From positions 15,653-79,652 of the forward strand of contig CAYRYS010000001.1 in assembly GCA_964428555.1 (NCBI GenBank): a DNA stretch of 64,000 bases. The letters run 5' to 3'. Within the stretch, counting starts at the first letter, position 1. Every line of letters begins with the position of its first letter. The position numbers were made by a program, and so were the translations under genes. Below are positions 1 to 64,000 of this stretch, piece by piece. The DNA is from an uncultured Spirochaetales bacterium (GTDB taxonomy: Bacteria > Spirochaetota > Spirochaetia > CAYRYS01). The notes under the pieces were generated by a model. That model was not told where the DNA came from, did not search any database, and saw only the letters and a program-made list of their open reading frames with translations.

Positions 1-9
1 ACTTTACCT

Positions 10-537
10 CTATTCGCTGCCTTGGAAATACGGAAAAAACACATAGTCCCGGAATTCTGCTTCAGGGTTTCCTTCTCCATAGGGATGCTGTGTGTTTGCA
101 TTTGCATGGCAGGTAACACAAAACTCCTCTTCAAATACTCTTTCTGTACCAGCTTCTATATTACACATTACCCAGACCCAGCCTCCGCGTGCACGCGGGT
201 CGTCAGAGTCTTTTATCATTGCTGTTAAGGCAACAGGTTCTTCACCCTCTTCAATTGTAGATTCGCTGTATACTTCCTTCATAATAATGGTTCCCTCAGG
301 ATAGTCCCAGACTGTTCTTCCTCCCTGTTCTTCGGGCTGAACTTGGGTTCCAATATTGTTGATATAGATTATCCGGTACCTATCCATGTGGCCTGGAATC
401 ATATAATTCAGCTCTTCATCTGTAGTCTGTTCCCAATCCTGGTATTCAATTTTAATCAGCTCGGGTTCTTCTGTTCCTTCACAGCTGGATAATACTGATA
501 CTATTACTATAATTGCAAAAAAAAGATCTCTTTTCAT
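10..537 (-). CDS. Cytochrome P460 / cytochrome c'-beta family lipoprotein (single CxxCH heme-c site)
   Basis: Signal peptide plus lipobox (LSSC). A C-terminal CVTCH heme-c motif is followed by ...FRDYVFFPY. The N-terminal YQDWEQT, RIIYINN, GTIIMKEVY and GGWVWV blocks resemble the cytochrome P460 family from memory. The start codon overlaps the stop of the upstream cyclase (ATGA at 534-537). Confidence 0.5.
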   Translation of the reverse strand: MKRDLFFAIIVIVSVLSSCEGTEEPELIKIEYQDWEQTTDEELNYMIPGHMDRYRIIYINNIGTQVQPEEQGGRTVWDYPEGTIIMKEVYSESTIEEGEEPVALTAMIKDSDDPRARGGWVWVMCNIEAGTERVFEEEFCVTCHANANTQHPYGEGNPEAEFRDYVFFPYFQGSE

Positions 538-2045
538 GAGTGCTCCTTGTCAGATTGAAGGAGATAGACTCGCTGGTAATCGCTTTTCCCTTTTACTTTC
601 AGCCGATACGGACCGTCTGCTGAAAAATCATCTTTTACTAAAGACCAGAGATCATCTGAAATAATAATCTGTCCTGCCTTTGCAGCTGAGCAGAATCTTG
701 ACGCAGTATTTACCGTGTCTCCAATTACTGTGTAGTCCGCCCTGTCCTCAGATCCGATCATTCCAAGAATAACTTCCCCGTATTTTATTCCGATTCCAAC
801 CTGCAGTCCGTCATACTCATTCTTATTTGCTTGGTTCAGGGTTTTTTGAATTCTCACTGCAGCAGTGCTTGCCTGTACAGCAGATTCTTCGCCTGTGAAA
901 ATTGCGACAATCTCGTCTCCTACAAACTTGTCAATATCTCCCCCGACTTCGTGAATAATCTGAGACTGAAAATTCAAGAGTTTGTTCAGGTTTGAAACAA
1001 CCTCTTCAGAGGTACGATTTTCCGAATACGAGGTAAAGCCTCTAATGTCTGAGAAAAGCATGGTCAATGGAACCCGTTTACCCTGCTTGTCTCCGGAAAG
1101 AGATTTGAGTGTACCCGATGAAACGAACTTTGACAGCTCAAACCGCTCATAGAGGCCTTCCACCATAGTATTAACCGTTTTTCCCAGTTCTCCAATTTCA
1201 TCATTATTATTCACATTCACCCTCTGTTCAAAGTCACCTGAAGTTACTGCTGTACAGACAGCGCCGATTCTTTGGACCGGGCGAACAACATTGCCCTGGA
1301 GCAGTCTTGTAAGTGCAAGGCTGAGCAGAATTACCATAAAAAGAAACAGGCTTCCTGAAACCGCGATAGCAAAGCGCTGGTTTCGTATAACAGATGAAAT
1401 ATCTGAGTGAATATCAATAACACCGCGGATTGTATGGTCTGATCCGTGGCACTGGGCACATACAGGCTTATTTATAAGAGGTTTAAAAATCCGTAAATAG
1501 GTTATTCCGTTTATTGTATCCTGAAAAATCTGGTCATCCGGGGGCATGCTGATTGCTTGTTGAAAGCGCTGTTCTGCTTCATCGGTTTCATCTTCCTCAG
1601 TTCCGATCATGACACTCATAATGTCCTGCCTTGAGGGAAGCTCGAATGTTTCTATGTTTCGTGTTCTGTATTGAAGAAGTATGTTCGAGTTATTGTCTTG
1701 TGCCTGACGGATATTGTTGTTTACTTCCTGAATAGTGTCTGTATCAGTAAACGCCTCTGTGCCGTCCGTGCGGTAGAGGAAGACCTCGAAATCCTCCTGA
1801 AGTTCCTCCATGTCATCAAAGAAATTTACCGCCAAGGGCGCTTCACCCGGAAGCATGAAGTTTTCAATTGCTGTGTACATCATTCTGGACTGCTGAAGAA
1901 GGTTTCGCTCATTGGAGTTCTCGAATGTGAAAAACAGGTATCCGGAAAAGAATGTTGTAATAACTCCTATACCAAGGACCATGCTGACAATAATGAGCCT
2001 GGATATTTTACGGGTAAGGGGAACGAACTTTTTAGGTTTACTCAT
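534..2045 (-). CDS. Membrane adenylate/guanylate cyclase (class III) with periplasmic sensor carrying a CxxCH motif, then HAMP
   Basis: Two TM segments flank a periplasmic domain of about 190 aa containing CAQCH near 1443-1469. A HAMP-like linker and a class III cyclase core follow (FSDIRGFTSYSE, GDEIVAIFTG, YTVIGDTVNTASRF). The likely start is ATG at 2045, preceded by a GGAG SD; the six-frame track extends it to 2087. Confidence 0.8.
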   Translation of the reverse strand: MSKPKKFVPLTRKISRLIIVSMVLGIGVITTFFSGYLFFTFENSNERNLLQQSRMMYTAIENFMLPGEAPLAVNFFDDMEELQEDFEVFLYRTDGTEAFTDTDTIQEVNNNIRQAQDNNSNILLQYRTRNIETFELPSRQDIMSVMIGTEEDETDEAEQRFQQAISMPPDDQIFQDTINGITYLRIFKPLINKPVCAQCHGSDHTIRGVIDIHSDISSVIRNQRFAIAVSGSLFLFMVILLSLALTRLLQGNVVRPVQRIGAVCTAVTSGDFEQRVNVNNNDEIGELGKTVNTMVEGLYERFELSKFVSSGTLKSLSGDKQGKRVPLTMLFSDIRGFTSYSENRTSEEVVSNLNKLLNFQSQIIHEVGGDIDKFVGDEIVAIFTGEESAVQASTAAVRIQKTLNQANKNEYDGLQVGIGIKYGEVILGMIGSEDRADYTVIGDTVNTASRFCSAAKAGQIIISDDLWSLVKDDFSADGPYRLKVKGKSDYQRVYLLQSDKEHS

Positions 2046-2138
2046 ATTTTCTCCGCAGAACTTAGTTATAGTACCACAGTAGAACACTCTTTATCTGTGG
2101 TCAAGTTTTAATTTCCTCTGTAAACTGTCCGAAATAGC

Positions 2139-2165
2139 AAAAAAAAGCTGCCGGAAAACGGCAGC
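2139..2165 (-). terminator. Rho-independent terminator downstream of dapL
   Basis: GCTGCCG-GAAAA-CGGCAGC hairpin. On the minus strand it is followed by a U-run (A8 on the plus strand at 2139-2146). Confidence 0.6.
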
Positions 2166-2191
2166 TTCGAATTGACATCAGATAAACAGAA

Positions 2192-3415
2192 TTATGAAAA
2201 GACCTTAACTATTCTGGACATTGCTTCTTCAACAACCTCTTTATGATTAAAGGCTGAGATTCGGATATACCCTTCGCCGCATGAACCAAAACCGCTTCCT
2301 GGTGTGGTAACCACTTGTGCTTGCTCTAGGAGTGTATCAAAAAAGTCCCAGGAATTGCCCCCTGTTTTTACCCAGATGTACGGACTGTCAATCCCGCCGC
2401 AGCAGGTGAAACCCATTGCTTCCATACCTGAACGGATGATCTTTGCGTTTTCAAGGTAATAATCTGTGAGCTCCCTGACCTGCTGCATTCCTTCAGGAGT
2501 GTATACTGCTGCAGCAGCTTTCTGAACAGGGTAGGAAACCCCGTTGAATTTTGTGGACTGGCGTCTGAGCCATAGGTCTTTCAGTTTTCTCGGTTTCCCG
2601 TCTTTGGTGTACACTGTACATTCCTCTGGCACAACAGTGTACGCGCATCGGGTTCCAGTAAACCCTGCTGTTTTTGAGTAACTCCGGAATTCTACTGCAA
2701 CTTCTTTTGCACCGTCTATTTCATATATGCTCTGCGGGATGGATTCATCCCGGATAAATGCTACGTATGCTGCGTCAAAGAGGATGAGTGCCTTGTGTTT
2801 TTTCGCGTAATCCACCCACTTTTTCAGCTGTTCTTTGGTTGCAACAGCGCCTGTCGGGTTATTGGGAAAACAGAGGTAGATGAGGTCTGCAGGCTGTTCC
2901 GGCGGATAGGGAACAAAATTATTCTCCTCGGTTGATTCAAGGTAAACCAGCTTATCATACCGGGAGCCGTTCCACTGCCCGGTGCGTCCGGCCATGACGT
3001 TTGTGTCAACATATACAGGGTATACAGGGTCCGGAACAGCAACTGTAATGTCAGTGCTCAAAAGTTCCTGGAAGTTCGCTGTATCGCATTTAGCGCCGTC
3101 TGACACAAAGATTTCATCTGGATCAATTTCAACTCCTCTAGAGCCGAAGTCCCCTGAGGCAATTACCTCTCGAAGAAAGGCGTATCCCTGCTCAGGACCG
3201 TAACCGTGAAAGCTCTGGTCACTTGCCATTTCTTCAACCCCTTCGTGCAAAGCTTTTACACAAGCCTGGGGAAGTGCTCTGGTGACATCCCCGATACCTA
3301 ATTTGATGATCTCTGCATCCGGGTTTTCTCTTTGAAAAGTTTTCAGCTTCTCTGCAATAGTGCTGAAAAGATAAGACGCTGAAAGCTTATCGTAATTAGA
3401 ATTAAGTGTAATCAT
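2192..3415 (-). CDS. dapL: LL-diaminopimelate aminotransferase
   Basis: 407 aa. The N-terminus ([20 protein letters not shown]) is typical of DapL. Aminotransferase class I fold. A good SD (AAGGAAG) precedes the ATG. Confidence 0.85.
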
Positions 3416-3637
3416 AGATTATCTTCCTTTATTTTCTTAGTATTTTTGGCAAAAAGCCTCGTTATATGAGAAAAATATTACAATTTTGCCTGGTTTTATC
3501 TAATTAATACATACCAGAGAATAATGGTCAAGGCAGGCCGGTGATCCATTGGAACCAGAGGATGATCATCATCCATATTAAAACAGGTGAAGTTCTTTAT
3601 CTTTCATAGATTTCGTGAATGTGCTACATTGTTTTTT

Positions 3638-4510
3638 ATGATAGCAGTAGTAGGTGCTTTATGCATGGATATTATCGCGAAAAAGGATTATTTTACTCCT
3701 GGTACCTCGAATCCTTCTTCTATTACTTTTGGACTCGGAGGGGTAGGGTATAATATTTTTCAGGGTATACAAGGGGAGAAGCGTTTTATTACCAACAGGA
3801 TAGAACCTGAGCAGCTGCTCTCTTTTTTTGGGGATGATGTAAACACAGAGGACATTGAGTTTTTGCCTGGCAAGAGTGTCAGACCTCCTGTGTACGTGGC
3901 ATTGATGGAGAAAGGACTTCTTCACATTGGTGCTTCAGATTTCTCTGACTTTGAGAGTACTCTCTCCGGGGCAGCGATAATCGACGCTTTGAACAGAATT
4001 GGAAAGCTGGATTTTCTTGTTCTAGACGGAAACCTGTCCTCTGAGGTTTTAAAAGAGGTCACAAATGCATTTTCTGATAAAGTGAAAATTGCCTTTGAGC
4101 CGATCTCTGTTGAAAAGGCTGTACGACATAGGGAGGGGGTATCAGGAGTGTTCCTTGCAACGCCCAGCACTGAAGAGCTCTGGGGCTTTATTGCAGGAGG
4201 TGTAACACCTGAGTCTATGGCAGGACCTCCGCCTGCGGCAAGCATTTTTCAGTATATGCAGAGGAATAAGATCCAGCATATTATCTGCACCCAAGGTCCA
4301 GAAGGTGTGACCTGGTATCATAAAGGGAAGATGGTGCACATGAAGCCTGAAAAGGTCCTTTCAGTACAGGACACAAATGGAGCAGGGGACAGACTCATGG
4401 GCAGACTAATAACCAATATCGCAAAAAATAAAGATGTAAGACTATCAATACAAATGGCACAAAAAGATACAGCCCAATATATTCAAGAGAGGAATGGGGA
4501 TGAAGGTTGA
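3638..4510 (+). CDS. psuK: PfkB-family carbohydrate kinase, probable pseudouridine kinase
   Basis: Ribokinase-family motifs (N-terminal GxxxxD region, DTNGAGD near the C-terminus). It overlaps the downstream psuG by 17 nt, the classical psuK-psuG arrangement. The track ORF starts at GTG 3587; ATG 3638 is more likely. Confidence 0.7.
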   Translation: MIAVVGALCMDIIAKKDYFTPGTSNPSSITFGLGGVGYNIFQGIQGEKRFITNRIEPEQLLSFFGDDVNTEDIEFLPGKSVRPPVYVALMEKGLLHIGASDFSDFESTLSGAAIIDALNRIGKLDFLVLDGNLSSEVLKEVTNAFSDKVKIAFEPISVEKAVRHREGVSGVFLATPSTEELWGFIAGGVTPESMAGPPPAASIFQYMQRNKIQHIICTQGPEGVTWYHKGKMVHMKPEKVLSVQDTNGAGDRLMGRLITNIAKNKDVRLSIQMAQKDTAQYIQERNGDEG

Positions 4511-5408
4511 TATACTCAGTGAGGTGAAAGAGGCACTTGCTAATAATAAGCCTGTTGTTGCACTTGAAAGTACTATAATTTCTCATGGAATGCCGTACCC
4601 GGATAACGTGAAAACAGCTTTGAATGCTGAAGCATTAATCCGCGAACAGGGGGCAGTTCCTGCAACAATCGCAATGCTATCCGGCAGGGTCTCCGTGGGA
4701 CTGACAGCAGACCAGATAGAGTATCTCGGAAAAACCGAGGGGGTTGTAAAGCTCTCCCGCAGGGACTTTCCTTATGCTGCAGCAAACCGCTTGGACGGAG
4801 CAACAACTGTGGCTGGAACAATGATCGCGGCACATGCGGCAGGAATCTCTGTTTTCGCGACAGGGGGTATCGGCGGTGTTCACAGGGGTGCTGAAAAAAC
4901 AATGGATATTTCAGCCGATCTGATAGAATTCTCAAGAACACCGGTTATGGTGGTTACCGCGGGTGCGAAGGCAATTCTAGACCTTCCTGCTACCATGGAA
5001 TACCTGGAAACCCAGGGAGTGCCCGTGGCAGGCTTTCAGACAGATGATCTGCCTGCTTTTTATTCACGGTTCAGCGGGGTGGAAGTTCCTTTCCGTGTAG
5101 ACTCACCGGAAGAAGCTGCAGCAATGTTTGCTCAGCAAAGGGAGTTCGGTTTTTCCCAGGGAATGGTGCTTGCAAACCCGATTCCAAAAAAAGATGAATT
5201 CCCCAGAGAAGAGGTTGACCGTTACATTGACCAGGCAATTCGTGAAATGGAAGAAAAAGGGATTCACGGCAAAGAAGTAACTCCCTACCTTCTTGCGCGG
5301 ATTGTAGAGCTCACAGAAGGAAAGTCCCTTTCAGTGAACATTAAGCTTTACGAGAACAACATCCTTCTTGCAGCAAAAACAGCAATCGCATTATGCGCAA
5401 GAGGCTGA
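4494..5408 (+). CDS. psuG: Pseudouridine-5'-phosphate glycosidase
   Basis: 304 aa. The N-terminus VALESTIISHGMPYPDN and overall similarity match the indigoidine synthase A-like / PsuG family. Confidence 0.85.
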   Translation: MGMKVDILSEVKEALANNKPVVALESTIISHGMPYPDNVKTALNAEALIREQGAVPATIAMLSGRVSVGLTADQIEYLGKTEGVVKLSRRDFPYAAANRLDGATTVAGTMIAAHAAGISVFATGGIGGVHRGAEKTMDISADLIEFSRTPVMVVTAGAKAILDLPATMEYLETQGVPVAGFQTDDLPAFYSRFSGVEVPFRVDSPEEAAAMFAQQREFGFSQGMVLANPIPKKDEFPREEVDRYIDQAIREMEEKGIHGKEVTPYLLARIVELTEGKSLSVNIKLYENNILLAAKTAIALCARG

Positions 5409-5473
5409 CAACTCCTTGTGCGTAAGATTACTCCAGGTGCTACCATTTTCACTTGTATCTCGATACCCTTCGG

Positions 5474-5750
5474 CTCCGCTCAGGGCAGACATTTTTGCTG
5501 GACGCAAAAACACTCGATGACCGGGCGGGCTTCTTTTCCAGATGGAAAATTACTCGATGAGCAAATTGGCGCAACACGCTCTCTGAGCGGAGCGCCGCAG
5601 TGAGCGGAGCGTTGTACTGAGCGGAGTCGAAGTATGGTTGCTGAGCGGAGTCGAAGCATCGAAGGGTGGTGCCTGAGCAGAGCGGTGTACTGAGCGTAGC
5701 CGAAGTGCCGAAGTATCGAAGGCACTGCCTCCAAAGGCAGCTCTGCTGAG
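5474..5750. repeat. Intergenic tandem or interspersed short repeat region (TGAGCGGAG units plus an inverted copy and nested hairpins)
   Basis: TGAGCGGAG or a close variant occurs at 5584, 5601, 5618 and 5642 (17-24 nt period). Degenerate copies lie at 5674 and 5691. An inverted copy CTCCGCTCA sits at 5474-5482. Hairpins lie at 5694-5726 (GTGCC...GGCAC) and 5727-5741 (CTGCC-TCCAAA-GGCAG). The region sits between convergent psuG and the WG-repeat gene. Confidence 0.6.
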
Positions 5751-5770
5751 TAAAAACATACTATTAGGGT

Positions 5771-6364
5771 TTACTCTACGGTCTCTATTTCCTCTTCCCG
5801 GGTAGAAGGGTTTCTGGCAATGACTTCGCCGGAGGTATTTATGGTAAACCACCGATCCTGGGACTGAATAAAGGCTTCTCCGTTAACAAAAGGCCGTGCC
5901 TCCTGGAACTGAGTGTCAAAAACGAGTGCTCCTTCATTATCAATAAATCCCCATAGGTCATTCATCTGTACTGCAGCATAGCCTTCTGAGAAATACTGGG
6001 CATTTTGAAACTCAGGCTCTATTACCATTTCACCTGATTTATTGATAAAACCCCATTGGCTGCCGACCTTGACTGGACAAAGATCCTCAGAGAAGAATCC
6101 CGCATCATCATAGGCTGGAGCTATGACCATTTCTGCCTGCGGGTTGATAAAACCCCATTGGCTGTCTTGCAAAACCGCAGCTCTGTCTTGAGAAAATGCA
6201 CGGGCATTCTCAAACTGCGGCTGGATTACCACATAGCCGTCACTGTCTTTGTATCCGAAAACACCATCGTCACTATAAGGTACTAAAACCTGTTGTTCTC
6301 CGCAGCTAAAAAGTGAGAGAAAGATACTAATTAAAACCAAAGCAATAAGATATTTTTTAGACAT
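5771..6364 (-). CDS. WG-containing beta-repeat lipoprotein
   Basis: Signal peptide plus lipobox (LFSCG). At least four repeats of about 40 aa each centred on WGFIN/WGFID (WG-repeat family). SD AGGAG. Confidence 0.7.
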   Translation of the reverse strand: MSKKYLIALVLISIFLSLFSCGEQQVLVPYSDDGVFGYKDSDGYVVIQPQFENARAFSQDRAAVLQDSQWGFINPQAEMVIAPAYDDAGFFSEDLCPVKVGSQWGFINKSGEMVIEPEFQNAQYFSEGYAAVQMNDLWGFIDNEGALVFDTQFQEARPFVNGEAFIQSQDRWFTINTSGEVIARNPSTREEEIETVE

Positions 6365-6584
6365 AAAGACACTCCTATCCGGATCTACTAATCATTTTAC
6401 GGTAAATTCCATGGCTGTCAATCTATTCAGTCAGGTGCCGGAGTTTTTTTCATTACAAATTACTTTATTTATAAAGACTCAGAAAACTAGCATATCTATA
6501 CCCATTATTAACTTATCTACTTTTCACTTTGACAGTGCAGTAAAAAAAAATTAAGATTGTGTAAAATAAATTTAAGGTTATGTT

Positions 6585-8414
6585 ATGAAAATGAAGAAAA
6601 ACCTTACATTCATTGGTGTGTTTAGTATTTCCGCGGGTGCTATGATCAGTTCTGGTATATTCATTTTACCTGGTGTTGCCTTTTCCAGGACAGGACCGGC
6701 TGTTATTCTCTCTTATGCGATGGCAGGAGGGTTCGCTTTAGTAGGAATACTTAGTGTTATTGAACTTGCCACAGCAATGCCGAAGGCAGGCGGTGACTAC
6801 TTTTTTATTCACAGAAGCCTTGGGCCAATGATCGGTACCGTGTCCGGATTAGTCGGATGGATTGCCTTGTCATTAAAAAGCGCTTTTGCAATATACGGAA
6901 TTGCTGAGACCCTTGAGCTGGTGTTTTCCATTGAACCGTACCTAACAATCATAATCTGCTGCATTGTATTTGTTATCATGAATTGTATCGGAGTTGAGTT
7001 TGAAAATATTTTTCAAAGTATTCTGGTAGCAGCACTTCTTTTTTTGCTTGGTGTGTTTATCGCAACAGGACTGCCTAATGTCCAGCTACAGCGGTATACC
7101 CCTTTTTTTGCTGAAAGTATAGAATCAGTTTTTATAACTGCCGGTTTTATTTTTATCTCTTTTGGGGGGCTGTTACAAGTTGCGAGCATTAGTGAAGAGG
7201 TCAAGGACTTAAAAAAAACACTTCCAGCTGCAATGGGACTTTCGGTTTTAGTAATAACCGTATTTTATGTGTTGATAGTTTTTGTTATTACCGGTGTTCT
7301 TCCTTCTGAGCACTTTTCCGGTGCTTCAACTCCGGTCATCGATTCTTCTGAGTTTTTCTTGGGAGCAGCAGGCTATTGGATAGTAACAATCGCGTCCCTT
7401 CTGGCCTTCGTTACTACAGCAAACGCGGGAATACTCGCTGCATCAAGATACCCGGTAGCTCTTGGAAGAGACTCCCTTTTACCTCAGTTCTTAGCCAAAA
7501 TAAGCAAGAACACAAATATACCGGTACGTTCGGTTGTTTTGACAGGCATCTTGATCTTTATATCGCTTTTATTACCTATTGAAACACTGGTGAAAGCTGG
7601 GTCAACTGTGGTCTTAACCTCTTTTGTTTTTACAAATGCCGCAGTTATTATTTTTAGGGAAGGCAGAGTTAGTAACTATAAACCAAGCTTTTCTGCACCT
7701 TTCTATCCATTTCTGCAGATTTTTTCCATACTTCTATTTTCTTTCTTCATTATCGCGCTTGGACTTGAATCAATCGAAATTAGTCTGGGACTACTGTTTT
7801 TTGCTCTTGGAGTATATTTCTTTTACGGCAGAAAAAACGAGGATAAAGAATACGCACTTCTTCATCTTGTTGAGCGGATAACAGAAGCAGATCTGACAAC
7901 CGGAGACCTGGAGTCTGAGCTTAAAGTAATTGTTCACAAGCGGGATGATGCAAAAAAACAGGTCCTTGATATATTAGTCCAGGAAGCAGAGGTTATGGAT
8001 ATAGACGGTCCTCTTGACCTGGATGAGTTCTTTTCGCTTGTGTCAAAACAGATTGAAAATAAAGTAACATTATCAGCAGATGAAATTAAGGACAAACTCA
8101 TGGAAACAGAGCGTGAATGTTCCACTGCAGTTTCCAATTCCTTTGCAATACCCCATATCATATTACAGGATGGAGAAAAGGAAATGCTCTTAGTTTTAGT
8201 ACGTTCCAGAAATGGTATACATTTTTCAGAAGAACGAAAGAATGTAAAGATCGTTTTCCTCTTTATCGGGAGTATAGAGGACAGGCAGAAATATCTGAAG
8301 GCAATTGCTTCAATTGCTTGTCTTGTGAAAAAAAGCGGATTTATGGATAATTGGATGGAAGCAGAAGATCCTGAAGCACTGCGTGAGCTTGTGATGGAAA
8401 GCTCCGTACATTAG
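6585..8414 (+). CDS. APC-superfamily amino-acid permease fused to a C-terminal PTS EIIA type-2-like domain
   Basis: About 12 TM segments over aa 1-430. A C-terminal domain of about 150 aa follows, with SFAIPHIILQ resembling the EIIA-2 phospho-His signature ([LIVM]-A-[LIVMF]-P-H). Confidence 0.7.
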   Translation: MKMKKNLTFIGVFSISAGAMISSGIFILPGVAFSRTGPAVILSYAMAGGFALVGILSVIELATAMPKAGGDYFFIHRSLGPMIGTVSGLVGWIALSLKSAFAIYGIAETLELVFSIEPYLTIIICCIVFVIMNCIGVEFENIFQSILVAALLFLLGVFIATGLPNVQLQRYTPFFAESIESVFITAGFIFISFGGLLQVASISEEVKDLKKTLPAAMGLSVLVITVFYVLIVFVITGVLPSEHFSGASTPVIDSSEFFLGAAGYWIVTIASLLAFVTTANAGILAASRYPVALGRDSLLPQFLAKISKNTNIPVRSVVLTGILIFISLLLPIETLVKAGSTVVLTSFVFTNAAVIIFREGRVSNYKPSFSAPFYPFLQIFSILLFSFFIIALGLESIEISLGLLFFALGVYFFYGRKNEDKEYALLHLVERITEADLTTGDLESELKVIVHKRDDAKKQVLDILVQEAEVMDIDGPLDLDEFFSLVSKQIENKVTLSADEIKDKLMETERECSTAVSNSFAIPHIILQDGEKEMLLVLVRSRNGIHFSEERKNVKIVFLFIGSIEDRQKYLKAIASIACLVKKSGFMDNWMEAEDPEALRELVMESSVH

Positions 8415-8440
8415 CTGCATTGTAAGAATAGAGAGTAAAA

Positions 8441-8677
8441 ATGAAAGAAGCCCGTGAACATTGTACATGCCAGGATACTACTTGTCCTGCCCATCCTGTG
8501 AATCATGAAAAAGGATGTTTCCCCTGTATACAGAAAAACCTGGTACACCGGGAGGTTCCCTCCTGCTTTTTTCTGGAGCTTACAGATACCTTGGAGAGGA
8601 GAAAAGATTTTTCCTACCATGCTTTTGCTGAATTAGTTTATGCAAAAGTAGCTAAAAAACCAGATCAATCGAAGTAA
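8441..8677 (+). CDS. Small cysteine/histidine-rich protein (possible metal-binding), hypothetical
   Basis: 78 aa. C8-x-C10-x4-C15-x-H17...H22...C26-x2-C29 cluster. No recognised family from memory. Confidence 0.35.
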   Translation: MKEAREHCTCQDTTCPAHPVNHEKGCFPCIQKNLVHREVPSCFFLELTDTLERRKDFSYHAFAELVYAKVAKKPDQSK

Positions 8678-8697
8678 GATATATTAGGAGTGAAAAT

Positions 8698-9372
8698 ATG
8701 AGAATAAAAAACATGAAAATAAAAGGCTTAAATAACCGAAGGATTACCTTTACCCGGCTCCAGCCAGATGAAGAAACCGGAAAAACTGCTATTGTCCTGC
8801 CAGGTTATTCCTACTCAGGAGATGCTCCCATATTGTTTTACACAAAATACGGTCTTGCAAGAGAAGGCTACACTGTCTATACGGTTGAATACCGCTACAA
8901 TGAGCGGGAAGATTTTATGGAACTGGATAACGTTGAAAAGGATAAATTTTTCGCTCAAGAGCAGAACTATTTTTGTGACCAGCTGAAAGAAGAGCTTTCT
9001 TTTAAAAAACTGCTTGTTATAGGAAAATCTCTTGGCACAACAGCAATGACAATCTGGCATCAAAATACGTTTCTTATGGAAAATACGGATAAACTTTCAT
9101 ACATTTGGATGACTCCTGCCAATGCTTTGGAAGATGTCAGTTCCATAATAAAAGAAACAAGTATTCCATCGATTCTAATAGCCGGAGACAGAGACCAATA
9201 TTATAATAATGAAGTATACAGAGAAATGGATTCTCATCAGCACTGCCGGACTTTTATTGTGCCCGGAGCAGGGCATATTCTGGAAGATGAAAAGAGTGTT
9301 GGTAAGAGTATTATCAATATAAAAGACTCAGTTGAGTTTATTGCCCAGTCTATAAGACAGGCTTTTATCTAA
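8698..9372 (+). CDS. Alpha/beta-hydrolase fold protein
   Basis: GKSLG nucleophile elbow (GxSxG), a later Asp, and GAGH near the C-terminus. 224 aa. Confidence 0.6.
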
Positions 9373-9400
9373 ACACTGTAAACATGTAAAGGACAGCATA

Positions 9401-10822
9401 GTGGTAAATAAAATTGTAGTCGGGACAGAGGAATGGTGTTCCCTGCCTGAAATGGGTATTCCTGCTATAAAGGCACGGATTGACTCAGGAGCTAAGACAT
9501 CATCAATCCACGCGGTAAATATACAAGCCTTTGAGCGAAATGGAGCGGAATGGGTAAGCTTTGAGGTACATCCATTGCAAAATAACAGAAAGACAGTGAT
9601 CCGCCATGAAGCCAAAGTCATTGACGTACGTGAGGTAAAAAACACAAGCGGAATTCCGGAAAAGCGGTACGTGATCCGGGAATTAATGAAGCTCGGTGAG
9701 GACTCCTGGGAAATAGAACTTACCCTGGCGAATAGAGACGCAATGGGCTTTAGAATGCTCCTTGGCAGGGAAGCCATGATTGAAAAGGTCCTTATTGATC
9801 CTTCAGGCAAAATGAACCTTACAGGGTATAATCCTACGCAGATACACCACATGTATGAACGGTATCAGGAGAATGAAAACGGTCTTCAAATAGGGCTATT
9901 AGCAAGCGACCCGGACCTTTACAGCAATAAACGGCTGATAGAAGCAGGAGAGGAACGGGGACACAAGGTCACATTCTTTAATATACGCCAGTGCTATATG
10001 AAGCTGGATCCCAAAAAACCTGAAGTACATTATAGGGGCGGTAATGTTCTATCCGAGCTTGACGCTGTAATCCCCAGAATTCGTCCGAGCATGACTTTTT
10101 ACGGATGCGCGGTTGTCCGTCAGTTTGAGTCAATGGGAGTTGCAACTTTAAATCGGGCTTCTGCAATTACTCAGTCCAGGGACAAGCTCTATGCTTCTCA
10201 GATGTTTGTAAAAGAGGGACTGCCAATGCCGTTAACCGGTTTTGCACATTCTCCACAGGACACAAATGACCTCATAGATGTAGTCGGCGGTGCACCGCTT
10301 ATAATTAAGCTGCTTGAAGGCACACAAGGTAAAGGCGTAGTTCTTGCTGAAACAAAAAAGGCATCACAGAGCGTAATAAATGCATTTAAAAGCCTGAACG
10401 CGAACCTGCTTGTTCAGGATTTCATAAAAGAGGCTGGGGGAAGTGATATCCGGTGTTTTGTAATTGGCGGAAAAGTGATTGCAGCTATTATGCGCCAGGC
10501 TGCTCCAGGGGAATACAGGGCAAACATTCACCAAGGCGGAAAGGCAAAGTATATTAAAATTACCGCTGAGGAGCGGAAGCTTGCAGTAAAGGCTACTAAG
10601 GTACTGGGCTTGGACGTAGCTGGTGTTGATATTATCCGTTCAGATGACGGGCCCATGCTCCTTGAGGTAAACTCCAGTCCCGGCTTAGAAGGAATTGAGA
10701 ATGCCACAGGGAAGGACATAGCAGGTATGATGATTATTGAACTTGAGAAGCGCCTTAACTGGAAACGCGTTCTAGCTGCAGAAGAGGAAACCTATAATTC
10801 TGTAGTTGAGAGTGCTGACTAA
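9401..10822 (+). CDS. rimK: Fusion of a RimB-like (DUF785, retropepsin-like 'ATP-dependent Zn protease' family) domain to a RimK-family ATP-grasp alpha-L-glutamate ligase
   Basis: The N-terminal ~140 aa ([31 protein letters not shown]) matches the RimK-associated protease-like family. The C-terminal ~300 aa is RimK ATP-grasp (…ANIHQGGKA…[31 protein letters not shown]). Confidence 0.8.
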
Positions 10823-10904
10823 AAAAGCTTCCTTGTTTTTCCTATAAAGTAATGTATACTTTTATTATAATAAATGAATGCAGATCCGCTATTTAGGAGC
10901 AAAG

Positions 10905-11300
10905 ATGAAAATATTGCAGGATGTTGTGAAGAAAATGCAGATTAAAGACCATGGACGCTATCTTGTGCTTGGGCTGCCTGAAGAGCTTGCAGGCTTAACA
11001 GATGCCCTTCCAGGCACAGTGAAAACTGAGCCTAATGGGGAGAGTGACTGTATTATCGTGTTTGCAAAAGACCCGGACACAGCAAAGCAGAGAGTGGATG
11101 ATTCTATTCCCACTCTAAAACAAGACGGATTGTTTTGGTTCTGTTATCCTAAAAAGTCTTCCAGGAAATATTCCTGCGAAATAAACAGGGACAATACCCA
11201 TGAATATTTTGACCCCCATGGCTTTAAGGCGGTACGCCAGATCTCTTTGAACGAAGATTGGTCAGCCCTTCGTTTTCGAGATAAGGAGCTGGTCAAATAA
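10905..11300 (+). CDS. Hypothetical protein
   Basis: ORF with AGGAG SD 5 nt upstream of ATG 10905. The stop overlaps the next start (TAATG). No family recognised. Confidence 0.4.
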   Translation: MKILQDVVKKMQIKDHGRYLVLGLPEELAGLTDALPGTVKTEPNGESDCIIVFAKDPDTAKQRVDDSIPTLKQDGLFWFCYPKKSSRKYSCEINRDNTHEYFDPHGFKAVRQISLNEDWSALRFRDKELVK

Positions 11301-11923
11301 TGCTGACTCTGGAGGTACGCTGGTTTTTTCAGTACAAACCCTTTGAATATCCGGAGTTTTTCTCATCTTCTGTTCCGGTAAATAGAAGAATAGACTGGTA
11401 CCTCCCTGTTAATACTGATAAATGCGGAACGAAAATTCGTGGCTCTAAAGATGGGGGGGGCCAAAGTTTTGATACAAAGATGAGGAGAACAGATTTTGGG
11501 ATTCTGTCGCTTGGTAAATGTGAAGGCAGGGTTGAGGAATGGGAAAAATGGACAGCAGAATTTACCAATGCTTCCGGACCTCCGAAAAGCATTCTCGAAA
11601 CAACAGGGTGGCATCAAATTGAAAAATACCGACGCCTTAGAGTTTTTAGGTTCGGAGATACAGGCATAGAAGAAGTAACCGGAGATACCGAGAATATACC
11701 TGAATCTGGATGCCATTTTGAGATGACAGAACTACATACTCAAGGAAATGCCTGGTGGACTCTTGGGTTTGAAGCCTATAGTCCTACTAAAAACCTTCTG
11801 GAAATCCTTGAATGTACAATAAAAAAAGTACTGAATGAAGATATAAATACCGGAGTTTTTACAGGAGAAAAATCCTTTGCATATCCTGCCTGGCTGCTCA
11901 GCAATTCAAACTTTGAGCCTTGA
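11300..11923 (+). CDS. Hypothetical protein (weak resemblance to a CYTH-like N-terminal beta-strand, unverified)
   Basis: 207 aa, translationally coupled to the upstream ORF. The N-terminal LEVRWFF...RRIDWYL alternation is reminiscent of triphosphate-tunnel folds, but the ExExK motif is incomplete. Confidence 0.35.
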   Translation: MLTLEVRWFFQYKPFEYPEFFSSSVPVNRRIDWYLPVNTDKCGTKIRGSKDGGGQSFDTKMRRTDFGILSLGKCEGRVEEWEKWTAEFTNASGPPKSILETTGWHQIEKYRRLRVFRFGDTGIEEVTGDTENIPESGCHFEMTELHTQGNAWWTLGFEAYSPTKNLLEILECTIKKVLNEDINTGVFTGEKSFAYPAWLLSNSNFEP

Positions 11924-12084
11924 GGAGTAGCAATAACTATTACAGAACTCATGTCATGGGTCAAAGTTTGCAAATGTTGAAACGATGAACTTCATATTTC
12001 GAATTGCTGCTGGCTGTTGTATGTGTTTGACTATTATCGGTGAAAATTGTATTCTGGACGGAACAATCGTAACTGGAGTATTCT

Positions 12085-12903
12085 ATGTCTGTAAAAATCG
12101 GGACTTGTTCCTGGAATTATTCCTCCTGGGTCGGGCTTGTTTACGATCAGACTGAGAATCGTTCTGCTGACTATCTGCCTCAATATGCGAAGAAGTATAA
12201 TACTACCGAGATTGATTCCTGGTTTTATAAGATACCAACTGAGCAAGAGGTTCTTGAGTATAAGGAGAATGTGCCCGAGAATTTTGAGTTTACATGTAAA
12301 GCGCCGAGGGATATAACAATGCCCTTGCTGCGTAACAATGAAAAGTCAGTGAACCGAGATTTCTTATCATCCAAAAAAATGGATGCCTTTCTAAATGCTG
12401 TAGAACCGCTGCTTCCTCAAATATCAGTGGTAATGCTTGAGTTTGAATACTTAAACAAGAACAAAATGTCCTCAGTATCCAGGTTTGTTGAGCTGCTTGA
12501 AGGATTTGTAGATAAAATACCAGATTCAGTACCTCTTGGTATTGAAATACGCAATAGTAATTACTTACGGTCTGAGTATTTCCGCTTTCTGAAGAATAAA
12601 AATATTATTCCGGTTCTCTCTGAAAAGCAGTATATGCCTCCTTTACCTGAAATTTATAAGAGGTTTGAACAGTATATGGGAGACAAGCTGGTCTTCAGGC
12701 TTATGGGGGGTGACAGAACAGAGATTGAAGAGCAGACAGAGAATAGGTGGAATAAAATTGTGCAACCCAAAGACTCCCTTTCGGATATAGCGGAACTAAT
12801 CAAAAAAATACACGAACAAAAAGATGTATTTGTAAATATTAATAATCATTACGAGGGGTCTGCTCCTCTTACTATTGAAAAACTTCAGAAGCAATTGAAC
12901 TGA
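12085..12903 (+). CDS. DUF72 (UPF0759) family protein
   Basis: N-terminal IGTCSWNYSSWVGLVYD and the downstream YAKKYNTTEIDSWFY / NFEFTCKAP blocks are typical of DUF72. Confidence 0.75.
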   Translation: MSVKIGTCSWNYSSWVGLVYDQTENRSADYLPQYAKKYNTTEIDSWFYKIPTEQEVLEYKENVPENFEFTCKAPRDITMPLLRNNEKSVNRDFLSSKKMDAFLNAVEPLLPQISVVMLEFEYLNKNKMSSVSRFVELLEGFVDKIPDSVPLGIEIRNSNYLRSEYFRFLKNKNIIPVLSEKQYMPPLPEIYKRFEQYMGDKLVFRLMGGDRTEIEEQTENRWNKIVQPKDSLSDIAELIKKIHEQKDVFVNINNHYEGSAPLTIEKLQKQLN

Positions 12904-12930
12904 TCCTTATTTTTTTGATACAGTCTCATT

Positions 12931-13677
12931 ATGATTACAGAAGCAGCTTTAACAATTGTAGAATATCTAATTCGAATTTCCCCGGGTCTGATACTGGCAG
13001 CAATGGTTTTTCTAATAGTGAAGCCGGGAAAAATTGCACGTGTTGGTACATATATCTTCCTTTTCATTCTTTTCCGGGACGCCTTGACCCCTCTTGGGCT
13101 TTGGTCATTCGGAAGCCAAGGGTTCTTTTGGATACGCCTTCACAGTAATCCTGTATTTCTTGTGCTCTTTGGTGTGTTCTCCGCAGTTCTCATGGGTTCT
13201 ATCATCTATTTAGATAGAGAGAATAAAAAATATATCGTTTTATTCAGAAACAGTAAGCTTGTCGGTATTCTTACCGGAATAGCAGGTGCTGCTGTTGTTG
13301 TGCTGCCTCTTGGTATTGTGTACCGCTTTGTTGATATTGCATCCAGGGGTGGGAGTGTGCCTTTTTCCTTAGTCCTCCCAATCCTCGTATTTGCGCTGTT
13401 GGGCAATTTTCTTGAAGAAGGTTTGTTCCGGGGATACGTATACGGTCTTCTTGCGGAAAGACAAAAGCCGATAATTGCAGGTATTTCCTCCGGTATTGTG
13501 TTTGCTTTTTGCCATATACTCCTTGCTGTTACTGTAACAGATATTGGATATCCGTTACTCGCTTTCGCTTTGTACGAAGGAATTATTGCTGGAATTGTGG
13601 GCTCAAAATATGGTATTATTCCGGCTACGCTTACACACGGAGGGGCAATTTTTCTGCTTTCATCTGGGTTGCTATAA
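12931..13677 (+). CDS. CPBP-family (CAAX-protease-like) intramembrane metalloprotease
   Basis: Multi-TM protein with EEGLFRGY (the EExxxR motif) and FAFCHI (the FxxxH motif). Confidence 0.7.
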   Translation: MITEAALTIVEYLIRISPGLILAAMVFLIVKPGKIARVGTYIFLFILFRDALTPLGLWSFGSQGFFWIRLHSNPVFLVLFGVFSAVLMGSIIYLDRENKKYIVLFRNSKLVGILTGIAGAAVVVLPLGIVYRFVDIASRGGSVPFSLVLPILVFALLGNFLEEGLFRGYVYGLLAERQKPIIAGISSGIVFAFCHILLAVTVTDIGYPLLAFALYEGIIAGIVGSKYGIIPATLTHGGAIFLLSSGLL

Positions 13678-13688
13678 GGAGAGGATAA

Positions 13689-14495
13689 ATGGAACTATCA
13701 AATGTACTTTTCGCGCTTGGTTTAACACTCTTTGCAGGTCTTTCCACAGGAATTGGGAGCGCCCTTGCTTTTTTCTCTAAAGACTTTAACCCGAAATTCC
13801 TATCAGCTGCCCTCGGCTTTTCCGCTGGTGTTATGATCTATGTCTCGTTTATAGAAATATTCGCCAAGGCAAAGGATTCTCTATCAGCTGTAATAGGGGA
13901 TACAGGGGGATACTGGGTTACAACAGCCGCATTTTTTGCCGGGATACTGATAATCGGTATTATTGATAAATTTGTTCCCTCTTTTGAGAATCCCCATGAA
14001 ATCCGGGATATATCGGAAATGGAAAAATCAGACATGAAGGAAGGAAAACTCATGAGAATGGGGGTTTTCTCAGCATTGGCAATCGCTATTCATAACTTCC
14101 CGGAGGGACTTGCGACCTTTATGGGAGCAATTGAAGACCCTGCTCTTGGTGTGAGTATTGCCGTGGCAATCGCGATCCATAACATTCCAGAGGGAATTGC
14201 TGTATCAGTGCCTATCTATTTTGCAACAGGGAATAAGAAGAAAGCATTCGGTCTTTCTTTCCTCTCCGGATTATCAGAACCAGTTGGCGCGATACTTGGA
14301 TACTTTATATTGCTTAACTTCTTTAATGATCTGGTTTTCGGCATAATCTTTGCCGCAGTTGCGGGAATTATGGTGTATATTTCCTTAGATGAACTGCTTC
14401 CTACTGCTGAAGAGCATGGAGAACACCATATTGCGATATACGGGCTTATCTCCGGAATGGTTGTCATGGCTTTCAGTTTGTTAATGTTTGCTTAA
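13689..14495 (+). CDS. zupT: ZIP-family zinc transporter
   Basis: HNFPEGLA and HNIPEGIAV signature motifs. Eight-TM topology. 268 aa. Confidence 0.85.
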
Positions 14496-14501
14496 GGGGG
14501 A

Positions 14502-14969
14502 ATGTATATGGAAATATCTATCAAAAATGCAACAAAGTCAGATCTAAAAAAAATACTTTCTATTCAGCATTCTGCTTTTAAAGATGTTGCAAAATTCTAT
14601 AAAGTGAGAGAACAGGACCTTCCCCCTCTCTGTGAAACGCTACAAGACCTGGATAGCCAATTTCAGGATCATATAATTCTGAAAGCACTAGCAGATGACA
14701 GAATTATCGGCACTGTACGAGGCAAGATGAAACAGGACGGCTTCTGGATTGAACGTTTAGCTGTTCATCCTGAATATCAAAACTCGGGTATTGGTAAGTC
14801 GCTTATGCTGCATATTGAGAACCAGGCACAGACTACAACATTCAAGCTTTTTACTGGATCAAAAGACCCTAAGACAATCCACCTCTATGAATCCCTAGGG
14901 TATAAGACCTATGAATCTAGAAAGGAAAGCGAAAAAATCACACTTATTTTTATGAAAAAGCACATCTAA
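14502..14969 (+). CDS. GNAT-family N-acetyltransferase
   Basis: 155 aa. Motif A QNSGIGKSLM. Confidence 0.7.
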   Translation: MYMEISIKNATKSDLKKILSIQHSAFKDVAKFYKVREQDLPPLCETLQDLDSQFQDHIILKALADDRIIGTVRGKMKQDGFWIERLAVHPEYQNSGIGKSLMLHIENQAQTTTFKLFTGSKDPKTIHLYESLGYKTYESRKESEKITLIFMKKHI

Positions 14970-15125
14970 GCAAATATTCACTGTTCCTGGTATCATCCGG
15001 GTCATGGAACTGTTTTTGATAATCAGGTATTTCGAAAAAACCTTGAGAAATATACATAAGAGTTTTATAGTAATGTGCATGAACGAAGCGGTTGTTAATG
15101 TGAAGTTAATCTAAGGAGAAACGCT

Positions 15126-16070
15126 ATGCCTGGAAAGCGCCTGATCTACGGCTGTATGGGCCTTGGAACCAACAGCGACACGGGAACTGTTTCAAAGGGT
15201 GAGGCAGTCCACGCTGAAAAAGCAATATTAGCAGCGTATGCAAATGGGATTACAGTATTCGACCTTGCTGACATCTATGCAGGAGGTACTGCGGAGCTGG
15301 CCTTCGGGGAAGTGCTAAAGCGGAACCCGGGACTGCGTGAGAACATTATTATCCAATCAAAAACAGGGATCTGTCTCGGCGCAGGGGCAGGCGGGTCAAA
15401 TACATACAATCTTTCAAAGGACTATATTATATCTCGAACAGAGGCAATCCTTAAGAGAATTGGAATAGAATACCTGGATGTTCTCTTGCTCCACAGGCCT
15501 GACCCTCTCATGAACCCGGAACACATAGCAAAAGCCTTTGCTGACCTGAAAAGCAGAGACCTGGTACGCGCCTTTGGGGTGAGCAATATGTCAGTCTCCC
15601 AGATAGAATACATAGAAAAGTCCCGGTTCCTTCCCATACAAGTGAATCAGCTGCAGTTCAGTCTTGGCCACCGCCTGCTTCTGGACTTTGGGCCAGATGT
15701 AAATACACGAAGATCTAGTTTTTTTCCGGGCACAGAGGGTCTGTTAGAACATGCCGCAATGCGCAATATGGAGATCCAGTGCTGGGGAGCAATGGACTCT
15801 GGGAAGTTCACAGGCAGAGATATACCGGAAATGAGTGAAGCTGAAAAGCACACTGCTGAACTTGTGGCAAAGCTTGCAGAAAAGTATCAGTGTCCAAAAG
15901 AGGCTATCGTGCTTGCTTGGATCCTTCGGCTGCCGTATCCCCTTTCTCCGGTAATCGGTACAACCGATCCTGACAGAATATCTAAATGTAAGGTGGCTTT
16001 GGATATAGAGCTTTCAAGAGAAGACTGGTATGACTTGTGGATAACAGCAAGGGGAAAAGGACTGCCGTAA
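15126..16070 (+). CDS. Aldo/keto reductase
   Basis: 314 aa. AKR N-terminal glycine-rich segment, the LDLADIYAGG region, and LLHRPD. Confidence 0.8.
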   Translation: MPGKRLIYGCMGLGTNSDTGTVSKGEAVHAEKAILAAYANGITVFDLADIYAGGTAELAFGEVLKRNPGLRENIIIQSKTGICLGAGAGGSNTYNLSKDYIISRTEAILKRIGIEYLDVLLLHRPDPLMNPEHIAKAFADLKSRDLVRAFGVSNMSVSQIEYIEKSRFLPIQVNQLQFSLGHRLLLDFGPDVNTRRSSFFPGTEGLLEHAAMRNMEIQCWGAMDSGKFTGRDIPEMSEAEKHTAELVAKLAEKYQCPKEAIVLAWILRLPYPLSPVIGTTDPDRISKCKVALDIELSREDWYDLWITARGKGLP

Positions 16071-16082
16071 AAGGAGCCTAAA

Positions 16083-16688
16083 ATGCGCGACTGGAAACAC
16101 CATTGTTTATTAGTTATAGATATTCAAACCGACTTTGTTGATGATATACCGGAAAAAAAACAGTTCAGACAAAATATTGAGAACCTGCTTTCTCTGGCAA
16201 GGGAGGCAGGAATTGAAATTATGCATCTTCGCTCGGAGTTTTTGCCGGATAAGTCCGATTGGATGCCCTTTGCCGGGCTAAGGAATTTCAGTCCATGTGT
16301 TATAAATACAGAAGGTGGTTCTGTGCCGCACTGGGCCCAGGCAGCAGGAACTGAAGAAATAATAATAAAAAAGACTTTTGACGGGTTTATCCATACAAAA
16401 CTTGAAGAAATGCTTAAAAGGAAAGACGTAAGCCATGTACTTATAGCAGGCCTTGTAACAAGCATTTGCGTGAACCTGACTGCCTTATCTGCTATGCAGC
16501 GAGGCTTTCTTACAACAGTAATTACAGACAGTATTGCAGATAACAATCCGGCCAATGGGGACTACATTTTGCATACATTATACGGCGCCTTTGCCTATAA
16601 TACAGTAGTATCGAATAAAATTATAGATTCATATGAGAAGTGGATCTCTCAAATGAACACTATCAGGCTGCTTAGGAGGAACGATTGA
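16083..16688 (+). CDS. Isochorismatase-family cysteine hydrolase
   Basis: LLVIDIQTDF N-terminal motif, plus a catalytic-Cys context (AGLVTSICV). 12-nt gap from the AKR gene. Confidence 0.6.
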   Translation: MRDWKHHCLLVIDIQTDFVDDIPEKKQFRQNIENLLSLAREAGIEIMHLRSEFLPDKSDWMPFAGLRNFSPCVINTEGGSVPHWAQAAGTEEIIIKKTFDGFIHTKLEEMLKRKDVSHVLIAGLVTSICVNLTALSAMQRGFLTTVITDSIADNNPANGDYILHTLYGAFAYNTVVSNKIIDSYEKWISQMNTIRLLRRND

Positions 16689-16942
16689 AATGTAGAATCG
16701 GGTGCGGAGCCTGCTGTATTGCCTTATCAATATCTTCTCCAATTCTCGGAATGCCTGAAGGAAAACCAGCTGGTGTACGGTGTGTGAATTTAGGTGATGA
16801 CAATACCTGCACTATACACAACACCCCTGAATATCCTGAGGTATGCAGAAACCTGGTCCCTGAACCTGAAATGTGTGGAGAAACAAGGGAGCACGCTCTA
16901 AAATACCTTGCTGAACTTGAGAAGCTTACTGCCCCAGGATAG
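16685..16942 (+). CDS. YkgJ-family cysteine-cluster (Fe/Zn-chelating, CxxCxxCC) protein
   Basis: CRIGCGACC motif at the N-terminus. The start overlaps the upstream stop (ATGA). Confidence 0.6.
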   Translation: MKCRIGCGACCIALSISSPILGMPEGKPAGVRCVNLGDDNTCTIHNTPEYPEVCRNLVPEPEMCGETREHALKYLAELEKLTAPG

Positions 16943-17135
16943 GAGTATAATATGAAAACACCAAATAATCCAAGAAAATGAGTTATTTTTAGCAGACATC
17001 AGGTTCAGAAACTGACCACTTGAATGGCTGGACATCCGTAAACTTTATATAAATAATAAAGAAATTATTACATCCTCATTGAAAAACATATCCACTTTCA
17101 TATACTTCATTAATAGGACGATAAAGGAAAATACA

Positions 17136-18920
17136 ATGGCATATGAGAAAGCATCAGCTGGAACCGAAGAAAATGAAGTGTTTCAATACAGTCCGAATCC
17201 GCTTCTGCTTTTTGACTTCTCGAAGATCGGTAATATCCTGAGAAACAGAAAAGACACTCAGGATGATCCTGAGAAATATATTGATCCTGCTACGCTTATT
17301 AAAAACGGAAGCCTTGTGAAGGCGAACAAAGCAGCCTTAAAACTGTATGAAGCTGAAGATACTAATCAGCTTCAGCAAAATCTGGAGAACATAATCCCTG
17401 AAAAAGCATTTCAGACCTTATATAACGCGCTTAGAGCGTTAGATAATGGGAAAAGGGAATTTTCACAGAAGACAGTCAACCGCACTCTTTCGGGAAGCGA
17501 GTTTCCTATTATTTTAAAGTTTTCAGTTCTTCCAGGAAACGAGAGCAGCTTCCAGAATGTTCTTGTTGCAGCGAATGATATTTCACAAGCAGCTGCTTTG
17601 GAAGATGAAAATTCTCTGCTGAAACTTTTGCCTCAAACAAACCCTAATATTGTGTTGATTTTAGAGTGCAGCTATCAAATATCTTATCTGAATCCTGCCG
17701 GCTGGAAATGGCTGTCCAGGCATGGGTATTCTTCCTTAGATGGCATAAAAGAACTGTTACCAGGCAATTTTCAGGAAAAAACCTGTGCATACTGTATGCA
17801 GCGGTTTCCAACAAGATATACAGTCTCCCATAGCAATAGAGTATATAACTTTACCGTATCTCCACTGGCTGAGATGAAGAGATGCATGATAACAGTAACA
17901 GATGTCACTGACTTTACAAAAATCTCTGAGGAGCGGGAGCTCTTTTTTAAGGCTATCCGGAACGCAATTGATCCTATGGTGATAACTGATAAAAACGGAA
18001 TAATATTGCATGTAAATCCGCGGTTCGAAGAGCTTTACGGGTATTTTTCTGAAGAAGTAGTTGGAAAGCGTCCAAATGTTCTGAATCCTGGTAAACATGT
18101 GTATTTTAATCTAGGGTATAGTGAAGATGATTATAACCGCCTCTTTGCAGGGCTTTGGAAAGCAATAATGGATCCTTATAAAGCAACATGGACAGGGGAG
18201 ATACCAAATAGAAAAAAAGATGGTTCATTGGTATGGGTCGAGCTTATGGTAAATGCCATTTTTGATGACCAAGGTGAAATTACAAATTTCATAGGTATCC
18301 CCCATGATATTTCAAAGCGAAGGGAACAGGAATTAAATACAAGGCTTGAGATTTTCAAGACAATTACGGATTTGGCTGAAATGCGTGACAATGAAACAGG
18401 AAACCATATTGTCCGGGTTGGACTTTATGCAAGGAAAATAGCTGAGAAGATAGGGCTTCCCCAGAAGGTGTGTGATGATATTCAGCGGTTTGCTCCTCTT
18501 CACGATGTAGGAAAAGTGGGGATTAGCGACGGAATACTCCTAGCTCAACGGAAGCTGTCCCCGGATGAATGGAAGATTATGCAAACCCATACTGAACTCG
18601 GGTATGATCTATTAAAGGAAAAAAAGGTCATGTCTATGGCTGCTGATATTGCTGGTTTGCATCATGAAAAGTTCGATGGTTCGGGGTATCCCAAGGGATT
18701 ACAAGGAAAGGAAATACCTTTGAGCGCCAGAATTACCGCCATAGCAGATGTATATGATGCGCTGCGGTCTAAAAGGCCGTATAAGCAGCCTTGGAACCAC
18801 GAAGACGCGGTAAATGAGATTGTCTCTCTTTCAGGCAAGCATTTTGATCCTGAGCTGGTAAAAGCCTTTTTATCTTTAGAAGGGCAGGTTAGGGAAATAG
18901 CTGATTCCCTAAAGGATTAA
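17136..18920 (+). CDS. PAS-domain HD-GYP phosphodiesterase (c-di-GMP hydrolysis)
   Basis: A PAS-like region (ITDKNGIILHVNPRFEELYGY) precedes an HD-GYP domain (PLHDVGKVGI...HHEKFDGSGYP). AAGGAAA SD before ATG 17136. Confidence 0.75.
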   Translation: MAYEKASAGTEENEVFQYSPNPLLLFDFSKIGNILRNRKDTQDDPEKYIDPATLIKNGSLVKANKAALKLYEAEDTNQLQQNLENIIPEKAFQTLYNALRALDNGKREFSQKTVNRTLSGSEFPIILKFSVLPGNESSFQNVLVAANDISQAAALEDENSLLKLLPQTNPNIVLILECSYQISYLNPAGWKWLSRHGYSSLDGIKELLPGNFQEKTCAYCMQRFPTRYTVSHSNRVYNFTVSPLAEMKRCMITVTDVTDFTKISEERELFFKAIRNAIDPMVITDKNGIILHVNPRFEELYGYFSEEVVGKRPNVLNPGKHVYFNLGYSEDDYNRLFAGLWKAIMDPYKATWTGEIPNRKKDGSLVWVELMVNAIFDDQGEITNFIGIPHDISKRREQELNTRLEIFKTITDLAEMRDNETGNHIVRVGLYARKIAEKIGLPQKVCDDIQRFAPLHDVGKVGISDGILLAQRKLSPDEWKIMQTHTELGYDLLKEKKVMSMAADIAGLHHEKFDGSGYPKGLQGKEIPLSARITAIADVYDALRSKRPYKQPWNHEDAVNEIVSLSGKHFDPELVKAFLSLEGQVREIADSLKD

Positions 18921-18999
18921 TCCGGAAAAAATGAGTTTTCACCATGATTATTACATATTATAGTTGGAGCATATCCTAGCATAACTAGTGGAGCCGTAA

Positions 19000-19980
19000 A
19001 TGTTAAATTTTATTGAAATTGATCTGGCAATCTCTCTTATCATACAGCAGTTTACAGCCTTTACCGTACCTGTTATGCGCCTCTTTTCCGCTCTCGGCGG
19101 CTTGTCTGTCTATATTTTGCTCATTACCCTTATTACCTGGTGTGTGCATTATAAAGCAGGTATTTACCTTGGTATCCTTACCTCTATAGCAGGGGGGCTC
19201 AATAGTTCCTTAAAAAACATTGTAAGGCTTCCAAGACCCTATCATATAAGTGAAGAAATAATTGCATATAAAACCTACAGCGGCTTTGGAATGCCTTCTG
19301 GACATGCCCAAAATGCTGCAATGTTCTGGGGGCTTAGTTTTCAAAGAATAAAGAGTAACACCGCAAGAATAGTATTTGTGTTCCTCGCATTTGTAATAGG
19401 CCTTTCAAGGATAGTGCTTGGAGTCCATTCATTCGCCCAGGTAATTCTTGGTTGGGCAATTGGGGTGCTGCTGCTTTTCTCATTTTTAGCTATAGAAAAA
19501 AAGTTTGACGGAGAAAAATCAATTACCATTTTTTCAATCATTCTCCTTCCTGTGCTTGCTATTGTTTCTGTGGTTACTATGCTGGTCTATGGAGATTTTA
19601 CAGGAGCGGAAGCTCTGACAGCAATTACGGACTACGATATTTTAGCACCTCAATACGCACATGGTACTGAGGTAACCCTCACCCTTGGTGCTGCTGCAGG
19701 GTTTCTCATTGGATACCTTCTTCTAACAAAGAAATATATTGTTAAAGTACGTACAATTTGGTGGAAGCAGGCAATAAAGACTGCTGCAGCTTTAGCTGTA
19801 CTCCTTGCATACGATCTGCTTTCCGGGCTGTTAGAAAGAATTCCCAATTATTATCTGTATTCACTTTCTCTTCTTGGTGCAAGCTTTTTATTCGGTATTG
19901 CTATTACTTTTCTCGTACCGTTATTGTTCGGCAAGCTTGGACTTATGGACCTTAGTAAAAAAAAGGACTCAGCTATATAA
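19000..19980 (+). CDS. PAP2-family phosphatase with additional C-terminal membrane domain
   Basis: PAP2 motifs KNIVRLPRP, PSGH and SRIVLGVHS. Multi-TM. Confidence 0.7.
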   Translation: MLNFIEIDLAISLIIQQFTAFTVPVMRLFSALGGLSVYILLITLITWCVHYKAGIYLGILTSIAGGLNSSLKNIVRLPRPYHISEEIIAYKTYSGFGMPSGHAQNAAMFWGLSFQRIKSNTARIVFVFLAFVIGLSRIVLGVHSFAQVILGWAIGVLLLFSFLAIEKKFDGEKSITIFSIILLPVLAIVSVVTMLVYGDFTGAEALTAITDYDILAPQYAHGTEVTLTLGAAAGFLIGYLLLTKKYIVKVRTIWWKQAIKTAAALAVLLAYDLLSGLLERIPNYYLYSLSLLGASFLFGIAITFLVPLLFGKLGLMDLSKKKDSAI

Positions 19981-20104
19981 AATAGAGTTATTTTATCATA
20001 TACAACCGGTTTTCTGAGTTTCTTCCATAGCAAAAAGTTAGTGAAAGGTTTACCAATGTTGTCTTGGTTAATAAACCTGTTTGGAAGAAAATAGGATTCA
20101 TTAA

Positions 20105-20138
20105 TTTGACATAGTTACATATTAGAGTATAAATCTTA
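20105..20138 (+). promoter_or_regulatory. Sigma70-like promoter (TTGACA-N16/17-TATAAA) with long AT-rich leader
   Basis: TTGACA at 20105-20110 and TATAAA about 17 nt downstream. It lies about 180 nt upstream of the 20316 start. Confidence 0.35.
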
Positions 20139-20315
20139 AAAATGGATTTACATTACAATAAATAATATAATACTGACAAAAACAAAATTGAGAAACAGCA
20201 TTGATTTTATCCGGGTTTGTTAAAAGCGAATAAATACATTTTATTCATTGTAATCTTGCGCAAGTACAGATACAATTAAGCATTCATAATTCATTATACT
20301 CATAAGGAGGTATAG

Positions 20316-20729
20316 ATGCAGAAAAGTCTTAATTATAACCCTATGTGGATGCGGATAATGTATTTGTATACATTAATAGTCGGAGGCATTGCAGGTCTTC
20401 TAATGCTCATCATCCCTGATCAGTTCGTGGCGATCATGAATATAGAAAGTATCGATCCGGTTACCTTTGGAACAACAGGCAGTTTTTTTGTGGCTACAGC
20501 TTTTGTTTCAGCTCTTGCATTAAAAAAGCCGCTCAAATTTGCGCCTATTCTGTTCGTCCAGATAATCTATAAAGTCTTATGGTTGATTGCTGTGTTCCTT
20601 CCGCTTATGCTGTCAGGCAGCACCAATATGTATTCAATAATATTTGCAGTAATCTACCTCACCTTTATTGCAGGCGATTTTCTGGCTGTGCCCTGGGCAT
20701 ATATGCTGAACAAAACTGAAGGACCGTAA
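20316..20729 (+). CDS. Small 4-TM membrane protein, hypothetical
   Basis: 137 aa, hydrophobic. GGAGG SD. Confidence 0.4.
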   Translation: MQKSLNYNPMWMRIMYLYTLIVGGIAGLLMLIIPDQFVAIMNIESIDPVTFGTTGSFFVATAFVSALALKKPLKFAPILFVQIIYKVLWLIAVFLPLMLSGSTNMYSIIFAVIYLTFIAGDFLAVPWAYMLNKTEGP

Positions 20730-20916
20730 TAAAATCAGCCGGTGCCTCTTTTACTTGAGGCGCCGGAATCATATTTCTCATTAACAACTCAAAAGAATAG
20801 GATATGAAGAGGCACTGGAGTCCGCACTTGAAATGCAGAGTCCCTGAGTGGTTTGTTTCTCTTCTTAACCGCATTAAGACTGAACAGCACAGAATAAACA
20901 ACCTTAAGGAAAAGCA

Positions 20917-21822
20917 TTGAAAGCACAGAAGGAAAAGATATTCGGATTTCTCTTTGTTATGTGTGCAACACTCTGTGGTACCATGGGGCAGGTATTTATA
21001 AAACTATCTGCTCCAACTGCTAATGCATATCATGTAATTTTCTGGCGCTCTATATCAGGCTTTATTGTATTTAGTTTTTTTCTTTTACGTTCTGGAAATA
21101 CAAAAAAAACACTTTTGCCGAAAATGACGAAAAGCAAAATACTCTGGATTATCGGCAGAGGAATTGTGAGTGCTGTTTCAGCAATATTTCTCTTTACAGC
21201 AGTGAGTGTCGCGGATATGAGCGAAGTTGGAAGTCTAGTTAATATCAATCCCATATTCGCAGTTTTTTTCGGGTGGCTTCTCATTAGGGAACAGGTAAAT
21301 TGGAAAATCATTTTTGCAGTAATTCTTGCAATAACAGGGGTATTTCTTGTGCGGAATCCCTTTATCACCGGGTTGTCCCTTGGGCATCTTCTCGTGTTTT
21401 TTGCTGCTATTTTTATCAGTCTTGATTTCGTATTTATGCGTAAGTGCAGTTTGCTTGGGTTTCATACGATTATCATCGTATTCTCAATGCTCATAGCAGG
21501 ATTGGTTATTTCTGTTCCAGTTGTTCTGTCTCAAGGCATAATGTTTCCCCCGCCGGTGATGTTTCTTGTTGTAGGTGCCGGTACTTTAGACATGGTAACA
21601 CAGCTGTTTCTCACCAGGGCTGCAAAATACCTTGCTTCCGGTGTAATCTCGATTATTACCCTTGCTTCTGTTTTTGAGTTTATGCTTTGGGGGTATTTGT
21701 TCTTTAACGAAAGTGTGACAATTGTGAATATAATTGGTTCATTATGTATTGTTATTGCTTCAGGTGCTACGATAATCCTGCGTGTCCGGAAGAAACCGAA
21801 AGTAAAAGAACAGTCTGCATAG
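20917..21822 (+). CDS. EamA/DMT-family transporter
   Basis: About 10 TM segments in two EamA-like halves. Probable TTG start with an AAGGA SD. Confidence 0.7.
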   Translation: MKAQKEKIFGFLFVMCATLCGTMGQVFIKLSAPTANAYHVIFWRSISGFIVFSFFLLRSGNTKKTLLPKMTKSKILWIIGRGIVSAVSAIFLFTAVSVADMSEVGSLVNINPIFAVFFGWLLIREQVNWKIIFAVILAITGVFLVRNPFITGLSLGHLLVFFAAIFISLDFVFMRKCSLLGFHTIIIVFSMLIAGLVISVPVVLSQGIMFPPPVMFLVVGAGTLDMVTQLFLTRAAKYLASGVISIITLASVFEFMLWGYLFFNESVTIVNIIGSLCIVIASGATIILRVRKKPKVKEQSA

Positions 21823-21889
21823 GAAGTCCAGGAAAAATGTCACTATAAAAGGCAGCTTGAATTAGTATATTAGAAACAAGGAGGTACCT

Positions 21890-22330
21890 ATGTCAGTCTC
21901 GATATTTCGTGTAAGAGTAAACCGAATTTATGATAATAAAGTTGAAATACAAATGAAGATAATTGATAACAACCAGGAGCTGTTTTTTAGTGATGAAACC
22001 TTCGCTATGAAACTGCTATGGGACCCCAACCAACCGAATTATACTCCGCATATGGAAATTGGAAAGTCACTAACTGCTGCGGATATGCTTAAACCGGACT
22101 ATATTCTGAAAAACTATGACAAATTCATATCAGATGTTAAAATTAGGGATTTTATGGATTATCCTGCAAGCGTTCCTGAGAAAGAGCAGGATGAAAACCA
22201 AGTTCGTGCCTGGTGGGCGCAACAGGGCAACTTGCCTCAGTCAGTCCTGCTAATAGAAGTAACTGATCCTGGGTTATTGGAGCATTTGTATGAAGGTATG
22301 GAATGGGAGACAGATGCATACAGTCTTTAG
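21890..22330 (+). CDS. Hypothetical protein
   Basis: 146 aa ORF with a GGAGG SD. No family recognised. Confidence 0.4.
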   Translation: MSVSIFRVRVNRIYDNKVEIQMKIIDNNQELFFSDETFAMKLLWDPNQPNYTPHMEIGKSLTAADMLKPDYILKNYDKFISDVKIRDFMDYPASVPEKEQDENQVRAWWAQQGNLPQSVLLIEVTDPGLLEHLYEGMEWETDAYSL

Positions 22331-22355
22331 CAATAGCTCTTGTTAGGATAAACAT

Positions 22356-23072
22356 ATGAAACAGTATTCAAAGATCGCTGAATTATACGAGTCTATATTT
22401 CCTGTGTCCGATACACTAGTTAGGTTTATTGCAGAAGCGCAAAGCGGCTCTAACCTCTTGCTGGATGTAGGTTGTGCTACCGGCCAGCTTTGCAGAAAAT
22501 TGGAAATATATTTTTCGTTCATAATTGGGATTGATAATGATCCGGAAATGGTGCGTGTAGCTAATCAGCGGAGCAATAATGGTGAAAAGCTCGATTTTAG
22601 GAAAATGAGTATGCAGGAGGTTGATGGTCTATCTAAGGAAGGACCGTTTAATCAGATTACCTGCATGGGAAACACATTTGTTCACCTTGAAGATTATGGT
22701 GCAGTAAATAACTTTCTGGAAACTTGTTATAACCTTCTGAGTGAAAAGGGTGTCCTTCAGATACAGATACTGAATTACGACAGGATTGTCAGAGAAAAAC
22801 CTGAAACAATGCCTGATATAAAAACCGGAGATATGATGTTTACCCGCAAGTATGAGTATAATGAGGAAACTATCAAATTTATAACTGGTTTGCAGGATCA
22901 AGCAAGCGGAATGATATTTGAAAGCTCTGTATCTCTTCTTCCAATTATAAAAGCTGAGTTAGAGGAAGGGGTGAAAGCTGCAGGATTCTCCGATTATTCA
23001 TTTTATCAGGATTTTAACAGGACCCCATGGGAACCTGAAGGCTTTTTAACAATTCTGGAAACCAAAAAATAG
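22356..23072 (+). CDS. Class I SAM-dependent methyltransferase
   Basis: Motif I LLDVGCATGQL. Confidence 0.7.
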   Translation: MKQYSKIAELYESIFPVSDTLVRFIAEAQSGSNLLLDVGCATGQLCRKLEIYFSFIIGIDNDPEMVRVANQRSNNGEKLDFRKMSMQEVDGLSKEGPFNQITCMGNTFVHLEDYGAVNNFLETCYNLLSEKGVLQIQILNYDRIVREKPETMPDIKTGDMMFTRKYEYNEETIKFITGLQDQASGMIFESSVSLLPIIKAELEEGVKAAGFSDYSFYQDFNRTPWEPEGFLTILETKK

Positions 23073-23080
23073 GCAGGTAT

Positions 23081-23794
23081 ATGCGTATGAAAACAATAGG
23101 CCTTCTTGGCGGGATGACTTGGGAGTCAAGCCTTGAATACTACAGGATAATCAATAAAACAATACAGCAGGAGTTAGGCGGCGCAGCTTCTGCAGAAATT
23201 GTACTGTATTCCTTTAATTTTCAGAAAATAGCAGAAGCGCAAAGCAAAGAAGACTGGGGCGTATTGAAACAGAAGCTTGTGAATGCTGCTAAAAACTGCA
23301 AGCAAAGCGGTGCTGAATTTATTGTAATCTGTACAAATACAATGCATACGCTTGCAGAGGATATCGAGCTTTCCGCTGAAATACCTGTTTTTCACATAGC
23401 AGATACTGTGGGAGCTGCTGCCCAAAAACTGGATGTATCAAAAGTCGGTCTGTTGGGTACGCGGTTTACCATGGAGGAAGAATTTTACAAATCTAAACTT
23501 AAAAACACCTATAACATAGAGACTGTTATACCAGAGGAGATGCAAAGAAAAACGGTGAATTCGATTATATTTGATGAGCTCTGTAAAGGTATTAAGAACC
23601 CTGACTCAAAAATGAAGCTAATTGATGTGATAAATGGATTACAGTCTAAAGGGGCCCAGGCCATTGTCTTAGGTTGTACTGAGCTACCTTTTCTCATCTC
23701 TCAGGAAGATACCGGGTTGCCAGTAATTAATACAACTGAGCTGCATGCTTCCGCAGCAGCCCAATTTGCTTTAAAAAAACAAGCTGAAATTTAG
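23081..23794 (+). CDS. Aspartate/glutamate racemase family protein (aspartate racemase-like)
   Basis: N-terminus MKTIGLLGGMTWESSLEYY. A second catalytic Cys lies in LGCTELP. Confidence 0.8.
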   Translation: MRMKTIGLLGGMTWESSLEYYRIINKTIQQELGGAASAEIVLYSFNFQKIAEAQSKEDWGVLKQKLVNAAKNCKQSGAEFIVICTNTMHTLAEDIELSAEIPVFHIADTVGAAAQKLDVSKVGLLGTRFTMEEEFYKSKLKNTYNIETVIPEEMQRKTVNSIIFDELCKGIKNPDSKMKLIDVINGLQSKGAQAIVLGCTELPFLISQEDTGLPVINTTELHASAAAQFALKKQAEI

Positions 23795-24750
23795 TCAGCA
23801 AAAACAATCTCATCTTCACCTGATTCCTCGTCGTCATCACCGGATTCAGCACTTTCATTTTCTTGTGAATTTGAATCTTCTATAGTTTCTAATAATGCGT
23901 CGATATTAAGGGAGAAACCAATGCTTGACCTGAACATATAGAGTGCCTCAATCGGGTTTGCATCTATTAGATTGTTCATCCCGAAGGTGTAAACACTAGA
24001 ATTGAGATCAAGCTCTATCGAAAAAACAGGCATGGGTTCAACAGTAATTGTTGTGCCAAGCATTACTGAACCGAGTGTGTGTGAAATACTCGAGCTGACA
24101 AAAGTCCGGTCAAGCTGTTCATAGCCGAAGCTAAGCAGTATGCGGTAGGGGATGTTTTTCTGGTAAATATCGGTGTCAAAAGAATAATAGGTAAGACTAT
24201 CTACTACTTCTCCTGCATCGGTTTTTTGAGTAAAGCGGCGGGAATGAATATTTGCTGAACAGATTGCATTAGGAACATAAAAACCAAAGCTCACATCGCT
24301 TTGTTCCTGGATATAGTCGCCTGTCTGCACAAGTCTGCCTCCAATTGTGCTGTCTGCGCGAAAACTGGCGTATACAACCGCTGGAAGCTCTATCCTGACT
24401 TCTGTAGATATTCCGGAATTTAAGATTTGGTTCGCGGAATTGAAGAACCCGAAAAATGGACCGACCCCTATTTCGAAAAAGTCCTGGTTATAAAAAAGCC
24501 GAGTATAACTAATCCGTCTGTGGATTGAGTCATGGGCAAAGGAAGTTTCTACACTAAGCTCTTCAGAAAGCTCTTGGTTCATTGATCCTGAGAGACCCCA
24601 AAGAAATTCGTTTCCAGCAAAATCTAAAGCATCTGCTGCTCTATTGTTGTTAAACTTCAGGTTACCGACAGAAAAGTCCCCGCTTAACTCTATGGAAAAG
24701 GTATTGATTGAAATAAATATTAGAAATAATACTGCTAGTCTTCTATTCAT
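23791..24750 (-). CDS. Secreted beta-rich protein with acidic C-terminal tail (possible outer-membrane protein), paralog of the upstream gene
   Basis: Signal peptide. Alternating aromatic/hydrophobic pattern. C-terminal ESAESGDDDEESGEDEIVFAD. Its start lies 2 nt after the upstream stop. Confidence 0.45.
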   Translation of the reverse strand: MNRRLAVLFLIFISINTFSIELSGDFSVGNLKFNNNRAADALDFAGNEFLWGLSGSMNQELSEELSVETSFAHDSIHRRISYTRLFYNQDFFEIGVGPFFGFFNSANQILNSGISTEVRIELPAVVYASFRADSTIGGRLVQTGDYIQEQSDVSFGFYVPNAICSANIHSRRFTQKTDAGEVVDSLTYYSFDTDIYQKNIPYRILLSFGYEQLDRTFVSSSISHTLGSVMLGTTITVEPMPVFSIELDLNSSVYTFGMNNLIDANPIEALYMFRSSIGFSLNIDALLETIEDSNSQENESAESGDDDEESGEDEIVFAD

Positions 24751-24752
24751 AA

Positions 24753-25853
24753 TTAGAATCCTGACCGGATGCCGACAAAAAATTCAAATAGACTGCCGAT
24801 TGAGAAGGGGTATAGTTGGCTGTTTATCTTAAAATCCCAAAATACTCCTGCACCGACAAAGGAGAAGTAGGGAGACACCCGAATATTCAGCATTTCTGTT
24901 TCATCTGTCAAATAGCTTAACCCAGCTTCAATACCGCCCTCAGCTGTAGATTCAGGGCCTGCACCGAACAAGAAATTTACATTCACATCAATTGACCCTT
25001 CTTCATTCGTTGCTTCCTGCAGATAGTAGGATGGATGAACAAATACTGTCAAAATTATAGATAGGATATTAATCCTTACCCGTGGTTCAAACATAAAATA
25101 GAACAAATCCATATTAAAAGGATCTGTATATGGATCCCATCGAGGTATGCCTATTTGAGTAAAAAACTCACCGCCGATTCCGGTAGAGTAATACAGTAGA
25201 AGACCGCCTCTGTACACACCCCAGTTACCCTGTGGGTAAGAAGCGCCGGCAAATGCCTCAAGTTTGAAAACAGGGAAATTAATTGCTGCACGCAAGTCAG
25301 CGGAAAACTCACCGGGGTTCAGATATCCGTCCTGGTATAGTGACAAGCTTCCATAAAAATGGTTTGCAAGTGTTGTGGTAGAAAGCTCAATGCCTGAGCC
25401 TGCAATGCTGTGTATACCATCGTATTGGATACCATCACCAAAATACATTAATCCCCTAAACCGGCTGGTTATTGGCTCAGTGCCGAACAGTTCAGGGAAT
25501 AGGCTCCCTGACAGATATGGATCCATTTGTCCAACAAAATAGGAAAAATTGATGGGCAGGGAAAAGATTTCCCGGATAATAATACTTAAAGAACGGAAAC
25601 GGAGAAAATTATCTGTATCAATATTATCTAAGGAGCTTCCTGAAAAATCCAGACCTATTCTGCCGCCGAATTTATAACCGCCCTCTATCAAAAAATTGAT
25701 GTTTCCTAGGGTAGAAAGCACCAAGGAACCGTTTTCTATTTGTCCGCGTGTATTTATTTCTAGATCCGGAATACTTAAATTGGCGGAATAGACCGGAAAA
25801 ACAGAAAGTGTGATTAATAATATAACAATAAATAGAAATTTATTTCTTACCAT
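24753..25853 (-). CDS. Secreted beta-rich protein, putative outer-membrane beta-barrel (C-terminal Phe)
   Basis: Signal peptide (…SVFPVYSAN), a G/Y/F-rich alternating pattern, and a terminal ...GIRSGF. GGGAG SD. Confidence 0.45.
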   Translation of the reverse strand: MVRNKFLFIVILLITLSVFPVYSANLSIPDLEINTRGQIENGSLVLSTLGNINFLIEGGYKFGGRIGLDFSGSSLDNIDTDNFLRFRSLSIIIREIFSLPINFSYFVGQMDPYLSGSLFPELFGTEPITSRFRGLMYFGDGIQYDGIHSIAGSGIELSTTTLANHFYGSLSLYQDGYLNPGEFSADLRAAINFPVFKLEAFAGASYPQGNWGVYRGGLLLYYSTGIGGEFFTQIGIPRWDPYTDPFNMDLFYFMFEPRVRINILSIILTVFVHPSYYLQEATNEEGSIDVNVNFLFGAGPESTAEGGIEAGLSYLTDETEMLNIRVSPYFSFVGAGVFWDFKINSQLYPFSIGSLFEFFVGIRSGF

Positions 25854-25942
25854 GACTTGGACTCCCTTAATAATGATTCTACTACCTTTTATAAAAATAT
25901 CAATTACGAAGCTATAAAAACGTGAACAGTATTCCGGTATTT

Positions 25943-26602
25943 TTATAAAACCTCTGGTTTGGCATTGAGCCTCTGTATTATATATCGTGCTAAACTATGT
26001 CTATCTTTATTCACAAAGCTTGTGAAATTGACTGCAACAAAGCGTTTTCTTTTATTTACAATGTAACCGGAAGGTTCGATTTGACCTGTTGCCATAGTAA
26101 TGGTTATCGGATTTATTCGAGTACCTGTGTCAATTACCGAAAGGTCTGAAACATTCAGCAATTCCGCTGCAAAGCCTCCTAAACTTATATCAATAACCTT
26201 TCCGATAATCTTTTTCTTCTGCTTCTTATCATCATAGTGTACACGCATAAGTTCGTTTCTGTCCGGTTTTACACGGACATGTTTTCTCATATCATTGGTT
26301 TTAGGCAGCTTTTCTGCAAGTTTTTTGATGAATCCAGTTACAGCTTCATGGGAGGATGCCTTTTTTAGTGTTTTTCTTTCTCCGGTTTCTGTTTGAGCCT
26401 TTTCTGTAATTATTATTGAGCTTCCCTCTATTTCTGAATTCTTAACCTCATCGGCGAAGACTTCATCAATAAAAACAACCTGATAATTGTTCAAATTTTC
26501 CGGAGTATTTTCAAAAAAATACGGTTCAATACCGTTTTCAAGTAATAAGATAGACAGCTCGGAAAGAAACTGGTCCATGCTGCCGAGGATAGCACATTTC
26601 AT
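25943..26602 (-). CDS. PilZ-domain protein (putative c-di-GMP receptor, two-domain PlzA-like layout)
   Basis: The C-terminal half contains RKHVRVKP (RxxxR) and DISLGGFA (DxSxGG). AAGGAG SD. It is divergent from cheA. Confidence 0.6.
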   Translation of the reverse strand: MKCAILGSMDQFLSELSILLLENGIEPYFFENTPENLNNYQVVFIDEVFADEVKNSEIEGSSIIITEKAQTETGERKTLKKASSHEAVTGFIKKLAEKLPKTNDMRKHVRVKPDRNELMRVHYDDKKQKKKIIGKVIDISLGGFAAELLNVSDLSVIDTGTRINPITITMATGQIEPSGYIVNKRKRFVAVNFTSFVNKDRHSLARYIIQRLNAKPEVL

Positions 26603-26702
26603 TGGTACTGCTCCTTTCCATATATTCTCAGGTTAGTAGTATAATAGCTTTTCCCATAAAAAAATAGCACTTTATTGCATACCCGGTGATTCTTCAAATC
26701 CT

Positions 26703-26726
26703 CTTTCTCTTATCTATAGGATAAGA
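26703..26726. promoter_or_regulatory. Palindromic candidate operator in the pilZ/cheA divergent region
   Basis: TCTCTTATC-TATAG-GATAAGAGG, an 8/9 bp inverted repeat. Confidence 0.25.
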
Positions 26727-26907
26727 GGCTGGGTGGAATTTACCTGAAGAATATTGTTCTAACCAGACTGGTTTCTGCTGAATTATACCTCTTAAAACTA
26801 GAAGTGCAGGAATTACTGAAATCAATGCTTTAGAGATAATGGAAATTCGGTATACAAAGCAATTTATACTTGACTTAAGTCTGGTTATATATATGATTAA
26901 ATTTGAA

Positions 26908-29331
26908 ATGAGTGATTATCTAGACCCTAATAACGAAGAACTATTAAAAGATTTTTTTATGGAAGCCCAGCTGCAGATTGACGCTCTGGAGCAGAATATT
27001 CTCGTTTTAGAGAATGATCCGGGCAATGGCGACGCAGTGGATGAAATATTCAGGGCTGCACATACACTAAAAGGGGCTGCTGCAACTGTCCAGATGATGG
27101 AGCTTGCTGAATTTACACACCTGCTTGAAGATGTTCTCGACGAGATTAGAAGCGGGAAAGTAAAGACTGATACTGCTTTAGTGGATACCCTTTTAGAAGG
27201 TATAGATGTAACCAAAGCCATGCTTCAGGCAAGGATGAATGGAGAAGTCTATTCCGGGGATATAACTCAAGTGCAGGATTCCTTGAATAATCTTCTCCCT
27301 GGGGCAAAACAAAAAGATGTAGCTTCTAAGCAGAAACAGGCCGCACCTGCGAAGAAAGCTTTCCCTGCAACAGCCCAAGAACCTGCAAGTGATGAGCAGG
27401 GGATATCTGAGTACGAGCTCTTGGAGATGAAGGAAGCAGCTGATTCGGATGCACCGATACTTCAGGTCACTGTTTATTTTAATGAGGATCATCCCATGAA
27501 TACAGTGGGAGGCATCCAGGTCTTTGCTGCACTAAAAGATCTTGGGAAAATACTGAAAACAGATCCTGAGTTTGAGATGCTCTATGAAGATAATTTTTAT
27601 GAAAATGTGAAATATTTTATTGCATCAGATAAAGACGCTAGTGAGATTCGCAAAAGAGTCTTTATTCCGGATGTAACTACAGATATCATTGTTACTGATA
27701 TAACCTCAGGCAGTTTTCCTACAAGGCAAAAACCACAGGCAAAACCAAGGAAACAGGAGGTTTCCCAGCAGGAACTGGATAAGGTAGCTGCTCAGCTGAA
27801 ATCAGCAAAAACTGAGAAACCTGAGAAGCAGAAAGAAACTCCAAAGCCTTCTGTTACTGACAACGTGGAAGAGCCTGCAGAGAAAACTCCGCCAAAGGAT
27901 GTTGCAAAAAAAACAGCAAAAGAACCGTCCAAGCAAAAGGTTTCAAGTTCCATTTTGCGAGTTGACTCAAGCAGAATAGATAATCTTCTCAATTTGGTAA
28001 CCGAGACAGTTATTATTAAAGCAACATTTAATCAGATAAGCTCTCAGTTTGCTGATGATCTATCCGATTTTCAGACAACCCAATCTGAATACAGGGATGA
28101 TATTCGAGAACTATTTGATTCTCTTCCAGAGTATCTTGAAGCAATTAAAGAGGGTAAATCTATAAAAGAGGTGAAACGTGAACTCTTGGACAGGTATGGT
28201 AATATATTCAATCTGTTTGATACTTTCGAAGGAAAGCTCAAGAATACCGTTTCTAAATTTAGAGGCACTGCACAGAACCTTGGAAGGATAACCGGCGATC
28301 TCCAAGAAGGTGTCATGCGCATCAGAATGGTGCCGATATCCCAGATATTCTCCAGGTTTCCCAGACTTGTGCGTGATCTTTCTAAAACCCTTAAAAAGAA
28401 TATTAACCTCAATATTGAAGGTGAGGATACTGAACTTGATAAGTCGGTAATTGAAGACCTTCTAGATCCTCTCATCCATTGTGTGAGAAATTCTATTGAT
28501 CATGGAATTGAGTCGCCTGAGGAACGGAAAGAGGCGGGTAAGCCGGAAGAAGGCCAGGTGTATCTAAAGGCTTCTAATGAAGGAAATATGATCCTCATTG
28601 AAATATCGGATGACGGAAAGGGAATCGATGTTGAATCCATTCGGAAAAAAGCAATAAACCGCGGGCTGATACATCCCAACAAAAAACTGACAGATATCGA
28701 AGCCTTTAATATGATATTTGAGCCTGGTTTCTCCACTGCCAAAAATGTAACTAATATTTCCGGACGGGGAGTAGGCTTAGATGTTGTAAAAAAACAGATT
28801 GAAAAGCTTAATGGCTCTGTGAGTGTATGGTCTGAAAAGGGAATCGGTACCAGGATGACTATTAAGCTTCCTTTGACCCTTGCAATAATTCAGGGTTTAT
28901 TGGTACGGGTTGGAAAAGAGATATACGCAATTCCTATTGCTTCTATTGTTGACAGTCACCGTATAAAGCCCAGTGAAATTAAGCTCATCGATAATTATGA
29001 AGTCTTCAATGTAAGAGACGATGTAGTTTCACTCATCAGACTAAACAGACTGTTCAAGATCCCATCTTCAGAGCAGGGGGATTATAAATTTGTGGTAATC
29101 GTTGGAAGCGGAGATAAGAAGATGGGACTTATGGTAGACTCCTTAATTGGAGAAGAGGATGTGGTAATTAAGCCGCTGAAAGATCAGTACACAAATTCTC
29201 CGGGTATTGCCGGTGCTACGATACTTGGGGACGGCACTGTTTCTCTTATTATAGATGTTAGTCAGCTTCTTGACCTTGGGCTTAGAAAAGAATTGGAAAA
29301 GCGTAAGAGCAGAGAAGCAACGATACAGTAA
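26908..29331 (+). CDS. cheA: Chemotaxis histidine kinase CheA
   Basis: Hpt (HTLKGAAAT), a long K/P/E-rich linker, a dimerisation domain, an HATPase_c domain (DDGKGID, GRGVGLDVV) and a C-terminal CheW-like domain. The likely start is MSDYLDP at 26908; the track starts at 26839. Confidence 0.9.
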   Translation: MSDYLDPNNEELLKDFFMEAQLQIDALEQNILVLENDPGNGDAVDEIFRAAHTLKGAAATVQMMELAEFTHLLEDVLDEIRSGKVKTDTALVDTLLEGIDVTKAMLQARMNGEVYSGDITQVQDSLNNLLPGAKQKDVASKQKQAAPAKKAFPATAQEPASDEQGISEYELLEMKEAADSDAPILQVTVYFNEDHPMNTVGGIQVFAALKDLGKILKTDPEFEMLYEDNFYENVKYFIASDKDASEIRKRVFIPDVTTDIIVTDITSGSFPTRQKPQAKPRKQEVSQQELDKVAAQLKSAKTEKPEKQKETPKPSVTDNVEEPAEKTPPKDVAKKTAKEPSKQKVSSSILRVDSSRIDNLLNLVTETVIIKATFNQISSQFADDLSDFQTTQSEYRDDIRELFDSLPEYLEAIKEGKSIKEVKRELLDRYGNIFNLFDTFEGKLKNTVSKFRGTAQNLGRITGDLQEGVMRIRMVPISQIFSRFPRLVRDLSKTLKKNINLNIEGEDTELDKSVIEDLLDPLIHCVRNSIDHGIESPEERKEAGKPEEGQVYLKASNEGNMILIEISDDGKGIDVESIRKKAINRGLIHPNKKLTDIEAFNMIFEPGFSTAKNVTNISGRGVGLDVVKKQIEKLNGSVSVWSEKGIGTRMTIKLPLTLAIIQGLLVRVGKEIYAIPIASIVDSHRIKPSEIKLIDNYEVFNVRDDVVSLIRLNRLFKIPSSEQGDYKFVVIVGSGDKKMGLMVDSLIGEEDVVIKPLKDQYTNSPGIAGATILGDGTVSLIIDVSQLLDLGLRKELEKRKSREATIQ

Positions 29332-29351
29332 CCGCGGAAGAAGAGGAATTT

Positions 29352-30674
29352 ATGGCCCAACAAAAAATAGAAAACGTACATGAGGAGATCCGGGAAGAAC
29401 AGGTTGAAGTCATTGATTTTAAGATGGTGACATTCGCCCTTGCAGGTAAGGACTATGGTATTGATATCATGAAAGTGAAAGAAATATCCAAGTCTAACAA
29501 ATTCACCTATGTTCCTAACACAGCTCCCTTTGTTAGGGGAGTACATAACCTTCGCGGAGACATTATATCAATCATTGACCTACGGACAATGTTCCATCTG
29601 CCTGCTGAGCAGAAAAAAGACACAGAGCTTGAAAACATGCTTATACTCCGTATGTATGATCATATTCTCGGCATAATAGTGGACTCTATAGACAAGGTAG
29701 TAGGGGTTTCAAAAGCCTCTATCCAGCCGCCTCATCCCATATTTGGAGACATAAATATTAAATATATCAGCGGTGTGGTTGAGAATAACAACAGGCTCTA
29801 TATAATTCTGGATGTGGACCGGATATTTAGCAAGGAAAAGGATGAGAAAGAGCAGAAAAACGTATTTGAAGATGTAGAACAAGCTATGCAGACAGAGATG
29901 GGGGACGAGGAAGAGAGCAGGGAAGAAGATATCGACCTAAGCTTTATTGCTGAAAACCTGTCTACTTTTAAGAATTTTCATTTATCCTCTTTGAACCACG
30001 ACTGGATGCTTTCCAGATACCAGGAGTGGAAGAACCAGCGTGCTAGCCGGGGAGCGGATCTGCAGCTAAAAAGCGTAGAAGAGGCTGAAGAATACCTGGA
30101 ACCCTTTTATTCTTCCTATACAGGAAGGCTCTGGGGAAAAGATCTCATGGAAGCATATAAAGATATTTTACCGGATGTAAAAGGGAATACCGTTACTGTC
30201 TGGAACTGCGGAAGCGGAAAAGGGTATGAAACCTATTCATTTGCCTGTGTGCTGAAGGAACGGTATCCGGAAAAGAGAATAAAAATCTATGCAAACGATG
30301 TAGACCTCCTGAGTATTTCAACAGCCCCGAGCCTTGTGCTTCAGGAAAATGAAGTACCTGAAAACTTCGATAAGTATGTACGGTCTACGAAAAACGGGTT
30401 AGTATTTAACGACGAAATAAAAGAAATGATTCTGTTTGAATATCACGATATTCTTAATGGAAATGCCTATTCCATGGTTGACTTTATTATCGCTCGGGAT
30501 GTACTTTCTTTTGTGAATGTAAAAGATCAGAAACGGCTGCTCTCTGAATTTAATGAAAAACTCAAAAAACAGGGGCTGCTATTTCTTGGTGAAAATGAAA
30601 AAATTACTGAACCAGATGCCTGGACAGAGGTTAGGAATAATAAAATTGTTGCGTATAAAAAGCAAAGTGAATAA
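29352..30674 (+). CDS. CheW coupling domain fused to CheR-like SAM methyltransferase domain
   Basis: An N-terminal CheW domain of about 160 aa. The C-terminal part carries the CheR signature VWNCGSGKGYETYSFACVL plus FDFIIARDVLSF. Confidence 0.85.
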   Translation: MAQQKIENVHEEIREEQVEVIDFKMVTFALAGKDYGIDIMKVKEISKSNKFTYVPNTAPFVRGVHNLRGDIISIIDLRTMFHLPAEQKKDTELENMLILRMYDHILGIIVDSIDKVVGVSKASIQPPHPIFGDINIKYISGVVENNNRLYIILDVDRIFSKEKDEKEQKNVFEDVEQAMQTEMGDEEESREEDIDLSFIAENLSTFKNFHLSSLNHDWMLSRYQEWKNQRASRGADLQLKSVEEAEEYLEPFYSSYTGRLWGKDLMEAYKDILPDVKGNTVTVWNCGSGKGYETYSFACVLKERYPEKRIKIYANDVDLLSISTAPSLVLQENEVPENFDKYVRSTKNGLVFNDEIKEMILFEYHDILNGNAYSMVDFIIARDVLSFVNVKDQKRLLSEFNEKLKKQGLLFLGENEKITEPDAWTEVRNNKIVAYKKQSE

Positions 30675-30726
30675 TATTTGATAGGAATTTGTAATAAACA
30701 GCTATGGTCGACAAGGAGTTTTAGAC

Positions 30727-31191
30727 ATGAGAGTTGAATATATCAATCCTTTTGTTGAAGCAGCATTTAATGTTTTAAAAGAAGTGTTAGATGCCGATAT
30801 TGAGAGAGGGGAGCTATTTCTGAAGTCAGCATCGCAGCCCGTACTCGGAGTTGCAGCAATTGTTGGACTCGCAGGCGATGTGGAAGGTCGGGTTTTATTT
30901 GATATGACATCCGATACAGCATTAAAGGTCGCCTCCGAGATGAATGGAGAAGAGTTGGGTTCCCTGGATGATTTAGCCAAAGCTACAATTACGGAGCTTG
31001 CTAATATGATTACTGCCCAGGCTGTTACTAAGCTGCATGAACTGGGTTTTCAATTTGACCTTACTCCACCGGCACTGATTACTGGAGAAAACATGGAGGT
31101 ATCTGACCCTCAAGTTGAGGCTTTGATCGTACCCATGGATCTTCCATACGGTAAAGTGGAAATAAATGTTGCAATTAGAGAAAGGGCATAG
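30727..31191 (+). CDS. cheX: CheX (CheC-family CheY-P phosphatase)
   Basis: 154 aa. N-terminal INPFVEAAFNVLKEVL and overall CheC/CheX-like composition. Confidence 0.8.
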   Translation: MRVEYINPFVEAAFNVLKEVLDADIERGELFLKSASQPVLGVAAIVGLAGDVEGRVLFDMTSDTALKVASEMNGEELGSLDDLAKATITELANMITAQAVTKLHELGFQFDLTPPALITGENMEVSDPQVEALIVPMDLPYGKVEINVAIRERA

Positions 31192-31203
31192 AGAGAGGCG
31201 CTT

Positions 31204-31659
31204 ATGAAAACTAAGATGGATTTTCCAAGCATAAATGAAAGAAATCCTGACGGGATGAAAGAAGACGGCACTCCATTCAGAGTGTTAATAGTAGATGACT
31301 CAATGTTTGTTACAAAACAGATAGGGCAGATCCTCAGTTCAGAAGGGTTTGAAATTGTAGGGACAGCTGCTGACGGGCAGGAAGGTCTTGAGAAATACAA
31401 AGAATTGTATCCGAATGTGGATCTGGTAACAATGGACATTACTATGCCGAAAATGGATGGAGTTACATCCTTAGAAAAGATCATCGAATTTGATAAAAAC
31501 GCCAAGGTCATTATGATCAGTGCACTGGGTAAGCAGGATCTTGTGAAAAAGTCTCTGCTCCTAGGTGCGAAAAACTATATAGTTAAGCCTTTAGACAGAA
31601 AAAAGGTACTAGAGCGCGTTGTTATGACACTGACCGGTGTAAAACCGCCTGAGGAGTAA
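31204..31659 (+). CDS. cheY: Chemotaxis response regulator CheY
   Basis: Receiver domain with RVLIVDDS, the DITMPKMDG phospho-Asp and a conserved Lys. Confidence 0.85.
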   Translation: MKTKMDFPSINERNPDGMKEDGTPFRVLIVDDSMFVTKQIGQILSSEGFEIVGTAADGQEGLEKYKELYPNVDLVTMDITMPKMDGVTSLEKIIEFDKNAKVIMISALGKQDLVKKSLLLGAKNYIVKPLDRKKVLERVVMTLTGVKPPEE

Positions 31660-31693
31660 GTCTTCTCTTCTTGAGAAATATGCGGATAACATC

Positions 31694-31722
31694 TTGACAT
31701 TTTTCCTGGAAGCGGAAATACT
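31694..31722 (+). promoter_or_regulatory. Putative sigma70-like promoter for the tRNA
   Basis: TTGACA at 31694-31699 and AATACT 17 nt downstream, ending about 12 nt before the tRNA 5' end. Confidence 0.3.
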
Positions 31723-31734
31723 GATTATCCATTC

Positions 31735-31808
31735 GGGCGGCTAGCTCAGTTGGTTAGAGCACTAGCTCGACACGCTAGGGGTCGCTGGTTCGAATCCTGC
31801 GCCGCCCA
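31735..31808 (+). tRNA. tRNA, probably tRNA-Val (anticodon GAC)
   Basis: Hand-folded cloverleaf. Acceptor GGGCGGC/GCCGCCC, D-arm GCTC-AGTTGGTTA-GAGC, anticodon arm CTAGC-TCGACAC-GCTAG, T-loop TTCGAAT. CCA is not encoded. The anticodon-loop reading places C at position 33, so the isotype needs tRNAscan confirmation. Confidence 0.75.
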
Positions 31809-31816
31809 CATATAAA

Positions 31817-31855
31817 TGCCGGTATTGTAAGAAATTACAGCATCGGCTTTTTTTA
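31817..31855 (+). terminator. Rho-independent terminator after the tRNA (also abuts the 3' end of the convergent GH5 gene)
   Basis: Imperfect 13-bp hairpin (TGCCGGTATTGTAA...TTACAGCATCGGC) followed by T7. Confidence 0.55.
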
Positions 31856-32959
31856 TTATTCAAGCAGCTCCAGCACGTATCTGCCATATGGAGTTGTTTC
31901 CTGGTTTTCTACATTGTAGAACATTTGCGGCTCCCATTCCTCATCATAGGTCCATGCAGTCCAGCTAATTCCGTGTTCCTGTGCGTATTCCATAAGCGGT
32001 TCTCCGTAGCCTTCCTGTGTTCCTTGTAAAAAACCTTGTGCTGTTTCCACTGAAGGCGGTACCCATCCCCATTCTGTAAGGAAAACAGGATGATTCTCTG
32101 CTGTTGTTCCGAACCAGTGGTCCCAGAGGGATTGGGAGTGTGCAGGGTAGATATGGGCGGTGTACGCAATATTCTCTATTTCCACAGGGTTTGTATTGAC
32201 CCACGAGAGATCACGGGACCATTGAGTTCCTGAAACAATTATGACGTTCTCAGGAGCTCTTGTGCGCACAAATGATGCAAGCCCATGCGCCTCTGTGGAC
32301 CAGTCATCTGCACTAATACCTGAGGGCTCGTTAAAAAGTTCATATAAAACATGAGGAGCGTTTTGAAAGTATGGTGACGTTATCTCCCAAAACCGGTATG
32401 TCTCATCTTTTAGATCGAATTCATGATAATCAACATTTTCTGCCTCTCCGGTAATAATATTTCCAAAAGCATGCCAGTCAATAATACAGTATACATTTGC
32501 CTCTGCGCACCACTGTACAATCCGATCCAGGTACCTATAGAGATAGTATTCATCCGAGAGCCAGTAATCAGGGTGAACAGGTATCCGTATTACATCGGCT
32601 CCGCTTGAAAAAATACGTTGAAAATACCTTTTGTTAAATCTGTTTTCATTGTGCAGCCTTGATGGGTCCGGAATGTTGACTCCTTGGAGAAGAATTGGAC
32701 CTGAACCAGCGGCATACAACTGAGAGCCGTTTACAACGAGCTGATTAGGATATGATAAATCATCATCAAGGCTGAACTCATCGTTTACTGAGACTGGAAA
32801 GAGGATTTTTCCCTGGTCATGAAAGTAAACAACTGCAAAAAACAGAGCGATGAGTAAGAGAATAATGCTTACTGTAACAAGCACAACTGTTGCGATCCAT
32901 TTTTGTAGATGCATGTAGCCCTCTTTTTCAAAAAGTGTTGGAAAATATCTTATACTCAC
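31856..32959 (-). CDS. Glycoside hydrolase family 5 (cellulase/mannanase-type) with N-terminal membrane anchor
   Basis: GH5 acid/base context LYELFNEPS and nucleophile context FLTEWGW. N-terminal TM helix. Confidence 0.75.
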   Translation of the reverse strand: MSIRYFPTLFEKEGYMHLQKWIATVVLVTVSIILLLIALFFAVVYFHDQGKILFPVSVNDEFSLDDDLSYPNQLVVNGSQLYAAGSGPILLQGVNIPDPSRLHNENRFNKRYFQRIFSSGADVIRIPVHPDYWLSDEYYLYRYLDRIVQWCAEANVYCIIDWHAFGNIITGEAENVDYHEFDLKDETYRFWEITSPYFQNAPHVLYELFNEPSGISADDWSTEAHGLASFVRTRAPENVIIVSGTQWSRDLSWVNTNPVEIENIAYTAHIYPAHSQSLWDHWFGTTAENHPVFLTEWGWVPPSVETAQGFLQGTQEGYGEPLMEYAQEHGISWTAWTYDEEWEPQMFYNVENQETTPYGRYVLELLE

Positions 32960-33001
32960 TATACAGTATGGGAAGTAAATTATTCATGAAAGGATCTAAA
33001 T

Positions 33002-33193
33002 ATGAGCCGGAATAAATTATGTCTTTCAAAGGAAAATCGTGTTATCGCAGGGGTCTGCGGCGGTATAGGTGAATACTTCGGAATTGATGCAAACCTTGTA
33101 CGTATAGGCTTGGTTTTCTTTGCCTTAGCAGGGGGAAGCGGAATCCTGGCATATGTAATTGCGTGGATACTCCTGCCTGAGTGCAGGCTGTGA
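33002..33193 (+). CDS. PspC-domain small membrane protein
   Basis: RVIAGVCGGIGEYFGID followed by a TM helix. 63 aa. Confidence 0.65.
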   Translation: MSRNKLCLSKENRVIAGVCGGIGEYFGIDANLVRIGLVFFALAGGSGILAYVIAWILLPECRL

Positions 33194-33226
33194 AAACAAA
33201 AGCCCTTCATTTTGAAGGGCTTTTCA
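33192..33226. terminator. Bidirectional rho-independent terminator between pspC-like gene and add
   Basis: GCCCTTCA-TTT-TGAAGGGC hairpin, flanked by an A/T run on both sides. Confidence 0.6.
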
Positions 33227-34354
33227 TTACTCATTCGGATTTGTTTCCTGTCTCACCTTTGCGTATCCGGGTTTTATTACATCATATATTATTTTTATTC
33301 TCTTGTCGTGATGAATAAACGCTGACTTCATTGCGTTCAAGGTGAGCTTTTCAAGGTCCCGAAGGGTGAGATTATAGTATTCAACTGCAATCTGCATTTC
33401 CTTGGTCATAGTGGTATTGCTCATTAACCGATTATCTGTTCCGAGCATGACCCTGAAATTATTTCTGTAATAAATCTGGAATGGATGGGTGTCAAGCGAT
33501 TCAGCTGCACCGGTCTGGATGTTTGAGGATAAACAGCACTCAAGGGGGACACGCTTGTCTTTGATAAAGTGAGAGAGGGACCCCATTTTTTCGATTCTTG
33601 TGCCTGTAACAGCCATGTCCTCGATTAATCTGGTCGCATGGCCGATCCTGTGTGCTCCGCAAATCTGCAAAGCCTGCCAGATTGATTCAACACCAAACGC
33701 TTCGCCTGCATGTATTGTAATGTTGAAATTCTTTCTGCGGATAAACTCAAATGCGTCCAGGTGTTTCTTCGGAGGGTGGCCGAATTCATCGCCAGCTAGA
33801 TCAAACCCTACAACTCCCTTTGCTCTATAGTTAACCGCAAGCTCGGCAATCTCTAAGGAGATTTTCTGATTCCGCATTGCACAGAGTATTACACCGTATT
33901 CTGTACCGGTTTCCTTTTTGCCCTGTTCCAGGCCCTTTAATACTGCTTCTATAACCTGCTCCTGATTCATACCTTCTTCAAGATGAAGCACTGGTGCAAA
34001 CCGTATTTCAGCATAAACCACATTGTCTGTAGCAAGGTCTAAGATTGACTCATAGGCAATGCGTTCTAAAGCCTCAGGCCGCTGCATAACAGAGAGGGTT
34101 ACCCCGAATCCTTCCAGATATTGGGCAAGGTTCTTTCTGTCTGCGCCGCGGTGAAACCAGTGGGCGAGCTTTTCCGGTGTTTGTTCCGGAAGAATGACAT
34201 TGTACTCATTTGCAAGATCCACAATTGTTTCAGGTCTCACACTACCGTCTAAATGGTCGTGGAGCTCTACTTTCGGTATTCTTCTTATCATTTCTGTTGT
34301 AACCATAATAGCAATAATACCATGAAATATTCTGGAGAGAAAGCAGTTTCTCAA
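33227..34354 (-). CDS. add: Adenosine deaminase
   Basis: LPKVELHDHLDGSVRPETI metal-binding N-terminus. Later residues HAGE and D...D match the adenosine deaminase family. Confidence 0.85.
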   Translation of the reverse strand: MRNCFLSRIFHGIIAIMVTTEMIRRIPKVELHDHLDGSVRPETIVDLANEYNVILPEQTPEKLAHWFHRGADRKNLAQYLEGFGVTLSVMQRPEALERIAYESILDLATDNVVYAEIRFAPVLHLEEGMNQEQVIEAVLKGLEQGKKETGTEYGVILCAMRNQKISLEIAELAVNYRAKGVVGFDLAGDEFGHPPKKHLDAFEFIRRKNFNITIHAGEAFGVESIWQALQICGAHRIGHATRLIEDMAVTGTRIEKMGSLSHFIKDKRVPLECCLSSNIQTGAAESLDTHPFQIYYRNNFRVMLGTDNRLMSNTTMTKEMQIAVEYYNLTLRDLEKLTLNAMKSAFIHHDKRIKIIYDVIKPGYAKVRQETNPNE

Positions 34355-34489
34355 GAGAAAAAAACAAAGAAAACTAATGAAAATCTAACAAAACCTATGT
34401 TATAGTGTTTACGAATTAGGGAAACTGGATTTTAATATAGAGAGTGCTTATAGAGAAGCAATGCTCTTTAATGAAAATGGAGGTATTTC

Positions 34490-35395
34490 ATGAAACGTTA
34501 TTTACTTGCTGTCCTTATTGTGACAGTGTCTCTGGGGATGTTTTTTTCGTGCGAACCTGAAGAAGCTGAACTTGGAACAGAGGAAAATCCGATTATCTGG
34601 TCATTTGTTCCATCAGGAGAAATGGAAAGAGTAGCAACTGGTGCGGATGAGGTTGCTGATCTTCTTCACGAAGAAACCGGTTATTATTTTGACACTAATG
34701 TAGCAACCGAATATGCCGGTGTAATTGAAGCTCTACAAAGTGATCCGCCGGCTGCGCATATGGCTTCGCTTGCAACATTTGCCTATGTTCTTGCAGCAGA
34801 CCGCGGTGTAGCAGAAGCAGAACTTGTATCTGTACGCTATGGAAGCGCGACATACAACGGACAGATTATTGCCGGAGCTGACACAGGAATTTCATCTATT
34901 GAAGACCTTGAAGGTCATTCTTTCGGCAGACCTGATCCGTTAAGTACATCCGGATGGATTATTCCCATGCTCACTATGCGCGCTAATGGTATTGATCCTG
35001 ATTCAGACCTTTCTCAGGTTGTTGATGCAGGTTCACACGATGCTGTTGTAGCTACTGTTTATAATGGTGATGTTGATGCAGGCGCATGTTATGTTGATGC
35101 AAGAAGCAGTATTGAAGATGAGTATCCGGACGTAATGGATGAGGTGCGGGTAATTGCTGTTACTGCTGATATTCCAAACGACGGTGTACAGTTTCACCCA
35201 AGCATTTCTGAAGTAATGCGGGAAACTATTGTTGGCGCACTGTTACGCATCGTAGCAACAGAAGAAGGCCAGGAAGCGCTTAGCACAGCCTATAATTGGA
35301 GCGATCTTGAAAGACACGACGATTCATTTTACGATCCTTTCCGCCAGGTACTCCAGGCATCCGGCATGAACGTAGAAGAACTAATGAGTGAATAA
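34490..35395 (+). CDS. phnD: Phosphonate/phosphite/phosphate-type ABC transporter substrate-binding lipoprotein (PhnD family)
   Basis: Signal peptide plus lipobox (FFSCE). Periplasmic-binding-protein fold composition. It sits immediately upstream of PhnC/PhnE homologs. Confidence 0.65.
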   Translation: MKRYLLAVLIVTVSLGMFFSCEPEEAELGTEENPIIWSFVPSGEMERVATGADEVADLLHEETGYYFDTNVATEYAGVIEALQSDPPAAHMASLATFAYVLAADRGVAEAELVSVRYGSATYNGQIIAGADTGISSIEDLEGHSFGRPDPLSTSGWIIPMLTMRANGIDPDSDLSQVVDAGSHDAVVATVYNGDVDAGACYVDARSSIEDEYPDVMDEVRVIAVTADIPNDGVQFHPSISEVMRETIVGALLRIVATEEGQEALSTAYNWSDLERHDDSFYDPFRQVLQASGMNVEELMSE

Positions 35396-35451
35396 GGCTT
35401 AAGTAATTCTAAAAGGAGGGGCTCGGTCCCTCCTTTCTTTTTGGGGGATCC

Positions 35452-36240
35452 ATGTTACAAGTTCTAAATCTAGGAAAAACCTATGATGACGGCACAGAAG
35501 CGTTAAAAGATGTAAGCTTTAAAGTAGAAAAAGGTGAGTTCCTTGTTGTTATCGGGTTAAGCGGTTCAGGTAAATCAACTCTTTTACGGTGTATTAACCG
35601 GTTGGTTGACCCGACTGTGGGCACAATTCTTTGGCACGATGAAGATATAACAACTGCAAAGGATGAGAAACTGCGCGTAATTAGAAGGAAGATCGGTATG
35701 ATCTTTCAGCATTTTAATTTAGTAAAACGTTCTTCAGTATTAACGAATGTATTATCCGGCAGACTCGGGTACATAAACCCGTGGAAGAGTCTATTTCACG
35801 GGTTTTCTAAAAAGAATAAAAAGGATGCTTACAGTGCGCTAGAGCAGGTTGGTCTTACAGATCAGGCTCAAAAGCGGGCTGACGAGCTTTCTGGCGGGCA
35901 GCAGCAGCGGGTTGGCATAGCTCGGGCATTAATGCAGACCCCTGAGCTTATTTTGGCAGATGAACCTGTTGCCAGTTTGGACCCGGTGCTAGCACACAGT
36001 ATTCTCGGTTATTTAGAAAAGCTGAATAAAGAAATGGGAATTACTATTATCTGCAGTCTCCACTATTTGGACCTTGTACAAAGGTACGCAACACGGGTAA
36101 TAGGCCTCCGGGACGGCAGGCTTGTGTATGAAGGCAACCAAAGTGATATACGCCAGATGACAGATGCGCAATTTAAAGAAATATACGGAGAAGACGCAGA
36201 ACGCATTGGTGTCGGTTCAGTAACAGAGGGAGGGGAATAA
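35452..36240 (+). CDS. phnC: Phosphonate ABC transporter ATP-binding protein (PhnC family)
   Basis: Walker A GLSGSGKST, LSGGQQQR signature, Walker B ILADEP. The N-terminus LNLGKTYDDGTEALKDVSF is typical of PhnC. Confidence 0.8.
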   Translation: MLQVLNLGKTYDDGTEALKDVSFKVEKGEFLVVIGLSGSGKSTLLRCINRLVDPTVGTILWHDEDITTAKDEKLRVIRRKIGMIFQHFNLVKRSSVLTNVLSGRLGYINPWKSLFHGFSKKNKKDAYSALEQVGLTDQAQKRADELSGGQQQRVGIARALMQTPELILADEPVASLDPVLAHSILGYLEKLNKEMGITIICSLHYLDLVQRYATRVIGLRDGRLVYEGNQSDIRQMTDAQFKEIYGEDAERIGVGSVTEGGE

Positions 36241-37751
36241 TGCTGAGAGAAAAACAATCGAAAGAAACCAAGTCATTAATTCCAGCTCCTGCCCTTGCGG
36301 TGCTCTCTCTCTTTGTTCCAGGTCTTGGGCAGGCGTTTGCAAAAAAAGTCGGAAGGGGTTTTCTGTTATTATCCTCATTTTTGACTATTGTCAGCATATT
36401 TTATTGGCGTATTTATCTGCTTGCACATCGTGAAGTTGGAATATTGGCGCAGTATATAAAAGCCCTGGACCGCAGGTTCTTTTTTATTGCAATCCTTACG
36501 GTCATGATTATTGGAATATGGGTTTGGAACATTATCGATGCATACCGCCTTGGAAAGAAAGGGAAAAAGGGGATCGGTATATTCGGGCTAGTGCTTTTTT
36601 CCTTATTCATACTCGGGTGGCAGATCGCTGAAATAGATGTATACAGAGCAGCTACTGAGTTCCCTGATGCATGGCCTCCGTTATCCAAGGTTCTTTGGCC
36701 TTGGGAAGCAGCAATAGACTATGAAGCGGAAATCATGGACGCAGGAGCCCAAATTCTTGACGGGTGTGAAGGAGAGCTTCCCCCTGTTCCAGAGGAAGAA
36801 CCGGGAGAGCCTTATATTCGTGTTGAACCAAGGTGCGGAAACCTTGCGGAGATGGCTAATGACGGTACAATCACTCCTGGAACGGAACTGACTATTGAAG
36901 GCAAAAACTTTGAACCGAATACCAGGACTGAAATATGGTGGGTGGACCCTATCGGCAATGAATTCAGGCCGCGGCAGGATGGCGAATATCTGAGCCTTAT
37001 GACAGATGAAAATGGTGAGTTCACCATGGAGATGACCATGCCCTACCGCTTAATTCCGCCCAGTGCTTCTGGAGAGCAGATTCACCATGTTGAAGCACGG
37101 CAGACTTCTCAAGTCGGTCCGCCGCTGCCGTCGGAACCCCTGATTTTAACTATTCAAAGAATGATAGAAACAATCTTCATGGGAATGATGGCCACTGTTT
37201 TTGGTATTATCTTTTCAATACCGATCAGTTTTTTGGCTGCTAGAAACCTGATGGAAGCCTCTCCGGTTACCCTGGCTATTTACTATCTTACCCGTACTAT
37301 CTTGAACATCATCCGGTCGATTGAGCCGCTTATCTGGGCACTCATTGCTGTTGTCTGGGTAGGGCTTGGACCATTTGCCGGTATAATTGCGCTTACAATA
37401 CACTCAATTGCAGCTCTTGGGAAATTATATTCCGAAGCAATTGAGGGAATAGATGACGGGCCGATAGAAGCGATACGTGCAACAGGTGCGAACGGAATTC
37501 AGACAATTATGTTTGCTGTCATACCGCAGATGATTCCGCCCTTTGTTTCGTTCTCAATCTACAGGTGGGATATCAATGTCCGAATGTCAACCATTATCGG
37601 TCTTGTCGGCGGAGGCGGTATCGGTTTCCTCCTCGTTCAGTATATTCGGCTGCTGGATTACCGTTCTGCAGGTATAGCAGTTTGGTTTATTGCAATTACC
37701 GTTGCAATCCTTGACTATGTAAGTGCTGAAATACGCAGAAGGTTTGTATAA
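36240..37751 (+). CDS. phnE: PhnE-family ABC permease with ~230-aa N-terminal extension (extra TM helices plus an extracytoplasmic domain)
   Basis: The C-terminal ~270 aa matches the PhnE permease core (EAA-like loop region ...IEGIDDGPIEAIRATGAN...). The N-terminal part has 3-4 TMs and an acidic/Pro-rich soluble segment. The start overlaps the phnC stop. Confidence 0.75.
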   Translation: MLREKQSKETKSLIPAPALAVLSLFVPGLGQAFAKKVGRGFLLLSSFLTIVSIFYWRIYLLAHREVGILAQYIKALDRRFFFIAILTVMIIGIWVWNIIDAYRLGKKGKKGIGIFGLVLFSLFILGWQIAEIDVYRAATEFPDAWPPLSKVLWPWEAAIDYEAEIMDAGAQILDGCEGELPPVPEEEPGEPYIRVEPRCGNLAEMANDGTITPGTELTIEGKNFEPNTRTEIWWVDPIGNEFRPRQDGEYLSLMTDENGEFTMEMTMPYRLIPPSASGEQIHHVEARQTSQVGPPLPSEPLILTIQRMIETIFMGMMATVFGIIFSIPISFLAARNLMEASPVTLAIYYLTRTILNIIRSIEPLIWALIAVVWVGLGPFAGIIALTIHSIAALGKLYSEAIEGIDDGPIEAIRATGANGIQTIMFAVIPQMIPPFVSFSIYRWDINVRMSTIIGLVGGGGIGFLLVQYIRLLDYRSAGIAVWFIAITVAILDYVSAEIRRRFV

Positions 37752-37770
37752 AGCTCTTAGAAATTCCATA

Positions 37771-37799
37771 AAAGCCGTCTTTACAGGCGGCTTTTTTTA
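37771..37799 (+). terminator. Rho-independent terminator after phnE
   Basis: GCCGTC-TTTACA-GGCGGC hairpin followed by T7. Confidence 0.6.
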
Positions 37800-37892
37800 A
37801 ATTCATGGAATACGAAAAATCTTATTTATAAAATACAGCAGATAACGTAGAATAAAGACATTCTTTGAAATGAAAGGTGAGCAATAAGATAT

Positions 37893-38885
37893 ATGATACT
37901 ATCAATTCTCTCCCTTGTCTTTGGCCTAATTCTGCTGGTATGGAGTGCTGACAGATTTATAGACGGAGCTGCTGTTACTGCACGCCATTTCGGAATGTCT
38001 CCGCTTCTTATTGGTATGGTAATTGTCGGTTTCGGCACCTCTGCTCCAGAAATGGTTGTATCTGCTATCTCTGCATTAGAAGGGGACCCCGGGATTGCTC
38101 TTGGGAATGCTTATGGTTCTAATATATCGAATATTGCCTTTATACTCGGCGTTACCGCACTCATCAGCCCGATCTTCGTAGATTCAAAGATACTCAAAAA
38201 AGAACTCCCAATACTTACCCTTGTTACTGTTCTTAGTGTCTTTTTAATCTGGGACAGGGGCATATCCAGACTGGATGCGTTTATCTTGCTTGTGGTGTTT
38301 TTCGGCTTTTTCGGATGGTCTATACGTCAGGGAATAAAGCACAGGGACGACTCCTGGGATTCGGAGATGGAAAAGGAGCTGGGGGTCCAGAAAATGGGTA
38401 TAAAACTGGCTGTTTTCTGGCTCATTCTCGGTTCTATTCTCTTAGTTGTCTCCTCACGGATGCTCGTATGGGGGGCTGTTTTTATTGCACAATCCTTAGG
38501 CGTTAGTAATCTGATAATCGGACTTACTATTGTTGCTCTGGGAACCTCATTACCGGAATTGGCTTCTTCAGTAGCGGCAGCAATAAAAGGAGAGCACGAT
38601 ATTGCCCTTGGAAATGTAATTGGTTCCAATATGTTCAATACCCTTGCTGTTGTCGGTATTGCAGGGAGTATCCAGCCTATGGCAGTTGAGCAGGCCGTAC
38701 TATCAAGGGATATGCTTGTTATGGGCGGACTCACCTTATCCTTATTTATTATAGGATTTGGGTTCAATAAAAAAAATGGAGTTATTAACAGGTTTGAAGG
38801 AGCATTTCTTCTTGCTGTTTATCTCGGTTATACTGGGTATCTTTTATATACAGTATTCCTCCAGCGGTCATTGATAGGGGTATAA
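37893..38885 (+). CDS. Ca2+/Na+ antiporter (CaCA family, YrbG-type)
   Basis: Two alpha-repeat motifs (GTSAPEM and GTSLPEL). 10-TM topology. Confidence 0.8.
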   Translation: MILSILSLVFGLILLVWSADRFIDGAAVTARHFGMSPLLIGMVIVGFGTSAPEMVVSAISALEGDPGIALGNAYGSNISNIAFILGVTALISPIFVDSKILKKELPILTLVTVLSVFLIWDRGISRLDAFILLVVFFGFFGWSIRQGIKHRDDSWDSEMEKELGVQKMGIKLAVFWLILGSILLVVSSRMLVWGAVFIAQSLGVSNLIIGLTIVALGTSLPELASSVAAAIKGEHDIALGNVIGSNMFNTLAVVGIAGSIQPMAVEQAVLSRDMLVMGGLTLSLFIIGFGFNKKNGVINRFEGAFLLAVYLGYTGYLLYTVFLQRSLIGV

Positions 38886-38907
38886 GTAGAGAGCTGAAAA
38901 TTACAGA

Positions 38908-39630
38908 TTACACAAGTGTTTTGGAATACAAGACCTGGTCCCCAATCTGTTTCTGTTTCTTATACCCGTTTTTTACCAAATATTTATGGTGGGACCTATT
39001 ATCAGCATGATTTAGCGCAAGTATAAAGTCTATGTTTCTGCCAAGGTCTACTGCCATTTCTTTATACAACCTGTCTGATATACCTATATCCCTGTACTTT
39101 GCTGTTACATAATCAACATCCAGGTATACACTTTTCTGCGGAAAAAGTTCAGCGTGAATATACTGGATAAGGGCTTTTTCATCATCATTCTTGCACATTT
39201 CCGGTTCGGGTATCGGCAGATAATAGGCAAAGCCGACTGTTGTAAAGTCCTGAACTGCAAGATACACATTACCGGAGCTAAATGCATAGTCCAGTTTCTT
39301 TTCATGAAACAATGGGTAAAAATGGAGAATATCGTTTTTAAAGCTTTCAACAAAGCGCATTACTCTGCGTTTTTCTCCCTTCTCAATAGTGAGGTAGGTA
39401 AATCTACTTATGTCTCTATTAAACATACGCAATAGATAGAAAACATTTACTGCGCAAATAAAGCCGTTTGTAATGATTAGGGGAATTGAACCGATGAACA
39501 CACCATATATAACGAATGTTAGAGACCCGACCAAGTTCAGGACCCTAAGCTTTACAATGGAAACCATTAAAAGGGATATAGCAACAAAGAATGATGCAAT
39601 ATAACCGATTATTTCTACAATTGAAAACAT
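38908..39630 (-). CDS. Membrane-anchored hypothetical protein with GNAT-like C-terminal region
   Basis: Two N-terminal TMs. The C-terminal YRDIGISDRL resembles GNAT motif A. Weak. Confidence 0.35.
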   Translation of the reverse strand: MFSIVEIIGYIASFFVAISLLMVSIVKLRVLNLVGSLTFVIYGVFIGSIPLIITNGFICAVNVFYLLRMFNRDISRFTYLTIEKGEKRRVMRFVESFKNDILHFYPLFHEKKLDYAFSSGNVYLAVQDFTTVGFAYYLPIPEPEMCKNDDEKALIQYIHAELFPQKSVYLDVDYVTAKYRDIGISDRLYKEMAVDLGRNIDFILALNHADNRSHHKYLVKNGYKKQKQIGDQVLYSKTLV

Positions 39631-39948
39631 GTTTCTCCTCTTTGCCGGAATAATAACTTTGAGTATGCCATTGTATTGAAGAGTGAATTCACAGTCAAGA
39701 ACATGAAAAGAATGCAGACAAAACTTTGTATTTTACAGGTACGGGTTTGTGCTCTCCTGGGAAAAGTAGGTGGAGCCTGTGGGTATTTAATCATAATAAT
39801 TATGAGAATATTTACTCAAAGGTATAAAAAAACGTGAGTTTCGGTTATAGTAAATGTGTTAGATACGGTTTTAAAATCTATACCGTTTAATCTAATCCCC
39901 CTGACTTTGTATGAATAGGAAACCCATTTTTTTCCTTAGGAGTTTGTT

Positions 39949-41175
39949 ATGAATTTTTGTTATATACCAGTTGCATCTGACCTGCACGATCCGAAAGTAC
40001 TGAATGCTTTGCTTGCAAAATATGAGCCCCAGTTTAATGATATTGGAGGTGCTCCGTGCGGGCCTGAACCTTTTGCGAAGAGGGATACTATTTGCTATTT
40101 TATTGTTACAGGAGGTACAGAAGAAAAAGCGCTGGACCTTGTATCAAAAGCAGAAGACCCGGATAGCCCTGTCTTCCTTTTGGCCCATCCTTCACAAAAT
40201 TCCCTGCCAGCTTCTTTGGAAATTCTTGCAAAACTTCACCAGGATGGTAAAAAAGGCAAAATAATCTATCTGGATCCGGAAGACCCGGGGGCATGGAAGA
40301 ACGAGCTCTCAGATGCTGTGAAGCAAGCTGAAACAGCGAAATATCTGCGCGGGAAAACAATCGGTGTAATCGGTGATCCCTCTGACTGGCTGGTTGCCAG
40401 CTCTCCGGATACTGTGACTACAGAAACAGCCTTTGGAGTCCGCTTGAAAAGAATTTCAATGGACACCCTCCGGGATCACCTTGAATCAATTAATGATGCA
40501 GAAGTACAAAGCATGATTCAAGAAGATAAAATAGAGGAAAAATCCGTACGAGAACCGATGTCTGAAGATTTTTCTGATGCAGTTCGGGTATATTTAGGTA
40601 TGAAAAAACTGGTTGCGGCTGAAAAAATTGATGCAGTAACTTTGCGTTGTTTTGACCTTGTAATTGGAGAAAAGACAACAGGGTGTTATGCTTTGGCAAA
40701 ATTGAATGATGAAGGAATTGTTGCAGGATGTGAGGGCGATATCGTAACTGCATTAACTATGGAATGGCTGAAAGAATTGACAGGTAAGCTTCCATGGATG
40801 GCAAACCCTTCCAGGATATTCAGGAAATCCAATACACTTGTTCTTGCTCACTGTACTGTTCCATTTTCCTTGGTTTCCTCATTTACTTTCCGTTCTCATT
40901 TTGAGTCAGGAGTGGGTGTGGGGATTCAAGGGAAGGTAAAAGCAGAAGAGGTCACCCTGGTTAGAATCGGCGGAAAAAACCTGGATAGAATATGGGCAGC
41001 TGAGGGAAGGGTTGCATCAACAGGAAATGCAGCGGACCTTTGCAGAACACAAATTCACGTGCAGTTTGATGATTTTCCAAAGGATCTGCTTTCAGACCCG
41101 CTTGGTAACCATATAACAGTGATAGAGGGAAGGTTTAAAGAAACAATTTTGTCATGGTGGAATGACTACCGTTAA
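39949..41175 (+). CDS. L-fucose/L-arabinose isomerase-family protein (putative sugar isomerase), low certainty
   Basis: 408 aa. The central GCYALAKLNDEGIVAGCEGDIVTA block resembles the FucI/AraA C-terminal catalytic region. By memory only. Confidence 0.4.
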   Translation: MNFCYIPVASDLHDPKVLNALLAKYEPQFNDIGGAPCGPEPFAKRDTICYFIVTGGTEEKALDLVSKAEDPDSPVFLLAHPSQNSLPASLEILAKLHQDGKKGKIIYLDPEDPGAWKNELSDAVKQAETAKYLRGKTIGVIGDPSDWLVASSPDTVTTETAFGVRLKRISMDTLRDHLESINDAEVQSMIQEDKIEEKSVREPMSEDFSDAVRVYLGMKKLVAAEKIDAVTLRCFDLVIGEKTTGCYALAKLNDEGIVAGCEGDIVTALTMEWLKELTGKLPWMANPSRIFRKSNTLVLAHCTVPFSLVSSFTFRSHFESGVGVGIQGKVKAEEVTLVRIGGKNLDRIWAAEGRVASTGNAADLCRTQIHVQFDDFPKDLLSDPLGNHITVIEGRFKETILSWWNDYR

Positions 41176-41216
41176 TACTTTGTATAGGGAACATCAATTC
41201 CTGTTATCCGTAAACT

Positions 41217-41579
41217 CTATGCATTACCGTCACAGCTTTGACACTTATTATTGTCAAAGTAGAGGCTGCGTTTTAGTTCCATGGTTTTTCCGCAGGATGT
41301 GCAGGTCCGGGAAAAGACCAGTATAGCATCCTTTTTCCAGAAGGCAAAAACTGCAGCACCTAAGACAGCTGGAGCAAGTATCCAGTGTTCTGCTTGGTAT
41401 TCTGTAATAAGAAAACTCGCTCCGTAGAGAAGTGTAAGAATAACCGCAATATACAAAGTAGCAAAACGCTTTTTTACGCCTGCCTTCTGATACTTCCTCT
41501 GTGTGAGATTAAAAACAAATACTGCGATTACTGCAAATGCTAGTACCTGCTGAATTATTTTAATAAAATCTGCTTCCAT
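41217..41579 (-). CDS. Small membrane protein with C-terminal zinc-ribbon (CxxC...CxxC)
   Basis: Three TMs followed by CTSCGKTMELKRSLYFDNNKCQSC. Confidence 0.4.
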   Translation of the reverse strand: MEADFIKIIQQVLAFAVIAVFVFNLTQRKYQKAGVKKRFATLYIAVILTLLYGASFLITEYQAEHWILAPAVLGAAVFAFWKKDAILVFSRTCTSCGKTMELKRSLYFDNNKCQSCDGNA

Positions 41580-41716
41580 ATAGGAACTCTATCAAGTACT
41601 GGCACTAAAGGTCAATAATGCTGAAAACCACGATAGAAAAAAAGATATACTAGGACTTTGAAATTGCTTAAATTCCGTTTATACTTAAAGGTCACAATCA
41701 AGTATTTGAGGTAAAT

Positions 41717-43027
41717 ATGCGAATAACAGATATTATTGCAAAAAAACAGCACGGTAAAACCCTTACTAAAGAAGAGATAGACTTTTTCTTGAAAGGATAT
41801 GTTAAAGGTGATATTCCTGACTATCAGGCAGCAGCATTGATGATGGCTGTTTGGTTCCAGGATATGGATAGCCGTGAAACCACGGATTTGACATTGTCCA
41901 TGGCTGCTTCAGGAGACCAGATAGACCTTTCAGCTATTGAAGGAATAAAGGTTGATAAACATTCAACAGGAGGAGTTGCAGATACAACCACTTTGATTGT
42001 TGCTCCACTTGTTGCAGCATGCGGCGGAAAGGTAGCCAAAATGTCAGGCCGCGGGCTTGGGCACACAGGGGGCACTTTAGATAAGCTTGAATCCATTCCC
42101 GGGTTCAATGTTAATCAGACTATGGATCGTTTTGCAGAGATTGTGCGTATCTGCGGGCTTTCTATAATTGGACAAACTGCGGATCTTGTCCCTGCAGATA
42201 AAAAGCTCTATGCCCTTAGGGATGTAACATCCACTATTGACAGCATACCGCTTATAGCATCCTCTATAATGAGTAAAAAAATTGCAGCAGGAAGCAATGC
42301 AATTGTTCTGGATGTAAAAACAGGGTCAGGGGCCTTTATGCAGGAACCTGAGGAGTCAAAGAAACTCGCACAGCTAATGGTTAAAATCGGCGCGCTTGCA
42401 GGAAGAAAAACTATGGCTTTGGTAACAGATATGAGCCAGCCCCTGGGAATGGCAATCGGTAATAGCATAGAAGTCCGGGAAGCAGTGGAAATCCTGCAAG
42501 GAGAACACTCTGAAAGGGCGCTTCGATTCGTTTCCTTTTCTCTCGCTGCCCAGATGCTTATACTCTCTGGACTCTACACAGATGAATCTACTGCACAGCT
42601 TGCATTGGAAAATGCTGTTGAGGATAGGAGCGGACTTGCTAAATTCGCTGAAATGATAGAAATGCAGGGTGGAGATCCGAAAATATGCGAAGATGTAACA
42701 AGACTTCCCAAAGCAGAAGAAGAGGTCTCAATAAAGGCACAGAAAAGCGGATACATCGGTTCCATGGACACTGCTGCAATCGGTACAGCTGCACAGATGC
42801 TTGGTGCAGGTAGAGCGAAGAAAGAAGATACGATTGATCCTGCTGTAGGAATATGGATGAAGCAGCGATTAGGCAGTCCTGTTGAAAAGGGTGATGAGAT
42901 TGCTGTATTTCATGTTAATGACCGGAACAATTTTGAAGAATCAAAGCAGCGTTTTCTGGATGCAGTTCAAATAAAAAATACCCCAGTAAAAAAACCGAAA
43001 TTAGTGTACGCAAAAATACAAGAATAA
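41717..43027 (+). CDS. pdp: Pyrimidine-nucleoside (thymidine) phosphorylase
   Basis: N-terminal ITDIIAKKQHGKTLTKEEIDFFLKGY and the DKHSTGGVAD phosphate-binding motif. Confidence 0.85.
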   Translation: MRITDIIAKKQHGKTLTKEEIDFFLKGYVKGDIPDYQAAALMMAVWFQDMDSRETTDLTLSMAASGDQIDLSAIEGIKVDKHSTGGVADTTTLIVAPLVAACGGKVAKMSGRGLGHTGGTLDKLESIPGFNVNQTMDRFAEIVRICGLSIIGQTADLVPADKKLYALRDVTSTIDSIPLIASSIMSKKIAAGSNAIVLDVKTGSGAFMQEPEESKKLAQLMVKIGALAGRKTMALVTDMSQPLGMAIGNSIEVREAVEILQGEHSERALRFVSFSLAAQMLILSGLYTDESTAQLALENAVEDRSGLAKFAEMIEMQGGDPKICEDVTRLPKAEEEVSIKAQKSGYIGSMDTAAIGTAAQMLGAGRAKKEDTIDPAVGIWMKQRLGSPVEKGDEIAVFHVNDRNNFEESKQRFLDAVQIKNTPVKKPKLVYAKIQE

Positions 43028-43111
43028 TCTAATAGGCTAGTGTCTAACGTTTTGTAAAAACTATAAAACTGCTAATATATGTTTTACATATTAAATAATT
43101 AAGGAGATTTT

Positions 43112-43780
43112 ATGAATTATACAAAAACAAAAGTCGCATCTATGATCGACCATACAGCACTTAAAGCTGTTACAACTTTGGCGGATGTTAAAAAACTATG
43201 TGATGAAGCAAAAGAGCACGGATTTGCATCTGTATGTGTTAATCCCGCATATATATCTTTTGTTGCAAATGAGCTCAAAGGCTCTAATGTGCTTACCTGC
43301 TCTGTAATCGGGTTTCCCCTGGGAGCAAATACCCCTGAGATAAAGGCGAAAGAGACAGAAACTGCTGTTTCCGAAGGCGCGCAGGAAGTTGACATGGTAA
43401 TTAATGTAGGCGCATTAAAAAGCGGCGACATGGAAGCAGTGCTCAAAGATATAAAGGCTGTTGTGGATGCTTCAGGAAATGCTGAAGTTAAAGTAATTAT
43501 CGAGACATGTTATCTTACTGATGATGAAAAGGTCTCGGTGTGTAAGCTTGCAAAGCAGGCTGGTGCAGATTTTGTAAAAACCTCTACAGGCTTTGGTACA
43601 GGAGGAGCAACTGCTGAAGATGTAAAACTTATGAAAGCAGCTGTTGAAGGCACCCTGAAAGTAAAGGCTTCAGGGGGGATCCGAACAGCGGAAGATGCAA
43701 ATGCAATGCTTGAGGCTGGTGCAGACCGGATAGGAGCTAGTGCAGGTATCGCAATTATTGAAGGATTCCCAGCAGAATAA
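43112..43780 (+). CDS. deoC: Deoxyribose-phosphate aldolase
   Basis: 222 aa. VCVNP, Schiff-base Lys context (FVKTSTGF) and a typical DeoC length. Confidence 0.85.
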
Positions 43781-43793
43781 TTTGGAGTAGAAT

Positions 43794-44972
43794 ATGCGTG
43801 TTTATACACTGGTAATTGATAGTTTTGGGATTGGAGCTCTTCCGGATGCGGAGAATTACGGAGACAAAGGGGCTAACACAGCGCTGCACATCTGCGAAGC
43901 AGTTTCTTCAGTGCGGTGGAACAATTTAAAAGCCTTGGGACTGGGCAATGCCTCAGAACTGCTCGGAAATCCGCTTCCCGGGTGCGGTGCAATTGAGGAT
44001 CCTTTGGGCTGTTACGGTGTAATGAAAGAAGTTTCTCCCGGAAAAGACACCACAACCGGTCACTGGGAAATTGCAGGTGTACACCTTGATAAGCCGTTTT
44101 TCACTTTTCCACCTGATTATCCCTCATTCCCAGAGGAACTTCTTGATGAGTTTACTGCACGGACAGGCAGAGGAGTTCTTGGAAATAAAGCTGCTTCTGG
44201 TACAGTCATTATTCAGGAACTCGGGGATGAACATGTAAGAACCGGAAAACCAATTGTCTACACCTCAGCAGACTCTGTATTTCAGATTGCAGCACATGAA
44301 GATATAATTTCAGTTAAGGAACTCTATGAAATGTGCGAGATAGCCCGTGAACTGTGTGATCCGTATCAGGTTGCCCGGGTTATAGCGCGTCCATTTGTTG
44401 GAGAAAGCGGTAATTATACACGGACACCAAGGCGTCATGATTACAGCATTCAGCTTCCGGAGAAATCGATTATGGGCTATCTTCAGGATAAGGGTGTCCG
44501 GACAATAGGGGTTGGAAAAATCGGGGATATTTTCAATATGCAGGGTATTGACATCACCTATCCTGAAAAGGGAAATCCTGCGTGTATTAAAAAAACACTG
44601 GAGCTTATCAGCACTGAAGCAAGGGGCGATGAATTTGTTTTTGTAAATCTTGTGGACACTGACATGGTGTACGGCCACAGGCGTGATCCGAAGGGGTATC
44701 ATGATTCTGTTGCAGAAACAGATGAAGCTATTGGGGAGATGTTAGGATTAATGGGTAAGGATGATTTACTCATCATAACAGCAGACCATGGATGTGATCC
44801 TACATACAAAGGATCTGATCATACCAGAGAACATGTGCCCCTGCTTTTTTACGGAAAAAGAGCGGGAAACTCATCCCTGGGTGTCCGGGAAAGCTTTGCT
44901 GATATAGCTGCAACTGTTGCCGATGTTTTTGGTATAAGTGAATATAAGAAGGGGGAAAGTTTTCTTGTCTAA
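43794..44972 (+). CDS. deoB: Phosphopentomutase
   Basis: N-terminal VIDSFGIGALPDA and metal-binding Asp/His blocks (TADHGCDP). 392 aa. Confidence 0.85.
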   Translation: MRVYTLVIDSFGIGALPDAENYGDKGANTALHICEAVSSVRWNNLKALGLGNASELLGNPLPGCGAIEDPLGCYGVMKEVSPGKDTTTGHWEIAGVHLDKPFFTFPPDYPSFPEELLDEFTARTGRGVLGNKAASGTVIIQELGDEHVRTGKPIVYTSADSVFQIAAHEDIISVKELYEMCEIARELCDPYQVARVIARPFVGESGNYTRTPRRHDYSIQLPEKSIMGYLQDKGVRTIGVGKIGDIFNMQGIDITYPEKGNPACIKKTLELISTEARGDEFVFVNLVDTDMVYGHRRDPKGYHDSVAETDEAIGEMLGLMGKDDLLIITADHGCDPTYKGSDHTREHVPLLFYGKRAGNSSLGVRESFADIAATVADVFGISEYKKGESFLV

Positions 44973-45098
44973 GATTACTTATTCTTTGAAAGTTAATCAT
45001 CTTTTTACTTGACACCGGATATTTCTCAAGATATGGTAAAATGTTAATGTATAGCACTATGATTACAGATCATAAAAATATGAAAAGGAGAAGAGGGT

Positions 45099-46235
45099 AT
45101 GAAAAAACTATTATTCGTACTGGCGCTTTTAATGACTGCCGGACTGTTGTTTGCAGGCGGCGCACAGGAGCCGGCAGATGAACCGGACTACAGAATTGGT
45201 ATTGTATTTGATGTTGGAGGAAAGGGCGACCTTTCATTCAATGACTCTGCATATGAAGGCCTTGTACGGCTTGCAGAAGACTATAATGGATTTATTCAGG
45301 ATGATCCTGATGATGTTGACCATGGAGATGATATTCTTCTTAAGTACCTTGAACCCCGTGAAGGCGGTCAGGACAGAGAAATGCTCCTCCGCATTATGGC
45401 TGAAGACGGCTTTGATCTGGTAATTGGTGTCGGATTTGCGTTTACTGATTCAATTCCAGAAGTTGCCTCGGATTTTCCGGAAACTCACTTTGGTCTAATT
45501 GACGGTTTTGTACCAGACCTCGATGAAGACAGTAATCTAACATGCCTTGCTTTTGATGAGCATGAAGGTTCTTTCCTCGTGGGTGCTGTGGCTGGTTTGG
45601 TTGCAAACGATGATCCGATAGGCTATATCGGCGGAATGGACATTCCTCTTATTCACAAGTTTCACGCAGGCTTTTTCGCAGGCGCAATGTGGACAAACCC
45701 TGTTCTAAGAGATCCTGATATGCTTCTAGGACAGTACATTGCATCCGATCCTTCAGGTTTCGGCGACCCAAGCAGAGCTGCAACAATTGCTACAAATATG
45801 TACAACCAGGGTGCTGAGATTATCTATCACGCTGCCGGCGCTTCAGGAACTGGTCTTTTCCGTGTAGCAAGAGATATGGACAGATGGGCTATCGGTGTTG
45901 ACTCAGATCAGGGACTCAGGTATGCGGAATCAGATTCTCCAGAAGAAAGAGAGATTGCTGAGCATATCCTTACTTCTATGATAAAGAGAGTAGACCAGGC
46001 TGTATATCTTACCGCACAAGAGCTTATTGAAACCGGCAGTGTAACTGGCGGATACCGCTCATTCGGTATTGAAGATGCAGGTGTTGGTGTAGCTATCAAT
46101 GAATATAACGAAGAAGTTATGGAACCGTTTATTCCTGTTATTGATGAGCTTTCAGAAATGATTATGTCCGATGAAATTGAAGTTCCGGAGCATGATGATC
46201 AATTAGTAGATTGGGCACTGAATTACTTCGAATAG
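45099..46235 (+). CDS. BMP-family (basic membrane protein) nucleoside-binding ABC transporter substrate-binding protein
   Basis: Signal peptide. Bmp/PnrA-like blocks (IGIVFDVGGKGDLSFND, GYIGGMDIPLIHKF). Confidence 0.8.
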   Translation: MKKLLFVLALLMTAGLLFAGGAQEPADEPDYRIGIVFDVGGKGDLSFNDSAYEGLVRLAEDYNGFIQDDPDDVDHGDDILLKYLEPREGGQDREMLLRIMAEDGFDLVIGVGFAFTDSIPEVASDFPETHFGLIDGFVPDLDEDSNLTCLAFDEHEGSFLVGAVAGLVANDDPIGYIGGMDIPLIHKFHAGFFAGAMWTNPVLRDPDMLLGQYIASDPSGFGDPSRAATIATNMYNQGAEIIYHAAGASGTGLFRVARDMDRWAIGVDSDQGLRYAESDSPEEREIAEHILTSMIKRVDQAVYLTAQELIETGSVTGGYRSFGIEDAGVGVAINEYNEEVMEPFIPVIDELSEMIMSDEIEVPEHDDQLVDWALNYFE

Positions 46236-46252
46236 GTCCGCCTAATTATAAA

Positions 46253-46283
46253 AAGCGGGATGAAAGCCATCCCGCTTTTTTTA
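46253..46283 (+). terminator. Rho-independent terminator after the BMP gene
   Basis: GCGGGATG-AAAGC-CATCCCGC hairpin followed by T7. Confidence 0.65.
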
Positions 46284-46366
46284 GCAGCTGTTTATATGTA
46301 AAATAAAGTTTCTAAATAATTCTATTAATCTATGCAGAGTACATACTGTGTGGAAAGGAGAAATAT

Positions 46367-47881
46367 ATGGCGCTCCTTAAAATGGAGGGAATAACCAAGG
46401 TATTTCCCGGTGTCATTGCAAACGACCATATCGATTTTGAGCTTTTTGAAGGCCAAGTACACGCTCTGGTCGGAGAAAATGGCGCAGGGAAAACTACCCT
46501 CATGAAGATTCTGTATGGTTTGTATAAGCCTGATGAGGGAAGTATATCAATCCGTGACGAGAAGATTTCCATAAAAAATCCAAAGGACGCGATATCTCAA
46601 GGAATTGGAATGGTCCATCAGCATTTCATGCTTGTTCCACCCTTTAACGCGGTAGAAAATATTGTTCTTGGGGATGAGGATCATACAGCAGGATATTTGC
46701 AGATGGCCCAGCCGACTGCAAAAATTGAATCGCTCATGAAAGCAAACAATCTGGAAGTGAATCTTAGTGTAAGCGTCGAAGACCTGCCGGTTGGTGTTCA
46801 GCAGAGAGTAGAAATCCTGAAAATATTATACCGCGGCGCAGAAATACTCGTTTTTGATGAGCCCACAGCAGTGCTTACCCCTCAAGAGGTTCATGAACTG
46901 TTTAATACATTGAACCAGCTAAAAGAGCAGGGAAAAGGTATTATCTTCATAAGCCATAAGCTGGATGAAGTTCTGAACATTGCTGATAAGATTACAGTTA
47001 TTAGACGAGGAAAAATAATTGACACATTAGATAGAAAAGATGCAACAAAGCCGAAAATTGCAGAACTTATGGTAGGAAAGCCTGTACTTTTCAAGGTGGA
47101 TAAACCTGAGAAAAAGCCCGGGGAAGCGGTACTTGAGGTTGAGAAGGTGACTGTAGAAAATAACTCAGGTCAAAAGGCACTTAACCGGATAAGTTTCTCT
47201 GTTCACGAAGGCGAGATTTACGGAATAGCAGGTGTTGAAGGAAACGGTCAGTCTGAACTCATTAATGCAATAGCATATGAAGTGGATAAAATCGACGGGG
47301 ATATCCGTCTTAGCAACGAAAATATGCTAAAATGGAATGTACGGAAAAGAAGAGAGAAGGGACTTGGACACATACCTGAAGATAGACACCGTTTTGGACT
47401 TTTTATGCCGTATTCGCTTGCTGAGAATATGGTACTTGGTATGCATCATAAACCGCCTTTTGTGGATAAACTCCAGATAATTCAAAAAGAGAATATTAAT
47501 GACCATGCCAGAGAACTGATTGATGAGTATGATATTCGAACCCCTTCAGAGCAGGTTCCGGCAAACACACTTTCCGGCGGAAATCAGCAGAAGGTTATTA
47601 TTGCCAGGGAGATGAGTTTTGATCCTGAATTATTAATCGCAGCACAGCCGACACGCGGTGTGGACATTGGAGCACAGGAGTTTATTTACAAACAACTGGT
47701 GAATGCAAGAAGCGAAAACAAGGCTGTGCTTTTAATATCAGCAGACCTTGACGAGATACTTTCTCTTTCAGACAGGATCGGTGTAATTTATAAAGGAAAA
47801 ATTGTAAAAGAATTCAAAAGCTCTGAAGTAACAAAAGAAGAGGTGGGCTTCTATATGATGGGAGATAAAGCGCATGAGTGA
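46367..47881 (+). CDS. ABC transporter ATP-binding protein with duplicated NBDs (nucleoside/sugar type)
   Basis: Two Walker A motifs (GENGAGKTT and GVEGNGQSE) and two signature motifs. 504 aa. Confidence 0.85.
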   Translation: MALLKMEGITKVFPGVIANDHIDFELFEGQVHALVGENGAGKTTLMKILYGLYKPDEGSISIRDEKISIKNPKDAISQGIGMVHQHFMLVPPFNAVENIVLGDEDHTAGYLQMAQPTAKIESLMKANNLEVNLSVSVEDLPVGVQQRVEILKILYRGAEILVFDEPTAVLTPQEVHELFNTLNQLKEQGKGIIFISHKLDEVLNIADKITVIRRGKIIDTLDRKDATKPKIAELMVGKPVLFKVDKPEKKPGEAVLEVEKVTVENNSGQKALNRISFSVHEGEIYGIAGVEGNGQSELINAIAYEVDKIDGDIRLSNENMLKWNVRKRREKGLGHIPEDRHRFGLFMPYSLAENMVLGMHHKPPFVDKLQIIQKENINDHARELIDEYDIRTPSEQVPANTLSGGNQQKVIIAREMSFDPELLIAAQPTRGVDIGAQEFIYKQLVNARSENKAVLLISADLDEILSLSDRIGVIYKGKIVKEFKSSEVTKEEVGFYMMGDKAHE

Positions 47882-49235
47882 GAAGAAAGGTATTCTGAAA
47901 TTTGACAAGTACAGCCTGCTGGAAGCTGCTTCACCTTTTATCGGTTTTGCTGCTGCTATAGTAATCCTTTTTGTAATTGTGATACTAGTAGGCGAAAGTC
48001 CAGCACGAGCTTTATCTGCGATTATTCGTTTCAGCATGGGAAATACTGGAAGATTGATGACTGTTTTCTCAATTGCTATTCCACTTTTTATTTCCGGACT
48101 GGCTGTATCATTTGCATTTAGAGCAGGTGTGTTTAATATTGGGGCGAACGGACAATACCTTGTAGGCGGTATGGTTGGCGCAATAGCGGGTATTTACCTC
48201 GATCTGCCTTCCTTTATCCATATACCCGTTGTTGTCCTTGCAAGTATGCTCGGTGGTGCTCTCTGGGCTGCAATTCCGGCTATTATGAAGGTAAAAAAAG
48301 GTGTGCACGAGGTTATTACTACAATTATGTTTAATAATATAGCACTTGCCTTAGTTAACTATATGGTAAATGGCCCTCTTTTAGGTGTTGAAGGCGGAAG
48401 CAGTCTTGAACCTCAAACAGCACAGATCCATGAATCTGCATTATTCGGGAAACTTAACTATCTTTTTCGTGGTGCACCTGCTTCGGATCCAGCCTTTAGG
48501 TGGGGTCCTGCGCTAATTATGAACGCAATAGTGCTGGCTGGTTTGTTTTTTCTCTTTAAAAAGATACTAGCTTTGTTCAATATAACAGGAAAGAAAAAAG
48601 AGGAAAAAACTGAAAAGCAAAAATCCGGTTTATTTGCATGGGTTTCAAAGAACCGCGAGTATCTTATTGCCGGATTACTTTCAATTGTCGCAATACGAAT
48701 TGTGCATTTCATTATTCAGACAGTCTCATTGAATATTCCTGAACATGTTTATCTGGATTATAGCCTTATTATTGCAATTATCATGGGCACGTTTGTATGG
48801 TTTTTCCTATTTAAACTTCGCTTTGGTTTTGAAGTACGCTCAGTTGGAACAGCTATTGATGTTTCTAAATACTCTGGTATGAATGTTAAAAGGATACAGC
48901 TTGGTGCATTTCTTTTTTCAGGGGCATTGGCCGGCTTAATTGGTACCCAGGAAATCTTTGCTATCAGAGGTTTTTATACCTATCAGCTTGCCGCAAACCT
49001 CGGATTCGATGGAATTGCAATTGCATTGATCGGACGAAATTCTCCGATCGGTGTTGTGTTCTCATCAATCCTTTTTGCCTTTCTAAAGCAGGCAGGATAC
49101 GGAATGCAGCTCTATACATCTGTTCCGAATTCGGTTATTTATGTAATTACCGGTTTAATGATTATCTTCATTGTAGTTACCAATGAGATATTGACCCGCT
49201 ATATTAGGGCTCTGAGGAAGAAGGAGGCACAGTAA
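47874..49235 (+). CDS. ABC transporter permease (BMP-system, first TMD)
   Basis: Multi-TM, 453 aa. It overlaps the ATPase stop by 8 nt. Confidence 0.8.
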   Translation: MSEKKGILKFDKYSLLEAASPFIGFAAAIVILFVIVILVGESPARALSAIIRFSMGNTGRLMTVFSIAIPLFISGLAVSFAFRAGVFNIGANGQYLVGGMVGAIAGIYLDLPSFIHIPVVVLASMLGGALWAAIPAIMKVKKGVHEVITTIMFNNIALALVNYMVNGPLLGVEGGSSLEPQTAQIHESALFGKLNYLFRGAPASDPAFRWGPALIMNAIVLAGLFFLFKKILALFNITGKKKEEKTEKQKSGLFAWVSKNREYLIAGLLSIVAIRIVHFIIQTVSLNIPEHVYLDYSLIIAIIMGTFVWFFLFKLRFGFEVRSVGTAIDVSKYSGMNVKRIQLGAFLFSGALAGLIGTQEIFAIRGFYTYQLAANLGFDGIAIALIGRNSPIGVVFSSILFAFLKQAGYGMQLYTSVPNSVIYVITGLMIIFIVVTNEILTRYIRALRKKEAQ

Positions 49236-50110
49236 TGGAGATAGGTGTAATAATAAATTTTCTGATAAAAGGATTGGAAATGTCCAGTCCAATTGCTTTT
49301 GCAGCCCTTGGAGGTGTATTTACTGAAAAGAGCGGAGTAGTGAACATCGGTCTTGAAGGAATAATGATTGTATCTACTTTTACTATTGTATGGGGAGCCC
49401 TTTCATTCGGAACAATATGGATGGGTTTGCTCTACGCAGTAATAGCCGGTGCGCTTATGGCTACAATCCATGCGGTTGTTACTGTAACCTACCGGGTAGA
49501 TCAAATTGTCTCAGGTGTTGCAATAAACATCCTCGCTGTTGGTATTTCACGGTTTTTGTCTCACAATATATATGGCCAGGAAACACAATCAGTAATAAAC
49601 CAGAACCTGTTTCCTGTTATATTTGGTATAAACAGTTTTGCATTCGCGCTGATTCCAATAACTTTTTTTGCTTGGTTCCTCCTGTTTAAGACTACCTTCG
49701 GTCTCCGGCTCCGTGCTGTAGGTGAAAACCCGGAGGCAGCGGATACCCTTGGGATCAATGTGTATGTTATGCGTTACGCAGGTGTAATTCTTTCCGGTGT
49801 GTTCTGCGGACTTGCTGCAGGGACATTATACCCAGCACAGTGGCTTTCTGGTATGACTGGAGGACGAGGATATATTGCACTTGCTGCAATGATATTCGGT
49901 CGGTGGCATCCTGTAGGAGCTGTTCTCGCCGCATTATTGTTCGGTTATGCTGATACATTCAGAATACTCTTTGAGTCACAGATACCGATACCTGGTCAGT
50001 TTGTCCAAATGCTGCCGTATGTTCTGGCTGTTGTTGTACTTGCAGGTTTAGCCGGCAAAGCCAAGCCGCCAGCAGCAGATGGAATACCCTACGAAAAACA
50101 CGCAGATTAA
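49235..50110 (+). CDS. ABC transporter permease (BMP-system, second TMD)
   Basis: Multi-TM, 291 aa. Its start overlaps the upstream stop. Confidence 0.8.
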   Translation: MEIGVIINFLIKGLEMSSPIAFAALGGVFTEKSGVVNIGLEGIMIVSTFTIVWGALSFGTIWMGLLYAVIAGALMATIHAVVTVTYRVDQIVSGVAINILAVGISRFLSHNIYGQETQSVINQNLFPVIFGINSFAFALIPITFFAWFLLFKTTFGLRLRAVGENPEAADTLGINVYVMRYAGVILSGVFCGLAAGTLYPAQWLSGMTGGRGYIALAAMIFGRWHPVGAVLAALLFGYADTFRILFESQIPIPGQFVQMLPYVLAVVVLAGLAGKAKPPAADGIPYEKHAD

Positions 50111-50141
50111 AAAAAATGCCGCTTTACAAGCGGCTTTTTTT
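50109..50141 (+). terminator. Rho-independent terminator after the ABC operon
   Basis: A8 then GCCGCTT-TACA-AAGCGGC then T8. Confidence 0.65.
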
Positions 50142-50178
50142 AACTAAATATTCGCAAATTATAAGTCATTTCACTATA

Positions 50179-50901
50179 ATGATAGATATAGTTCTGTTAG
50201 TTACAATATCTATCATTATTTTTGCGGATTTAACAATGCATTTTAACCTGAAAAAACTTAACAATGAGCAGATATCCCTTAGCATGGTGAAAAATAAATG
50301 TGTCCAAACAGAACTTGAATTGCAGAGATACAAGGAGTTGTTTCAGGAATATGTACACCGTTCGAAGAATAGTTTCGCAATGCTCATCAGTTATCTCGGC
50401 TTTCAGAAAGATAAGCTTGAGGATGAGAACTGCAGAGGAATGGTGGACTCCATGTCTGAACGAATTTATACCATATCAATGCTTCAGGATAGAATATTTG
50501 AAACCAAGGAGAAGAACCTCCCTATTGAAACAGATTTCATAATTGAAAATGTATATAATAGATTTGCCTCAGAAGATGACCAGACTAAGCGGAACAAAAT
50601 AAATATACACGCTGTTAAATGTGAAATAGAAAGCAAAAAAGCATTCTATCTTGGATTGATTGTATTTGAATTACTGATATGTATAAAACAGCAAATTGAC
50701 GAAAAAAGGATACAACAAGCGTCGTTACATTTCTCCCGGGATGGAGAGATGCTTCTTACTAAAGTTTGTATTGAAGCTGTCTTACCGGAATATGAGATGC
50801 CTGAAGCAGAGATTGTAACCTTGCTTGTTCGAAATAGTGCTGGTTCTATTGTATATGAAAAAGATAGTATTCAAATCCTTCTGCCGGTAAATACCATGTA
50901 A
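50179..50901 (+). CDS. Membrane-anchored histidine-kinase-like protein (HisKA_2/HWE-type H-box) without a recognisable ATPase domain
   Basis: An N-terminal TM, then the H-box-like EYVHRSKNSFAMLISYL. No clear N/G1/G2 boxes in the ~150 aa that follow. The track ATG at 50116 lies inside the terminator hairpin, so I moved the start to 50179. The start remains uncertain. Confidence 0.35.
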   Translation: MIDIVLLVTISIIIFADLTMHFNLKKLNNEQISLSMVKNKCVQTELELQRYKELFQEYVHRSKNSFAMLISYLGFQKDKLEDENCRGMVDSMSERIYTISMLQDRIFETKEKNLPIETDFIIENVYNRFASEDDQTKRNKINIHAVKCEIESKKAFYLGLIVFELLICIKQQIDEKRIQQASLHFSRDGEMLLTKVCIEAVLPEYEMPEAEIVTLLVRNSAGSIVYEKDSIQILLPVNTM

Positions 50902-50923
50902 TACATTCAGTGATAGATTCAGA

Positions 50924-53029
50924 TTAATTACCTGTTCTGCTGCCTGTTTTTATTATTGCTTCGTAATTACCCGAATTTTCTGCAAGCCGGAACGAGGTGA
51001 AGATAATCTTAAGGGTCCTGTTCTCTCCTGCTTGGAAGGTAATCCGCGCTGAATTACCGGGGCCGCTGTTATTGTCTGAGTATAAAGTTCTTCCATCCAT
51101 AGTGCGGACATATACCATTGGATCGAAACTGTTAGAAGTTAACTCAATTGAATAGGTTTGGCCTGCCTCTGTTTCAAGTTCATAGGAATCGTAAGACCTT
51201 CCTGTTAGGTCCATGGTATCTGTTTGGGAGAGTTCACCTTCCACAGTATCAAGTATTTCTGTTCTTCCAAGACTTTCAATTATTAATGAATAGATCCCAG
51301 TATTCCTGCCGCTTTCTGAGGAGATATGCAATATATAAATACCTGTGTTTTCCGGGGTAAACTCAAGTACTGTTTCTCTGTGAAGGTCTTCTCTTGAGCT
51401 TGAGGTCTCAGCATCTCTAATTTCAGGGACTGCTACATAGGGTTGAAACTCAGAGGATTGCACACGGATTCTGTAGAAGGTTTCAGCTTGACCAAGAAAG
51501 GTATATGTATCGCTCAGTCTTCCTGCCAGCGGTGTGTCATTCAGAGTAAGCGAAGAGCGGATAACCTGGTTCTGCTCAAGTCTGTACCCGTCGACATAAT
51601 CTTGCCAATCACCAGCCTTTTCTTCTGATACTAAAATGGAGTAATCACCAATAGTTTCAGTAACAAGGCTTGTTGCACGAATAAATAGCTCACTGCTGTT
51701 CTGGGAAAAAGTGTATTCTATGCGGGCATTAAATCCCTGCCCACCGTCATCATTGCTAGCAGTAAAGCCTGTCTCGTCCTCTATTATAAGATAGCTATCA
51801 AAGTCTTGGGAACGAAGATCAATAATAATATGCTGCCCTGGATAACCGGATATGCGGTATGTATCCACATAACGGCCTTCGAGTAACTGGTCATCTTGAG
51901 AGAGGGATGCTTGTACCTGTGAACCAACCTGAATATGCTCAGCAGTTTCCTGACTTATAAAAGACAGTGTGTAAGATCCTGTTTCGTACGGTCTGTCAGA
52001 ATGAACAAAAACCTGCACAATCCCGCCGTTTGTGGAGAACTGGATCTCACTGTTTTGTGATCCATCATCTCTGTCATCATTAGATATGTACTGCCCTGAA
52101 TCAGTAATAACTGTAAGAGCTGGGTCAAAACTATCGGAATCCAAGGTGATATGTACTTCATTGCTTTCGTTTGCTCTTAAGATATAATTATCTGTATATA
52201 CGGAGCCGAGAGACTGGTCATCTTCTTCCAAGGCTCCCCGTACTGTCCTACCGACCGAAAGAGTATCAGGGGAGGATAGTGGAATGAGTCGGATTTGATA
52301 ATTACCGCTGGACCATTGCTGAAAACTCGATGCTTGAATTACAGCGGAGGCATTTCTCTCGGAATATAGAAAAAGACCTGAATCCCTGCTTCCGAAATCA
52401 TCGTTTACTATTGGCTCATGCTGTGACATATATGCTGTGAGCAGGGGGTCAAAGTAATCTGATGAAAGAGAGACAAAATACTGGGTGCCCTCTTCTAAGA
52501 ATATCCTGTAGTAATCGATGTATCGCATGTCAGAAGAAACATGGTCTCCTTGTTCCAGTATACCTGGTAGTGTCTGATTCGGAACAAGAAGTTGGAACCT
52601 TGCATTTGTTGTAAGGTAGTCAGGATATCTCTGTGATTCCCTGGGTATAGAGCTGGCTTTTGCAAATAATGAGTAGCTTCCTGTGCTGTGAATATCAGGA
52701 ACAGATGTGACACCGAGTCTGGCGATGCCGTTTCGAGTAACTGGTACAGAAATAAAGACTGAATCAAAAAAACCTGCGTACCTGTTTTCTGATCCTGAGG
52801 GTAATTCCAAAATCAGTTCCGGAGTGAAATCCTGGGAAGTGATTGCAGCTGAAAGACTTTGACCGTTTGTTACCTCTATCTCATACCAATCCACAATACC
52901 GTATTGCTCATCCTGCTCCTGCTGTAGCGAAAGACGGTCCGATTCAAACATTATATTTGTCTGTCCATAGGTATGGAGAGAAAGAACAAGAAATACTATA
53001 CAGAAGAAGGTCCAGATTTTTGATTTCAT
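50924..53029 (-). CDS. Secreted protein with ~6 tandem pre-peptidase C-terminal (PPC)-like beta-sandwich repeats
   Basis: Signal peptide. A repeated motif D-x-Y-x-[IL]-x(8-12)-[IV]-x-L-x-S-x-x-FD-[PS]-x-[LV]-x(8-12)-NDD-x(4-6)-[NS]-x-I recurs about every 95 aa. Confidence 0.55.
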   Translation of the reverse strand: MKSKIWTFFCIVFLVLSLHTYGQTNIMFESDRLSLQQEQDEQYGIVDWYEIEVTNGQSLSAAITSQDFTPELILELPSGSENRYAGFFDSVFISVPVTRNGIARLGVTSVPDIHSTGSYSLFAKASSIPRESQRYPDYLTTNARFQLLVPNQTLPGILEQGDHVSSDMRYIDYYRIFLEEGTQYFVSLSSDYFDPLLTAYMSQHEPIVNDDFGSRDSGLFLYSERNASAVIQASSFQQWSSGNYQIRLIPLSSPDTLSVGRTVRGALEEDDQSLGSVYTDNYILRANESNEVHITLDSDSFDPALTVITDSGQYISNDDRDDGSQNSEIQFSTNGGIVQVFVHSDRPYETGSYTLSFISQETAEHIQVGSQVQASLSQDDQLLEGRYVDTYRISGYPGQHIIIDLRSQDFDSYLIIEDETGFTASNDDGGQGFNARIEYTFSQNSSELFIRATSLVTETIGDYSILVSEEKAGDWQDYVDGYRLEQNQVIRSSLTLNDTPLAGRLSDTYTFLGQAETFYRIRVQSSEFQPYVAVPEIRDAETSSSREDLHRETVLEFTPENTGIYILHISSESGRNTGIYSLIIESLGRTEILDTVEGELSQTDTMDLTGRSYDSYELETEAGQTYSIELTSNSFDPMVYVRTMDGRTLYSDNNSGPGNSARITFQAGENRTLKIIFTSFRLAENSGNYEAIIKTGSRTGN

Positions 53030-53251
53030 TGATGTACCCCTTTTTAAAGTTGCAGAAGCTTACTGAAAATCAACTCTTTGTTTCATCCTTATATTAGAAA
53101 AAAATTAAAAAAAAGTCGAGACTATATCAGGAAAGTTAAAAAATGAACAGGATTACCAAGGAAAGATTAGTAACCTATAGTACTAAGCGGTAGACAGGAA
53201 CTATGATTTTTCTTACTGTTTATTATAGCTATATTGTAGTAAAGGAGAATT

Positions 53252-53563
53252 ATGAGCACAGAAAAGAAACTAACAGGAAAACAGCGGAGGTGGCTATTTA
53301 AGAAGGCGCACGATCTTGATCCTGTTGTAATTATTGGAAAAGCCGGGCCCACCAGGGAGCTGGTACAGGCTGTTGATGCAGCGTTATCTGATCATGAGCT
53401 ACTTAAAGTTAAGTTTAATGACTATAAAGATGAGAAAAAGGACATTGCAGCATTCCTTTCAAAGGAAACAGGGGCATATACTGTGTGGATTATCGGTAAT
53501 ACCGTGGTATTCTATAGACAGAATAAAGACACTGAAAAACGGCAATATAACTTGCCCAAATAA
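53252..53563 (+). CDS. yhbY: YhbY/CRS1 (CRM-domain) RNA-binding protein
   Basis: 103 aa. LTGKQRRWLFKKAHDLDPVVIIGKAGPT...LLKVKF is typical of YhbY. Confidence 0.7.
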   Translation: MSTEKKLTGKQRRWLFKKAHDLDPVVIIGKAGPTRELVQAVDAALSDHELLKVKFNDYKDEKKDIAAFLSKETGAYTVWIIGNTVVFYRQNKDTEKRQYNLPK

Positions 53564-53706
53564 GATTAAAAAGCAAAAAATCAAACTAAAGTTGTATAGT
53601 ATAACTTTAAGGTTATGTCGTATGATTAAGCAGTACTGCGATAAATCGCGGGAAGATACTTTTTCCTTGTCCAGCGCGGGTATTCGTTGAATGCCCGCGC
53701 ACTATT

Positions 53707-53738
53707 TAAAAAAGCTGCCTTAAAAAAGGCAGCTTTCA
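53707..53738. terminator. Rho-independent terminator (mainly for pfp on the minus strand; may also serve yhbY)
   Basis: Perfect 8-bp AGCTGCCT/AGGCAGCT hairpin. It is flanked by A6 on the plus-strand 5' side, which gives U6 after the hairpin on the minus strand. Confidence 0.65.
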
Positions 53739-53742
53739 TTGT

Positions 53743-55401
53743 TTATGAAAGTTCTAATTTCAGCGTTTTGGTAGGCTGATTACAAACTTCATCAGGACCA
53801 TAGTATTGAATAGCACCTGGATATAGATAAGAAGTCTGATATGCCCACTTTTCTCTATGTGCAGCAAAGGTTGTAAAGGGCTTGTCGTCCAGTTCCACAA
53901 GCGCCTTTTTTATTACCGGTTTCTTCTTTCCGTGTCTTTGCTCGAGGTTCATCATCATAGTTAAAGGAACTCCACCAGCAACCCATTCAGCGGCTGGTTT
54001 GTTCAGATTTTTCACAGATGAAATGTAGCCGGTTAAGCCGTTTGCGATAAGAACATAAGCAGTGTATCCGAGACTGTAGCAGTAGTCAGCATCGAAATTG
54101 GATGGAAAGGCGCACCTGCCTTCGTATCCAAAGAAATGATGCTGAGGAACGAATTTACCAGTGAATTGGTCTTCGTTTTTCAGCTCGTCAAGTCTGTCAC
54201 GTACCATTTCAATAAGAAGCTGTTCAGTATCGATTCTGGAAACCTGAACATTACCATGGGGGTCGCGGTCCATTAAGAGCTGCCTTCGGATACTATTGGG
54301 AAGTGTGGAAAAGACATAGGATGAGTCTTTGCTGAGGTTTTTATTCAGCCACTCACTCTGGTCTTCAAAAGTGCGAAGGGTGCTGAAGTGCTTTGAATGA
54401 TTTGCTAAAAGGTCGTTAATCTCTGAAATGAGGAGTTTCATTTCAGGCACGAATTCGATTAAGCCTTCAGGAACAAGTACAACACCGAAATTCTCTCCGT
54501 TTTCTGCACGGATTTTTACAACTTCAACAATGTTTTGTACAATTTCTTCCATGGAAACCTGATTCTCTTCTATTTCCTCAGAAATGATGGTAACATTCGG
54601 CTGAGTTTGAAGTGCGCATTCCAAAGCAATATGAGAAGCAGAGCGGCCCATGAGCTTGATAAAGTGCCAATATTTTTGGGCAGAGTTTACATCTCTGCAA
54701 ATATTTCCAATAAGCTCTGCATAGGTTTTTGTTGCTGTATCAAATCCAAAGGAAACTTCAATATGTTCATTCTTTAAGTCACCGTCTATTGTCTTAGGAA
54801 CTCCAATAACTTGGATGTCTGAGCCTTGGTCTGCAAAATATTCAGCAAGGAGTGCCGCATTTGTATTACTGTCATCACCGCCTATTATGATAAGTGCATC
54901 CAATTCCCGTTCTTTGCATACTTCCAAACTTTTTTTGAATTGTTCAGGGGTTTCGATCTTTGTACGGCCGGAGGTGATCATATCGAATCCTCCAGTATTC
55001 CTGTACTGGTCAACAAAAGCAGGGGTTAGTTCGATAGCTTTATTTTCAAGAATACCCCCAGGGCCTTTTAGAAAGCCAAATACTTTTGAGTCAGGATTCC
55101 CTTTTTTTACTCCGTCAAAAATACCCGCAATTACGTTGTGTCCCCCTGGAGCCTGTCCGCCCGAAAGAACCACGCCAACATTAATCTTTTTATGAGCATC
55201 CTTATTCTCTCCCTTTGCAAAGGAAGCAATAGGCTGTCCATATGTTTTTGAGAAAATCTCTTTCAGTGCTGTCTGGTCGGAGACTGATTCAGTAGCATCT
55301 CCTAAATTTACCTTTATCGTATCAACAGGTTCTTCTAGAATTTTCGGTACTTTAGGTTCATATTCATATCTAGCTTTCTGCAATGCGGAAATAGATTCCA
55401 T
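53743..55401 (-). CDS. pfp: Pyrophosphate-dependent 6-phosphofructokinase (long type)
   Basis: 552 aa. GGDDSNTNA (Asp replacing the Gly of the ATP-PFK GGDGS motif, typical of PPi-PFKs) and PKTIDGDL. Confidence 0.85.
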
Positions 55402-55636
55402 AAAAATTACTCCTTAATCTGTTTTCTTGAAGATGAGGTCCAACTAGATATACCTGTCTAAAAGGGAAAAGTCAAGGTATCAATGGCTTTTAGAGTAATT
55501 GGAGGTATAACGATGAGTAAATGTATGTTTAAAATTGATCAGTATTCTAATACTATACTTTTGAAGAATAATCTATAATACATTTTTTTATTTCACTGAA
55601 TATTATTAGTAAGTTTAAGTGTGAGGAGCATGCTTT

Positions 55637-55972
55637 ATGAAGAATAGAATACAGCTTGGCAATACCGGCTTCAGTATTTCAACGATAGGACTAGGGTGCT
55701 GGCAGTTTTTCAATGGAAAGGGCTTTGTAGGCAGATATTGGAGTCCTCTTTCTGACGAGGTAGAAGATAAAACTATTAAGGTTTCCCTAGAGAGGGGAGT
55801 AAATTGGTTTGATACTGTCCAGGCTTATGGCTGGGGAGTCTCTGAACAAGCCCTTGGCAAGCATGCAAAAAAATATGAAAGAGATTATGAGTTTCTGATA
55901 GCGGATAAATGGTTTACCCTGTCTTCACACGAGCTTAGGGAAATTGATATAGTAAGTCAAAACGCAAGCTGA
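55637..55972 (+). pseudogene. Truncated aldo/keto reductase remnant (N-terminal ~110 aa only)
   Basis: The AKR N-terminal region (LGNTGFSISTIGLGCWQF, WFDTVQAYGWG) is present. The ORF ends after 111 aa, 8 nt before the convergent galK stop. Full-length AKRs are about 280-330 aa. Confidence 0.5.
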
Positions 55973-55979
55973 TGCACCC

Positions 55980-57260
55980 TTAGCAAAGGCGAGCAGTCCC
56001 GCGGTTCCGTATTCTTAGAGGGGTAACACAGCCTGAGCCGAAAATGCTTTCCATCCGTGCCTTATAGTCATCGATCCTGTTTAATGGAATGTATGCTTGG
56101 ATAGCACCTGAGAAACCGCCCCCATGTACTCTGCATGCACCGTCGGTCTGAAGAAAATCTTCAGTTACTGCAAGAGCAAGGGTGATGCCCTGTTCTGTTG
56201 GTCTTGTTGTGGAATAACAATTCTGAAGCAGCTTCCAAGAAGAATCCCCTGACATATTCACAAGCCTGAAGTACTCAGAAATATTATTGGACATAAGCGC
56301 TTCAAGCTGTTGTGTTACCCTTTTATTTTCGTTAAAAAAATGAAGACACCTGAGTACAGCTCTCTCTCCGAACTGCTTCCGCAGTACAGCAGCTGCAGAT
56401 AGTATATCATGTTTTTCGAGCTGTCTGCAGATACGCTTCCCAAGTGTATTGGCAACTGAAAACATGTCTTTTGTGATTGCCGAATATTCATAGGAAAGAT
56501 CTGCATTATTGTCCCCTGTATCAACAGCAACAAGGGTGTAGCCATGGTCCTCGAAATCATAGTCAATTTGATCAATGCCAGGAAAATGGAAATCAGCAAA
56601 ATCGATGGATATAATTCCGCCGTTTGCACAGGCTATTTGGTCCATTAACCCACATGGTTTACCGTAATAGTTGTTTTCCGCAAATTGAGAAACAATGGCA
56701 ATGGAAAGCACTGGAATGCTGCCCTCATTATACAGATGGTTTAGTATGGTGCCGATTAATGTTTCAAAAGAAGCAGAGGAGCTTAATCCTTCCCGCGCAT
56801 CAATATTGCTGTTTACTACAGCATGAAATCCTCCTATTTCGTATCCTTTATCTTTTAGTCCCTTTGCAACACCGCGGACAAGTGCTTCCGTGGTTCTCGC
56901 TTCTTCAGGAATAGGATCTAAAACATTTAAGTCGATAGTGAACTCCTGGTTAAATCCCTCTGAAATAATACGGATAATATTCGTGTTATTCTTTGCTACT
57001 ACTGCAATGGTATCCAAATCTATACTTGCAGCAAGGACTTTCCCTCCATTGTGGTCGGTGTGGTTTCCACCTAATTCAACCCTTCCAGGCGATGAATACA
57101 GTTGAACAGACTCCTTTCCAAATGACTTTGTAAAGTGTTCAAAAGTTGATTCATACCGTTGTTTTTGGTAGATAAGGCTTTGTTGTCCGTAGGTGTCTGA
57201 AAAGACCTGATCGAATCCACCGTTTTTTAATCTTTCTAAACATTTCTCCAGGCGGGGCAT
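55980..57260 (-). CDS. galK: Galactokinase-family GHMP kinase
   Basis: Galactokinase signature PGRVELGGNHTDHNGG. The GHMP ATP-binding motif PxGSGLSSSAS is present here as EGLSSSASF. Confidence 0.8.
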   Translation of the reverse strand: MPRLEKCLERLKNGGFDQVFSDTYGQQSLIYQKQRYESTFEHFTKSFGKESVQLYSSPGRVELGGNHTDHNGGKVLAASIDLDTIAVVAKNNTNIIRIISEGFNQEFTIDLNVLDPIPEEARTTEALVRGVAKGLKDKGYEIGGFHAVVNSNIDAREGLSSSASFETLIGTILNHLYNEGSIPVLSIAIVSQFAENNYYGKPCGLMDQIACANGGIISIDFADFHFPGIDQIDYDFEDHGYTLVAVDTGDNNADLSYEYSAITKDMFSVANTLGKRICRQLEKHDILSAAAVLRKQFGERAVLRCLHFFNENKRVTQQLEALMSNNISEYFRLVNMSGDSSWKLLQNCYSTTRPTEQGITLALAVTEDFLQTDGACRVHGGGFSGAIQAYIPLNRIDDYKARMESIFGSGCVTPLRIRNRGTARLC

Positions 57261-57261
57261 A

Positions 57262-58308
57262 CTAATTCTGCTCCGTATAATGGACTTCAGAGCAGTTCCT
57301 TAAGTTTTCCGCGCTTGTCTCTGCAGTAATATCCCTCTGGGCAGTAGCCATCATTTCGTAGCCTACCATGAATTTCTTCACTGTTGCAGAACGGAGAAGA
57401 GGAGGAAAATAGTGGACATGGAACAGCCATTCGTTGTATTCCTCTCCATCAGTGGGCTGCTGGTGTAGTCCCATTGAGTATGGAAAATCAGTCTTAAATA
57501 GATTATCAAAACGGACACCCATACGTTTGATTGCATCTGCATAATCCTGTTTATGTTTCTCATTAAAATCTGCAAGACTTTTTAGATGTTCCTTTGGAAG
57601 GAGCATTGTTTCGTAAGGCCAGACTGCCCAAAAGGGGACAAGCGCAACAAATGAGTTATTTTCAAAGACTATTCTGGATTTGTCTTTTAATTCTATATCG
57701 AGGTAGTCAAGAAGCATAACTGAACCATGGGTGTTAAAATATTCTTTTTGTCTTTTCCATTCGGTTGAAGGTAAAACAGGAACTGTGCTATTTGCCCAAA
57801 TTTGACAGTGGGGATGCGGATTCGAGCAGCCCATTGCTGCACCATGGTTTTCAAAGATCTGGACATAGGATATATCATTACGCGATCCAATTGCTTTATA
57901 TTCTTTTGCCCACACATCTACAACTTTTTTAATATCCTGTACATCCATTTTTGGAAATGATAAATCGTGGCGCGGAGTAAAACATATAACCTTACAAATA
58001 CCGGATTCACCTTCTGCCTTCAGCAGTCCAGACTCCTGAAAAGATAGGTCCGGAGTATCTTCAAGAAGTGCAGAGAAGTCATTTACAAAAACAAAGGTGT
58101 CTTCATAATCAGGGTTCTTGTATCCGCCGGAGCGTGAATTCCCTGGGCACAGATAACAACTCTTGTCATATTTCGGGCGTTTTTTCATGTCCGCCTCTTC
58201 CTGCTGACCCTGCCAAGGACGTTTGGTTCTATGAGGAGAAACCAAAATCCATTCACCTGTTAAGATATTATATCTCCTATGTGGCATTTCCTGTAAATTC
58301 ATGCACAA
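57262..58308 (-). CDS. galT: Galactose-1-phosphate uridylyltransferase
   Basis: CYLCPGNSR zinc site and an HPH active-site motif (NPHPHCQIWA). 348 aa. Confidence 0.85.
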   Translation of the reverse strand: MCMNLQEMPHRRYNILTGEWILVSPHRTKRPWQGQQEEADMKKRPKYDKSCYLCPGNSRSGGYKNPDYEDTFVFVNDFSALLEDTPDLSFQESGLLKAEGESGICKVICFTPRHDLSFPKMDVQDIKKVVDVWAKEYKAIGSRNDISYVQIFENHGAAMGCSNPHPHCQIWANSTVPVLPSTEWKRQKEYFNTHGSVMLLDYLDIELKDKSRIVFENNSFVALVPFWAVWPYETMLLPKEHLKSLADFNEKHKQDYADAIKRMGVRFDNLFKTDFPYSMGLHQQPTDGEEYNEWLFHVHYFPPLLRSATVKKFMVGYEMMATAQRDITAETSAENLRNCSEVHYTEQN

Positions 58309-58579
58309 CTCTCCTTTTCTCTAAAAAATGCTAAACCTAATTGTATATTTCTGATATTCTGTAACTATTGCATAGGATGTATCCAATGTTCTGATAGAAA
58401 ATTGTAATCCTATTTGTATTAATCTGTCAAACTATTTAATTAGTTTGCGTAAGTAAATCTATGTAATTTGGAATTTCTGGACAAATGTATACTATAGTCG
58501 AAGAAATGACAACAGTATTTCCGTCTTTCACGAGTAGGCACATAGCACTTTTTACTGTTAATAATAAGGAGGAGAGATA

Positions 58580-59746
58580 ATGCCTTTGCACAGGATGCAT
58601 AACCCAGTACAGAATTACCAATGGGGGTCAAAAACATTATTTAAACAGTATCTTGGTTTTGAAAACAAAGATGAAAAGCCACAAGCAGAGCTGTGGATGG
58701 GAGCACACGAAAAAGCTCCGTCACAGATAAATGAACAAGGCAGTCTTATACCACTGAACTCATACCTTGAAGAAAAGAAAGAGTCCCTACCTTTTCTGTT
58801 TAAGGTTCTTGCTGTTGATCAGCCGCTTTCTATCCAGGCACACCCGACAAAAAAACAGGCAGAAAAAGGATTTGCAGAAGAAGAAAAGCAGGGTGTCCCG
58901 CGGACAGCCGGAAACAGGAATTATAAGGACGATAACCATAAGCCGGAGCTAATCTGTGCATATACTGACTTTACAGCATTGCGCGGTTTTCGTTCTAACA
59001 AAGAAATTGCTGAGAATTTCCAGAATTTTCAAGTGCAGGATTACCTGTTAACAGATTTACAGGGCCTGAAAAATGGAGGAGCCAAGGAGCTCAAGCACTT
59101 TTTCAAGAGTCTTATAGATATTGAGGAAAACGGGAAAAAGCGGCTGCTAAACAAGGTAATAAACTATTCTAATCAGCATGTCACAGAGCCTGAGGCTCAG
59201 CTGGTTTTAAAACTTGCTGAAAAATACCCAGGTGATATTGGTATTGTAAGTCCGTATTTATTAAAAATGGCGGTATTGCAGCCAGGGGAAGCAATGTATT
59301 TACCAGCAGGTGTACTTCATTGTTATATTTCCGGGTTAGGTGTTGAAATAATGGCTAATTCAGATAATGTCCTCCGCGGCGGATTAACTGTAAAACATGT
59401 GGATAAGGAGGAGCTGCTTTCAGTGCTCTCGTTCGAAGAAGGTGACTTTCCAGTTATCAAGCCCATTGATGCAAGGGACGGAAGAAAAATATACCGGAGC
59501 GAAGCACCAGAATTCCAGCTTGAGAAAATAGGTGTGTTAGAGGATGCTCCAATAACAATTAAAACACAGGGACTGCAATCAATATACCTCTGCATGGAAG
59601 GGAAATTGGAAATACGTTCCGGAGATAACAAGCTTACCATGAGCCCCGGAGATTCTGTGTATCAATCCTCTGAAGAAAAAGAAGTTACTTTTACGGGAAC
59701 CGGCCTTGTCTTTCGCGGTACTTTGCCTAATACTGAGAAGAAATGA
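58580..59746 (+). CDS. manA: Mannose-6-phosphate isomerase, class I
   Basis: N-terminal NYQWGSK...ELWMGAH, and an LSIQAHP zinc-binding block. Confidence 0.8.
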   Translation: MPLHRMHNPVQNYQWGSKTLFKQYLGFENKDEKPQAELWMGAHEKAPSQINEQGSLIPLNSYLEEKKESLPFLFKVLAVDQPLSIQAHPTKKQAEKGFAEEEKQGVPRTAGNRNYKDDNHKPELICAYTDFTALRGFRSNKEIAENFQNFQVQDYLLTDLQGLKNGGAKELKHFFKSLIDIEENGKKRLLNKVINYSNQHVTEPEAQLVLKLAEKYPGDIGIVSPYLLKMAVLQPGEAMYLPAGVLHCYISGLGVEIMANSDNVLRGGLTVKHVDKEELLSVLSFEEGDFPVIKPIDARDGRKIYRSEAPEFQLEKIGVLEDAPITIKTQGLQSIYLCMEGKLEIRSGDNKLTMSPGDSVYQSSEEKEVTFTGTGLVFRGTLPNTEKK

Positions 59747-60192
59747 AAATTTATGTAGATGCTGATTCCTGTCCTGCAAGGGTGCGGGAAATTATCGCTG
59801 AAAGGTGCCATTTTCTCAATATTCAGGTGGAGTTTATTGCGAACAGGGAAGTACCTGTCAATAATTATCCTGAGGTGTTATTTCACCTAGTGCCCCAAGG
59901 GGATGGTGCTGCTGACTGCTATATCCTCGAAAATGCTGAACCAGGAGAGTTGGTTGTGACCAGGGACATCCCTCTTGCTGCTGAGTTGGTAAAACGTTCC
60001 GTATTGGTAATAAATGACAGGGGAACTGAATTTACTAAGGATAACGTATATACCAGGCTTGAACAGCGGAATTTTATGCAGCTCCTGCGGGAAGGGGGCA
60101 TTGTGAAAAACCGGGGGAAAAGCTTTGGAATAAAGGAAATTAAGCGCTTTTCTGACACCTTTGACTCTCTGCTTACGCGGCTTGGATTCTGA
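59743..60192 (+). CDS. yaiI: YaiI/YqgE-like UPF0178 (DUF188) family protein
   Basis: The N-terminus MKIYVDADSCP is typical of YaiI. Its start overlaps the manA stop. Confidence 0.65.
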   Translation: MKIYVDADSCPARVREIIAERCHFLNIQVEFIANREVPVNNYPEVLFHLVPQGDGAADCYILENAEPGELVVTRDIPLAAELVKRSVLVINDRGTEFTKDNVYTRLEQRNFMQLLREGGIVKNRGKSFGIKEIKRFSDTFDSLLTRLGF

Positions 60193-60203
60193 GAAAGGTC
60201 TTT

Positions 60204-61871
60204 CTAATCCTCAGAGATGAGTACACCTTCCCATGGTGCAAGTATCAAATCAGTATCTTTATCTACCGACATTCCACAGCGCTCATACCTTGTGGATGCT
60301 GCAATTATTCCGTCATTCTCAGACCTGACTCGACGGGGTCTGCCTGAAAAATTCAGTAAGGCAGTACATATTGTAGAGTCTGCTGTTTCCCTTGAATACG
60401 CAAGCACCTGCTTTGGGTATTTCTTCTTGTCCAGAAGTGTAAGCTTTCCCTTTCTCAGGGCAGGATATTTATTCCGAACTGCGCAAAAGCGCCTGTAACA
60501 GTTCAGCACTGAATCTGGGTCTTTCTTCTCAGTAGAAACATTTACTTTTTCATGGTTCTCATGTACTTCGAGCCAGGGTTGGGTTTTTCTGCTTGTAAAA
60601 CCCGCGTTTTTTCCAGGGGACCACTGCATTGGTGTTCTCGATTCATCTCTGTGAATGCTTCCTCTTAAGAGCTTTTTTGCGATATTGAAAATGAATTTGG
60701 GGAAATATTTAAATTTCAATGCAACCGGATCTTTGGCTTCGGTAATAGGTATATGCTTCTGCTCCATTCCCAGCTCTTCACCATTATAAATAAATGGTAC
60801 ACCCCTGGCAGTCAGCTGAAAGGCTGCATTCAGCTTTGTTTTGCCAATATGGCTGTTTAACTGAGAACAGCGTCTTGCAACATCGTGGTTTCCGAAGACC
60901 AGGGTTGGAATATTCGGTTCTGGAAATTCATGTTCGTATGAGCTGAGCATTTTTCTAAACGCCTTAGCAGTAAATGGGGTTTCCATTGACTGGAATAGGA
61001 AAACCAAATCCAGGCGTTTTTTATCAGGATCAACATACTGTTTGAGTATATTTAGGGGAGCACTTACTTCTCCTACAAGAAATGCATTGCCCTTTGATGC
61101 AATATCTACCTCTTGCTTAAGCTTTTGCATAAACTCAAGTGTATCCGGATGGTTTAGGGTATTTACGGTTTTTTGAAAAAACATAGAGGTATTCTTTGAA
61201 TTTGGGAAAAATACTGGAGAAAATGGGTTATCCTCAAAGTTCTTATCTTCAAAAAGCGCATTGATAATGTCTAAACGAAAACCGTCAACTCCCTTTCTGA
61301 GCCAGTACTGGACAACTTTGAGCATTTCCTTCTGAACTTCCGGTTCTCTGTAGTTCAAGTCCGGCTGGAATGGAAGGAATTGAGCCCAATACCACTGATC
61401 TCTCTGGTCATTATAATGCCATCCGCTTCCCCCGGTCATAGACTTCCAGTTATTCGGCGGCTTTGTATTATTGTCCCTGCCTTTCTGCCAAAGGTAATAA
61501 TTGTGTTTTGGATTGTATTTTGATGATGAAGATTCAATAAACCATTTATGCTCATTGCTCGTATGGTTAAGTACAAGATCAAAAACTATTTTCATATCTC
61601 TGGCATGAACCATCTGAATAAGCCGGTCAATATCATCGTCAGTACCGTACTCTTTGCTGATCTTGTAATAATCTGAAATATCGTAGCCAAAGTCCTTTTG
61701 GGGACTTTTAAAAAACGGGGATATCCAGAGGGTTTCAACACCCAGGTCAGCCAGGTAATCCAGTTTTCGGGTTATCCCATTCAAGTCTCCGATACCGTCA
61801 TTATTGGAGTCAAAAAAGGAGCGAGGATATATCTGATACACAATTGTTTCTTTCCACCAGTTACTTTTCAT
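60204..61871 (-). CDS. GH13 alpha-glucosidase / oligo-1,6-glucosidase family
   Basis: N-terminus WWKETIVYQIYPRSFFDSNNDGIGDLNGI. Catalytic nucleophile context GVDGFRLD and acid/base VGEV. Conserved region IV appears as FGNHD. Confidence 0.85.
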   Translation of the reverse strand: MKSNWWKETIVYQIYPRSFFDSNNDGIGDLNGITRKLDYLADLGVETLWISPFFKSPQKDFGYDISDYYKISKEYGTDDDIDRLIQMVHARDMKIVFDLVLNHTSNEHKWFIESSSSKYNPKHNYYLWQKGRDNNTKPPNNWKSMTGGSGWHYNDQRDQWYWAQFLPFQPDLNYREPEVQKEMLKVVQYWLRKGVDGFRLDIINALFEDKNFEDNPFSPVFFPNSKNTSMFFQKTVNTLNHPDTLEFMQKLKQEVDIASKGNAFLVGEVSAPLNILKQYVDPDKKRLDLVFLFQSMETPFTAKAFRKMLSSYEHEFPEPNIPTLVFGNHDVARRCSQLNSHIGKTKLNAAFQLTARGVPFIYNGEELGMEQKHIPITEAKDPVALKFKYFPKFIFNIAKKLLRGSIHRDESRTPMQWSPGKNAGFTSRKTQPWLEVHENHEKVNVSTEKKDPDSVLNCYRRFCAVRNKYPALRKGKLTLLDKKKYPKQVLAYSRETADSTICTALLNFSGRPRRVRSENDGIIAASTRYERCGMSVDKDTDLILAPWEGVLISED

Positions 61872-62058
61872 ATAAACACTCTATCTGTTATTCTAAATTA
61901 TATCAAGAAAAATCTAGTTATAAAGCATTTTAGATTTACCATCTCAAATCTGAAAAGGTGATTTTGCTGATAGGAGCTGTTGTATGGGAATAGATCAAAA
62001 GAAAGTTGTTTTGATTTCACTATATTATATGTATATTTAAGGAAGATGATGAAAAGGA

Positions 62059-63288
62059 GTGATTTATATGAGAGCAATTGAATTAGCAGAAGGCACATAC
62101 TTCTTACGCGCAAACATTGAGAATGGAGATCTTTTCGAAGGGTTGTGGCCTATCCCGGACGGCGTTTCCCTGAATACTTATCTTGTAAAGGGCGAGAAAA
62201 CTGCAATGATCGATCTTGTCCGGGATTGGGACAATGCTCCGGAGGCGATTACCGGGGAGCTTAAATCTCTCGATGTTGATTACTCAGACCTTGATTACCT
62301 AATTCTTAATCACCTTGAACCTGATCATACCGGATGGTTGAAGGAAATGCATAAAAAGAATCCGAATATAGAGATTTTTGCAACCAAGAAGGGAATAGAC
62401 TTGGTAAAAGAATTCTACGAAATTGAAGAAAATCTGCATTCTATTGAGGATGGGGAGGAGCTTGATTTAGGGAATGGAAAAGTCATTCAGTTTTTTACTG
62501 CCCCAAACGTTCATTGGCCTGAGACTATGGTAACCTATGAAAAGGGAACAGGGATACTTTTTTCCTGCGATGCCTTTGGTTCATTCGGCAGTCTCGGAGA
62601 CGCGGTTTTTGATGATGAGATTTCTGATGAACAGCATGAGTTTTATGAAAAAGAGACACTGCGCTACTACGCGAATATTGTTGCAAGTTTTTCGAACTTT
62701 GTTGAGCGGGCGATAAAAAAACTCAGCGATCTTGATATTAAAATGATTGCCCCTTCACACGGGATTATATGGAGGGAGGATCCTAAAAAAATAATTGACA
62801 GGTATGCGAGGTATGCTTCATACGCAAAAGGCACAGCTGAGCCTGAGATTACCATTGTGTGGGGAAGTATGTACGGAAATACCCAGCGTGTTCTTGGTGA
62901 GGTTGTACGTGGTATCCGGTCGGAAAATGTTCCTGTTCATATTCATCAGGTTCCTAATGAAGATGTCTCATACGCTCTCTCAGACGCATGGAAGAGCACT
63001 GGACTTGTGCTTGGCATGCCTACTTATGAGTATAAAATGTTTCCTCCAATGGCTTATGTGCTTGAGGTTTTTGAGCGAAAACACGTAAAGAATAGACTTG
63101 CTTTCCGTTTTGGTTCTTTCGGATGGTCAGGGGGAGCGCAGAAGGAGCTCGATTCAAGAACTGAAAAAATGAAATGGGATTTTCTTGATCCAGTTGAATG
63201 GCAAGGCGCAGCAGGGGATGAAGACATGAAAACCGCGTATCAGCGTGGTGCAGAACTTGCCAGAGGGGTAAAAGAAAAAGCACAATAA
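62059..63288 (+). CDS. fprA: Flavodiiron protein (FprA-type NO/O2 reductase)
   Basis: Metallo-beta-lactamase-like di-iron site (HLEPDHTGW). C-terminal flavodoxin-like domain. 409 aa. Confidence 0.85.
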   Translation: MIYMRAIELAEGTYFLRANIENGDLFEGLWPIPDGVSLNTYLVKGEKTAMIDLVRDWDNAPEAITGELKSLDVDYSDLDYLILNHLEPDHTGWLKEMHKKNPNIEIFATKKGIDLVKEFYEIEENLHSIEDGEELDLGNGKVIQFFTAPNVHWPETMVTYEKGTGILFSCDAFGSFGSLGDAVFDDEISDEQHEFYEKETLRYYANIVASFSNFVERAIKKLSDLDIKMIAPSHGIIWREDPKKIIDRYARYASYAKGTAEPEITIVWGSMYGNTQRVLGEVVRGIRSENVPVHIHQVPNEDVSYALSDAWKSTGLVLGMPTYEYKMFPPMAYVLEVFERKHVKNRLAFRFGSFGWSGGAQKELDSRTEKMKWDFLDPVEWQGAAGDEDMKTAYQRGAELARGVKEKAQ

Positions 63289-63326
63289 AAGTTCTTCTTT
63301 TATGAAAAGGCAGAAACAGTGAAGTA

Positions 63327-63372
63327 AGCCCGAGTGAATGTGCAGGAGCAATTCACTCGGGATACACTTTTT
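63327..63372. terminator. Bidirectional rho-independent terminator between fprA and asnS
   Basis: Perfect 11-bp CCCGAGTGAAT/ATTCACTCGGG hairpin. T5 downstream on the plus strand; an A/T-rich tract on the other side. Confidence 0.6.
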
Positions 63373-63390
63373 ATGCTCATACCCGCGACA

Positions 63391-64000
63391 TTAGAAATCC
63401 GCGGATTTTACTGCACGGGGGAAGGGGATGACATCTCTGATGTTCTGCATTCCGGTAACATACTGAACAAGCCGTTCAAAGCCTAAGCCGAAACCAGAGT
63501 GCGGAACCGAGCCGTATTTACGTAAATCCAGATACCACCAATAATCTTTTTCATCCAACCCCATTTCCTGAATTCGGGAGCGCAATACCTGGTAATCGTC
63601 TTCTCTTTGGCTTCCTCCGATTATTTCACCTAAACGCGGTACAAGTACATCCATTGCGCGGACCGTCTTACCGTCACTGTTTAGCTTCATGTAAAAAGAT
63701 TTAATTTCCTTAGGATAGTCAATAACAGTAACAGGGCCATGAAAAACTTCTTCAGTTAAATACTTTTCATGCTCAGACTGAAGGTCAGCTCCCCAGGATA
63801 TGGGGAACTCAAATTTTTTGTTTGCTTTCTCTAGTATCTCAATTGCCTCTGTGTAGGTCAGCTGTTTAAAGTCGGATTCAGCAACCTTTTTCAGTGAGTC
63901 TATAAGGCCCGGCTGAATCCTTTTGTTGAAGAACTCCATGTCTTCACTGCACCGGTCAAGGACCCAGAGAATAATGTATTTTAGGAAGTCTTCCGCAAGA
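63391..64000 (-). CDS. asnS: Asparagine--tRNA ligase, C-terminal part (gene continues beyond window end)
   Basis: The class II aaRS motif 3 region and the C-terminus [34 protein letters not shown] are typical of AsnRS. The frame stays open to the window edge. Confidence 0.8.

Follow-up and report, generated by a model that had tools for sequence, protein, structure and literature searches.

Comparison of an APC-type permease fused to a PtsN-like EIIA domain in an uncultured spirochaete with described transporter regulators

Described regulators with an EIIA-type domain

PtsN, or EIIA(Ntr), regulates the transporters TrkA and YcgO by its phosphorylation state: the antiporter YcgO is bound and inhibited by PtsN in the unphosphorylated form, which binds it more strongly than the phosphorylated form does (PMC11808508). 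PtsN is a free-standing protein of about 160 amino acids, typically encoded in an rpoN cluster. In LacS of Streptococcus thermophilus, a secondary transporter carries a C-terminal PTS IIA domain that serves as an intramolecular regulator through His-phosphorylation; this fused domain is phosphorylated by HPr~P, and transport changes (PMC8154325). In the SLC4 transporters (band 3/AE1, AE2, NDCBE and BTR1), an EIIA-type fold is likewise the cytoplasmic regulator of a secondary transporter.

We analysed a stretch of 64 kb from an uncultured Spirochaetales bacterium (hereafter the window), in which one gene encodes a permease covalently fused to an EIIA-type domain, whose presumed target would thus be the permease itself. 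The domain shares with PtsN (E. coli PtsN; 1A6J, 2A0J, 3URR and 4GQX) both the fold and the A-I-P-H phospho-His motif, and differs from it by an additional conserved helical linker, the motifs D-x-FD, RC-K/R-x-G and W-L-x-A, and a basic tail. By analogy, LacS is the closest functional precedent, with a resemblance limited to architecture and mechanism. The LacS carrier belongs to a GPH/MFS-type family and its IIA domain to the glucose type (PTS_EIIA_1, PF00358), which has an unrelated fold, whereas the carrier in the window is of the APC type. LacS is found in lactic acid bacteria, and the fusion described here in anaerobic Spirochaetota, Cloacimonadota, members of the Planctomycetota-Verrucomicrobiota-Chlamydiota group and others. 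Since Pfam detected neither a GPH carrier nor PF00358 in the window protein, it falls outside the LacS-type fusions. The SLC4 domains differ in being N-terminal and larger, in their association with another transporter fold and in the absence of phospho-His chemistry, and no Pfam match links them to the window protein at the sequence level.

A protein composed of permease, linker and EIIA(Ntr)-type domain

The gene (positions 6585..8414, + strand, stop codon included) starts with ATG and encodes a protein of 609 amino acids, in which a permease, a linker and an EIIA(Ntr)-type domain follow one another. At NCBI, an identical protein (609 aa) carries the name 'MAG: amino acid permease [Spirochaetia bacterium]', and the N-terminal residues M1, L3, K4 and K5 are kept across homologs. 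Direct reading of the sequence reveals a Shine-Dalgarno-like AAGG (6574..6577, + strand) 7 nt before the ATG. A promoter-like, sigma-70-like site (6529..6557, + strand; TTGACA-17 nt-TAAGAT, 10 of 12 matches) ends 28 nt before the start codon and is suggestive only, since the number of promoter-like sites in a consensus scan did not exceed that in shuffled sequence. The Rfam scan of the whole window returned one tRNA only, and no riboswitch or leader.

Residues 1-416 (6585..7832, + strand) form an APC/SLC7-type permease domain. They match AA_permease_2 (PF13520; residues 7-398, E 3.2e-39, 135.5 bits against a gathering cutoff of 27) and AA_permease (PF00324; 119.4 bits against 24.6). The closest structure detected by phmmer in the PDB is GkApcT (6f34/5oqt; E 5e-32), a 12-TM protein with which residues 4-419 align end to end. 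The AF2 model, with pLDDT values mostly between 80 and 90 across this domain, matches 6f34 in Foldseek (E 2.5e-17, target-normalised TM 0.80), and its superposition on GkApcT, LAT1, BasC and AdiC (target TM 0.79-0.82) points to a 12-TM LeuT-type fold. The first-pass annotation, which had proposed a full APC-type permease with about 12 TM, is therefore supported by both the alignment and the superposition. The permease has the LeuT/APC fold and full-length alignment in common with GkApcT and the bacterial CAT (SLC7) homologs, ApcT, BasC and AdiC, with an identity of only 20-25%; these proteins, unlike the one in the window, are devoid of a cytoplasmic regulatory domain. The TM1 motif S-S-G-I-F is invariant throughout the permease-EIIA family. 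None of the NCBIfam cutoffs that would assign the permease to a functional subfamily was reached, the best model being TIGR00909 (184 bits against 557) and the BcaP model giving 162 bits against 690. The putative substrate is most likely an amino acid.

The permease is followed by a juxtamembrane linker of about 40 amino acids that is predicted to be helical (residues 417-458; 7833..7958, + strand) and contains the motifs EYALLHL..RI and LE.EL...I..RD. Among homologs, E445 and R453 are invariant and E422, A424, L425, L426, H427 and I432 are conserved at 90% or more. The helices that AF2 places at residues 424-433 and 441-453 are uncertain (pLDDT under 50 across 434-457), and the full-length model (pTM 0.64), in which the linker is again of low confidence, gives no confident arrangement of the domains relative to each other.

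The C-terminal domain (residues 459-609; 7959..8411, + strand) is a PTS EIIA type-2 domain with the EIIA(Ntr) fold. It was identified in the first-pass annotation as an EIIA type-2/EIIA(Ntr)-like domain of about 150 amino acids; the Pfam scan agrees (PTS_EIIA_2, PF00359; residues 485-603, E 7.2e-17, 62.1 bits against a cutoff of 27), and the length is correct for the EIIA core, to which the conserved linker has to be added. This match and that to AA_permease_2 both lie far outside what chance would give. The best phmmer matches in the PDB are PtsN proteins, and the domain model (pLDDT 90.7) retrieves in Foldseek first the PtsN structures 3urr, 1a6j, 2a0j and 4gqx (E 4e-10 to 1e-8, TM 0.78-0.83, rmsd 2.1-2.8 A). 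EIIA(Mtl/Fru) structures are also matched and rank behind PtsN, while the regulatory domains of SLC4 transporters come right after PtsN (NDCBE 5jho, E 1.6e-7; BTR1, AE2 and band 3). TrkA_C or a universal stress protein, proposed beforehand as folds that would contradict the domain call, received no Pfam support, and Pfam and Foldseek both indicate EIIA(Ntr). The equivalog cutoffs of the NCBIfam PtsN models were missed (TIGR01419, 26.3 bits against 138.7; NF008145, 24.3 against 221). The domain is thus PtsN-like and no PtsN ortholog: it scores below these cutoffs, is fused to a permease, and is found in a window in which no RpoN homolog was detected.

Distribution, sister fusions and genomic neighbourhoods

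The first-pass annotation described the architecture as uncommon, which does not hold: the permease-EIIA fusion is present in at least 512 species-representative genomes from about a dozen phyla (Spirochaetota, Cloacimonadota, KSB1, Planctomycetota, Kiritimatiellota, Lentisphaerota, Fusobacteriota and others), mostly of uncultured anaerobic species, and both of its parts are already described in automatic JGI product names. Orthologs are carried by, among others, the closed chromosomes OY762463.1, OY782781.1, OY764216.1, OZ223208.1, OY781533.1 and OY762711.1 and by Propionigenium maris DSM 9537. A full-text search found no paper on the permease-EIIA fusion in the literature covered; the family has been annotated by machine and apparently never been studied experimentally.

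The same subtype of EIIA cassette is present in fusions of the types Na+/H+ exchanger-TrkA_N(-TrkA_C)-EIIA, carbonic anhydrase-TrkA_N-EIIA and ATP-synthase alpha/beta-EIIA, the cassettes of which match the window domain with E values of 1e-18 to 1e-24. They share the cassette motifs and an R-H-H/Y triad with the permease fusions and differ from them in their N-terminal effector domains. In one fusion each of the Na+/H+ exchanger and ATP-synthase types, the cassette also follows a similar linker segment. To our knowledge, all of these sister fusions are uncharacterised.

The first-pass annotation had noted no other PTS component in the window, and our searches agree. Searches of the 64 kb by tblastn with the E. 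coli proteins HPr, EI, Crr, PtsN, NPr, RapZ and RpoN and with B. subtilis HPr gave no match below E 0.3; HPr and EIIA profiles revealed no further PTS protein in the six-frame translation of the window (the best HPr match, at E 0.13, is noise), and Pfam identified no PTS component among the unidentified ORFs, the dedicated profiles in this survey being those for HPr and EIIA. In the neighbourhoods of 83 homologs (1.15 Mb in total), EI was present in one and no HPr was seen with a weak three-sequence profile. The EI-containing neighbourhood is that of Pontiellaceae bacterium B1224, a cultured strain, in which the permease-EIIA ortholog and the gene for a complete Enzyme I are divergent neighbours. 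This Enzyme I has the PEP-utilisers_N, mobile and C domains and matches E. coli EI with E 2.5e-81. The cluster holds two more EIIA-2 fusions, EIIA-DacZ_P-DAC and Zn-ribbon-EIIA, and was seen in one family only. The EI beside the Pontiellaceae ortholog is the only direct genomic link of the fusion to a phosphorelay. When 1164 ORFs from 82 loci were clustered, no family occurred in more than eight loci, so that the neighbourhoods point to no operonic partner and give no hint of the substrate.

The active site and the possible control of transport

In the segment SFAIPHIILQ (residues 519-528), the first-pass annotation had recognised the phospho-His signature of EIIA-2/EIIA(Ntr) proteins. The alignment confirms this reading, since His524 (8154..8156, + strand; codon verified), the putative phospho-acceptor, corresponds to H73 of E. 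coli PtsN and also to H65 of IIA(Mtl). All 120 close homologs and all 87 genome copies have a histidine at this position, which answers the concern that it might not be conserved, and so do 145 of 150 representatives of clusters at 50% identity; the A-x-P-H core around it is invariant. Where PtsN has R57, the Arg of its active site, the window copy carries Thr508 (8106..8108, + strand); 115 of the 120 close homologs and 139 of the 150 representatives have Arg there. Where PtsN has H120, the second His of the active site, the window copy carries Tyr570 (8292..8294, + strand); His is present there in 118 of the 120 close homologs and, among the 150 representatives, in 121, with Tyr in 20. The family as a whole keeps the R-H-H triad of PtsN (R57/H73/H120), which is intact in 230 of 271 aligned domains and 76 of 87 genome copies, and this retention argues for selection on phosphoryl chemistry and not on the fold alone. 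The window copy, with T508-H524-Y570, has an atypical triad in which both the flanking Arg and the second His are replaced, and it carries in addition a one-residue insertion (Q528), unique to it, directly after the His. The changes at T508 and Y570 make its competence for phosphorylation less certain than the motif suggests.

We consider it somewhat probable that the protein is an APC/SLC7-type secondary transporter with a cis-acting EIIA(Ntr)-type cassette that is phosphorylated at H524 by HPr/NPr and gates transport, which would amount to a PTS(Ntr)-like control of amino-acid uptake. In this scheme, Enzyme I would charge a soluble phosphocarrier (HPr/NPr) from PEP, and the phosphocarrier would reversibly phosphorylate H524. 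The phosphorylation state of H524 would then alter the contact that the EIIA domain and the helical linker make with the permease on its cytoplasmic side, and this altered contact would switch transport on or off, so that amino-acid uptake would be tied to the PEP/pyruvate or nitrogen status of the cell. Such a protein would be an intramolecular version of free PtsN acting on K+ transporters, and of the fused IIA of LacS. In the window copy, phosphotransfer may be slower or altered by the changes at T508 and Y570. The proposed gating is supported by the PtsN-like identity of the domain, the invariant His, the conserved triad, the Pontiellaceae EI, the precedents described above and the Na+/H+ exchanger-TrkA fusions with this cassette, which recall known targets of PtsN. 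For Planctomycetes and the spirochaete Leptospira, an EI/HPr chain with a regulatory role and no PTS sugar transporters has been described, as have ptsH/HPrK for Fusobacterium (PMC2405797), which makes the proposed relay plausible in these lineages. The gating scheme is weakened by the lack of PTS genes in the window, of EI in all but one of the 83 neighbourhoods and of any conserved neighbour, as well as by T508, Y570, the Q528 insertion, the scores below the PtsN cutoffs, the permease scores below every NCBIfam equivalog cutoff and the AF2 model, with its uncertain arrangement of the two domains.

Several of these observations would also fit a somewhat unlikely alternative, in which the EIIA-like domain of the window protein is no longer a phospho-acceptor and acts independently of phosphorylation, as an allosteric, ligand- or pH-sensing or scaffolding module similar to that of SLC4 transporters. 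Of the active-site triad of PtsN, two residues are lost in the window copy, which also has an insertion next to the His; PTS genes are absent from the window and almost absent from the homolog neighbourhoods, the SLC4 match right after PtsN illustrates that the fold does act as a non-phosphorylated regulator of transporters, and the His itself is wholly lost in 5 of the 150 representatives (about 3%). However, H524 is kept within the invariant core, and the retention of R-H-H across the family is not easily accounted for if phosphoryl chemistry plays no part. The recurrence of the His-to-Tyr change in 20 of the 150 representatives suggests that it is tolerated and does not reflect decay, and R510, two residues past T508, could stand in for the missing Arg.

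Sugar-PTS EIIA phosphorylation reports transport flux. A transceptor, in which information runs from the transporter to the PTS and thus opposite to the gating scheme, appears very unlikely: the conformational cycle of the permease would set the phosphorylation of EIIA, phosphoryl groups would be drained from or returned to HPr/EI, and amino-acid supply would be signalled in this way to other EIIA-domain proteins. Besides the behaviour of sugar-PTS EIIA, the Pontiellaceae cluster is consistent with it, since the ortholog sits there with EI, EIIA-DacZ_P-DAC and Zn-ribbon-EIIA, i.e., several EIIA outputs on one phosphorelay; yet this cluster occurs in a single family, and a transceptor is compatible with gating by phosphorylated H524 and does not exclude it. 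That the fusion arose from two neighbouring genes merged by assembly or gene calling has practically no chance of being correct, the sole point for it being the metagenome-assembled source, and is refuted by the uninterrupted frame, the conserved linker and the recurrence of this architecture, about 610 amino acids long, in all 120 top homologs and in 87 genes. These genes come from 80+ independent genomes, which include closed chromosomes and cultured strains.

Gating by an EI/HPr relay in cis could extend beyond the permeases. The linker and EIIA(Ntr) domain might form a portable cassette and, unlikely as we consider it, define a broad, unrecognised network through which the relay would control membrane transport and the homeostasis of ions or second messengers directly in anaerobic phyla without sugar PTS. 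Besides amino-acid permeases, the network would reach Na+/H+-K+ exchangers, carbonic anhydrase, an ATP-synthase subunit and a c-di-AMP cyclase, and the permease fusions might double in it as nutrient transceptors feeding back on the relay.

The window copy is a somewhat degenerate member of its family, and the finding for the window alone is modest. The targets of the regulatory (nitrogen-related) PTS outside Proteobacteria are poorly understood, and those of PtsN have mostly been found singly by genetics, while a PtsN-like domain that is fused to its target reveals by itself what it acts on. The Na+/H+ exchanger-TrkA sister fusions provide independent, fusion-based support for the connection between PtsN and K+ transport in E. 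coli. With its conserved triad and its presence in so many species, the permease-EIIA family would offer a tractable single-polypeptide system for the gating of a LeuT-fold transporter by EIIA(Ntr), and such gating would link amino-acid uptake to PEP or nitrogen status in amino-acid-fermenting bacteria of sediments and digesters.

The permease gene and its surroundings

The gene encoding the permease fusion (6585..8414, + strand) starts with an ATG and codes for a 609-aa protein, exactly as placed by the first-pass annotation. A Shine-Dalgarno-like AAGG is located 7 nt before the ATG, and a promoter-like TTGACA-17-TAAGAT (6529-6557, + strand) is present in the 220-nt intergenic gap that parts the gene from a divergent one encoding a WG-repeat protein (PF14903 in Pfam), likely a lipoprotein. 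The next ORF, encoding a Cys-rich DUF6485 protein of 78 aa (8441-8677, + strand), starts 27 nt past the permease stop codon. No terminator-like site separates the two genes, the sole nearby terminator-like hairpin (8549-8565) lying within the DUF6485 ORF, which may be co-transcribed with the permease gene; this ORF is not conserved beside homologs in other genomes. According to Pfam, it is followed by genes for an alpha/beta hydrolase and a RimK protein, the latter, three genes downstream of the permease gene, being a RimK-type ATP-grasp ligase with an N-terminal RimB-like (PF05618) domain (9401-10822, + strand).

Just upstream, PfkB and Indigoidine_A genes (pseudouridine kinase/glycosidase-like; 3587-5408, + strand) form one of two places in the window with nucleoside salvage/catabolism genes. 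The other (41717-50110, + strand) reads as a pyrimidine-nucleoside phosphorylase, DeoC, a phosphopentomutase, a Bmp lipoprotein and an ABC transporter (Pfam matches back PfkB, Indigoidine_A, DeoC, Metalloenzyme, Bmp and ABC_tran, the other genes being read from their translations). An ORF of 261 aa with a HisKA_2 domain (50116-50901) is adjacent to a 701-aa secreted-looking repeat protein with only a weak pre-peptidase C-terminal (PPC) match (50924-53029, - strand). Two adjacent ORFs of 319 and 366 aa without Pfam match at E ≤0.01 (23791-25853, - strand), adjoin a weak PilZ-like ORF (25943-26602), just upstream of a CheA/CheW-CheR/CheY cluster (26839-31659; chemotaxis genes read by eye only). 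A tRNA gene (31735-31808, + strand; RF00005, 64 bits) gives the sole above-threshold Rfam match in all 64 kb of the window.

The permease part of the protein matches AA_permease_2 in Pfam (residues 7-398, E 3e-39). The alignment with the 12-TM GkApcT, a bacterial CAT homolog (6f34/5oqt; E 5e-32), runs end to end over residues 4-419 and bears out the 12-TM permease initially proposed; remoter matches include plant CAT4, BasC, LAT1/2, xCT, AdiC and ApcT. In the full-length AF2 model (mean pLDDT 78), the membrane part, mostly at pLDDT 80-90, superimposes on the matched structures with target-normalised TM of 0.79-0.82. The identical protein at NCBI is named 'MAG: amino acid permease [Spirochaetia bacterium]'. 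It falls short of every NCBIfam equivalog or subfamily cutoff (TIGR00909, 184 bits vs 557; BcaP, 162 vs 690), so that these models assign it no substrate.

The EIIA domain, its linker and its histidine

The C-terminal domain proposed from the sequence was recovered as PTS_EIIA_2 by the Pfam scan (residues 485-603, E 7e-17, 62.1 bits vs a cutoff of 27). We modelled the tail alone (residues 458-609, with 18 homolog segments; pLDDT 90.7, pTM 0.87) and compared it with known structures using Foldseek. The PtsN/EIIA(Ntr) crystal structures 3urr, 1a6j, 2a0j and 4gqx rank first (E 4e-10 to 1e-8, TM 0.78-0.83, rmsd 2.1-2.8 Å), followed by the cytoplasmic regulatory domains of eukaryotic SLC4 transporters (NDCBE, BTR1, AE2, band 3), then by EIIA(Fru/Mtl). 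The TrkA_C and universal stress protein folds raised as alternatives are ruled out, and the assignment of the domain as EIIA type-2/Ntr-like is practically certain. A predicted helical juxtamembrane linker with EYALLHL..RI and LE.EL...I..RD motifs (residues 417-458, 7833-7958, + strand) joins the two domains. AF2 places it with low confidence (pLDDT <50 for residues 434-457); its conservation matches that of both domains, with E445 and R453 invariant and E422, A424, L425, L426, H427 and I432 conserved at ≥90%, and it may be a coupling element.

The SFAIPHIILQ segment noticed at first corresponds to residues 519-528 and contains the candidate phospho-His, H524. In an alignment of the domain with E. 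coli PtsN (sequence from NC_000913.3; codons verified), the PtsN triad R57/H73/H120 corresponds to T508/H524/Y570. Among the 120 closest homologs listed (48-64% identity), the R57 position is Arg in 115, the H73 position His in all 120 and the H120 position His in 118; among 150 domain representatives (50% identity clusters), the corresponding counts are 139, 145 and 121, the last position being Tyr in 20. The histidine is also present in 87/87 species-representative genome copies, 76 of which have the full R-H-H triad, so that its conservation among homologs, on which the initial proposal hinged, holds. Since the whole triad is retained, we argue that phosphoryl chemistry, beyond mere fold, is under selection in this family.

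The window copy is atypical, being the sole T-H-Y combination among the copies compared. Both flanking positions are altered in only one other copy, the E-H-Q triad of one of two paralogs in a Bacteroidales genome (L065). Q528, a one-residue insertion just past the histidine, is unique to the window copy, and the nearest two relatives (64% and 62% identity, KSB1 and Cytophagia MAGs) are both R-H-N. At the second position Tyr recurs, which suggests that this substitution is tolerated. The Arg is lost less often, and R510, two residues after T508, might compensate for its loss.

Distribution of the fusion and of the EIIA cassette

The architecture, first thought to be uncommon, turned out to be widespread: among the genomes scanned, one for each GTDB species, at least 512 encode a relative. 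Each of the best 80 loci spans at least residues ~1-604, and the best loci belong to Spirochaetota, Cloacimonadota, KSB1, Zixibacteria, Planctomycetota, Kiritimatiellota (Pontiella), Lentisphaerota, Fusobacteriota (Propionigenium maris DSM 9537, Psychrilyobacter), Fibrobacterota, Elusimicrobiota, Bacteroidales, Armatimonadota and Marinimicrobia. Two paralogous fusion genes, in tandem or close to each other, are present in L045 and L047 (Sphaerochaetaceae), L072 (Fibrobacterota) and L065. Both Pfam domains were detected in all 120 homologs listed, 119 of them 600-650 aa long. An assembly artefact as the source of the fusion is excluded. The fusion is already known at the level of domain annotation, several JGI product names reading 'amino acid transporter/mannitol/fructose-specific phosphotransferase system IIA component (Ntr-type)'; the literature searched yielded neither an experimental study nor a description of it.

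With only the 190 C-terminal residues as query, 956 of 1.84 billion representatives matched at E ≤1e-3 (257 at E ≤1e-10). The best 150 comprise 80 permease fusions (full or fragmentary), 31 proteins with EIIA alone or with a short N-terminus and 39 with other N-termini. Pfam analysis of ten of these proteins located the same EIIA cassette C-terminal to Na_H_Exchanger-TrkA_N(-TrkA_C), to Pro_CA-TrkA_N (carbonic anhydrase) and to an ATP-synthase alpha/beta subunit (non-permease fusions P0182, P0231, P0241, P0255, P0206, P0204 and P0167). The ATP-synthase fusion (732 aa) is known from one representative only and may stem from faulty gene calling. In alignments, a linker-like segment also precedes the cassette in this protein and in one exchanger fusion, and cassette-specific motifs distinguish the fused cassette from free PtsN.

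Possible phosphorelay and proposed control of the permease

As already noticed, no other PTS component was found in the window: neither EI, HPr/NPr or Crr nor a second EIIA match was detected in the 64 kb searched, RapZ and RpoN homologs were not found there, and Pfam revealed nothing PTS-like among the window ORFs that had not been identified by eye. No neighbour is conserved across 83 homolog neighbourhoods (1.15 Mb). The PTS exception among these is L043, from the cultured Pontiellaceae bacterium B1224, in which a gene for a complete Enzyme I (all three PEP-utiliser domains present; E 2.5e-81 against E. coli EI) divergently adjoins the ortholog. Upstream of Enzyme I are encoded a Zn_ribbon_9-EIIA protein (281 aa) and a diadenylate cyclase whose N-terminal domain is EIIA (EIIA-DacZ_P-DAC, 449 aa); both occur again beside the ortholog in Pontiellaceae B12219 (clusters L043:4397-11839 and L056:6398-11830). 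This EIIA-2 fusion cluster suggests PTS control of c-di-AMP synthesis. A 'regulatory' EI has been described in Planctomycetes, Chlorobia, Chlamydiales and the spirochaete Leptospira, all without PTS sugar transporters, and ptsH and HPrK have been reported in Fusobacterium (PMC2405797). Since published phylogenomics places these components there, a phosphorelay is plausible in lineages carrying the fusion.

HPr~P or NPr~P would phosphorylate H524, the phosphorylation state would change the contact of the EIIA domain and linker with the permease, and transport would be gated by this change. We lean towards this full scheme, gating of the permease in cis by H524 phosphorylation, as somewhat the better bet. 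The analysis establishes the fused architecture, the fold, the conservation of the phospho-His position and, family-wide, of the triad, and one EI adjacency; cis-gating is the most economical reading of them because it has two experimentally studied precedents. In LacS of S. thermophilus, HPr~P phosphorylates the IIA domain at the C-terminus of a secondary carrier, and only the phosphorylated IIA form acts on the carrier (PMC8154325). The CPA1 antiporter YcgO is inhibited by free unphosphorylated PtsN, which binds to its cytoplasmic region, an interaction weakened by phosphorylation (PMC11808508). The working principle would be the same as in LacS-IIA or a tethered PtsN, but the window protein belongs to neither family: its carrier is APC instead of GPH and its IIA is of type 2 instead of the glucose type of LacS, and it scores 26 bits against 139 for the PtsN equivalog cutoffs.

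The main rival, that the window copy acts as an SLC4-like allosteric domain independently of phosphorylation, draws on the T508/Y570 substitutions and on the absence of PTS context around the gene; with H524 itself retained, we consider it rather unlikely. A transceptor variant, in which information would run from the permease to the relay, appears improbable and is compatible with cis-gating by H524 phosphorylation.

We classify the window protein, a slightly degenerate copy, as a variant of secondary transporters to which a PTS IIA regulatory domain is fused. The family as a whole holds more interest: in phyla without sugar PTS, transporters and a c-di-AMP cyclase carry a portable EIIA(Ntr) cassette.

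Follow-up and report, generated by a model that had tools for sequence, protein, structure and literature searches.

A long PhnE-type permease with an N-terminal membrane module and a predicted extracytoplasmic beta-domain in an uncultured Spirochaetales bacterium

A 64,000-nucleotide stretch of DNA from an uncultured Spirochaetales bacterium (termed the window) contains an uninterrupted, ATG-initiated open reading frame of 503 amino acids at positions 36240..37751 (+), which displays the properties of a PhnE-type permease. E. coli PhnE has a chain length of 259 aa, i.e. the protein described here is about 240 residues longer. By sequence comparison, this long PhnE corresponds to a canonical six-transmembrane (6-TM) PhnE carrying two additions: a membrane module at the N-terminus (termed the N-module) and a beta-domain in the P1 loop. 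The overall explanation proposed here is an importer in which these two parts are joined to the canonical permease and the P1 beta-domain handles the binding protein (SBP); it is tentative, and we give it a little less than an even chance. Databases label the long-PhnE clade plainly “PhnE”, a label that hides the doubled size and the two uncharacterised modules.

The long phnE is the last gene of a phnD-like/phnC/phnE operon and the only permease gene in it. The features of the region are as follows.

34377..34406, + strand: candidate sigma-70-like promoter (ATGAAA, 18 nt, TG-TATAGT) upstream of the SBP gene, consensus match only
34490..35395, + strand: gene for a PhnD-like SBP of 301 aa (PF12974, 2.3e-52), having a signal peptide with a lipobox-like FFSC (Cys21)
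35412..35436, + strand: 11-bp hairpin (6 G-C) with a T-run behind it, in the gap from the SBP gene to phnC; a candidate attenuator inside the operon, a function suggested by the sequence
35452..36240, + strand: gene for the PhnC ATPase, 262 aa (TIGR02315, 340.5 bits, cut-off 266.1; PF00005)
36240..36557, + strand: long PhnE residues 1–106, variable N-tail and N-terminal membrane module (hydropathy, AF2 helices, conserved motifs)
36558..36713, + strand: long PhnE residues 107–158, KKGKK loop, TM1-like helix and short periplasmic helices (splice test, E. coli PhnE alignment)
36714..37130, + strand: long PhnE residues 159–297, inserted all-beta Ig-like (tentatively MG2/Gmad2-like) sandwich, predicted to be extracytoplasmic
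37131..37751, + strand: long PhnE residues 298–503 and stop codon, MetI-like 5-TM core with EAA motif (EAIEGIDDGPIEAIRATGA)
37770..37795, + strand: intrinsic-terminator-like hairpin of 11 bp followed by a T-run, at the operon end

Sigma-70-like sites are just as numerous in this region as expected from shuffled sequence, and the promoter candidate is therefore weak. The ATG of the long phnE shares one base with the TAA of the upstream phnC, and GGAGGGG is found 5′ of it. The start is translationally coupled and has a ribosome-binding site, and the 503-aa open reading frame is genuine.

The best 120 homologous protein clusters all have a chain length of ~500 aa with ~95%–100% coverage, and the long architecture is displayed by all of the 80 best-matching species genomes, which belong to the Spirochaetota and Chloroflexota. 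In tblastn searches residues 1–503 were matched as one segment in many genomes. The ~500-aa homologues and the single-segment matches exclude a frameshift or a separate upstream gene, which an earlier reading of the DNA made from the sequence alone (the sequence-only reading) had named as a possible refutation. An artefact, whether from a sequencing or assembly error that ran two genes together or from a wrongly chosen start codon, can practically be dismissed: the identical layout in these best clusters and genomes comes from independent assemblies, and at the translationally coupled start the first 30 residues are themselves conserved.

Residues 1–300 are matched by only 189 of 1.84 billion representatives, and by this sequence search the long PhnE is confined to a narrow clade. 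It had also been considered that the extension might be general to such permeases and already described. All of the clade indeed has it, but PhnE permeases in general do not, and the literature searched yielded analogues only and no description of the long PhnE. The Pfam models, solved structures and papers found in the searches cover neither the N-module nor the beta-domain. Mean pairwise identity over the two phyla is 50% for the N-module and 58% for the beta-domain; because these identities are held across two phyla, both additions appear to be under purifying selection. New domain families could be defined for both the beta-domain (159–297) and the N-module.

The gene order SBP, ATPase, long permease is found wherever DNA is present (79 loci). 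Neighbour clustering of these 79 loci linked neither catabolic nor regulatory genes to the operon and gave no other recurrent neighbour; the most frequent one, a 245-aa P-loop-like protein, is present at 11 loci. Some relatives are larger. The 700-aa variants P0137, P0145 and P0154 were considered as carriers of tandem beta-domains, and this was rejected, as a four-HMM census shows one beta-domain in each. All three have ~70–200 additional residues between the N-module and TM1. A separate insertion of ~115–145 aa lies within the core of P0137, P0145 and the fragment P0168.

Assignment to the PhnE family had been proposed from the sequence alone and is borne out. The long PhnE scores 254.2 bits with TIGR01097, the equivalog model for PhnE, which is above the cut-off of 216.7, and it shows a PF00528 match of 1.3e-13. 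The TIGR01097 match is restricted to residues 303–502, equivalent to profile positions 56–251 of a model of ~252 positions. Residues 305–503 have a 39% identity to E. coli PhnE positions 66–259, and the alignment with MetI (3dhw) begins at residue 298. The PDB copy searched contains no PhnE permease; among solved structures, MetI and further permeases of type I importers come closest. The EAA, GLGPFAG and VGGGGIG motifs of canonical PhnE are present in the long PhnE, which likewise is partnered by PhnC; its SBP is PhnD-type at the level of the TIGR01098 subfamily. The long PhnE differs from canonical PhnE in having about twice the length, three more N-terminal helices and the beta-domain in the P1 loop.

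The remaining canonical helix, TM1, appears to lie upstream of the beta-domain. Residues 107–158 comprise a cytoplasmic KKGKK loop, a TM helix at positions 113–129, and short periplasmic helices with a WPPLS...WPW-AA motif. The native long PhnE shows no full-length collinear match to TIGR01097, but when the beta-domain is removed in silico and the TM1 segment is joined to the core, profile positions 10–251 are covered. This splice gives 259.6 bits compared with 252.1 for the core alone (+7.5 bits), whereas a control chimera gives 249.8 (−2.3 bits). Segment 107–158 is also collinear with E. coli PhnE residues 20–57 (score 37 versus 24.8 +/− 5 for shuffles, ~2.4 sd; two controls were negative), with helix 113–129 and the WPP loop aligned to TM1 and the FFPPD loop of the E. 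coli protein. Local BLASTP and hhalign comparisons of the long-PhnE family with E. coli PhnE recovered only the core, and the TM1-loop segment scanned alone gave no PhnE match, so that the equivalence draws on the splice test and the shuffle-controlled alignment. The scores are modest, and we consider with moderate confidence that helix 4 and its loop are equivalent to TM1 and its loop in canonical PhnE.

These data change the layout as first read. Hydropathy shows four hydrophobic segments upstream of residue 135 and a soluble stretch at positions 136–300. The sequence-only reading took this region as a single 230-aa N-terminal extension with three to four additional TM helices and a soluble segment of about 110 aa. 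Three extra helices are present in residues 1–106, but the fourth (113–129) probably corresponds to canonical TM1; the extension is thus better described as the N-module plus a ~140-aa insertion (159–297) that follows TM1 and its loop.

The N-module, placed at residues 14–106 when the variable N-tail is set aside, has three hydrophobic helices, at positions ~16–33 (with a kink at PGLGQ), 37–61 and 80–106, and an amphipathic helix at 68–78. The AF2 model gives a pLDDT of 77–88 for its helices, and only 50–70, i.e. moderate confidence, for the core in the full-length model. Residues S23, P27-G28, G30, R39-G40, W56-R57, W94 and D100 are conserved. There are positively charged loops at positions 32–40 and 101–112. 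Applied to the first hydrophobic segment, the positive-inside rule is compatible with a true TM (N-terminus outside) or with a re-entrant segment (N-terminus inside). Most likely the module would provide peripheral helices packed around TM1.

The beta-domain is predicted to be an all-beta Ig-like sandwich that starts and finishes with strands of unusual length. These strand lengths suggest, in terms of a model, that the two strands may serve as a stalk that lifts the domain above the membrane. The topology of MetI is established and was used to orient the 5-TM core. There is strong reason to place the beta-domain outside the cytoplasm, as the sequence-only reading did, because a MetI-type core must start outside, because of the positive loops at 32–40 and 101–112, and because the Cys176–Cys199 pair within the domain co-varies in the family. 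No Pfam model matches the beta-domain of the query at E ≤ 0.1, MG2 and Gmad2 (PF01835/PF10648) included. MG2, Gmad2 and prealbumin-like Ig domains count among the closest known counterparts; the link to MG2/Gmad2 is indirect, via repeat proteins that match both. A search of the beta-domain profile against PDB sequences gave nothing significant (best E = 0.03).

The domain had been described as acidic. This holds for the protein in the window, where the soluble stretch 136–300 (which has two Cys) has a net charge of −22 and the beta-domain itself −20, but not for the family, where the charge of the domain ranges from −20 to +4 with a mean of −9. With such variation, and an SBP that is even more acidic here (net charge of the mature protein −43), acidity was rejected as a functional signature; it is a trait of the source organism and not of the long-PhnE family.

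The SBP passes only the broad phosphate/phosphite/phosphonate subfamily model, TIGR01098 (178 bits, cut-off 112); with TIGR03431, the equivalog model for PhnD, it stays at 119 bits, below the cut-off of 261. Its best PDB relative is PtxB (5lv1, 3.4e-21). The operon thus differs from the E. coli type both in its SBP and in the lack of linked C-P lyase or other catabolic genes, and the earlier suggestion that the substrate may not be phosphonate at all gains from each of these results. The solute would be a small phosphorus oxyanion, i.e. phosphate, phosphite or a simple phosphonate, among which the sequence does not discriminate. In “phnE” counts for phosphorus cycling in Spirochaetota and Chloroflexota, the long-PhnE operon should be treated as one of unknown specificity, possibly for phosphate or phosphite and not for phosphonate. 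The SBP had further been taken as lipidated. From its lipobox-like motif it is probably a lipoprotein here, but a crude pattern finds the lipobox Cys in only ~29 of 65 homologous SBPs, and a lipoprotein SBP as an obligatory partner of the beta-domain was rejected for this reason.

The PhnD-like SBP, the PhnC ATPase and the long PhnE would together form a three-component type I ABC importer. Because there is a single permease gene, the long PhnE is presumed to be a homodimer; each transporter would then have two periplasmic beta-domains, located beside the SBP docking site. The beta-domain may recruit, orient or retain the cognate SBP, in the manner of MalF P2 with MalE (a pair with a Kd of 7–22 uM) and DppB P1 with DppA. 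By this analogy, SBP docking is proposed with weak to moderate confidence, and it is favored over direct substrate recognition because the position of the domain matches that of the SBP-docking loops of MalF and DppB. The strong acidity of both the beta-domain and the SBP in the window counts against a simple electrostatic docking. By the same analogy, the arrangement may represent a convergent MalF-like clamp in Spirochaetota and Chloroflexota, with two Ig-like domains, one per subunit, that hold the SBP permanently captive; this seems rather unlikely, but if true it would offer a natural system for testing the effect of SBP retention on the kinetics of a type I importer.

Other roles of the beta-domain have to be weighed against SBP docking. 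It may be a structural or envelope element that stabilises or positions the transporter, acting as a spacer, as a dimerisation cap with a periplasmic vestibule, or by contact with peptidoglycan, sheath or S-layer. This agrees with the nearest folds and sequence relatives, all of them repeats from cell-surface proteins, adhesins, S-layer proteins and macroglobulins, and with the many Gly, Pro and aromatic residues among the invariant positions, which are typical of structural conservation. A complete beta-domain fused to a WD40 propeller (P0179) similarly suggests a general extracytoplasmic module. Yet in both phyla, whose envelopes are very unlike, the domain goes strictly with a single transporter subfamily and the SBP inherited along with it, and its 58% identity together with the conserved polar residues D236, R245, R270 and Q288 hints at a specific partner among the transporter components; a structural role is considered unlikely. 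Still more doubtful is the proposal of the sequence-only reading that the domain itself recognises or pre-concentrates the solute (e.g. a cation-bridged phosphate or phosphonate) or gates the periplasmic entrance. The domain would sit directly above the translocation pathway, the invariant W234, R245, Y250, Y269 and R270 could make an oxyanion site, and the acidic surface found here could bind divalent cations. However, neither sequence nor fold comparison gave a homologue that binds ligands, the acidity is not conserved, and a dedicated high-affinity SBP is always co-encoded, which makes a second recognition domain unnecessary.

A separate question, compatible with any reading of the beta-domain, is whether the N-module was once an independent small membrane protein of the PGLGQ type (DUF6677/DUF5683-like) that became fused to PhnE and has its own role in regulation, assembly or localisation. 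Matches to DUF6677 and DUF5683 recur at the N-terminus of the query (E = 0.059 and 0.071; 14.4 and 13.5 bits, below the Pfam gathering thresholds of 24.3 and 26.7) and of several relatives (~1e-3 to 2e-4; 18.6–22 bits, also below threshold). The PGLGQ, RG, WR and DA motifs are conserved, and in fused tandem permeases the module is retained ahead of the first half only. Nearly all of these matches fall under the gathering threshold, however; precomputed labels occur on only ~7 of the 120 best clusters, the “N-module only” representatives are mostly short fragments on short contigs, and the function of both DUFs is unknown, which leaves the assignment without predictive value. Such a fusion is judged distinctly improbable, and peripheral packing around TM1 is the preferred role for the N-module.

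Comparable operons are those of picocyanobacterial PhnD1CE and of the PtxB-type systems of cyanobacteria: like the long-PhnE operon, they are stand-alone sets of SBP, ATPase and permease, unlinked to genes for phosphite or phosphonate catabolism. The ligands of PhnD1 are phosphite, phosphate and methylphosphonate, and a function as a constitutive phosphate transporter has been proposed (PMC10284923). The similarity to their SBPs is low (79 bits), and judged from the total of 189 matches rather than taxon by taxon, their permeases show no sign of the N-module or the beta-domain.

The layout of the long PhnE recalls MalF, and appears undescribed for the PhnE family. Like MalF, the long PhnE belongs to the permeases of type I importers and has additional TMs at the N-terminus and a large Ig-like periplasmic domain in the loop that leads into the 5-TM core. 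The Ig-like MalF P2 extends ~3 nm into the periplasm and stays on the MalE N-lobe throughout the cycle (PMC6906923); homology of the beta-domain to P2 was not found. Among the DppB/OppB P1 loops of peptide ABC importers, that of DppB in M. tuberculosis DppABCD connects TMH1 with TMH2 and works as a scoop, touching both DppA and the lipid anchor of DppA (PMC10954201). This scoop loop is alpha-helical and has 56 aa, whereas the loop of the long PhnE holds a 140-aa beta-sandwich. If the beta-domain docks the SBP, the MalF P2 principle would be realised a second time, independently of MalF, and the loop before the 5-TM core would be supported as a recurrent site for SBP-handling devices.

Long PhnE is a 503 amino acid open reading frame without interruption. 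Its ATG overlaps the TAA of the preceding gene by one base, and GGAGGGG is found upstream of the ATG. The genes for a PhnD-like binding protein (SBP), the ATPase PhnC and long PhnE lie in the same direction and form an operon with the following features:

34490..35395, + strand: SBP (PF12974, 2.3e-52; TIGR01098, 178 bits)
35412-35436, + strand: strong hairpin (11-bp stem, 6 G-C) with a T-run, between the SBP gene and phnC
35452..36240, + strand: PhnC (TIGR02315, 340 bits)
36240..37751, + strand: long PhnE (TIGR01097, 254 bits; cut-off 216.7)
37770-37795, + strand: hairpin, likewise strong, with a T-run, 3′ of long phnE

The hairpin at 35412-35436 looks like a candidate intra-operon attenuator, which would yield SBP transcript in excess over the membrane components. 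The operon is flanked by unrelated genes (GH5 cellulase, PspC, adenosine deaminase, Na/Ca exchanger, pyrimidine-nucleoside phosphorylase). A 240 aa protein at 38908-39630 (− strand) carries a YgjV-like membrane segment at its N-terminus (PF10688, 2.6e-5); its C-terminal ~170 aa match no family. A 408 aa protein at 39949-41175 (+ strand) has a weak AraA_central match (L-arabinose isomerase central domain, 4.8e-8) as its sole match, and is possibly a sugar isomerase-like enzyme not yet characterised.

The TIGR01097 PhnE model matches residues 303–502 only (profile positions 56–251 of 252), and the MetI alignment starts at residue 298. Residues 305–503 display a 39% identity to positions 66–259 of E. 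coli PhnE (the K-12 pseudogene with its 8-bp duplication taken out). Four hydrophobic segments are N-terminal to residue 135; residues 136–300 are soluble, with a net charge of −22 and two Cys. An AlphaFold2 model from 40 family members shows helices at 16–25, 29–33, 37–61, 68–78, 80–106 and 113–129, short helices up to 158, an all-beta region at 159–297 (pLDDT 80–90) and a helical core at lower confidence. Residues 150–304 modelled alone form a beta-sandwich (pLDDT 87, pTM 0.77), whose first and last strands are each ~17 residues long.

In canonical PhnE, the 5-TM core comes after a single TM helix with a short "FFPPD" loop. In-silico splice constructs were scored against the PhnE model. Residues 104–160 joined to 298–503 give 259.6 bits (profile 10–251), the core alone 252.1 bits (profile 58–251), and a control chimera with other upstream helices 249.8 bits (profile 38–251). 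In local alignments, residues 107–160 are collinear with E. coli PhnE 1–66 (VLFSLFILGWQIAEI...DAWPP vs VVLAVLVVSWQGAEM...DFFPP) with a score of 37 (shuffles 24.8 ± 5.0; 61 of 2000 reach 37); two other segments of the N-terminal module (residues 1–106) give no signal. This modest but consistent sequence signal suggests that residues 107–158 correspond to the canonical TM1 and loop. The two analyses thus do not bear out the single 230-aa N-terminal extension of the sequence-only reading; the additions are the N-module and an insertion at 159–297. Long PhnE is best described as N-module (1–106), PhnE TM1 and loop (107–158), inserted beta-domain (159–297) and core (298–503). The architecture can be regarded as settled. 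Long PhnE is the permease of a bona fide PhnE-type importer, with two added modules.

A Pfam search gives no match on the beta-domain, and its profile finds nothing significant among PDB sequences. An exhaustive search of representative proteins shows that residues ~200–273 match repeats in large proteins; these repeats are assigned in Pfam to the families MG2, Gmad2, SdrD_B, transthyretin-like and TIG. P0179, a 599 aa protein from this search, has a complete copy at positions 432–568 (42% identity) adjoining a WD40 beta-propeller; the beta-domain is therefore also found outside transporters. The beta-domain is thus a mobile Ig module of the MG2-like kind, with long strands added at both ends and not covered by any family model. 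For the N-module and beta-domain alike there is neither a family model nor a solved structure, and open-access papers and preprints yielded no description of long PhnE.

The best 120 clusters (90% identity) are all 484–534 aa long and 62–72% identical at ~95–100% coverage; the source name, where given, is PhnE. Species-representative genomes were searched with two core peptides typical of the subfamily. At least 600 stretches matched, and 591 are confirmed relatives. The best 80 of these are all long forms. Spirochaetota account for ~54 of them (among others Sediminispirochaeta, Alkalispirochaeta, Salinispira and Marispirochaeta) and Chloroflexota for 25 (Anaerolineae, Thermoflexia, Ornatilinea). 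At the genome loci L004–L083, identity between phyla (59%) about equals that within phyla (61%–64%). Nearest neighbours are mostly of the same phylum, with three cross-phylum pairs. The pattern suggests that the operon as a whole has moved between the phyla, or that certain contigs are mis-binned.

A four-HMM census shows the order N-module, TM1-loop, beta-domain, core in every full-length member; four members are fused tandem permeases whose second core is plain. P0137, P0145 and P0168 have a further insertion of ~115–145 aa inside the core, after about core-HMM position 45–80. Divergent members (37%–47% identical) retain the plan and the Cys pair. Mean pairwise identity is 50% in the N-module, 61% in TM1 and loop, 58% in the beta-domain and 85% in the core. 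Among 1.84 billion 50%-identity representatives, residues 1–300 have 189 matches, 97 at E ≤ 1e-10. These sequence comparisons indicate that both additions are real, under selection and clade-characteristic. The subtype picked out by the sequence-only reading is common to a clade, but is not general to PhnE.

The order SBP, ATPase, long permease is kept wherever upstream DNA is present, and SBP is 55%–76% identical across loci. Besides the operon genes, no neighbour family is seen at more than 11 of the 79 loci. The sole recurrent neighbour is a 245 aa P-loop-like protein (MKKKDPFDILILLGRPASGKSE...) directly downstream of long phnE in 11 of the 79 (e.g. L020, 6305-7042). SBP does not reach the cut-off of the PhnD equivalog model; among proteins of solved structure, a PtxB is its best relative. 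By a crude pattern, a lipobox Cys is present in about 29 of 65 homologous SBPs. The picocyanobacterial stand-alone phnDCE systems bind phosphite, phosphate and methylphosphonate and are proposed phosphate importers (PMC10284923); phosphate uptake is also described for E. coli PhnCDE (PMC6469041).

In line with the well-established topology of MetI, the MetI-type core starts on the outside. Loops 32–40 and 101–112 are consistently positive (averages +2 and +3). In a family alignment of 40 sequences, C176 and C199 are both present in 32, both absent in 8 and never found singly, which fits a disulfide; in P0133, a divergent, apparently frameshifted sequence from another alignment, the first Cys only is missing. 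Together, core topology, loop charges and Cys co-variation place the beta-domain, as predicted, in the extracytoplasmic space. The first hydrophobic segment is kinked at PGLGQ, and the charges of the N-tail and loop 58–79 do not discriminate its topology. Two arrangements are compatible with this: 9 TMs and an N-terminus on the outside, or 8 TMs and a re-entrant segment.

The acidity of the domain noted earlier holds here, at the most acidic end of the span seen in the family (−20 to +4), but is not family-wide. Mature SBP has a net charge of −43 (54 D/E vs 13 K/R), which suggests a halophile-like extracytoplasmic proteome. Both observations suggest a trait of the organism as such, perhaps an adaptation to salt. 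Many relatives are from Salinispira, Alkalispirochaeta and Sediminispirochaeta.

With a single permease gene, each complex would carry two beta-domain copies, which may dock or retain the binding protein. This role is favoured, tentatively, because of the position of the domain and the precedent of two other importers. A structural or envelope-contact role appears unlikely, and direct solute recognition or gating, as first envisaged, less likely still. An autonomous role of the N-module, compatible with any of these, is likewise unlikely.

The precedents for docking or retention are as follows. In MalF, the loop that leads into the 5-TM core carries an Ig-like domain, P2, which reaches ~3 nm and holds the MalE N-lobe through the whole cycle (PMC6906923). 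In DppB of M. tuberculosis, the P1 loop (TMH1–TMH2) touches the lipoprotein DppA and serves as a scoop (PMC10954201). The beta-domain of long PhnE is in that same loop; its likeness to MalF P2 is positional, not homologous.
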